From Phallusia mammillata (taxonomy: Eukaryota), in assembly GCA_965637545.1 (NCBI GenBank), contig OZ281494.1:29636001-29700000 (forward strand): a DNA stretch of 64,000 nucleotides. Reading direction: 5' to 3'. Shown here piece by piece: positions 1 to 64,000 of this stretch (the first letter of the stretch is position 1; the number at the start of each line of letters is the position of its first letter). The notes beneath the pieces are model-generated. The model saw only the letters and a list, made by a program, of their open reading frames with translations. It was not told the DNA's origin and searched no databases. The position numbers and the translations under genes are program-made.

Positions 1-818
1 ACGGCGCAGTCGGCACGCAATAGAGATTTTATCTGCGAGATGATCTCTATGTGAGTTACGGATTCGCACGATACGCATGTTTGTCGGCCAATCAGCGCTT
101 CGTAGCAAGCAATCTTATCGAGTTCGCGGGTTATGGCAAATTGCGTGTTGGAAAAATGTTTACCTAAAAAGGCGGTCTCTGCCTGCAAAGCCGCATGTCT
201 CGACGCCCTGTGTTTTTTTTCTGTGCCCTTGCATACTGATAACAACACCGATTGAATTGTAAGATTGGTGTACTACATGCTTTTTTGGTTACAGGTATAA
301 AGGCTGGCAGATTTTGATAATTTAATTTACATCAGTCTGGTTTGTCTTGTGTTATGACTGTGTTTGGTGAATTTGTGATAATGTTGTTTCTAATGGCGCT
401 CCACGTAAATTTACTCATGTAATACATTTTGCCTTGGGGTTATCCAAATTAAAATCAGAAAGCTCGTGGTGTCTTTCAAATAATATTTACGCTGTTTATA
501 ACAAGTTTAAATCACTGTACCGCTACCGATAACATTTAATAAGAGTCCCATGAAGGAAACGCGCATTTATATTTGTTCTGTTACCGTTTTCATTTGAGAA
601 ATAATTATCGGTTCTATTTTAGACCCCAAAACTCTTTGGCATTTAAATGGATCACGATCTGTGGCTCTTGGCTCTAATTTTCACTCTGGCGTTTCTCAAA
701 AACACGCATTTTTGCAACGATCGTTTTGCAGCGCCCCTAGTTCATTTCTGTCCAACCGTTTTTGTTTTTGGTGTTAAACCAATTGCTGTCATCACGTAAA
801 TTCATTTTATTTTTGCAG

Positions 819-3800
819 GTAAAACACAAAGAAGGTCGGGACGTATGTGACGCCGAATTGCGAGTGTTACGTCGAGTCAGGCACGAATACATCGTTCAAC
901 TCATTGAAGTCTTCGAGGTAAGGTTTCATACTTGCTACAACCCTCACCTAGGATGTGTACGTATGTTTATTGATCAATAAAGGAAGTGCTTGGAACGCTA
1001 CTTGCTTCCTGAACAACTTCTGTAACTTATTCGAGAACAAACATTGTTACTCGGTTTAGAGATATGTTGGTTCGTAATAATCAAGGTTATATGTTTTTCT
1101 TATTTATGCAAATGATTTCGTTGTGTTTTTTTGCTGTGTTTAACTTGAACTATTTGAAATTTGTTAATCGGCCGATCAAGGTTGCAAAGGAACAAATGAA
1201 ATAAATGTTTGCCGACTCAGTAAGGGTAAAAACAGGAGAAAATTTTCGAATGTGTTTGATCTAAGCAACATTGACTTTTTAGGAAAAAAAACACAGAAAG
1301 CTTTTTTAAGAAAAAAAAACAGAGCAGTCAAAACGTGTTTGAATCTTTTGTCTTATGTGCAGCTCCAATCGTCTTTGTTTTATGTTGTTTGGGTAGATTT
1401 TAGCACGTACACATACTTAACACTGATCTTATTACATATATATATATCCACAAATCACTTTCAACATATCTCATTTTCAGGGTCCTGACAAGGTTTATAT
1501 GGTGATGCAGTTAGCCACAGGAGGCGAGCTCTTTGACCGAATCATCCAACGCGGCAGTTTTTCTGAACGGGACGCCGTTAAAGTTCTACAGATGATCTTA
1601 GAGGCCGTGAGGTACCTCCATTCGCTCGGCATTACGCACAGAGACTTAAAACCTGAAAACTTGCTTTACTACCATCCTGGAAATGATTCTAAACTTCTGT
1701 TGACCGATTTTGGACTTGCCTCGACCCGGCGTTCGGGCGACGACCCTACTATGACGACAACATGTGGAACGCCAGAATATATTGCCCCGGAGGTAAAAAT
1801 TAGTTTAATTGTTGATTTTAAACCTTATAAAAGTACGTATTTTGTTTTGCGTGTATTTTAGCAGGAACCTGTGTTGGGCCTCTCGCCGACCGCTAAGAAT
1901 CACCTAAATTCATTAAATAAGTTGGTTGACGTTCGAATCCCTAAAATTATGTCGATTTAAAGTGATCATTTAACGCTCAGTTTGGTCGCAGTAATGGGCG
2001 TTTACGTGGGAGAATGTTGGTGTATCAAACTGTGTAGCGTTTAAACCGAATATCCCCCATATGCAATTGAACAATGCCGACTTATAACAGTGTTTTTTAA
2101 CAATCCAGCCACCTAGGATTACCGTATATCACGAAAATCAGTAACCCCGAAAAAAATGAATTTCATTCATAAAAACTCCCTGGTCCCAAAATCATAATTT
2201 ATAAAAACTCCCTGGTCCTAAAATCATAATTCAGTTTTGCGGCATTGAGCTTTTTGCAAAACCTTTACACACTGTTCTATTGTTTTATCAGTAATTTTAG
2301 CGGTCGAAAAGTTTCGAGAAAGTTCAACTGAAATTGATTTATTCTTGTCTATCAACAATCAGCGTCTGTTTTTCGGGAGGTCGACAAAAACACAAAGAAA
2401 TGGCGTCGGCTAAAGTACATCACACTTACAACAGACGCACGCGTGTCAGCAATATTTTCACACCTACAGCTACGAAATCCGACGCCGTTTTATCTGTATC
2501 ATGTGAAACATACGCGGTGGGCCTTACAGCTTAGGTGTTAAACCCCGGATCCGGTAGCAATACAACACACGCCACAGCCATTGTGTGTTCACACCTACGT
2601 AACAATAGACCCTTTGTCACGACAACAATGAAAATATATGCTCGCTTACTGCGAAAGTGTGAGGTTCTTGTAAACGGAATTTTGTATATTTCTATCTAAT
2701 ATCAACTATGTATTATGGCGAATAAATGTCATTCATGCCTTATTGAGCATTATTACTATTTTATATATTTTTCATGCTAGCATTTGTCTAAAAGTGCCCT
2801 TAAAAACACTTAACATTTTATGTTTATCCAGGTTTTACAAAGGAAACCATATACTTGTTCGGTCGATGGTTGGGCTTTAGGAGTCATAACCTATATTCTA
2901 CTCAGTGGTACAATGCCATTCGACGATGAAAATAAGGGAAAGCTATACAGAATGATCATTCGCGGTGACTATACTTTCAATGGAGACGTGAGTACCACTT
3001 GTGATACCCTTAGTTGTATGACATTTCACACAGGAGACGGGAACGTCGGTTTAGAGATGGGTTATGCGAGGTTGTCTAAAATTTCATATGGGATTGAACT
3101 GAACCAACTAACCGTTTCTGCGTTTTTTGGTTTCCCTTTTTTACCAGTATTTGATAAAACCTAAAATGTTATTCAAACTGTTAAAGTTTTCTCAATAAGA
3201 CAGTTGTTTTTTATATAAATTTTTCGGGAAATTCAACTTTAAATGAGCCTTGGGCAAATGTAACAACCTTATAAAGTGGCATTATGAAATTATTAAACGT
3301 TTATTGTTAAAACGTTTTTTACGTAATGCCAAGAAATTAAATTATAAAAGGTTTTGTTTTGCCTTAAACCAAGATTATCATTAATAAAATCAATCCCATA
3401 AGCAGGTTTCACATAACACAGTCAAAACCTCAGCAAAACAACACTTCAAGCCAATCATCATCTACCAGTATGCAAAATTTTTCACAGAATATATTTCTGT
3501 AACAAAGGTTGCTTAAAAAATACCAAATTATAGCCAATACATTCCGGAAAGGTGCTTAATGTCGAAAATATTTCAACCATTGAAACTTTCCGAGCAATTT
3601 GAAGTGGAAAAAATAAAATCGTGACGGATTACGATGCTAAGAACAATAGCCATGAAGCCTTGACTTAAAGTTGAGACGTTGAGCGACGATAAAAAATAAG
3701 CTGACTGATTGCATTCCTGTAGGCCGCGCGCAAGAGCACAAAAGAAACCCGGATTTCAATTTTTACTTGCGTGCTTAATGAGAAAGAAGGCCCGCGGGTT

Positions 3801-6800
3801 ATTCAACAAAATTGTCGTTTCGTGATGTTTGTCTCGACAAGCCAACAGCCTTAACTACCACCTTCGCTTATCCTGGACCGTTGCCTTTACTTGCTATGTT
3901 AAATTAATCGGATTTATGGTGCTCAACCGTCTGATAGCTCTTTCCAGTGGTCCATTGTTTTTTTAAGTTTCAAATGTTTGTTTTGTGGCCGACAGAGGTT
4001 TTTAATTTCCTTCGTTTTAGGATTTCATGCACTGCCCACCTCGCTTTTTTACGGCCGGCTTAAGAGGCTATACGGTTGTTTGGAGTGTGGACAGTGAGAG
4101 CGATTTTAAAAGTTTACATAAGCTTTCTGGCCAGGTTTTGGTTTCAGTCCGGTTAATTATGTGCCACACAGATTTGATTAAAGATTTTAATAACTGCAGT
4201 TCCCTTGTTTGTGGAAATATACAATCCTTTGCCTGTGACATTTGTAACAAATGAACATTTTACTATTATTTGCATTTTCGAACAAATTTACAATTTAGTC
4301 AACTTGGCAGAGACAATTAAAATTGCATTTATCTCCAATAAATATAATCTTACTTTTATCAACAACCAATACAAAAAAGTTTTCACGATTTGGGCTAATG
4401 TTCTCATTTTTTTATGTGCATACACGCAAGCTAATAAGTATACTGGGAGCACTGTATATATGACTTATTCATGTATATTTTACATTCCTCAATTGTTTTT
4501 GCGCGTTAAAAATGTGCAAATGTACCAAAATTAATCTTCAGGCCATTTTCGTAACCATTTTGCGCTCTGTCTTGGCCTATATTTACCACATAGATTTAAA
4601 GTACAATTCGCGCGAAAAATTACTTGACCTTCGCTAGTCCAATATCGTCGTTGTAATTTTAACGTCACCCACTGGCACGCTAAGACGTAGTGACGCCAAT
4701 AGCTCTATCATACTGGCATTTGGACCATTTGCAAACACCGCTCCTACATTTAAACTTTCGCCCAGTTATCTAGGTACGATCTGAGGTCAAATGATAGCAT
4801 TTTCTCGAAGCGCCGTAGCCCGAAATCGCTACAAGGGACTCTTTTAACTGTTTGCTTGAATCTGTGCAAAGGTTGCGTGCTGTTTTGCTAAGATTTAAAC
4901 TTTAAGTATGTAAAGATACGGACCCTAGAACTGACCTTTCCTTAGATATAAATTGAAGTATGTACTTATACGAAATTCATATTTTATCGTTGTTTTTGGC
5001 GTTTTGGGCCAAGAAAACACACTTGCGAAACCAATTGTTATATTTATTCATGCGATTTCTCATTAACACTGATCAATGTTTTACAACCAACAATGTACAT
5101 TGCACATATCTTTCGCGAATTGCTGCGCCCCGTTAGTTTTTGCTATCTATTAGCAAAATTTTTGCTATCTACATATTCAGAACCACGAAAACAGCCTTGA
5201 ATGTTTGTTTTTTTGAGCGATGTGGAGTCCTATAAAATGTAGAAAACCATCAGTTTCGCTTAAAAATAGCCGAACTGCTATTGTTAATGTATGTCTATTC
5301 CAGTTCAATTTTCTACACTCTCGCCATTACAACTTTATGATAAACACGTTTACAAGTTGTTTTATAGAATTTAGAGTCATATAAACGAAAAGGTATTCAG
5401 TAACGTGAATTGAAATGAGTCAAACTATCAATGTTAAATCGAGTAAAAAGTTCAAATTCTTGCCATTACATTTTTTTAACAGCTTAAAATGTTGTTTTAT
5501 TAAATTTAGAGACATACAGACCTACAAAATGTATCAAAAATATAACGTTAGTTAAATCAGCCAAGCTAGCATCTTTTGGGCCGGGTGAAATTTTCAAATT
5601 CACCTTTTGGAGAATTCAGAGGCACAGAGAACAATAAAATGTATTGAAAATGTAGAAGTTGTCCCGTTCCTCTAAATCAGCCAACATACATTATTTAGTC
5701 CCTCAGGTAAAATTTTCAAATTCTCGCCATTACAAGATTATTATTTCCGCAGCCATGGCCGCAAGTCTCCCAAGCAGCCAAGGATTTTGTGACCGGTTTT
5801 CTAACGCTGAATCCGGAAGAACGACTTTCCCCTGCAAAAGCTCTCAAACACCAATGGGTCGCAAACCATTCGATCCAGTCGAACAAAAACCTCCACAGGT
5901 AACATTAAGCTACTTATCCGGTAATGCGGCATCCTTTTGCGGATGTGAATTAGCCTAAGGGTAGCTGACTTGTTTAATGTCACTTGAATTTGTAACACAC
6001 AACGTGTGTGTGTATGCCCTGCCAAATAGTTTCATAATTATATCGTTCCTTATTGCTTTTTTGTATCAGATAATTCGACGATTTTTTTGGACTGAAAACA
6101 CTTTTTGGTGTTTAAACTATAAAAACGTTTTCAAAGATTTTTATAGGGTGTTTTGGGCTGCAACAGTCAAACGTTATTTAATTTTTTTAGTTTTTTGCCG
6201 TTTTTTAGACACTAATTTCGATTTTCGTGAATTTATTTGAAATTCCAAGCCTTAAGGTCAAATTCTAAACCGAAGTTTTCATGTAAGCAAATATATACAG
6301 CATTTCCGGTATATGCAAGCGAAATACGAACGCGGCTTTTACTTTTAAGAAAACCGTACTCACATCCCAAAGTCCATGACTCATATATACCTATTTGTCA
6401 CATATATAGACAGTTTGTGATCACATTTAGAAATCCAGCAATTAAAGTTACGAATATCCAAACGGCACGACATTGCGTGAAACGTGCAGTGCTGAAAATT
6501 CTCTGGTTTTACGAATATTTGATTTTGCAGCTTTAAACGTTAAACTGACATTTGTGGTAATAAACGCAGCTGCAGCTTTTCCACAAATGAGGTTTTGGTA
6601 AATTTTTATACCGGTGTGGCGAATGTAATTGTAATACCGCTTCAGAGAGTGCCTGTTTTTTGACAAATTTTTCTTTAAGATTTTCAAGCGGTTTGCGCAA
6701 CAAGTAATTGGTGGCTTTAATCCCCACTTGGACTTTAAGTATTGTAAAGTTGCAACAGTGAGCTCAAAAAGGCTTGTATAACCAGATTTCGAGCCGTGCT

Positions 6801-9800
6801 TCTCAAGGCAGATTCGGGCTTTGAGTTTGCATAAAACAGGCTTCATTCGGGCCTGACTTTACACTTAGGATCTTTTGTGCCGCAATTGGGCCCTGTTTTA
6901 TAAAAAGTTGGGTTCGGGCCCGGGTTGAGCCTCGTACTTTAGGGTTTGGGTCCAAATTTTATAGGCCAGTATACAACTATAGCATATAGTGTGTAAAAAA
7001 TCTTATTCACATAACTTGCTCCTTTTTTCAAAGTTTGTATGATTTTTATGTTCCCAAAGTTGTATTTCAAACAGATTTTTTATTGCTAATAACATATTTA
7101 ACACTACAGTACTTAATATTTTGCGTTTGGGCAGAATGACAGTGCAAAATTTTCGCGTGGGTGTCCTAAGCGGGAAAAACACTTGAAGCTAGATTACGTG
7201 GTCACTGGTCTGAGATTGCGTACACATAATTGCAAGGCGGACAAAATGTGACGCGAAAATGGTGCGAGAAAAAATGTTTACCGCGAAACCTGTTTTTTGG
7301 ATTAGATCTGGGAAGCAAAGATATTATTTTCTGCTACGTGGCAGTAACTAAAAAAGTATATGCGTGTTTTAGCCATGTTGAAATATATGTATAAACAAGT
7401 AAGTAAGTTTATTTGCACTAAACGATTACATCGAAAAAAGATGTTAAAAATATTCATTTTTTGGATGTGCTTTGACAGTTTTTTTTTGTGTTTTTTCTTG
7501 GTTTTGCAAAATTTGATCCACTTTTTTCCTGTGTCACTTTGCACAACACTACAGTTCATTCTCAGTGTGATGTGAAATCAATTCGTAGGTAAAACTACTA
7601 AAATTCAAATGAAATTAATCCAATACCCAGTGTACAAAACCTCCGACCAAACAGGATTAACCGGTTTACGATTTTTTTACAAAACAAATATATGGTCTAA
7701 GTTTTACAATCTTGAGTTCCTTATTACAAACGAATTTGAGTCGAAATTTTCAGGCAAAAATAAACAGAATTTCTCGCAGGTTGCTCAGAAGACAAAACCA
7801 CAAAACAATTTCTTTCGCTGAAGTCGAAAAATCATTTGCATATATTCGTCCGTAAAAAGCACGCACGCTAACTTAAAAAAAAGTCCCGTTTGAGCTTGTT
7901 GAAAATCTTAAATTAACATTAAATCGTTAGTTTGGAGACGAAGATTTCGCCGAACACTTCAGATTTCAGTGTCCGTTGATCGTTAATTGTTCGTCCGACC
8001 TTGGGAACCGCGCTAAGCTTATCTTTTAATGTTGCGTTTGTCCGCACTTTGACCCCGTTTTCGTGTATGATTTCTATAGTCTTGTTTGATCGGACGTTAC
8101 GTGGCGTTATACGTTTTCAAGTGCTTGGAATTCGGCTGTCTGTTGTCAGTGTGTTTGCTTCAAGGACGATCGCTCTGTTTTGGTTAAATGGGTGTATTGC
8201 CTTTAATTGGCTTGACACCGTTTTTCGGGTAATAGGGCATTTGAATGTTTGGAATTTGTTTAATAATACAGATCAGAAATTGAGGAAAACAATACTATGT
8301 TGTATAGATTAGTATTTAAATTTACAAATTTTGCATTTCTAAAAAAACATTTGAATTACGGAACGCTACATTTAAATTTATTCCTTTCCAAAACGTAAAA
8401 GTTTAAGTTTTATTTTTTTGTGATTGTAGGTCATTTTGAAGCGAATTTAAAGCAATAAAATAACAAAACGTGGTCCCTCATGTCGTACTTTTAATGGCTG
8501 TATGTCTTTTGTGACGCCTTGAGTATAATAGAATCGTTAAGTACTTTTTCATAAAAAGAAATGTCTGTTGAAATGTATTTTTTGTTCTAATGAAAATATG
8601 TAAATATAAATTTATGGAAATCGAAATCAAAAAAGTCCGCCGTTTTGTGGACAATGTAAATAAACTGTCGTAAATAAACGAAGACAAATATTTCACACAA
8701 TTTTTTTTCTAATTTCCAAGAAAAACGGCTTTCAGTTTACCTTTAAAGTCGGTTAGGTAATTGATTACATAATATTTTGTAAACTCCAAAATCGAACGGA
8801 AATTTAAAGATACCCAGAACCTAAAACACACTTACCCTTTTAACAATAGAATTATCATCCTCAGTTTATTTTTGCCGTCGGGCCACGTTAATATTTGTCC
8901 TAGCAGTCTATCGGCACCGCTAATAATGGGGCTTTGTTCGGTCATAAAGGCTATTTCTCGCAAGGATGCTTACAAAAGCAACACTGACGCTGTTTATCAG
9001 GTAACCATCTATCAACAGAGCGCTCTGCTCTTCAAAATTCCGGTTCTGTGCGAAAAAAACGTACATTGCTTCCGTGTTTCACGAAATTGTGATGACACAA
9101 TGTGCATTGTGTACTCTAAAGTTTATAATTAGCGAATGACCGCACCGTAAATGATTAGGCATTTTTTGTTTTACCAATAATAATAAACTGTGCATTTTTG
9201 CAAGAAATTTCTTTGTTAAGGTTGAACGTAGTCGCAGTGAAAAACTATTGCGTGTTTTCATTCAAAACGGTCCAGGTGTGTCATTCAAATTGTTGGTTAG
9301 GTTAAATGTAACACATTGTACCAAAATCACAAAAACTATTTTTATTCTTTCCATATTTTTCCCCCTTCGATTTTTGTTGATATCAGATTCACTCTTGCAA
9401 ACTTTGTGCCTTATTTTTTTCGGCAAACAAGGTTTGTTTTTTTAGCATTCCTGGCTTGTGGTTGTTGTGATTGCCATGCCTGGAGTATTTTGGCAATGGA
9501 AAGTGGCCCACATTGCAGCTTAACTTGTAAATTGAAATCAAGTTCGACCAACAACTTGAAATTTCAAAAGGTTTTTATCGGCAGAAGGTGGAATTATAGG
9601 ATTTTGTGGCCACAGCCGTTTTGTCAAGTCTGAAAAAGTGTTGCTTCTACGACGTTTGTTGGTCTTGTCTGGATGTTTGCGACTAAACTGAAACTTTCAA
9701 TTTGATCGTTTAAAACCAACAATCTATCCTAGACCAGATTGTATTGCATGTCATCTTAAACAGTTTTTATTGCACATCCTTTTGCACGTCAAGTTTAAGC

Positions 9801-12800
9801 AGTGTCATTCTTTAAGTTTTTTGCATCCTTTTGCGTAAACCGAATTTTCAAGCTTTTGTGTTATCTAGGTCTAGGAGTTAGCAATACGAATCAAAAACCT
9901 TAAAAAAATAGCAGCGTTTAACCTCATATGTATCGTTTTAACCATCAAGGATTAAACAAAATCGTGCAATATCCCTCAACAAATTATGAATTAACCTAAT
10001 TCGCACTTACAAAAGTCAAGTCATAAAGAAACAGGAACATTACAGGCTTTAAGATGCTTAATTAAAAGTCAAAAAAGTATTGTATATCTGCTAAGGTCAA
10101 CATACACACGTATACTGGGAATGCTTGGGAGACCGGCTTCACTCGGTAAAACGCCTTCAATGGGTCTGACATACTATGGAATCTTGTATGTAGCTGTCAT
10201 AAAAATGTGCGGCAGTTTTGACTAGTAACAAATAACTTAAAAATTCACCGAAACGGCATTTTTTCGCCGTTGCAACAATCTCATGAAATCGGTAAATCTC
10301 GATAAAGCTGAAACAATCGGATTAATTGACCGCTTGCAGTTCGCGGAAACTCTTAACGTTGTAATAAGTCGTGATCAGACCTGGTATCGATGTTGGCCTT
10401 CTTTCGTTACTCTGTTTACAAACTTCCGAGACCTGTATGCCTTTCTTTTGACAAGGTCTCCTAAACAATGCCCATGTTATAGTAAGTCGATCAAATTTTG
10501 TCGCGATTTTGTAATCAAATGTTATGTCTTTAAATTGTTCGACTTGTTTCTGCGAAAGGTCAATCCAGTTTAAAGTGATTGTTCGGGTATTTTTGAAAGC
10601 TTAAAAGTAAAATGTATGATTAGCATATAAAGAAAATAAAAGAAAGTGAAATGTATGATTAATATTGAACGAACAAAAAGAAACCGAATGTGCTTTCCAC
10701 AATATTCTGTCCATTTTGTCCTGATATTTGCCACAACCGAAATGGTCAGTTCGTTGATGGCCTGGTCACTACTAAATTGGAGAATAGTACGATGTTTAGG
10801 CATGTTGAAAGTGATTGCGTGAAATCTATTTATTTCACAATAACTGTTGTAAACTTGCTACAGAAATTTTCAATTCATTGCAAAGTCGCATAACGAGAGT
10901 CGAGTTTTGGACACAGTCACTTTTTTGGCAATTGATGTTTAGAACGCCAAAGTGTTGATGTCTTTTTACACATTTCTTTATGTGGATATTACCTGGTTCT
11001 TACACTCACATTGTATTTTTCATGTGTATAACTTTTACCAAACTGATTTATTCCTTCCATGGGTGGTTATTTCACACTTTTTGGTGCAAACGCCCGCCCG
11101 GCCAAGTTAACTATCCGTTGAGACTGATGCACGTACATAAATTCGTCTTCTTCGCCAAATTAATTTTTTACGCAACATACGAGTAGATGTTTATTATTAA
11201 TCCAAGCTCATAGCATCGCCACAGTGTTTTCGGTTCATCCAAACCGGTTCCGTCGGACGCCGCACGATTCAAACATGACACCATCTAACTCAATATGCAG
11301 GTTTCAAATCTTCACATCACATAAACGGTGTCAACAAGTAGCAACCAAAACTACTTGAAATATCAGTGTGAGCTCGCAAGCAATATTTGTGGCCATAGCT
11401 TCGTGATAGGGCCGTCACTAAACCGTACCAACACAGGACCTCTCGAGGCCGACACTTGTCTCTGTGGTGACTTGCAGTGCCGATATACTGGCTGTTTCTG
11501 TCGCACTAAAGCCGCAGAATGTGCAGTGTTAAAAGATTAGCTTTGTAGTTGCTGGTACCGTGTGGTTTTCGGCTTGTTCTCTAGGCACTAATTCGGAGGG
11601 AACACCCTGGTCAAAACACTCAATGACGTAGGGCACTGGCCCGTGCTACCTTCTTACGTCACCTCGGTACGTCAGTTTAAACAAAGTTTAGGTTTTATAC
11701 ACGTTTGTATGTTTCGTTTAGGAGAAATGTACAGCTTAGGTTGTTTCCGTGCCTGATTAAAAATTATGTAATAATAGAAAATAGTCTATTGTGTAAATTG
11801 TATAAAAAGGGAAGGCCTCCTTTGTGAAACTTGTTTTGCCTATTCAAATATCTAGAAATTAATTTTCAACCTGTAACAGCGTATTACGTACGTTAATATT
11901 ATGCTAATAGTAAAATTCACAAACCATCTAAATAAAGATTTGTCATTATTCGAAAAAAGCCCGGTCACAAAATAACAATCCACAAGTTTCCAGAATAATT
12001 TGGAACTTCCCGTTTTACTTGTTTTAAAATTTTGAGCGAGTAGGACAATCTTTTTTTGGCCAGAAAAACTTGATGTAAAAGTGGGTGGTGAAGTAAAAAC
12101 ATTGAGAAGCTTCGGCCTAAACATCAGTCCTTACTCATATGAATAAATTACCTTCTTCCTGTAACTCCAACCTTGATGCCCAGCAGGTTTAGTTCTTTTA
12201 AAAGTTCTCGGTCATAATCTGTGTGGAGTTGCGAGCATCGGTAAAACAATTCATTAATCATCGTACCGTCGGCGCCTTTGGCTTATTCCTTGAATAACAG
12301 GCATCCATTGTATGGACGAGATATAAATTTGTAAATATCAGGTCGCCTGATCCACTGGTATGTGTGGGCAAACGATTTGTTGTTCACCAACACTCAGACC
12401 TTATTGCGCAAGAATGTTGAAAAAGATTTGTGCTACGAATTTAAGTACAGTGGTTCCAAACCTAATGTTTAAAAATCTACATGTAACAGTAATATATGGG
12501 CTTCATAAAAAAGCAGAAAAAAATTGTTACTTTTATATTTCATTGCAAAAGAATTTTAAGAAGGATTTCAACACTGGTGCTAAAAGTTTATTTAAAATTT
12601 TGTGGTTGCGTTGAAAATATCCTTGACTGTGTGGTTGCTCATTCTCTCGTTTACCGGGTATGTGGTTTTAAACATTTAGATTAGATACATGGCGAAGCAT
12701 CAATGAACCCCTGGATGCCTTCACGACTGTATTTTGTGTAAACAACAGCATGTCTATAATTAAAATAAGACTTCAAGTGCACTTAATATAGAGTATGATG

Positions 12801-15800
12801 ATTTTTATATGACTTAAAGGCAGTTTTAAGTATACATTATATCTTTGGAACACTTTACACGGATCTGTTTAAGTTCAATTAGGAAAATAACGGCCCAAGA
12901 ATACGTCTATTTTGGCCTTTATTTTTCTCATTAACATTACATCTTTATAGCGTGGTTTCAAAAGTTTTGTTTGACAAAATGTATTGTCATTGTGCTAAAA
13001 TCCGAAATGAAACAGAATAAAACATATTTTCAAAATACTTTAATTTATGCGGTATTGGGCGTTTTCAATTTCAAGATTCAATAAGAGCATAGGCGTCTTA
13101 CGAAGTAGAATATTTAATCAGTGGTTCAGTTAACTGGCAGTTAATTAAAACCGAGCTGTACAAAATCTTAACACCGGGCGGATATTGAGATGATTAAACC
13201 TGATATCAGCGTTTACGACAATCACCAATTACAACCCGTCGACAATAGCCCAGTATAGCTTCTGTACAATTCGTTCCACATACAAGTGCTGATTAAACGA
13301 TTTTGCATGTATGGAATTTCCCATTTTTGGAGTTTTTGTGTTCTGTGGTGGTTTTTGACGGCTTCTCGGAAATCGTGCATGGTAGATTTTAAGTCACCCA
13401 GTGTGTTAACACCGTTTTATAGACACTTGTTGTTAAGTGCGGTTTTACTTGCGAAAAATTTGTTTGGGAAGTTTTAGGCCTGTTTTTCATTGTAAAATAT
13501 GTAAAAACCGGTATACAATACACAGCCGGATTTGGGTGTGCTGAAATTGACTTTTTTTACTGTTTTTTTGCTGTAAAATATGTTAAAAATACTAGGCTTG
13601 ATGCCTTTTCTTTAATGACGAATATAACGTCTTAAACATACGCAAAAAGCGACATGCTTTATTATTTAAACGTTTCGGCAAATGCTCATGTCATCATCAG
13701 TAATGTGTCTTTTCCTATTTTCTTAAACTGTATTTTAACGTTTATTACGCATCATTTACATAAAATACGATGTAGGTCTTTTAAAAAGTTGCCTAAAAGG
13801 CAAAGGTGCAGAACATTGTGCTTGTTTGTTTTTGGTTACCTTAGGATGCGTCGACTCGCAAAGTTCGTACTCGTTTTATTTACATGCCCAAATCCCGAAT
13901 ATGGATTTAAACCAAAAATAGCTTTATAAGTATGAAACAAATGGATTTCATTTTTACATTGACGTGGGAAACTTCTTTAAAAGGTTCTGCTGAACGTGGG
14001 CATGCGCCGTGTTTTTGGCGACCAAATCCGGTATAGCGCATAAAATTCATTTGAGAAAGTGTTAACGATTTGATTCCGTATAATGTGATTAGAAACCGCA
14101 ATTATGCTTTGTGTTAAAACAAAACGGCCGGGCTTCAAACAAAAAAGCATCACGATCCAAAAATTCATCGTAATTCCATCAACAGAACGCTCCAAGGCAG
14201 ATTAAACAATATTAGCAGTTATCGTAGGCAGTCTGTTACCGTAACCTCCAGTTTGAATTGGATTTGCGGAGGTGTCTTGTCCCGTGACCAAGCAAACCGG
14301 TTAATTCCATGGTTTTACGTCTTCTGGTAATGTCACAAGGTTTTTAATCCAGATTTAGCTTTCAGACATTTTGTTTTCAGCAACGGTTTTCTTAAGTCGC
14401 ACCAACGACTGTCTGTCTTGCAAAACAAATATTTAAACAAAGTGCATGAAAATCGACTGTAAATAGAACTGAGATTTTTTGAGTCGATACCATATAATAA
14501 TTTCCCTGTTTTTCCAATCACACAGTTCAATGTTACCTTATCTGGGGTTTAATGTGTGAATTTAAATTTTTACTGTCATAAGTTTTTTCTGCGTATGGTT
14601 GGTTGCAGTGATTCGTTTGGATTTGACGTTGCTTGTATTAAATAAGCTTTGTGATATTTGCTTGTGAAACAGACTTTTATTTTAAAGAGTGGGAGCACTC
14701 TTTCGATAGTGGCAAACTTTTATGGGAAATACAACAGCAAAAGATACTATATGTATAAAATAAGTTGTAGCAATATTTGTGTTTTCTCTAATAAAAACCA
14801 GTCCAATGTTGCCGTATTCTGAATGCTAAACGTATTTTCAGTTTTGCACTAAAATCTTTTTGTCCAGAAAACTGTGCTTCTATTGTATGGTAATTTTTCA
14901 AAAACACATGCATTTTGTCGAAATTTTGTCATGGCCTGTGTCTGACCCTTTGTATCGTATTCTTAGCAGCCAAGCAAAGCCCTTCTGTGATTTGTAAAAT
15001 ATTTCGTGACATTTCAAACATAATTGCAGTGTTTTTTCGTTTTGACATCCGCATAATGCAGACTTCGAGGCTCTGTAATCGCTACAGCCATTGTGTGACA
15101 ACAAGCAAGTTGTGACGTAAACGGAAGTTAAGACAATGGCGTCCATTGACAGATTAACGGACTTGTGACGCTAATAACTGCCTTTATGCGTTAACAATGA
15201 CCCGGTGACCTTGGTTTACAAATGTACTCGTCCAGTAGAGACTTTGAATGAACTTTAGTTGGAGATAAAATCGAACTTGCAAAACACAACCATTTTCGAC
15301 CTCGTTTATTTGTAGCGTCAAGTCCAGTGTTTGACATTTGTGTTTTTTTAATTGTTGCCTAATTTTTCACGTTTGTTTAAAGGTGAATTATACCTATTTG
15401 GTTATTAGGTTGCTTCAATTTCAAATGTTTTTTTTATATATATTTAGCTGTTTGTTTAAATCAGTGGTTCCCAACCTTTATCGACGAATTCCTCACTTAA
15501 CAAATTAAAACATTATAATTCCTTCCCAATAGAGACCGTAGATGCTAAATCATACAAAGATTATTTAAAATTAGATTTTTTATCAACTTTACGGCTTATA
15601 TTCCCAGAACTGAAGTGTATATTTCAACCACACCTATCAATTAAAGTAAATTCCTCTGGTTTAAATTATTACATATAATTTGAAAAATATGAGAAATCTT
15701 GAATGATCGACTGATCGTAGTTTGAACTCAAATTAACAAACCCGTGGTTTTGCAATTCTCAGGTCGATTTCAACGAACCTATTAAAACGAGCTTCGTCAA

Positions 15801-16816
15801 GGAACAGCAATAAATCGGCGCAATCCGGCCGTTCGTCCAAATCCAACCGTTCCTTGAGATCACAACATAGGAAGGTAAGGCAATGCATCACTTGCCATTT
15901 CCACGTTATAAGCAGTGAAAATGTCGCCCATGATTAATTTTGTGCCAAATTTCAATGTTGCAAATATATGTGCTTCTGTTCTGCTTCTGCTTTTCTGTGA
16001 GTTGGCCCATACAACGATTTTGATGTTACAAACAGTTTTAAATTACCGAAACCACAATGTCACCTGTAATTTCTGGCGATTTGGAAACGGAGTATCGTGT
16101 TTTGTAGCGTTGTATTCTGTAGTATGGAGAATTGAACATGAAATTGGGGTAACTAAAGATCACATTCCTATTACGTTGACTTGAAGGCTTCCGTTAATAT
16201 TAACTGGTTCATGGTCATAACACGTTAACACGCAAACATTCAGCGTGTTGCGTGAATCACCAGTAAATACGCGCGCACCACTTACACTTCAGCAAATGTT
16301 GTTGTTGTGTGCAACACACACATTTGATAGGACCAGAAAGAAAACCTTTTTACGTTAAATGTAACATATTTTGGCATGATATATTATCGAATTAGACCCG
16401 AAAGTTAGGTTGGCTGATTAAACCATTTTGACAGTTGGTCTGCGTAAAAATTAAATGCTCGACTGTGCAAAAAAAATTTATACCCTACGTCAGGTGTCCA
16501 AACTGTTTTTAATAGGAAGCATTTTTTATTGGGTGAAGACGGCCGCGGGCCACCTATTTTTGGCGTTTTCTTCGCATTTGGCTCGCGGCCCGCCCTTTGG
16601 ACACCCCTGCCCTATATGTAAATGCGCATTTCTGCAAAGAAAATCAATCTACAAATCTTTATTGTAGCCGAGTTGTCTAACTCAGGTCCCAACCCGGCTT
16701 ATCTTACACCATGGTATAGTGCAGTCGCGTTAACAACTTCTCAAACTGTTTATTTCTTGCAGGTAAAAGCGAAGGAGCTGGACGAAATATTGAAGAAGTA
16801 CAACTACTATCAGTGA
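819..16816 (+). CDS. PSKH1: Protein serine kinase H1-like (CAMK group), 5'-partial; exons 819-917, 1481-1792, 2832-2987, 5753-5898, 15763-15874, 16763-16816
   Basis: Spliced translation gives KEGRDVCDAELRVLRRVRHEYIVQLIEVFE / ATGGELFDRII / HRDLKPENLLYYHPGNDSK / DFGLAS / TTCGTPEYIAPE / PWPQVSQAAKDF / KNLHRSISTNLLKRASSR / VKAKELDEILKKYNYYQ*. This matches PSKH1 as I recall it, including its basic Ser-rich tail. All junctions are GT-AG with matching phases (292 aa in window). The N-terminal exons lie upstream of the window. Confidence 0.93.
10115..10168 (+). repeat. Diverged partial copy of the SINE body at 20100-20154
   Basis: CTGGGAATGCTTGGGAGACCGGCTTCACTCGGTAAAACGCCTTCAATGGGTCTG versus CTGGGAATACTTGGTAGACCGGCTTTATTCGGTATAACGCCTTTAATAGACCTG. 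Confidence 0.6.
16491..16609. mobile_element. Short degenerate hAT (Charlie/Buster-like) MITE
   Basis: Ends CAGGTGTCCAAA / TTTGGACACCCCTG. The flanking 8-mers CCCTACGT / CCCTATAT match at 6/8. Confidence 0.5.
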
Positions 16817-19800
16817 CAGCAACCTTTCGAATCCAAAGCTGAGCCTCGTTTTGGCTCCGCAATCATAACAACACGCACTGCCGTTGTCAAAACCCTCGCC
16901 CTGTCGACCCGCGCCGGATATTTGTCCAGCGAACCTCAACGTGACGTCACAAAGGCCCTGTGTGACGTCACCGCGCCCCGAAATGGACCCGAGTTGTTCC
17001 AGGCGGGTGCGAGTTGTCTTTGCTTCGCCGCGGAGATAAACTTTGTGTGGGACTCGGAGTCGTTTTGTCACTCGGCGATGCAGGCCACAAAAAACTTGAT
17101 CGCTTCAACGTTCGTGCATCGCTAAGCCTCAACTAAATACGAAGCTCGAGTATGTATAAGATTTTGGACCTATACACAAACTTTTGGTTAATCCGAATCC
17201 GTTTGGACCAAAAAAACTTGTCCGGATTAACCGATGTCGATTATTTAAAGCCTTACCACATTACAAATCATTTGTAACCCAATTTTTTTGTTAAATGTCC
17301 GAATTAGGCGAAGATCCGGATTAACCGAATTCGGTTTAACCGAGGTTAACTGTAATTGAAAATAAGAAAGGACAACTTTTTTGGGCTAACAATTGCCATG
17401 CTATATAATATAGTTCTCTTTCTGAAATAGTATTGCATTAAATCAAACATATGGTGCTATTGTGAGGCAAAACCAAGAAGTTCTTTTTCAAATCTACATA
17501 TTCTTTGTTTTTTCTTCGATTTTCTAATTTCCTTTTCATTGCCCTATTGTTACACAGGCTTAAATTTTGGGTTGTTTTGTTGGGTTTAGTATCAAGTTGT
17601 GTGGATCCAAGAAAATGTTAAAGCTCCTTAGCTCATACTTCATCAGAGCTTTAACATAACTTCGCTTTGTACGTTGGTTATACCGCACCACTCAAATCCT
17701 CTTTGTTTTTCAACAAACTGATCACGAAGTTTTACTGGGAAATTTTTCTCCGCAGCCAATACGCATAAACATTCTGCACAAAACACGCCTCATAGATTCT
17801 CCTATACATGACGTAATTATCTTAATTCGCAATTTATATTTATATCATTCGGTTATTTTGGGTCCGCAAAGTTGTTCAAAATATTCTAGTGCCTTGAAAT
17901 GAAAATAATGTGACCAAATCTAAACGTTTTAATACGGTTCTTTATGTAATGTTTGAATGGTAAAAAAAAATTAAAAATGACAATCAAAAAGCTCTGAAAT
18001 GAGTTTACTAAATGTTAACAGTGTCTATGTTATTTTTTCACCTCAATTGTACCTTCCAACGGTGCTTTTTCCAAATTTTGCATTTTTTTATTAACGTCAT
18101 GAACCGTTCGTGCGTCGGGGCATTTAAAGTGTGCTAGTCGATTCGGTTCTGGTCAGTGCTCCCAGGCGAGCTGTTATTTCCGTGCGGCAAAACAGACGTT
18201 GATAGCCCGCGGGCGTCGAGCAATCCGAGCATCCCTTTGGGCAATGCACGCCGCGGTCCGCAATCTCTTTGCGATCAGTGGTAAAGGCCTTTGTGCTCGT
18301 TTACCTGCTTAACAATCAGGCGAGCAAAGCAGCGCCTTGTCCATTTGGCACCTGTTATTTCAAAGCGGTAACAAAACAACATTTTTAGGCTCAACCAAAT
18401 AGCTTGACTTGTTTGTACAGCTGTTTTCGGGTTATGTGAAAAGCACGTTACTAAATTTGTGCCCGTTTTTTTCACCTTTTTCAATCCTTTTTGGTTGTCT
18501 TCCGCTAGCATTAGGTATTTAGGACTATTAACCCGACAAAATTCAGTTCTTTTTCGAATTGTCGCTTTTTAAAGGAGTTTGCTTATTTTAAAACCAACCA
18601 AAACCTATTTTATTGCGTCACATGAAATAGTGTGTGGCATCACTGGGCGAACTTGCGCCCTCTAGCGGATTTTTGTTAACACTGTGACAAACTTTTAACC
18701 TTATTTTTGTTTAATTCACCATACATTGCAACTTTTTCCCATTTTTTGAATTGTGTGCGAAATGTTACTTCTTTGATCGTGGCTTTTGACGACGCCGTTT
18801 TTAATGGAATTGGTACTTTTTATGTTATTCGTTTTTATGCTCTGGTAAAATTTAAAGCAATTTTAGTTATTTTAGTGGCTATTCATGGTCCATGTCCCGT
18901 TGAACAGCTTATAATTTGCTGACATCTTACGTTGGGGTTACTGCTCGCAAGAGCCTTCCATTTTGTACATCAAATCAAATCTTTTGTGTGTTCCTCTTTT
19001 ATAGGCTAATTCAATGATGACCCACGACATTTTCACACTTAGATGAACCCTCCCCAATGCGTATAAGCTACTAGAACATTGCAACTTATTCCAAGAACCT
19101 AGAAGGCTACGTAGTGAGACAGAATATGGTTCCTACTATTGCTCAATTTACATTTAGATGTTAAAAACAGCTTGTATTTATGGTTGAACTTCTAGTTAAC
19201 AGCTTAATGTTGTCCTTCTTGCTTCTATTGCATCGTTATATTTCCTCGTTATAATTTTGTTGTGTGCTTTCGAGTTTTTGACGGGCGCATCTCGCACGTT
19301 ATGCTGCAAAATAAACGTGTTCCGACGCCAAAAATCATGTTTTTTGACCAACTGGCTATAATTAACCCTGTTCATTTTTGTCCTAATGAACAACGACCTA
19401 CGAAATCGCTGTATCCTAAAAAAAAACATACATAAGATTTTATGCATAACAGCCTGCATACAATTAAAAGCTATGGCGGGACACTCAAGGCATTTACTTT
19501 GTAAAACCGATGCCCGTTGTTCTCCTATTGGTAAGCAAAAGATGGTTACGTTCTTAACGCATGAAGCTAACTGTAGGAAGAGTTTAACGGTTGAAGCAGC
19601 TTTCTGGGAGCAAACGGTTCCGTAATCAGTCGAAACCAAATTTTACCGTCGCTTTTATTTCAACTCAGTTACACAGAGTCACGTGACCGACAGACACAAC
19701 GTAAAGACAGTGATGCAAAAAAGGAGTAAAAGAGCCAGATCGCAAAATTACATTTGCTCCAACTTAGAAACCGCCGACCTGGCCTCCTTCGAACACAACA

Positions 19801-19869
19801 ACAAAAACCTATCCGATACCCGAACACCGTACATCTAAGGGCTCCCTGAAAGTGCCAAACTCGTGGTTT

Positions 19870-26662
<6,793 letters not shown>

Positions 26663-28165
26663 TTGTATTCGCAGAAAGAAATAGCAAATGCTTGCCTTAT
26701 TACTTTTCACGCATCAAACACGTAACGGGACAGACATTTGTCACATTTACTGTTTTAATTCACACATACATGTCTCAGGCGTAGAAAACTGAAAAGCAAA
26801 TCAAACAATGTAGACAATGTAAAAAAATGTCAAGCTTCAGTCATAACATAAATTTATAGCTTAAACGTTTGCATGCTAGAGTACAATCTAATGCTATACA
26901 TTTAAAATGAATGCTGTGAAAAAGTAGCATTTATAGCCTCTATCATGCAAGGAAAACAATCTTACTTATTGGTAAAACATTTTTTAAAGTGAACAATTGA
27001 AACAGACCACAGCATTTTTAATCAGTTTTTGTTTTCCAAAACCAAATGCCCTTTTACTAATTTTTAACCTAATATTTGTCCTTCATTGTGCAACCTTTAA
27101 CTGGCTGACGAAACAAAACGAAAGCGCTTTGGTATTTGCCTTAAAATAACGTTTTACATCACATCTCGTTTTCGTACATATTGCATCAGGCTAAGTAACA
27201 ACAGCAAAAGCATAAAGTAAGCTTAACTTACTATCTTTAAGCAGAAGGTTACGATTTACGAATCAAAAACCTAGCGTTACTGATGCGTAAAGAAACTTAC
27301 CCTTTGACCTCATGACGTGTGGTACATGAAATTGTGATGAAACAAAATTTCTACAGATGTATGCACAAAATTCGCCAATCAACCAACATAATAATGACAA
27401 GAAATGACAACAAAAAAACTAAAAATTTAATTAGTCATAAAGACATTAATTTACAACTGAAAGTGTAAAAAGTCGTGTAAACGTAGTCGTGTCCCAACAT
27501 TTGGTAATAAGCGGACATTTTTTGGAGAATCATCTGCATAACTCCGATAAAACTTGATGGAACTGGCTAATTACTAAAGCGCCGTGAAGTGATTGCAACT
27601 GGGGTTGCCTAAAGCGTAAGCGCAAATGCAGTTGTTTTAAACTGCAGGCGTTTTCAAAAAGTTAGTTGAAACCTGCCAATTGAAACCTTTATGAAACATT
27701 AGGTCGTATTGCTTACATCTTACAGCTCGAGTAGCAGGTTGTCATTGGTAGATGTTTTTTGTAAGCTGTTTTTTTCTACGTGTCGTGAAGTTCTTTAGGG
27801 TAAAGTAAATCTTTACAACTTATTTCGTTTTTAAACAATGTTAAATGTGTAATCAAAATGTTTCTAGGCTTCTCGTAATAAGGCAAGTTGGGTGCTAATG
27901 ATAAATCTTGTATTGTTATCAGCAAAACAAATGATGGCCACAGCTACTTTTTGCGGTTGTGCTCTGTCGTCAGCTTTGTTCAGCCACGCAACAAGGTAAA
28001 TATAAGCAAGCAGAGCCAGATAAGCGTACATCACAGCCGCAGACAAACAAGAACAATTTAAACAAGGCTTAAGACTCTTCTAGCCACCACATGTGACTTT
28101 GTTCAGTGCTGTTAACCTTGTACTAGTATGTGGATTGTACTGTTGCGTTTGTTTTGAAGGAAGCA
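26663..28165. promoter_or_regulatory. Divergent (head-to-head) upstream region shared by GTPBP1 and MCT paralog A
   Basis: Inferred only from the opposite orientation of the two start codons 1.5 kb apart. No TSS or motif was verified. Confidence 0.3.
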
Positions 28166-30324
28166 ATGGCAAATTGGAACAAAGTGGGGGTCGTTTGCGG
28201 TGTCTTTCTTACTAATTTTCTGGTCATTGGCCCTTTTAAGTCTATGGGAGTATACTTTTTGGTATTTCAATTGGATTTGGGTGCTAGTGCTCAGGAAGCT
28301 TCCATGGCATTGTCCATAATGTTTGGAACCTACTTTGCTGTGGGTGAGTGTCTGGATATAATTAGAAACTTGCATAACATATCTGCCTTAATATATAAGC
28401 TATTGCTGCCAAGCATAATATCAAGTTTATGGAGCTCTTCCGGCAATTGTATGTATATATTCCGACGTTTCGACGCCCTATACAGGTGGCCTTCATCAGG
28501 GTAAATAACACTAAATGCGCGTATTACAGTGCACGATATTCATTCGTTATCGCGCAGTGTTTTCGTTGCGTTGTGACGTTATTGCGTTTATTTCTGTTTC
28601 CTTTGTTTATCGTGCACTGTGCTACGCACATTCAGTGTTATTTACCCTGTATAGGACTTCGAAACGTCGGAATAAAAACATACAATTGCCAGAAGAGCTC
28701 TATAAACTTGATATTTGCCTCAAGTAACAATACTAGTCGTGCATGCAGCTGCAGATACAGATTTATGTGGCCACGCACTTGTGTATTAAAATGTTACATT
28801 GGCGGCTTTTTTGCAAGACATTTGTCTTGGTATGGGAAGGTTTTTATACGTATTGAGCGTTACGCTACGTCCGGTGTGAACGGGCCTTAAAGGTAGGCTA
28901 TTACAAGCCAAGTGCACACGCCAGACTTTTTACGCCAGACTTTTTGCGGTCCGATTGTGTGCGTAAAGTGCCAAAATTGTTACTTACAACATACTTTACA
29001 GGTCCATTGGTAACAGTCATGTGTTCATTCTTTGGTTACAAATCGACATGCTTGATCGGCATGACCTTAGCTGCACTTGGAGTATGCTTATCAAGCGCTG
29101 CACCGAGTATTGGATTCATATATGTGACAGTTGGGTTATGTCTTGGTAAGAAAATAAATAGTGGTTTAAAACCTGGCAAATCTGCAACTTTTTGTGTGCT
29201 GCTCTTTTACAGACACTGACAATGTTTTTATGGCTAAATTTGTCTCAAATAAAAGGCGCACAGATTGTAACCTGGAAAAAAATGTTTTCAAACTCGTGGT
29301 AAACTGCAATTGTTAAAATAACCCTTTCGCCTACATTGTGTATAGTCGCATTCTTTCCAAGCGTCATACTAATATTGACTTTTACATCTTTTGTGCAGGT
29401 TCTGGCGCATGTATGGCAGTTACACCAATGTATGCACTTGTGGGCCAACTGTTCACCGACAAACGACCTTTTGTGAACAACATTGTAACCCTAGGTAGTG
29501 CCGTTAGCAGCGTTCCTCTTAACTTACTGGCTCAAATATGGATTGATTCATACGGCTGGAGAGGATCACTGCTTCTAATGGGCGGCGTTGTGCTCAATGC
29601 ACTTCCAGCTATTCTGTTTACTATGAACGCTGCAAGTCGTTGTAATGCAAAACAAAAGGCTGGTCGGCGTAAAGTGTTCGACACGTCTTTGTTAAAGTCC
29701 TGTCCGTTTTTGTTGTATTGTGTAGCCAATGGGTTTTACATAGCAAATATGGTGCTAGTAGCGACTTATTTAATAAGATACGCACAATCACTGGGTATCG
29801 ACAACCTCGCAGCTGCTGGCCTGTCTTCTATAATGGCGGCTGTTGAAATTGTCCTTAGGCCGGTAAGTGGATATATGTCGAGCCTAAAAACTATTTGTTC
29901 ATTTCGTGTCAATAGATCTTACATTTTAGGTGGCGCAGCACTGTTACAGTCTATGTTTCTTTTCACTCTTCCGTTCGTCACTGATTATCTTGGTGTAGCG
30001 ATAGTTGTCGTGGCCTGCTCAGCATGCGTTGGTGCTGCTGGAGCGCTGCCTATTACTGTTCTTTCAGATCTTTTCGGTCCAGAAAAGTTGCCAACATCTT
30101 TGGGCATACGTACTTTTTCAATGGCGGCTCCTCCCTTAGTTGGAATAGCAGTGGACGCAACTGAAATGTTTAGTTTGCCCTTTTTCTTTAGTGCAGGATT
30201 TTCGCTTATAGCAGGCGTGTGTTTTGTCATAGTTGACCTTTGCGTCAAACCTCCAGAAGATAAAGAACAGGTTGTTGTTGAGGCTGAGACTAAACCACAA
30301 GACTCGCACGAAACCAAAACTTAA
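28166..30324 (+). CDS. SLC16/monocarboxylate transporter-like MFS protein, paralog A (415 aa); exons 28166-28343, 29002-29145, 29399-30324
   Basis: 12-TM MFS hydropathy pattern. MCT motifs GPFKSMGVYF, GPLVTVMCSFFGYK, FTDKRPFVNNIVTLGS, YGWRGSLLLMGGVVLN, VFDTSLLK and LSDLFGPEKL. The two phase-1 introns sit where vertebrate SLC16 genes have them. Confidence 0.9.
28417..28715. mobile_element. Foldback (inverted-repeat) element with a Penelope-type minimal hammerhead motif, in intron 1 of MCT paralog A
   Basis: Arms 28417-28538 and 28608-28715 are near-perfect reverse complements. The minus strand at about 28455-28510 reads CC-CUGAUGA-A-GGCC...GUC-GAAAC-GUC-GG. The plus arm lacks 14 nt including most of CUGAUGA. 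Confidence 0.7.
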
Positions 30325-31043
30325 CTTGAATTTCAACTTTGACAGCATGCAATACAAATAGGCTTTCGTGCAGTTATGTATGGTTAAGCATGTTAAATGC
30401 CAAGTTTACTTGTAAAAGTAGTCCATAATATAGCATGGTTTATGTCATTGTTGCGTATTCCAATCATCACTTCGGTAATTCCATTAGACATTAAACTATA
30501 ATGTTGTAAGACATACGATTTTTTTACCATGAGTTTCTATGTACCTACGAAGTCACCAATCTTTTCTGTAAACCTGAAGCGACGTTTCGGCTGCAAAGTA
30601 AGTCGGTTCGGGCTTTTCGGATCAAGTTCGCGCTTAATGCGGGCCCGACTCACACTTATCATTCTTTGTGCTGAAATTGTGTTGACTTCTGGGCCTAATT
30701 CGGGATTGGTCTTTACGACAAATCGTATCCAGGCCAGCAGGTTTCAAACTTGCATAATTGACCCATTGATTGTGCTTTTGTCACGTGTCTGTTCGTAAAA
30801 GGTTCTCAACAGAAAACACTTGCATCCAAAACACAAACTTTTTTTTATTTTTTAAAGCATAAAACTTGTCCGGATTTTTTAACACAGCTGAATTATAAAA
30901 AACACCAATTCAGGCAGCTATTGGGTCATTGACTGTAAAAAAAGCGTTTGTAGTGTTTCAACGAACACAAGCAGTCTGTAATGTAATGTCATTTTGAAGT
31001 CACAAACTCACAACACAGTCTAATGTAGCTCCACCACAGAAAC

Positions 31044-31233
31044 GGTAGAACTACTAACACTAAGCTTGCCTGGGAGTAGGTGGCGCAACAGAGCATAGGC
31101 GTTTATGGTGCTGACTCAGCAATTTGGGTTTATGGTAAGAATGATTGCTGAGTGAGCACCATAAACGCCTATGCTCCGTTGCGCCACCTACCAAACCGGG
31201 CGCAAGCCCAAGCTCAGTGTTAGTAGCTCTACC
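31044..31233. mobile_element. Mutator-like foldback MITE between convergent MCT paralogs A and B
   Basis: Almost the whole 190 bp is an inverted repeat (GGTAGAACTACTAACACT...GTAGGTGGCGCAAC...CAGCAAT and its reverse complement). It is flanked by a perfect 9-bp TSD CACAGAAAC. Confidence 0.8.
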
Positions 31234-31885
31234 CACAGAAACAGTACACCACATAGGAGCCATAGGAAAAAGTCTGGGATGTTTACCTGCAAACTAAAGT
31301 AAAAGGACAGAGCATAATCTTGCAGTGACAATTAGGAGTGACTCGTTCACGGCACAATTGATACTAAAATCTCATTTGGCCTTTTTGATGAAAGGTCAGA
31401 TCTGTAGATTTTGATTTGATTTTCAGAGGCCATTTATAGCGTATTTCTTTTCAAAATGGCAAGTCACTCGAGATGGTGAAACAAAAAATGTACTACACAC
31501 ATCTTCATTAAAATATAAGGTCTTGAAATTAATTTGAAGCAAAACTAAAACATATAAAAATAATAACATGACAATATTCTATTTCAATTGAGACTGTAAT
31601 AATGTGTTGAAGTCTATAGGCCAAGCTGCCAAGTTTGCAAAATCTACGAAATTTCCCTTTTGTATGCACTCCTGCCGCTGTCTTTGTATGATTTAAAATG
31701 AAAACTGAGGTTTGTACGATTGTTAGCATACTGCAATTTATTATTGTAGACCCTATGAGGAAAAGAATTAAAGTAAAAAAATAAACAACAAAAAATAAAC
31801 TTGGAAAGTGATTTGGAGCTAAACATCCACTGAAACTAAAACAAAAAATATATTGCGCAACAGTTTACAATAAACATTTACATTT

Positions 31886-33324
31886 TTAAGTTTTTGCTTC
31901 GTTTGACTCAATTACTTTTGTGTCAGAGTCGATCACGTCAGGTTTTCTGTCTTCTCGACTGCCCACACACAAATAAACCACGACAAAAAACACTGCAGCC
32001 ATGCACGATAAACTTGCAGCTAAGAAGAACGGTAAACTAAACGACCCAGTTGCATCCACTGCTATTCCAATTAGCGGTGGAGACGCCATTGAAAACGCTC
32101 CTATTACAAACGATCGTACACCCAAAGATGTTAGCAAATTTTCAGTGCCAAAAAGATCCGACAAAACGGTAATGGGCATTGCTCCTGAAATACCTAAACT
32201 TGCGGCGTAGACCACAACAACAACCACTACGCCAAGATAGTCGGTGGCAAAAGGAAGAGTAAAAACAGCAGTAGCCTGAATGACAAGAGTGACACTTAAA
32301 ATGTAAGATCTGTTGACAGGAAAAGGCCCAATAGTTTTGAGACTAACCATATAACCGCCCAAGGGCGAAAGAGCCATTGCAACTGCACCGATGATAGAAA
32401 TCAGTCCAGCTGCTGCGATGCTTTCGATTCCTTGCGATTGTGCATATCGTGTTAGGTAGGTGTTCACCAATACGATACTTGCGATGTACATACTACTGGC
32501 CAAACAATACAACAAGAATGAAAATGACCTCAATAAAGACGTGTCAAAAACTTTACGTTGAGACGTTGTTTCTTTCACGTTGCAGTGTTTTGCACCATTC
32601 ATCGTAAACAGAATAACTGGAAGTGTGTTAAGCACTGCGCCACCCATCAAAAGTAGCGAACCACGCCAGCCGTATGAATCAATCCATATTTGTGCAAGCA
32701 AGTTTAGAGGTATGCTGCTAACTGCGCTACCCAATGCTATGATGTTGTTTGCCAAAGGTCGTTTGTCGGAGAAAATCTGCCCGACAAGAGCAAACATTGT
32801 CGTGACCGCCATGCAGGAACCTGCACCTAAAACAAACAAAATTACTTAGTCAGTTGCTTAGCAGTAGTTTCATGAACAGTTTACTTACCCAGACATACCC
32901 CTAATGTCACGTACGTAAACTCAATGCTAGAAGAAATACTTGACAAACATACTCCAAGCGTTGCAATAACAGTGCCAATCAAACATGTCCATTTGTAGCC
33001 AAATACACAACACATTACAGATACCAAAGGACCTGAAACACGCGTACATAGTTGAACAATGTGATCCTCTGACATAACAAACGAATCTACAACGTTATAT
33101 GCTAAAAGAATAAGATCGTTTTTGTTAGTCTGCATATATCACTTACCAGTAAAAAAGTAAGTTCCGTACATTATCGAAATCACCATTGAAGCTTGTTTGG
33201 CGCTGGCGGCCAAATCCAGTTGAAACACCAAAAAGTAAACACCAAAAGCTTTCATTGGGCCTCCAATAAAGAAGTTGGTCAGAAAAGCCCCACAAGCAAC
33301 TTGTACCTTACACCATTTGGTCAT
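31886..33324 (-). CDS. SLC16/MCT-like paralog B (420 aa); exons 33324-33147, 33032-32889, 32826-31886
   Basis: Same 178/144-nt first exons and MCT motifs as paralog A (FSDKRPLANN, YGWRGSLLLMGG, LSDLFGTENL). Open frame, GT-AG junctions. Confidence 0.9.
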
Positions 33325-34130
33325 TGTTATTTCCACTGTAAACTTTGTCGTGCAGACAAAATATTCCAGTCAATTGAAGCTATGAAAAATCACAGCAATT
33401 ACACAATACAGAAATCTCGTGGAAGGCCAGAATAATGTTTATTGACGTTGATCCCAGCAAAAAGCCTTTTTCGCGTGTTGCTGCTGTGTCGTTTGCTTGC
33501 CTACTTCAAGACAGCAGTCAGCTGTGACAATCGCTGTGTTGCAAAACAACGGCAAGAACACAAACAGAATCGCAAGACTGTCTTGTAGTGCTCCCATGCA
33601 TTGTTATGAAACATTTAGGCAATTTAATAATAATTTTACCATTTACCGGGACTTCTCGGTGAGTAAATACGCGCCTCTATCATAAAGTATTCATAAAAAA
33701 CGTTGATAAAGTTTGTAAACCTGTAGAAGTGTCTAAAATGTCTCTGCCAGACCACTCTTGGGCAATATCCTGCCCTGCGGCCCAATCGTTGTGTGTGGTG
33801 CACTTTTTCTGTACAGTTTAATTTTCCTTAGCCTAATTAAATACCTCTTTCCAATGCTTGTCGTGTTTTTGTCCTAATACGCGAAATACAGTATTCGCCC
33901 TTCGCAAGCTGCATTAACGCTTTAGGCTCAAATACGGGTTTCCAACCAACATATAATTATTATAGTTAATATACGTCCTAGCGTCAAAGGATTGTATGTG
34001 GTTGCATTAAGAAATGTAATTGGATTATACGAAGTGTAAATGCAAAAGCTACAGTCGTTTTTACGCCTTTTTCATTGCGTTTGAACATGATTACAAAAAT
34101 GTAAGTTCAAAGTATAAGCTTTTAACAGTA

Positions 34131-34969
34131 GGGGAGATGCAGGACCATTGGGTCAAAATTCAGTTTTTCATGACTATTTCTTTGAGTTCGAAAGAAAAAT
34201 TGCCATTGAACACCTGTACTAATACTACATGTTTTAACACACTTACACAAGGGCATAACTTTCTTATTTGGAAATGCGTTGGCAAGATATTCCGTTTTAA
34301 AAATTGCAAAAAATATGGCTCAAAGGTCCTTACCCTTGGGGACCATTGAGCCTCGCATAAAGGACCTTTGGGCCAGTATTTTCATGTGATATTCTGGACC
34401 ATTAAACCACGCATGAGGGATCTTATTAAGTGTTGTGTTTGAAAGTAGAACAATTTTATTGAAAAAGAAATCTAATATTAATCCAAAAAAAATACAACCA
34501 GCATCAATAGCTTTATAGGCCAAGGACCTTTGGGCCATGCCCAATGGTGTAAAGTCAAAGGGCCATGCCCAATGGTCCTGTGAACAACTGGCTCAATGGT
34601 CCTGTATTGCCGCCATTACGAACTTATCTTACTGAACTACGTTACACAAATTAACTTAAGAAATACTAATGCTCATCTAACGCTACAATCAACTAACTAA
34701 TATCCTGCAAACTTCGTGTTTTAACTAGCTTTCTCTCATAAAGAAATTACAAAAATGTAAAGGAGCAAAATATTTACTTTCAAGCTGCGAAAACTTAGTT
34801 ATGCTCACAGTTTCTTCTGTAAGTGACTGACCTTCTTGTTGTTACAGCTTTAAAACTATTGCAACACAAGTACTTTAACACATGACTGAGAACTCGCTAC
34901 AGCAACCAGTTTGAGAGAAACGCATGATGGCCCAAAGGTCCTTCATGCCCAATGGTCCCGCATCTCCCC
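34131..34969. mobile_element. TA-flanked non-autonomous DNA transposon (Tc1/mariner-pogo-like MITE)
   Basis: TIRs GGGGAGATGCAGGACCATTGGG / CCCAATGGTCCCGCATCTCCCC with TA on both sides. Internal repeats AAGGACCTTTGGG and CCCAATGGTCC. Confidence 0.75.
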
Positions 34970-35222
34970 TATTATACCGGCTTTTAAATCGTGGTTCTAA
35001 AAGCAAATTAATGCGAAAAGAAAAAGAAAATGTCCAGTTTGCAATCACTAATGGGTTTATGTGTCGTCACTTCATCTTTCTATGCTTAACTGTAAGGGGG
35101 ATTTAGATTTATTATGACAGATGTTGTTTATTAGCCAATTAACTGACGAAGACATATTACAGATGTCACATCATGAATTCAATACTTGACAGACATAATC
35201 ATAGCGTTGCAATAGTTGTACT

Positions 35223-36964
35223 CATAGGCGCCGAGTTTTACAAAAATGCAAGGTGGCGGACCTAAATTATGACGTCACTTTTTGTGAAGCACTAATGCGT
35301 GCAACCACACGAGCTTCAACTCAAAGCGCAATAAACTTTCAAAAGAATGCAACGTTCGTCAAATTCTTTAAAAAAAATATTTTTTAAACTAATGTTCATT
35401 TGAAACACTTTGCTTTAACGTTATTATTGGTTTGGCAACGTTCAGAGAATGTTCCGACAAGTTGTTGCTCTTGTATCACCTAAAATAACCATTTATTACA
35501 GTAAAATCGCATTTTACACAATAATAGCCATACATTCACTGACAACAATTGTGTGTTTGACGTCATTAACAAAGCACTGACCAAAACAGGTTGCAGTTTC
35601 GACACGTTTTGTTGCTGTCATGCCAGCATGCTTGTTTAAAAGCAAAATTGTTCCCAAATTTCTTTAGATTTTACGATGTTTCGTACGATACCGCTACAAA
35701 TAAACCAAAATATTCACTTGCTTACAAACCCAAGGTGGCGGCTCCACCCCGCCACCGCCCACTCGAGGCGGACATGCGAGCGTTTTTTGCACATTGTGTT
35801 CGAAAATGTGCAGGTCAAAATGTGCGCACATTTTTTGAAAATGTGCAGATGGCAAAATGTGCAGGTGCCAAATTGTGCAGGTCAAAATGTGCGCACATTT
35901 TTTGAAAATGTGCAGGTGCCAAAATGTGCAGGTCAAAATGTGCGCACATTTTTTGAAAATGTGCAGGTGCCAAAATGTGCAGGTCAAAATGTGCAGGTGC
36001 CAAAATGTGCAGGTCAAAATGTGCGCACATTTTTTTGAAAATGTGCAGATCAAAATGTGCAGATGCTAAAATGTGCAGATGCCAAAATGTGCAGGTCAAA
36101 ATGTGCAGTCGCTCAAATGAAGTATTGATATTTAACGTCAAACTATGTACAGTGTTAAGGCACTTACATAAATGTTTTATTAGTGTTGTGGTTATGAATT
36201 GTGCCAAAAATATTAGTTATAACCTATAAATTAAAATCGGATTTATAAGAAACTTGTAAAAATGCATATTGTTTTTGTTAAATATGGCAAAGCATGAAAT
36301 AATCCAACATTCAGGATATAAGAAACACTGTTTTTCAGACTAGATATGTACATGATCGTCACCTCAAATGGTTTGACTTTATTGTTTTCAATTTAACGCC
36401 TGTTAGCCTGTAGCCTGCTTTATCAGAGTTACTGCAACTGCAAAAAGTTGATAACAAAAGAAACGAGAGGAGAAGAGGAGCTGGACTACCATATGAGTAT
36501 ACTGTGATTAAACTCAAAACCAAGTCAAAGACCCAGCTATCCAGTGATTTTTATTCAATGAAATCAAATGAATTATTAGAAAGTTTTCCATCCTTGGGGT
36601 TCTACTGCACAATTGACAAAAGGACTTTGTGTCTTTGGAAGAAACTCAAATGACAACCTTCAAAAAGAAAAGGACAACCACACAGTTGCACAGCAATCTT
36701 CCTAATGTTTGACATTTTTTATTTGTTTGAGGCTCATTTACGTGACATAACTTGGTATATAGGTATTTAATTAGGTTAGTTTTGAAACCCACACAAATAC
36801 TTGATGTGATGCCCTAATTTGAAGTTTGCTAAAACATTCATGTTATTGCTTCTGACTTGCTATAGTGTGCACCAGATAGGCTAGAAAGACCTACGACCTG
36901 CACATTTTGGCGCACATTGTGCAAATTTTTGCCGTAAGCCCTGTTGGGCCACTCGGCGCCTATG
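35223..36964. mobile_element. 1.74-kb non-autonomous hAT-like element containing a minisatellite
   Basis: Perfect 13-bp TIRs CATAGGCGCCGAG / CTCGGCGCCTATG and a perfect 8-bp TSD GTTGTACT. No transposase ORF was recognised. Confidence 0.88.
35803..36108. repeat. Minisatellite of about 19 AAAATGTGC-based units (14/16/21 bp), four being the palindrome AAAATGTGCGCACATTTT
   Basis: Direct reading. The higher-order unit AAAATGTGCAGGTGCC-AAAATGTGCAGGTC-AAAATGTGCGCACATTTTTTG (51 bp) recurs. Confidence 0.95.
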
Positions 36965-36976
36965 GTTGTACTGATC

Positions 36977-37283
36977 TAGGGATGTGCCAAAACTGCAAAT
37001 GTTCTTGGTCGAGCACCGAGCATTAAAGTGAAATGCCGAGCACGCTCGGTGCATTATGACGTCACAAAAAATCCCCTTTCTACGTTTTAGCTCTACAAGG
37101 TCTCTTACGTCACCGGCGGTGTTTTATTTAGCTGTCATGCCCTTTAAGTACGCGTTTTTCCACTATCTAATACATTTGAAAAATCATTCGTTTTTGTTCA
37201 AAGACACCCTTTAGAACACTAGTTTCGTATGTTAGCAGGGCATGAATATGCAAATTTAACGCTCGGGTCAGTTTGTGCAACTG
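36977..37283. mobile_element. Truncated second copy of the 22427-22824 hAT MITE
   Basis: It begins TAGGGATGTGCCAAAA and is colinear with 22427-22743. The right TIR is missing. Confidence 0.85.
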
Positions 37284-37934
37284 AAAAACAAAGTAGGCAA
37301 CACACTCGAAGGACTCAGTGGGGCCTAAAAGAAATGTTATACAAAAGTCGCCGATAAATGACTTACTCCATTTTATCATAGTTTTTCACAAATTAAATAT
37401 TTTACGTTATGTATACAATACAACGATAAAAACTACAGAAAAAATACAAGCCGAAATAATGTGAGATATGTTAAGCTTAACGACCTTTTTAACGTAATTT
37501 GCGATTTGATTACCTTTAAAGGCAGCAACTATTGTGTTGCCCGGCAAAGCTGTTTAAAACACGTTGAAATGAAGTAGGTGCGTTGAAAAGGTTAGCCTAT
37601 CAGAGTTGTAAGTTAAGCGGGCATTTCGGGTCGGGTAGGGGTTCGGACCTGACTTTACACTTGATGTCATCTTTGCCGCATCCTTACCATCTTTGGGGCT
37701 AAAGGAGGGCTTTGTTTAGACCGGGATTGTGGCTTGTACTTTCGGATTTGTGCCGGGTAAAGGCTGTGGCATACATTTAGAAATATTGAACTAAACTAAA
37801 TTGTACCACTGTTTAAAAACAAACGAAAAAAGGAATACGAAAGGGAAATTTATGCAAAAAGTACCAAAGCAAATAAGTACATGTTAGAAATAAGACAAAC
37901 TTAGTTTCCCATGCACGTGCGGCTCCATTTCTTT

Positions 37935-40181
37935 TCATTCAACTTCTACCACAGCAGGCAGTAAGTCTTGTAAAGGGCTCACACACAAATAAACAACAAC
38001 AAAACACACACCGGACATGAATGATAAAATGGCAGAAAAGAAAAATGGATAACTAAACGAATCACTTGCGTCCACTGCTATTCCAATTAACGGGGGTGAT
38101 GCCAATGAAACAGCACCTATCAAAAAAGAACGCATACCCAAAGATGTTAGCAAATTTTCTGTGCCAAAAAGATCTGAGAGAACGGTAATGGGCATTGCTC
38201 CTGCAATTCCTGAGCTTGCTGCGTAAATAACTACAACAATTACTACACCAAGATAGTCGGTGGCGAACGGAAGAATAAAAGCAGTAGCAGATTGTATAAA
38301 AAGTGTGGCACTTAAAATATAGGATCTGTTTACGTGGAAGGACCCAATAGTTTTAAGACTAACCACATAACCGCCTAAGGGCGTCAGAGCAATTGAAACA
38401 GCACCGATGATTGAAACCAATCCAGCTGCTGCGATGCTGTCGATACCTTGCGATTGTGCGTACCGTGTTAGGTAAGTATACACTACTACTGAACTAGCAA
38501 CGTACATACTACAGGCTAAACAATATAACATAAAAGGAAAAGATTTCAGCAGAGAAGTGTCAAACATTTTTTGTCGAGTGGATTTTTGTTCCGCATTGCA
38601 ACGACTTGCTCCATTGAAAGTAAACAGAATAGCTGGAAGTGTATTAAGTGCAAAACCACCCATAAGAAGTAGTGATCCACGCCAACCGTATAAATCAATC
38701 CATATTTGTGCAAGCAAGTTGAGAGGGATACTGCTAACTGCGCTACCTAAAGTTAGGATGTTATTCACCAATGGTCGCTCGTCAGAGAACAATTGTCCCA
38801 CAAGAGCAAACATTGTTGTTACCACCATGCAGCAACCTGCACCTAAAACAAAACCAACCATGTTAGAGCAGCGGTTCCCAACCTATGGGTCGCCTGAAAA
38901 TTCTGTTGGGTGGCATGTTTTGTGACAATAAGACCATCTACTTGTTAACTTCGTTTCGTAGCGTCATCTTTTATTTCCTCAGACTTTAAATTGTTACCGG
39001 ATAATGGTTTCATGACAACTTGGCGTAATAATGGTTAATTGTATTTGTGCCGTTATAAGATATGTTTTAGCTCGCTGTTGAGGACTATCTGGCTGATAAT
39101 GCTTTAAATCAGGTTTGAAGTTTGGGCTAAATGGAAATGTTTGGTGAAAAAAAAACGTGTAATATTGGTTAGATTTTTCAAACTGGTGTAGTATTTTTTT
39201 TAAAAAACTTTCCTCACAGAAATACAACCAAAAAAGTAAGAATGCATGTCCATGGGTCACGAGAGACCACAAAACAAAATTTTGGACAGTATTTGGGTCG
39301 CGTCAAAAAAGGTTGGGGACCATTGCGTTAGAGTCTATTCTTCTATCAGTAAGTTTTGTATTTATTAAGTTGTGATATTATGTTTAACAACTTGTACACG
39401 AGCAATAACGACAGCTTGTTATTTTTCTGTCATTGTTATTTTAACTCCTACTTAAGGGAAATGCGTTTTACAACCATATTCGGATAATGTATACTTTATA
39501 AAGACACTTTCTAAACACAACTAGATCAGTGTATCAAAGACATGGTTGTTTTACTTACCAAGACATACCCCTAATGTCAAGTATGTAAACCCAATGCTTG
39601 TAGAAATACTTGACAAACATACTCCAAGCGTTGCAATAACAGTGCCGATCAAACATGTCCATTTGTAACCAAATATTGAACACATCACAGTTACCAACGG
39701 ACCTGCAACACGCGTACATGGTTGAACAATGTGATCCTCTGACATAACACCAGTGGTGAGATTCAGTCGGTTCGCGCCGGTTCTAAAGAACGGTCTCACG
39801 AAATTTAATGAGATCAACAAACCGGTTAGCATTACTGGTTATACTGTCAATGGTCTTTTTAACAGAACCGCATGACTTTTGTGATAAAACCGGCTGAGAA
39901 AAAAATTGAATCCCACCACTGCATAACACTCAAAGTTGCAATGCTATGATACTTTGTGAACAATGTTATTTTCGTTATTTCGTACACTAAACAGACCACT
40001 TACCAGTAAAGAAATAAGTTCCGTACAGTATCGAAATCACCATTGAAGCTTCCTGAGCGCTGGCATTCAAATCTAATTGAAACACTAAAAAGTAAACACC
40101 TAAAGACTGCATAGGGCCACCAATAAAGAAATTTGTCAGAAAAGCCCCACAAGCAACTTGCACCTTACTCCATTTTGTCAT
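37935..40181 (-). CDS. SLC16/MCT-like paralog C (409 aa); exons 40181-40004, 39702-39559, 38842-37935
   Basis: Same exon sizes (178/144) and motifs. Closest to paralog B, including shared intron sequence. Confidence 0.9.
38869..39325. mobile_element. hAT (Buster-like) MITE in intron 2 of MCT paralog C
   Basis: Ends CAGCGGTTCCCAACC / GGTTGGGGACCATTG. TSD TGTTAGAG / CGTTAGAG. Confidence 0.8.
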
Positions 40182-40408
40182 TGTTTTTTTCTCAAACTAT
40201 TTAACTTATCATATTGAAACGTTACAGCTGTGAAAATTTATAAAAGCAGTATTGAGCAGAAATCAAATACTCAAAGTCGTTTACGAGATGTTTGTTCTAA
40301 CCAACCGACCGTGCTGTTGCGTTTGCTTACCCACTTTGACGCAACAGCCAGTAACCCTCGATCCTTTGCAAAGAAGTTTAATACTGTATGTGTACACAAT
40401 GTTAAGAC

Positions 40409-40858
40409 TGGAGATGTACCGAATATTCGGTTTGCCGAAATATTTGGCCGTATCGGCTATTTTTGCAAAAATTTTAATCTTTTACAAAAACAAATTTAAA
40501 GCGTTAAATGTGTTTTTTGGCGTAGTAAGTAACCTCTTTCAGACTTCACCACAACGAAAATCGATTCAACTTTTATATTTTTCAACACATTATCGTTTTT
40601 ACCACTGTAGACGAAAAATCAGTAATTCATTGGCAGGTTGCCAATCGTGCTTGAGGCAATTTTAAACCCCGCAGAACTGAAATAAGGACGTAACACAACT
40701 AGTGTGCACTAATTGCTTGGTTGATAAACATTTTTTCACGTCACACGCGTAGCGTATACGACTTCGCGTGACGTCATAAATATTTCGGTTGATTCGGCAA
40801 ATCCGCCGAATATTCGGCTTCGGCCCAATCGAAATTTAGCCGATGCGGTACATCACTA
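40409..40858. mobile_element. hAT MITE upstream of MCT paralog C
   Basis: Ends TGGAGATGTACCG / CGGTACATCACTA, perfect TSD GTTAAGAC, and subterminal CCGAATATTCGG repeats. Confidence 0.85.
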
Positions 40859-41133
40859 GTTAAGACTGCTTCGCCTAGCTTCTTTGCATTAAAGTTCCAA
40901 GACCTGAATCATTATATTAGCATAGTCTTTTGCCTGGATGTAAATACATTGTCGTAACCAGAGGTGTGTATGTGTAGAATAGAGTGGACATATACAACAT
41001 GTTGGTTTATGTTTAGTACTTTATTATGCCCAATTATAAGTTTTCAGGTGCAGACGAAGATTGGAATCACCTTCACCGAAAAGCACACTACCCAACAAAC
41101 GATGTTAGTACTTTGTACCAACGTAGTCTATAC

Positions 41134-41365
41134 CAGTGGTCGGCAACCGCCAGGCCGCGGCTCAGTGCCGGTCCGCGGCAAGTTCTTTACCGGGCCGTAA
41201 ACTTTTTCAGGTTAAATGTTTTTAAATATTTTGCCCGTGCACCCAGAGATGTTAAACTAATTTAGGCGTTTTCAGTGCTGAACACTTAGTTTTTTGAAGG
41301 CCGGTCCATGAATAAATTTTAGGTTTACAACCGGTCTGCAGTGCAAAAAAGGTTGCCGACCCCTG
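41134..41365. mobile_element. hAT (Charlie/Buster-like) MITE
   Basis: Ends CAGTGGTCGGCAACC / GGTTGCCGACCCCTG and a perfect TSD GTCTATAC. Confidence 0.88.
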
Positions 41366-42031
41366 GTCTATACAGACATTGGTCACGTATGTGGAACATC
41401 ACGACGATAGGTGACGTGTATTGTAATGAAGACATCGTCTGTGAATGGCTGTTGGGAAGAAGAAATATACAGAAGTTGTATATTGTTGCCAATGAAAAAA
41501 AAATTCAAAAAGATTGTAAGAATTGCACATTTTATTTGCAATAGGAAATACAAAGTACATGAATTGGTCAAATGTTGCACTTTATATTAAAAACACGACA
41601 AAATATAATCGTTTCGTGTGACATTGTACAAACAGACACAATGCACAAATAAGTGTAATAGGACTTTCACTGCAAAACAGCTGCTAGGCGTAAAATTAAA
41701 CATAAAAACACACGTAATTTATGATGGTTGGGCAAGATTGGCATTAAAAAATGTCGAGCTCATTATGAACGCCTTTAAATTGTAAGAATGTTGACAGGTA
41801 TAGCACCAATAAACGACTCTATGGAGCTGTAGCTTGCCTTATCGTTAAAAATAATTACGATTGCAGACGCAAGTCGCACATAGTATATCAAACGGTTCGA
41901 TTTTCATAAAGTAAAATGAAATAGTACAACGTTGTAACCGTAAGTGAGTGACGCATAAATAGTGTCTGCATATTGAAGCAAAAAAGAAAATGTGTTTTGA
42001 AATAATTTGTATTTTGAAAATAGGAAATTAA

Positions 42032-43626
42032 TTATGTTTTCGTTTCGTTTGACTCCATTACTCTTGTTACGGCTTCAACTAAATCAGGTTTCTTATCTTT
42101 TGAAGGATTCACACAAAGATAAACTATGACAAAACATACGCCAGCTATGCACGACAAACAAGCACTAAAGAAAAATGGGAAACTAAAAGTTTCGTATGCG
42201 TCCACTGCTATTCCTACTAACGGTGGAGACGCCATTGAAAAAGCGCCCACCACAAGAGAACGTATACCTAAAGATGTTGGCAACTTTGCTGGACCAAAAA
42301 GATCCGAAAGAACGGTAATAGGCAGTGCTCCACAAAGGCCTATACTGGCAGCGTACGCCACGACAACAATCACTATTCCAAAATAGTTTGTGGCAAACGG
42401 AAGTGATAGAACAGCAGTAGACTGTATCACAGCTGCGACGCCCATAACGTAAGATCTATTAACTTGTAAAGATCCCATCGTTTTGAGACTGACCACATAG
42501 CCAACCAATGGTTTAAGAACTATATCTACAGCCCCGATAATTGAAGATAGCCCAGCAGCTGCTATGCTGTCGATACCTTGTGATTGTGCGTATCGTATTA
42601 GATAGGTCGATACTAACACCATACTTGCCATATGCAGCCCACAGGCTGCACAATACAACAAAAATGGACAGGACTTGAGTAACGAAGTGTCAAAAATTGT
42701 GCGCCGATCAGCTTTTTGTTTTGCATTACAGCGTTTGGCACCATTCATAGTAAACAGAATAACTGGGAGCGCATTAAGTACAAAACCACCCATAAGAAGC
42801 AGCGAACCACGCCAGCCGTATGAATCAATCCATATTTGTGCGAGCAAGTTGAGTGGTATGCTGCTAACTGCGCTACCTAAAGTTACGATGTTGTTCACCA
42901 AAGGTCGCTTATCAGAGAAAATCTGACCCACAAGTGCATACATAGGGGTGATGGCCATGCAGGAACCAGAGCCTGAAAAAAGCAACATGTCAGCTGTTCA
43001 TACACATTCTGTTGGTTGAGAACTTAAAATGTCACAAAATGGTTAGCTGGGATAGTTGTTGCTACAGCCCAATGCAAATAATTGTTTGCAAACACTGTGT
43101 ACCAGCTGTTTGGCAAGTTGTTACCAATAAATCATTTACTTACCGAGGCATATTCCCACAGTCACATATATGAATTCAATACTAGGCGAAACGCATGATA
43201 AGCATAATCCAAGCGTAGCGATGGCCATGCCAATAAAGCAGGTTGACTTGTAACCGAAGAATGAACACATCACAGTTACAATGGGATCTGTAATGCACAT
43301 TGTACGTGTGGTTAACCATTTCTAAAACCTGCCGTAACTGCAGCTACGGTGCTGAACTTTGTCAACAATTGTTTTGTGTAAATGACAACACTGCAAATTA
43401 GACACATTCTTTACAAAACTTCATGTTCAACCTTGGTTAAGCACTTACCAGTAAAAAAGTAGGTTCCGTACATTATCGACAATACCATGGAAGCTTCCTT
43501 TGCGCTAGCCTCCAAAGCTAATTGAAACACCAAAAAGTATACTCCCATTGACTTCATGGGACCCATCATCAGAAAATTTACCAGAAAGGCCCCACAGACC
43601 ACCTGCACCTTGCTCCATTTTGCCAT
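42032..43626 (-). CDS. SLC16/MCT-like paralog D (420 aa); exons 43626-43449, 43287-43144, 42972-42032
   Basis: Same exon sizes and motifs. TM8 reads IIGAVDIVLKP. Closest to paralog A. Confidence 0.9.
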
Positions 43627-44959
43627 TGTTTTCTTCAAATTAAAAAACTTGTTGTCAACATACTACATGGCATATTCTTGCTTGTAACTATGGTACAGGC
43701 GGGTCACAGTAGTTCTTATGCGAGCAACCCTTCTTTGTCTACGGCGTAAACAAATGGCCGTCCGTCCCTACGTACGCCTCTACGGCCATGCTGCGTGCTT
43801 ATATTTACCTCAGACATCAGCTGTTTCCCCCCGTCTCTTTTGTATGTGTGTTAAATAACCATAACCCATCTGAGTGCAAAAATTGTACAAACCACAATTT
43901 CAGCTGCGTGTTAGTTACTGAAATAGCTAATTTTGCATTACTGAAACAAGGCAGGTGACATTATACTTGAAAACATCACGCATATCATAGAATGTACACC
44001 AGAGAAGTGTTTTTCAGGAAGTAAACAAACTTTTTCTACGCGACGTGAGTGCAGTGGTGCGTGACGATGTTTCCGCTTCAAGCAACGCGCGGTTTGCGAC
44101 TCGAATATCTTGTTTATGTGAAAGAGGACAGCTTCTTGCGGTTTTTCAAGATATACCCGTGCTGTATTGTGATTATTTGAATATACCACCAGAATATTGG
44201 CAAAGAGAAACTGTTATCCACTGAACACTGCATAACTCAAGCTGTACACTCAACACAGGCTTCTGTAAGTAGGTGCAATTGAACAGTATATTGCTTTGCA
44301 TTACTGAATGTCACTATTGGTAATTTTGTATTTTGCTAAAAAGCTATTTTTTGTCAGTTGACTTTGTGGTATGTGAGTTCAAGTCACCATATTCAGACAG
44401 CAAGAAGAATAAACAAGTATTTTGTAAGTATTTTAAGTTGCCAATTCCAGAAAATAATGTGTGGATAATCTGGGGTGACTGTTTATTAGTGTCAAGAAGT
44501 TAAAAAGTTATGTTACGTTTTTGGCAAAACTTGAAAGATGATTGATTTTTCACAAAAATAGGTTTGAAGTTCCTTGTTGTGAGTTGTGACTAGACCAACA
44601 CATGCAAAGATCAGTGGTTTTGCCATTATACTAGTTTAGTGTGTACTTAATAAAACTAAGAAAATGTCAATGTAACAAATAAATTTCACCTGCCACTTTT
44701 ACTATTTTTTTCTGTAGTTTATTTCTTATGGCATTTGTAAATAAAGTATCTTTGTGTACATATTTGTTTCTTTAACTGCACAAGTAGGACAGGCAATGTG
44801 ATGACCTCTACTTGGACAGTTAATTAAAGAAGACCTACAACAGCATTGTACTCCAGAGATTATGATTACTGGTCTGAAGCTGGTAAGCAAACATCAATCA
44901 GGCGATATGGGATAATTGCCTGGGAAGGTCATGTGGTAGCATACTATACCGTCTTTAAT

Positions 44960-46485
44960 ATGATGAACATCACAAGATGGAAGAAGGTTCAGGCCGTTTG
45001 CTTGGCCTTTGTACTCGATTTTTTGCTATTGGTCCTGTGAGGGCGATGGGAGTGTACTTTTTGGTGTTTCAAATAGCTTTGGATGCCAGAGCGCTACGTA
45101 TTGTAATTTGCAACCATGCATATAAAATATATTTCACGTTCCTTGATAACTGTGATGCGTTCGTAGCTTGGTTATATTTGCCTAATCGGCGTTGCTATTG
45201 CAGTATTGCTACACTTGGAGTGTTGCTATCGAGCGTTTCACCGAATACTAAATTGATTTACGTTTTGTTGGGAGTTTGTCTTGGTAAGTCAATGTTATTT
45301 TATTTACTGTTGACTAAAGCTGCAAACCTTCAGCACAACAAAGAATTGCTAAGTAATGCGTTTCAATCTATCAACCGGTCGACTAACTACTTGACTGTCG
45401 CGCAATACTATGAACTCCATCAAAATCTGAGATGAACATGTCGTTAAGAATGGGTAAGTGATCAAAATTGTTATGTTACTTTAGTGACAATTTTTCAGGT
45501 CCAGGTGGAAGTATGATTATCACACCTATCTTTGCCCTTTTTGGTTATTCATTCTCGGATAAGCGACCCTTGGTGAACAACATAGTAACATCAGGTAGCC
45601 CGGTCAGTGGTATTCTACTCAACTTGCTGGCACAAATATGGATTGATTCATACCGCTGGCGTGGATCGCTGCTTCTGATGGAAGGCGTTGTGCTTAATGC
45701 ACGTCCACGTTATTCTGTTTACTATGAACGCAGCAAGTCACTGTAACACAAAACAAAAATCAACTTGGCGTAAAGTTTTTGACGTTTCTTTACTCAAGTC
45801 CTGTCCGTTTGTTGTTTTGTATAACCTGTGGTATGCAAATTGCAAATATAGTTTTAGTTAGTGATGCACCGAAACATTTCGACCGAATCCGCTGTTTTTT
45901 GATGTTTCGGTTTCGGCCCGAACTTTTTTGAAAATTCGGCCGAAACCGAACTTTTTGATTGCTTGGAATTTTTGCCTAAAATTTCATTTTCTCCAATACG
46001 AAACGTCATAAATTAACTAATTTTTTCTGTCTACAAAATAGGCTACGAGCCACGTTGTCTGCAAAATACTACAAGTTTAGTATAGCTCCTGCATTGTGAA
46101 ACTGATTTTGATTTGTCATAATTCAATTCACTCGCATCAACGACACAAAGTTCAGTTGAAAATATCCATAGAAACGAGGATTTTAGGTTCGGCCGAAATT
46201 ATTCGGCCTCGTGGACGAATATTCGGTTTCGGCCCGAACTTTTTTAGACGGGTTCGGTGCACCACTAGTTTTAATGTCTACTTTTCTCATACGATACGCG
46301 TAGGCTAATCACAAGGCATCGACAGCATGGCAGCAGCTGGACGATCGTAAAATCATTGGTGCTGTTGACATTTGCCTTAAAACTATTGGTTCCTTCCATG
46401 TAAATAGATCGTATTAGCTACAGGCTTGTCATGCATGACTGGCATGTGTTTTGTCTTCGTTTATTACTTCAGAAGACAAGGACCC
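44960..46485 (+). pseudogene. SLC16/MCT-like pseudogene (paralog E)
   Basis: Exon-1 remnant (RWKKVQAVCLAF..frameshift..IGPVRAMGVYFLVFQIALDA) has lost its 3' end. Exon-2 remnant ends 45283 with GTAAGT. Exon 3 from 45499 (FSDKRPLVNNIV...WRGSLLLMEG) has further frameshifts and stops. A hAT MITE is inserted at 45859-46267. Downstream remnants (GAVDICLK, CFVFV) show large deletions. Confidence 0.85.
45859..46267. mobile_element. hAT MITE inserted into exon 3 of the MCT pseudogene
   Basis: TIRs TAGTGATGCACCGAA / TTCGGTGCACCACTA. TSD GTTTTAGT / GTTTTAAT. MCT coding homology resumes right after the element. Confidence 0.88.
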
Positions 46486-47255
46486 TGATGTGGCTAACGC
46501 CGAGTCCAAAGTAGTAACCGCAAACGAAATGAAAAGTTCTTTTGGACATTTATTATTAAAACACATCGTAATACGCTGCCATGTTTCACTTTTTAGGTGA
46601 TTTTCATTTGATGATGTTTCATACAAAGTGTTCTGGGCTATAATATCTTTGTTGGTAAAAACTTGCCATATTTGATCTCCAGAACGTGTCGTTACAATGT
46701 AAGCAAACATTGTATTTGGTTGCGAAGCCAAGAAACGCATCATAGTAATTCTTGTAATGAAACAGAAGTTACGTGGCAAAATATGTGCTGATTTCTAGAT
46801 CTTTCGCAGGATCGCCGACAGAGTCTTACCCTTCAAGTTCCATGTAGGCTGGTACCCCTTTTTAATAATCGGTCATTTTAAACCAATACTGTAGCCTATT
46901 ATGTAACTTGGCTACATTACAATGTTTATTGTATGCCTTATTACATTTAACTAATTGTAAAACCAAAGTTTTGTTGAATTGCTGTCTAAAAGATGTAAGT
47001 TAATGTGAGTAAAGATGAACATAGCGCCTTCAATGGGCCTGGCGTACTGTGATTTAATGTGAGTAAGTTTTACTTAGAGAAGATTGGTTCGTTAATTAGT
47101 TGCTTTAATTTAAACAACATTTTTCATGTGGATTGTCGACGAGTACATATCGATCGATGATCACGTGATGTTTATTTGTACAAAATCGTTACACGCACAG
47201 CTTCTTCCTAACAAAATATACAAAAATCACAGTTTTTCACTGCTTCCAAGAAGGT

Positions 47256-61490
<14,235 letters not shown>

Positions 61491-62808
61491 CTGAATACAA
61501 CAAAAAACAAAATATGTGAAGGAGAATCTAAACATCTAATTCTAAGGTAACCTAGACTGGAAAGTCAAACAATTAAAAACTACTTCATTAAGTTTTAACT
61601 TCAATTTAACTAAAATAGACAAAAAGCTGCAAGACTTTGGGTCTTTTTGTCGCATGCAAAAAAAGAAGTTTCAAAATTCTTTCTTAAAAAAAAACTTGCG
61701 ACTAAAATACATGTAGGCCGACACAGTGAAAAAAATATTGTCAAAAATCATCTAGAATAAGCACTTTTTTACTTTGCGAACTACAAATACCCCATATTAT
61801 TATGGCATAATTCAATTATCAAATTGATCACGAAAGTCATGTCTGCAAAAGTCATTCGCATTACTTAACAATACCGTCTTGATTTTAAGGTCCCTGGTTT
61901 ACAGTTCTCACGCTTACGTATAATTACAGGCACCTCGAGGCTCTAAATATTTGATAACAATGCATAAAAACCACTTACAATGTGTACCGTGAACAAAACA
62001 ACTGTTTGTGTCAATAATTAATAACCCAAGTGGTGGACAAGAGATGCCATTGTAAGGGTTTTCAAACATACGAGCGTCTTATTTGACATGTCAGTGATTC
62101 CTTATTAGTTTTAGATGCCAACATTGACCAAACTTAAGACAAACGTCATTAAAAGCGCAAGCTAGTATAGAGTTATTGCTAGTACAGTTGCTCTGAAAAT
62201 CTAGAAAACTATAGATTTTGACTTTGGCGGTGTGCAAAAGTGATTTTGTTACACTTTTAAACGCAAGGTAAAGGTTCGTTACAATAGATTCACCTGTCAC
62301 TTTTAAATATGTTTAATACAAAGTATGAAATAAATTCGTAAAAAAAGATTGAAGATATCAGATCTTTATATGACTTCATAACGCTGTAGTTTTGTGTCCA
62401 AATTTGCGAACAAAGCATCGAATCAATCTTGCAAGGTTGCGCTTAAACTTGCACATGTAACCTGTCATTCATGTCAATCAAAATGTGTTCCTCAATATTT
62501 CCCGTAAGCGGTTGGCCACTAAGCCAATGATCGAACTTCAACATTTCTGATTTAAAGGCGTTTGAACTTTGCCATGGGCAGCAGAAAAGCTTAATGGAAT
62601 TGATTTATGCCTCAGGCAAAACGTTTGATCTAAGTATCAAAATATTTCAGCAGAATGCAAGGTAGCACCCTTAGGCCAGCAAACTAGCGAACTGATCATG
62701 TAGAATAATACTGGATATACGGTCCACAATTATCATGCTGATTTTAAGGTCATTGGCTGAGATTGTGTATTTTCAGGCATTTTGTTTCTTTGGTGTAGGT
62801 AAATAAAT

Positions 62809-63799
62809 ATGGACGATTACGAAAACCTGACAAACTGCAATGTTCTGCACTCGTTTCGTCTCTGTTCAAAGGAGTCGTTTTTCTCACGAAATTATTCGTT
62901 CAATGCGAACAGGTTAGTTGCCCTAAAACACTTTAATTCAGGTACATTGAACTGGCTACTTCTGTTTGGATAATAGTAGCAGACCTATTTTGCAACTCGA
63001 TTTAAACATCTGCTTCAAAATTGTGAATTAAACAACATGCAGATGTACACAGTAGACCCCGTTTGACAATATGCCATTGTTCTTCCACAGTTAAAACACT
63101 GTAGTAGTTTCAAAATTAACCACAACTGAATGTATTGTTTCGTCGAATTCCCTATTTACACCCTTTACAACATGTATACAGAGACTGCAGTGTACCAGGC
63201 GTTCTATTCAATCTGATATCAACCATCATAGTCAGCATTATCACCGTTCTAGGGAATCTCCTTATACCAGCGGTAATATGGAGACAGAGACGTACACAGT
63301 GGGGTCCGTACGGTCTTTGCAAGCTGTGGTTGTCAGTCCTTGACATTATCATGGGAGTTTTTTACATGCCGATTCGTGTGATGATGATGGTAGAGGTGCT
63401 GTATATCCCAAGCTCACATGACAAGAAGGTTGTTTTGAAAGCAGCTAAAGGTAAGATAGGGTGATGTTTGAAACTCTGGATTGAAAAGGCACATCAAAAT
63501 TCTAACTCATTCAATTTTGCACATCCTTAATTATGGCTAATCAAAGTACATGGTACAAGGCAAACCATTCTGTAATGCTTACATTAAACCGGTTGTTTAC
63601 AGATCTAGCTCATATCTACAACCATCAACAACACGTTTTTGGCAGTAAAGTTGAACAGATTCACAACTTTACATATTATCTGCACCCGAGTAACGGAAGT
63701 GGTCCCTACAATCTACAAATGTTGTTTAAAATGTACGAGGTCACAAATCGACCGTTAGTTACCACTATGAGTTGTTTGCTGTCTACCTATATTCTATTG
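62809..63799 (+). CDS. Class A (rhodopsin-like) GPCR, 3'-partial, nested antisense in a NALCN intron; exons 62809-62912, 63182-63450, 63603-63799
   Basis: N-terminus MDDYENLT..NYS carries N-glycosylation sequons. TM1 IIVSIITVLGNLLIPAVIW (GN motif), TM2 LWLSVLDIIMGVFYMP (LxxxD motif), a long loop, then TM3-like TTMSCLLSTYILL ending at a GTAAGT donor. Phases 2 and 1 are consistent. The DRY motif is not in the window. Confidence 0.75.
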
Positions 63800-64000
63800 G
63801 TAAGTCAATGTGCTTTGTGGTGTGGTAGGGCTATGTAAAGGTTTATTGTCCAGTTCTAGAATATATGTATTTTCCTGTTCGATTTTTTTCTTTACTGTTC
63901 GCATAACAATTTCGACAGTGCTGATGTATATAAAGGTCGCCTCGACATAAACTATTTAGAACAAAGGTGCAATTAACAACCCTTAAACACTCAAGGCACA

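Follow-up and report, generated by a model that had tools for sequence, protein, structure and literature searches.

The window, the 64,000-nucleotide stretch of Phallusia mammillata DNA that we analysed, contains an array of SLC16-like transporter genes, four of them live, together with a pseudogene and an exon relic (Table 1). Each live gene, paralogs A to D, has three exons with phase-1 junctions and canonical G/GTRAGT...YAG splice sites, all intact, and the original prediction was right about their compact size of 409–420 aa. The backbones are ~70–75% identical and match each other at E 1e-136 to 1e-151; given these matches and the conserved basic TM8 residue, chance similarity is a non-issue for the array. 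Paralog A has an in-frame 5-residue deletion in TM11, against all relatives, and a TGA stop shortens the C-terminal tail of paralog C by ~11 residues. Pseudogene E stands head-to-head with D and carries frameshifts, in-frame stops and internal deletions, with one TGA and three TAA within the match in a search of its own genome. It is real, as had been predicted, but lies outside the interval 28166–43626 to which it had been assigned. A decayed sixth copy is represented by an exon-1 relic that lies downstream of gene C, ~550 bp from its stop, and reads M.KWSK...GP..S...YFVFQL; no remnants of exon 2 or exon 3 were found near it (36300–37935 searched). Between 27000 and 47000, Rfam gave no match at the gathering threshold.

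Table 1. Members of the array, with the codons at the positions of MCT1 K38 (TM1) and D309/R313 (TM8).
Feature	Strand	Exons or extent	Span	K38 position	D309 position	R313 position	Evidence
Paralog A, 415 aa	+	28166-28343, 29002-29145, 29399-30324	28166..30324	K25 AAG 28238-28240	E257 GAA 29845-29847	R261 AGG 29857-29859	Pfam MFS_1 E 2e-23
Paralog B, 420 aa	-	33324-33147, 33032-32889, 32826-31886	31886..33324	K25 AAA 33250-33252	A257 GCA 32378-32380	S261 TCG 32366-32368	Pfam MFS_1 E 1.3e-21
Paralog C, 409 aa	-	40181-40004, 39702-39559, 38842-37935	37935..40181	Q25 CAG 40107-40109	S257 TCA 38394-38396	T261 ACG 38382-38384	Pfam MFS_1 E 2.6e-21
Paralog D, 420 aa	-	43626-43449, 43287-43144, 42972-42032	42032..43626	K25 AAG 43552-43554	D257 GAT 42524-42526	K261 AAA 42512-42514	Pfam MFS_1 E 5.8e-25
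Pseudogene E	+	~44969-46465					tblastn; pieces of all 3 exons
Exon-1 relic, sixth copy, decayed	-	37278-37385					tblastn E 3.9e-4 and translation

Exon 3 of A–D matches Pfam PF07690 (MFS_1) with 76–88 bits, above the gathering cut-off of 33.4. Against the PDB, exon 3 of D returned only MCT1 and MCT2, and the full-length Clavelina lepadiformis ortholog P0002 returned MCT2, MCT1, MCT10, MCT8 and then the bacterial SfMCT. Sequence work on A–D was done exon by exon, and the fold was tested on P0002 as a proxy for them. With its AF2 model (pLDDT 93.3, pTM 0.91), the top 12 Foldseek matches were all human MCT1, 2, 8 or 10 (TM-scores 0.75–0.91). The proton-coupled human MCT1 and MCT2 (SLC16A1 and SLC16A7) are thus the best fold matches (TM-scores up to 0.86–0.91) as well as the best match among solved structures (E 1e-22 to 1e-39), and they share with the array the 12-helix MFS fold, as judged from the ortholog model, a nearly identical TM8 framework (S-I-x-x-x-V-[D]-x-x-x-[R]-P) and, in part, the TM4-5 K-R-P-L-x-N motif. 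The array differs from them in its very short N-terminus, in having no long C-terminal tail and in carrying Thr at the position aligned with MCT1 E376; moreover, identity is only ~23–26%, and at this distance the roles of the MCT1 residues may not transfer.

SLC16 proteins typically carry the signature [D/E]G[G/S][W/F][G/A]W leading into TM1 and YFxK[RK][RL]xLAx[GA]xAxAG at TM4-5. The latter is partly present in the array, where [IL]F[ST]D[KE]RP[LF][VA]NN lies on MCT1 YFYKRRPLANG with R143, P144, L145 and N147 matched. The former is missing, in agreement with the predicted absence of a PDGGWGW leader: A–D begin ~9 residues ahead of TM1, with MAKWSKVQV replacing DGGWGW, every copy opens with M-[AT]-[KN]-W-x-K-V, and the Ciona and Clavelina orthologs also lack the motif. 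The TM6-7 loop is short, again as foreseen (~23 aa vs ~62 aa in MCT1). Since the N-terminal signature is missing, the genes are best called SLC16-like, in a broad sense and as a divergent tunicate subfamily.

The MCT1–4 type is characterised by lactate or pyruvate transport coupled to H+ and by dependence on basigin or embigin. In MCT1–4 the residues K38, D309 and R313 are essential (PMC8980330). HMMER alignment to human MCT1/MCT2 bore out the residue states originally proposed for these positions, and the K/D/R triad of MCT1/MCT2 is found in no copy (A K/E/R, B K/A/S, C Q/S/T, D K/D/K); pseudogene E has R and D/K. Exon 3 of D (...AVDIVLKP...) aligns gap-free to MCT1 (...FVDMVARP...) in phmmer against the PDB, which puts its D/K on the D309/R313 positions, and TM8 of the four paralogs is mutually gap-free, giving E/R in A, A/S in B and S/T in C. 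Exon 1 by itself had no match in the PDB; the TM1 Lys was mapped through full-length P0002, whose GPMK falls on the K38 position of MCT2, together with an exon-1 alignment. None of A–D has the canonical D/R pair of the MCT1–4 type, and we would file none of the four under it; A, B and D do carry the TM1 Lys of that type, and C has Gln there. B and C have both lost the TM8 charge pair and C also the TM1 lysine, just as had been claimed.

No compensating charged residue was found in the predicted TM helices of B or C. Among charged helix columns, the differences of B/C at pathway residues are losses only (K to Q, D to A/S, R/K to S/T), and a further charge loss, K to N, is located at the TM10-11 loop. 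B and C also share replacements at otherwise conserved columns, namely P to T and Y to F in TM5, G to S and H to Y in TM7, both charges in TM8, and L to M in TM10, the last adjoining positions aligned with MCT1 F367 and S371.

The predicted B/C subclade is robust (support 100/99). It forms one clade with A and D (97/96), followed by P0001 as sister (98/95) and then by P0004/P0005 (95/93), all three with D/K; the two Ciona proteins and Clavelina, with D/R, fall outside. Because the sister lineages of the four-copy clade carry D/K, this is the ancestral state of the subclade. D, the slowest-evolving copy, has retained it, A altered the TM8 pair at both positions, and on the B/C stem the pair was lost altogether. 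The TM8 charges were lost before B and C split (B-C dS 0.67), and the codons permit single-step paths (GAN to GCA to TCA; AAG or AGG to ACG to TCG). We rejected P0001 as the ortholog of D, since it branches off outside the clade of the four copies and synonymous distances to it are saturated.

The array is lineage-specific, as the original prediction held. Ciona intestinalis P0003 with its neighbouring paralog, and Clavelina P0002, belong to the same compact tunicate subfamily (407–414 aa); they are 49–56% identical to D exon 3, and Ciona has the three-exon layout of the array. Unlike the array copies, these orthologs keep the canonical K and D/R, and against the four-to-six-copy array stand a single Clavelina copy at the locus and an independent, convergent Ciona pair, both K, D/R. 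NCBI names P0003 'monocarboxylate transporter 4-like' and P0002 'monocarboxylate transporter 6-like', and our results caution against such names for tunicate proteins. Word-index searches returned 3 and then 7 relatives, none of them B/C-like and none near-identical, transcript-derived proteins included; since a claim of a lineage-specific and unusual array depends on absence, an exhaustive HMMER search was added. So far, the close relatives of the compact gene appear only in tunicates.

Precedent within the family for losing proton-coupling residues comes from the proton-independent MCT8/MCT10 (SLC16A2/SLC16A10) and MCT7 (SLC16A6). MCT7 is without D309, pH-independent and transports taurine (PMC8980330), and MCT8 has N and S at the K38 and D309 positions, resembling the Q and S of C, with the Arg retained for the ligand carboxylate (PMC12078798). 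All three retain this TM8 Arg, whereas B and C do not, and all three are much longer and distant relatives (E 1e-16 to 1e-18 to the Clavelina ortholog). Neutral K38 mutants are functional only at acid pH (PMC9982067), and rat MCT1 with R306K reaches the membrane and is inactive (PMC2409183). The latter result makes even D no safe lactate/H+ control, and the implied use of A and D as canonical lactate/H+ references fails, neither of them having D/R.

All copies are under similar purifying selection, with omega ~0.2. Pairwise dN/dS among the copies is 0.18–0.21 at dS 0.67–1.1 (B-C dN/dS 0.215), and the ML estimates of omega are 0.21 for A, 0.19 for B, 0.27 for C, 0.15 for D and 0.19 for the B/C stem, for which the estimates range over 0.176–0.21; the frames of B and C are open and their splice sites intact, as had been stated. 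Of 80 columns that the relatives conserve, 12 differ in B, 11 in C, 11 in A and 4 in D; the consensus thus persists in B and C at ~85% of conserved columns, the same level as in A. The ML codon models were fitted to 393 whole codons from five taxa, collected one exon at a time with split codons excluded, and with five taxa and a saturated outgroup the power of the branch and branch-site tests was low. With the saturated outgroup branch in its own class, omega of the B/C clade was 0.211 vs 0.198 for A/D (p=0.77); an apparent clade effect (p~0.002) was rejected, as it came from that branch. The stem omega of 0.176 did not differ from background (p=0.52), and the branch-site LRT was 0.62 for the stem (p=0.43), 0 for the clade and non-significant for branch A as well. 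The predicted neofunctionalisation of B/C thus left no signature of adaptive change in these tests, and the word stays an inference from residues.

On balance, we consider it fairly probable that a lineage-specific tandem expansion produced, in B and C, proteins that are likely no longer proton-coupled monocarboxylate carriers. The array ancestor had the TM1 Lys and a TM8 Asp/Lys pair, already one step from the Asp/Arg of MCT1–4 and of the Ciona and Clavelina orthologs. D kept this state and A switched the pair to Glu/Arg. In the common ancestor of B and C it gave way to residues that are small and carry no charge (today Ala/Ser in B, Ser/Thr in C), and C later changed the TM1 Lys to Gln. The long and similar purifying selection on all four copies points to B and C as working membrane proteins. 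At the positions that in MCT1 serve carboxylate binding and proton relay, B and C have lost their TM8 charges and C its TM1 Lys, with K25 kept in B. As these charges are lost and the helices hold no replacement charge, proton-coupled monocarboxylate transport is most likely no longer what B and C do; it is more probable that they move some other substrate, probably a non-anionic one, or serve as uncoupled facilitators. Changed substrate or coupling is thus plausible, and from the original reading of B/C divergence the subclade, the charge losses, the intact and constrained frames and the lineage specificity survive, but not adaptive change or A and D as canonical references. Only tentatively, and as a minority possibility, can one be more specific, namely that B and C are selectively kept SLC16-type carriers whose uncharged pathway, with TM1 Lys, TM8 acid and base absent (yet B has K25), passes a non-anionic solute by uncoupled facilitated diffusion.

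A different view of the same residues is that function is unchanged and this subfamily can do without the TM8 pair, the MCT1-type mechanism having been abandoned when Arg became Lys, with weakly constrained drift in A, B and C thereafter. P0001, P0004, P0005, D and E have all stably kept the ancestral D/K, though R306K kills MCT1 (PMC2409183), and since the subclade is stably in a state that is inactive in MCT1, the role of the pair may have differed before B/C lost it. In keeping with dispensability, the pair changed in three of four lineages, each of its positions underwent another change once B and C had split (A vs S, S vs T), position 309 is also variable (S, N) in other close relatives, and B/C show no omega shift. 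Drift of this kind is nevertheless unlikely: position 313 is basic in each of the 14 remaining members of the immediate clade, and among the nearest relatives it is R or K in 152 of the 163 domains aligned, A retained a charge pair instead of drifting to neutral, and B and C share the other changes at conserved TM5, TM7 and TM10 columns.

We regard it as very unlikely that B and C have fallen silent or are decaying, or that they are non-transporters (for example unexpressed duplicates, subunits or receptors). Gene death is evident in the array (E and the exon-1 relic), the tail of C is truncated, the lost residues are held essential in MCT1 (PMC9982067, PMC2409183), and no near-identical transcript-derived protein was found in the protein searches, which may not have covered records of this genome. 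Against this, frames of 409–420 codons with canonical splice sites have stayed open after a B-C dS of 0.67, omega (0.19–0.27) is in our reading no higher than in A, conserved columns are kept to the same degree as in A, and pseudogene E shows the look of an unconstrained copy. Strict adaptive neofunctionalisation, with positive selection driving pocket changes on the B/C stem, could draw on the shared replacements in TM5, TM7, TM8 and TM10 but is highly improbable in view of the null branch-site tests, a stem omega not different from background and the absence of the TM8 positions from the top-posterior sites.

Should B and C indeed carry a substrate, the array is a natural experiment on SLC16 mechanism, in which four paralogs of ~70–75% identity differ at exactly the putative carboxylate/proton residues, with canonical-pair orthologs at hand in Ciona and Clavelina for comparison. 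If the uncharged-pathway reading is true, D/K, E/R, A/S and S/T form a matched series for dissecting how the charge triad sets substrate class and coupling. Otherwise, the array is an ordinary case of gene birth and death in a transporter family and opens no long-standing question.

Lastly, loss of the TM8 arginine in SLC16-like proteins is rare, though not unique (11 of 163 aligned domains, ~7% of the nearest relatives). The residue is also absent from Ciona 'MCT13-like' XP_078494085.1, Phallusia LOC100182912 (S/S), annelid proteins (S/Q, N/Q) and fish 'MCT12-B-like' (D/N). These are distant proteins of 489–699 aa on other SLC16 branches, for which we found no known substrate and which therefore give no functional guide; they document independent loss, sometimes of both charges.

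Between 28.1 and 46.5 kb, the window (GC content approximately 38%, no N) contains four intact copies of one gene, A to D, each composed of three exons, with all junctions in phase 1 and canonical splice sites (a G preceding GTRAGT at the donor, YAG at the acceptor). The gene models are solid, and the original observation is correct. Its pseudogene E is also real, having frameshifts, stops and deletions, but lies outside the coordinates first given for the array. E stands head-to-head with D; its exon-3 part carries one TGA and three TAA stops, the stretch after TM8 is lost and the C-terminal half is missing. Approximately 550 bp past the gene C stop lies a decayed exon 1 from a sixth copy; no trace of exons 2 and 3 was found close to it. 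No further close array copies were found elsewhere in the genome, only SLC16/MFS genes of approximately 26% identity on another chromosome, and an Rfam scan of 27000-47000 at the gathering threshold returned no family. The B-C intergenic region holds a compound minisatellite (periods 16, 30, 51, 67 and 82; unit AAAATGTGCAGGT...) that gives spurious repetitive ORFs on both strands. Protein-kinase exons occupy the left-end flank and an Ion_trans exon the right one (approximately 47000-64000). The neighbors of the Ciona intestinalis ortholog are MDM1 and Sushi/VWA, and that of the Clavelina lepadiformis ortholog is a P450; the array flanks match neither, and local synteny is thus not conserved.

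Features of the array and related loci (window coordinates unless another sequence is named), with residues aligned to human MCT1 K38 and D309/R313
Feature	Position	Strand	Product or content	K38	309/313
Paralog A	28166-28343, 29002-29145, 29399-30324	+	415 aa	K	E/R
Paralog B	33324-33147, 33032-32889, 32826-31886	-	420 aa	K	A/S
Paralog C	40181-40004, 39702-39559, 38842-37935	-	409 aa	Q	S/T
Paralog D	43626-43449, 43287-43144, 42972-42032	-	420 aa	K	D/K
Pseudogene E	~44969-46465	+		R	D/K
Exon-1 relic	37278-37385	-	M.KWSK...GP..S...YFVFQL		
TM11 deletion in A exon 3	~30070-30090	+	5 residues, in frame		
Minisatellite	35803-36108				
Kinase exons	1499-3164	+			
Ion_trans exon	53906-54298	-			
Second Ciona copy (L014)	AP043569.1: 20148-21583	-		K	D/R
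P0071 locus	G000:C8:13056925-13064271	-	LOC100182912-type		S/S

All sequence searches used single exons, not spliced proteins, as queries. Exon 3 of every copy matched Pfam MFS_1 (76-88 bits), and matches of D exon 3 among solved structures were confined to MCT1 (human, mouse) and human MCT2 (E 1e-22 to 1e-24). The nearest named relatives belong to two ascidians, Clavelina lepadiformis and Ciona intestinalis. The Clavelina ortholog, P0002, matched MCT2 and MCT1 best (E 1e-39 to 1e-30), with MCT10, MCT8 and bacterial SfMCT next. The fold was modeled on full-length P0002, not on A-D; this AlphaFold2 model was confident (pLDDT 93.3, pTM 0.91), with MCT1, MCT2, MCT10 and MCT8 as its top fold matches (TM 0.75-0.91). 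The array proteins begin approximately 9 residues before TM1 without a DGGWGW-type motif, have a TM6-7 loop of approximately 23 residues versus approximately 62 in MCT1, and nearly lack a C-terminal tail. The missing leader and short loop had been noted before as features of the array, but the orthologs in Ciona and Clavelina (407-414 aa) share them, which makes these traits of a tunicate subfamily and not of this array alone.

The residues at the coupling positions, as originally read by eye, were exactly reproduced by HMMER and paralog alignments. D aligned with MCT1 across TM8 without gaps and with high confidence, its Asp and Lys falling on D309 and R313, and A-D align mutually without gaps over the same helix; alignment register is not an issue. 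The TM1 lysine position was mapped through a Clavelina-to-MCT2 alignment and an exon-1 alignment. In B and C, TM8 has no charged residue between the Glu/Asp of the preceding loop and the following Lys, and no charge gain was found at pathway positions in any helix predicted from the ortholog model. Otherwise conserved residues are also jointly replaced in B and C, in TM5 (P to T, Y to F), TM7 (G to S, H to Y) and TM10 (L to M, adjoining the sites that align with F367 and S371 of MCT1). MCT1 requires the three charges to bind substrate, relay the proton and switch conformation (PMC9982067), and the TM8 arginine has been described as a carboxylate sensor conserved across the family (PMC12078798). 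Loss of the TM8 pair without compensation, the additional loss of the lysine in C and the further replacements at conserved columns suggest that B and C are probably functional carriers that no longer co-transport monocarboxylates with protons.

In a phylogeny restricted to the immediate clade, A-D form one group (97/96) with B and C nested inside it (100/99). Sister to the A-D group is the three-exon genomic contig P0001, which comes from a different species (98/95), followed by P0004 and P0005 (95/93), all with D/K, while the two independent Ciona copies and Clavelina, all with D/R, fall outside the D/K group. The TM8 arginine thus changed to lysine once, before the array arose, with K and D/K as the ancestral state, kept by D and, at TM8, by pseudogene E. 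In A both members of the TM8 pair were replaced (D to E, K to R). Both charges were lost on the B/C stem, and following their split B and C each altered a single position of the pair once more; the codons concerned (GCA/TCA and TCG/ACG) differ by one step each. The duplications are old, as synonymous divergence is 0.67 for B-C and 0.8-1.1 for the other pairs. Only one gene is present at the Clavelina locus. The two Ciona genes are convergent, with approximately 10 kb between them, and are 65% identical and sisters at 100/99-100, hence an independent duplication.

A and D had been taken as a lactate/H+ reference, but the canonical D/R pair is absent from all four live genes, and a conservative replacement in rat MCT1, R306K, leaves the protein inactive although it still reaches the membrane (PMC2409183); MCT1-like behavior of D therefore cannot be assumed. 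This would fit the main rival, in which the pair had been freed of its role in the subclade by the time of the Arg to Lys step and its later loss changed little. We consider that rather unlikely, and loss of proton-coupled monocarboxylate transport in B and C remains the most likely reading.

Codon statistics, for which whole codons were gathered per exon and the two split codons left out, gave a pairwise dN/dS of 0.18-0.21 for every pair. Free-ratio omega values under an ML codon model were 0.21 for A, 0.19 for B, 0.27 for C, 0.15 for D and 0.19 for the B/C stem. With the saturated outgroup branch in its own omega class, neither the B/C clade (0.211 vs 0.198 for A/D, p=0.77) nor its stem (0.176 vs the rest, p=0.52) differed. 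Of 80 exon-3 columns that are conserved across 11 relatives outside the array, D deviates at 4, A at 11, B at 12 and C at 11. B and C are thus constrained like A, a strong argument against decay; a neutral frame of 410 codons would be expected to hold many stops over such a distance, as E does. Given this constraint it is unlikely that B and C are silent or decaying copies. The neofunctionalisation originally proposed found no support from tests for positive selection: branch-site LRT values (stem 0.62, clade 0, branch A 2.37) were not significant, and there was no statistical evidence for an adaptive burst, although power with five taxa is low. A is the fastest-evolving live copy and carries a deletion inside TM11 (GIRT directly followed by FSMA, versus GIRSxxxGAFSMA in all relatives); the function of A itself may therefore be altered.

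An exhaustive profile search yielded 1354 proteins at E<=1e-10, and residues were counted in 163 aligned domains drawn from the 150 top-ranking cluster representatives. Position 313 was R in 146, K in 6 and another residue in 11; position 309 was D in 90, N in 52 and S in 12. The 14 other members of the immediate clade carry R or K at 313 without exception, and D at 309 except for one S and one N. Of 48 aligned N-termini, 29 had K or R at the K38 position, the rest being mostly aromatic there. Loss of the acid at TM8 is therefore common in SLC16, and in MCT7 (PMC8980330) and MCT8 (PMC12078798) it has been linked to proton independence. Loss of the base is rare but occurred several times: other proteins without the arginine include Ciona 'MCT13-like' and its Phallusia homolog (S/S), proteins of annelids (S/Q, N/Q) and, from a fish, 'MCT12-B-like' (D/N). 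The charge loss in B and C is therefore not unique. The interpretation first offered was reasonable but only in part supported: constraint is present, but positive selection was not detected, the reference copies are non-canonical and the trait is found elsewhere. The array is a new, tidy case of a known event, in which SLC16 paralogs diverge at their coupling residues, and its worth lies in being a natural mutant series, not in surprise. Lastly, P0071, a Phallusia SLC16-like protein without either TM8 charge, has clean exons that match the genome at 92-98% identity, and its locus is the second case in this genome where the pair was lost, unrelated to that in the array.
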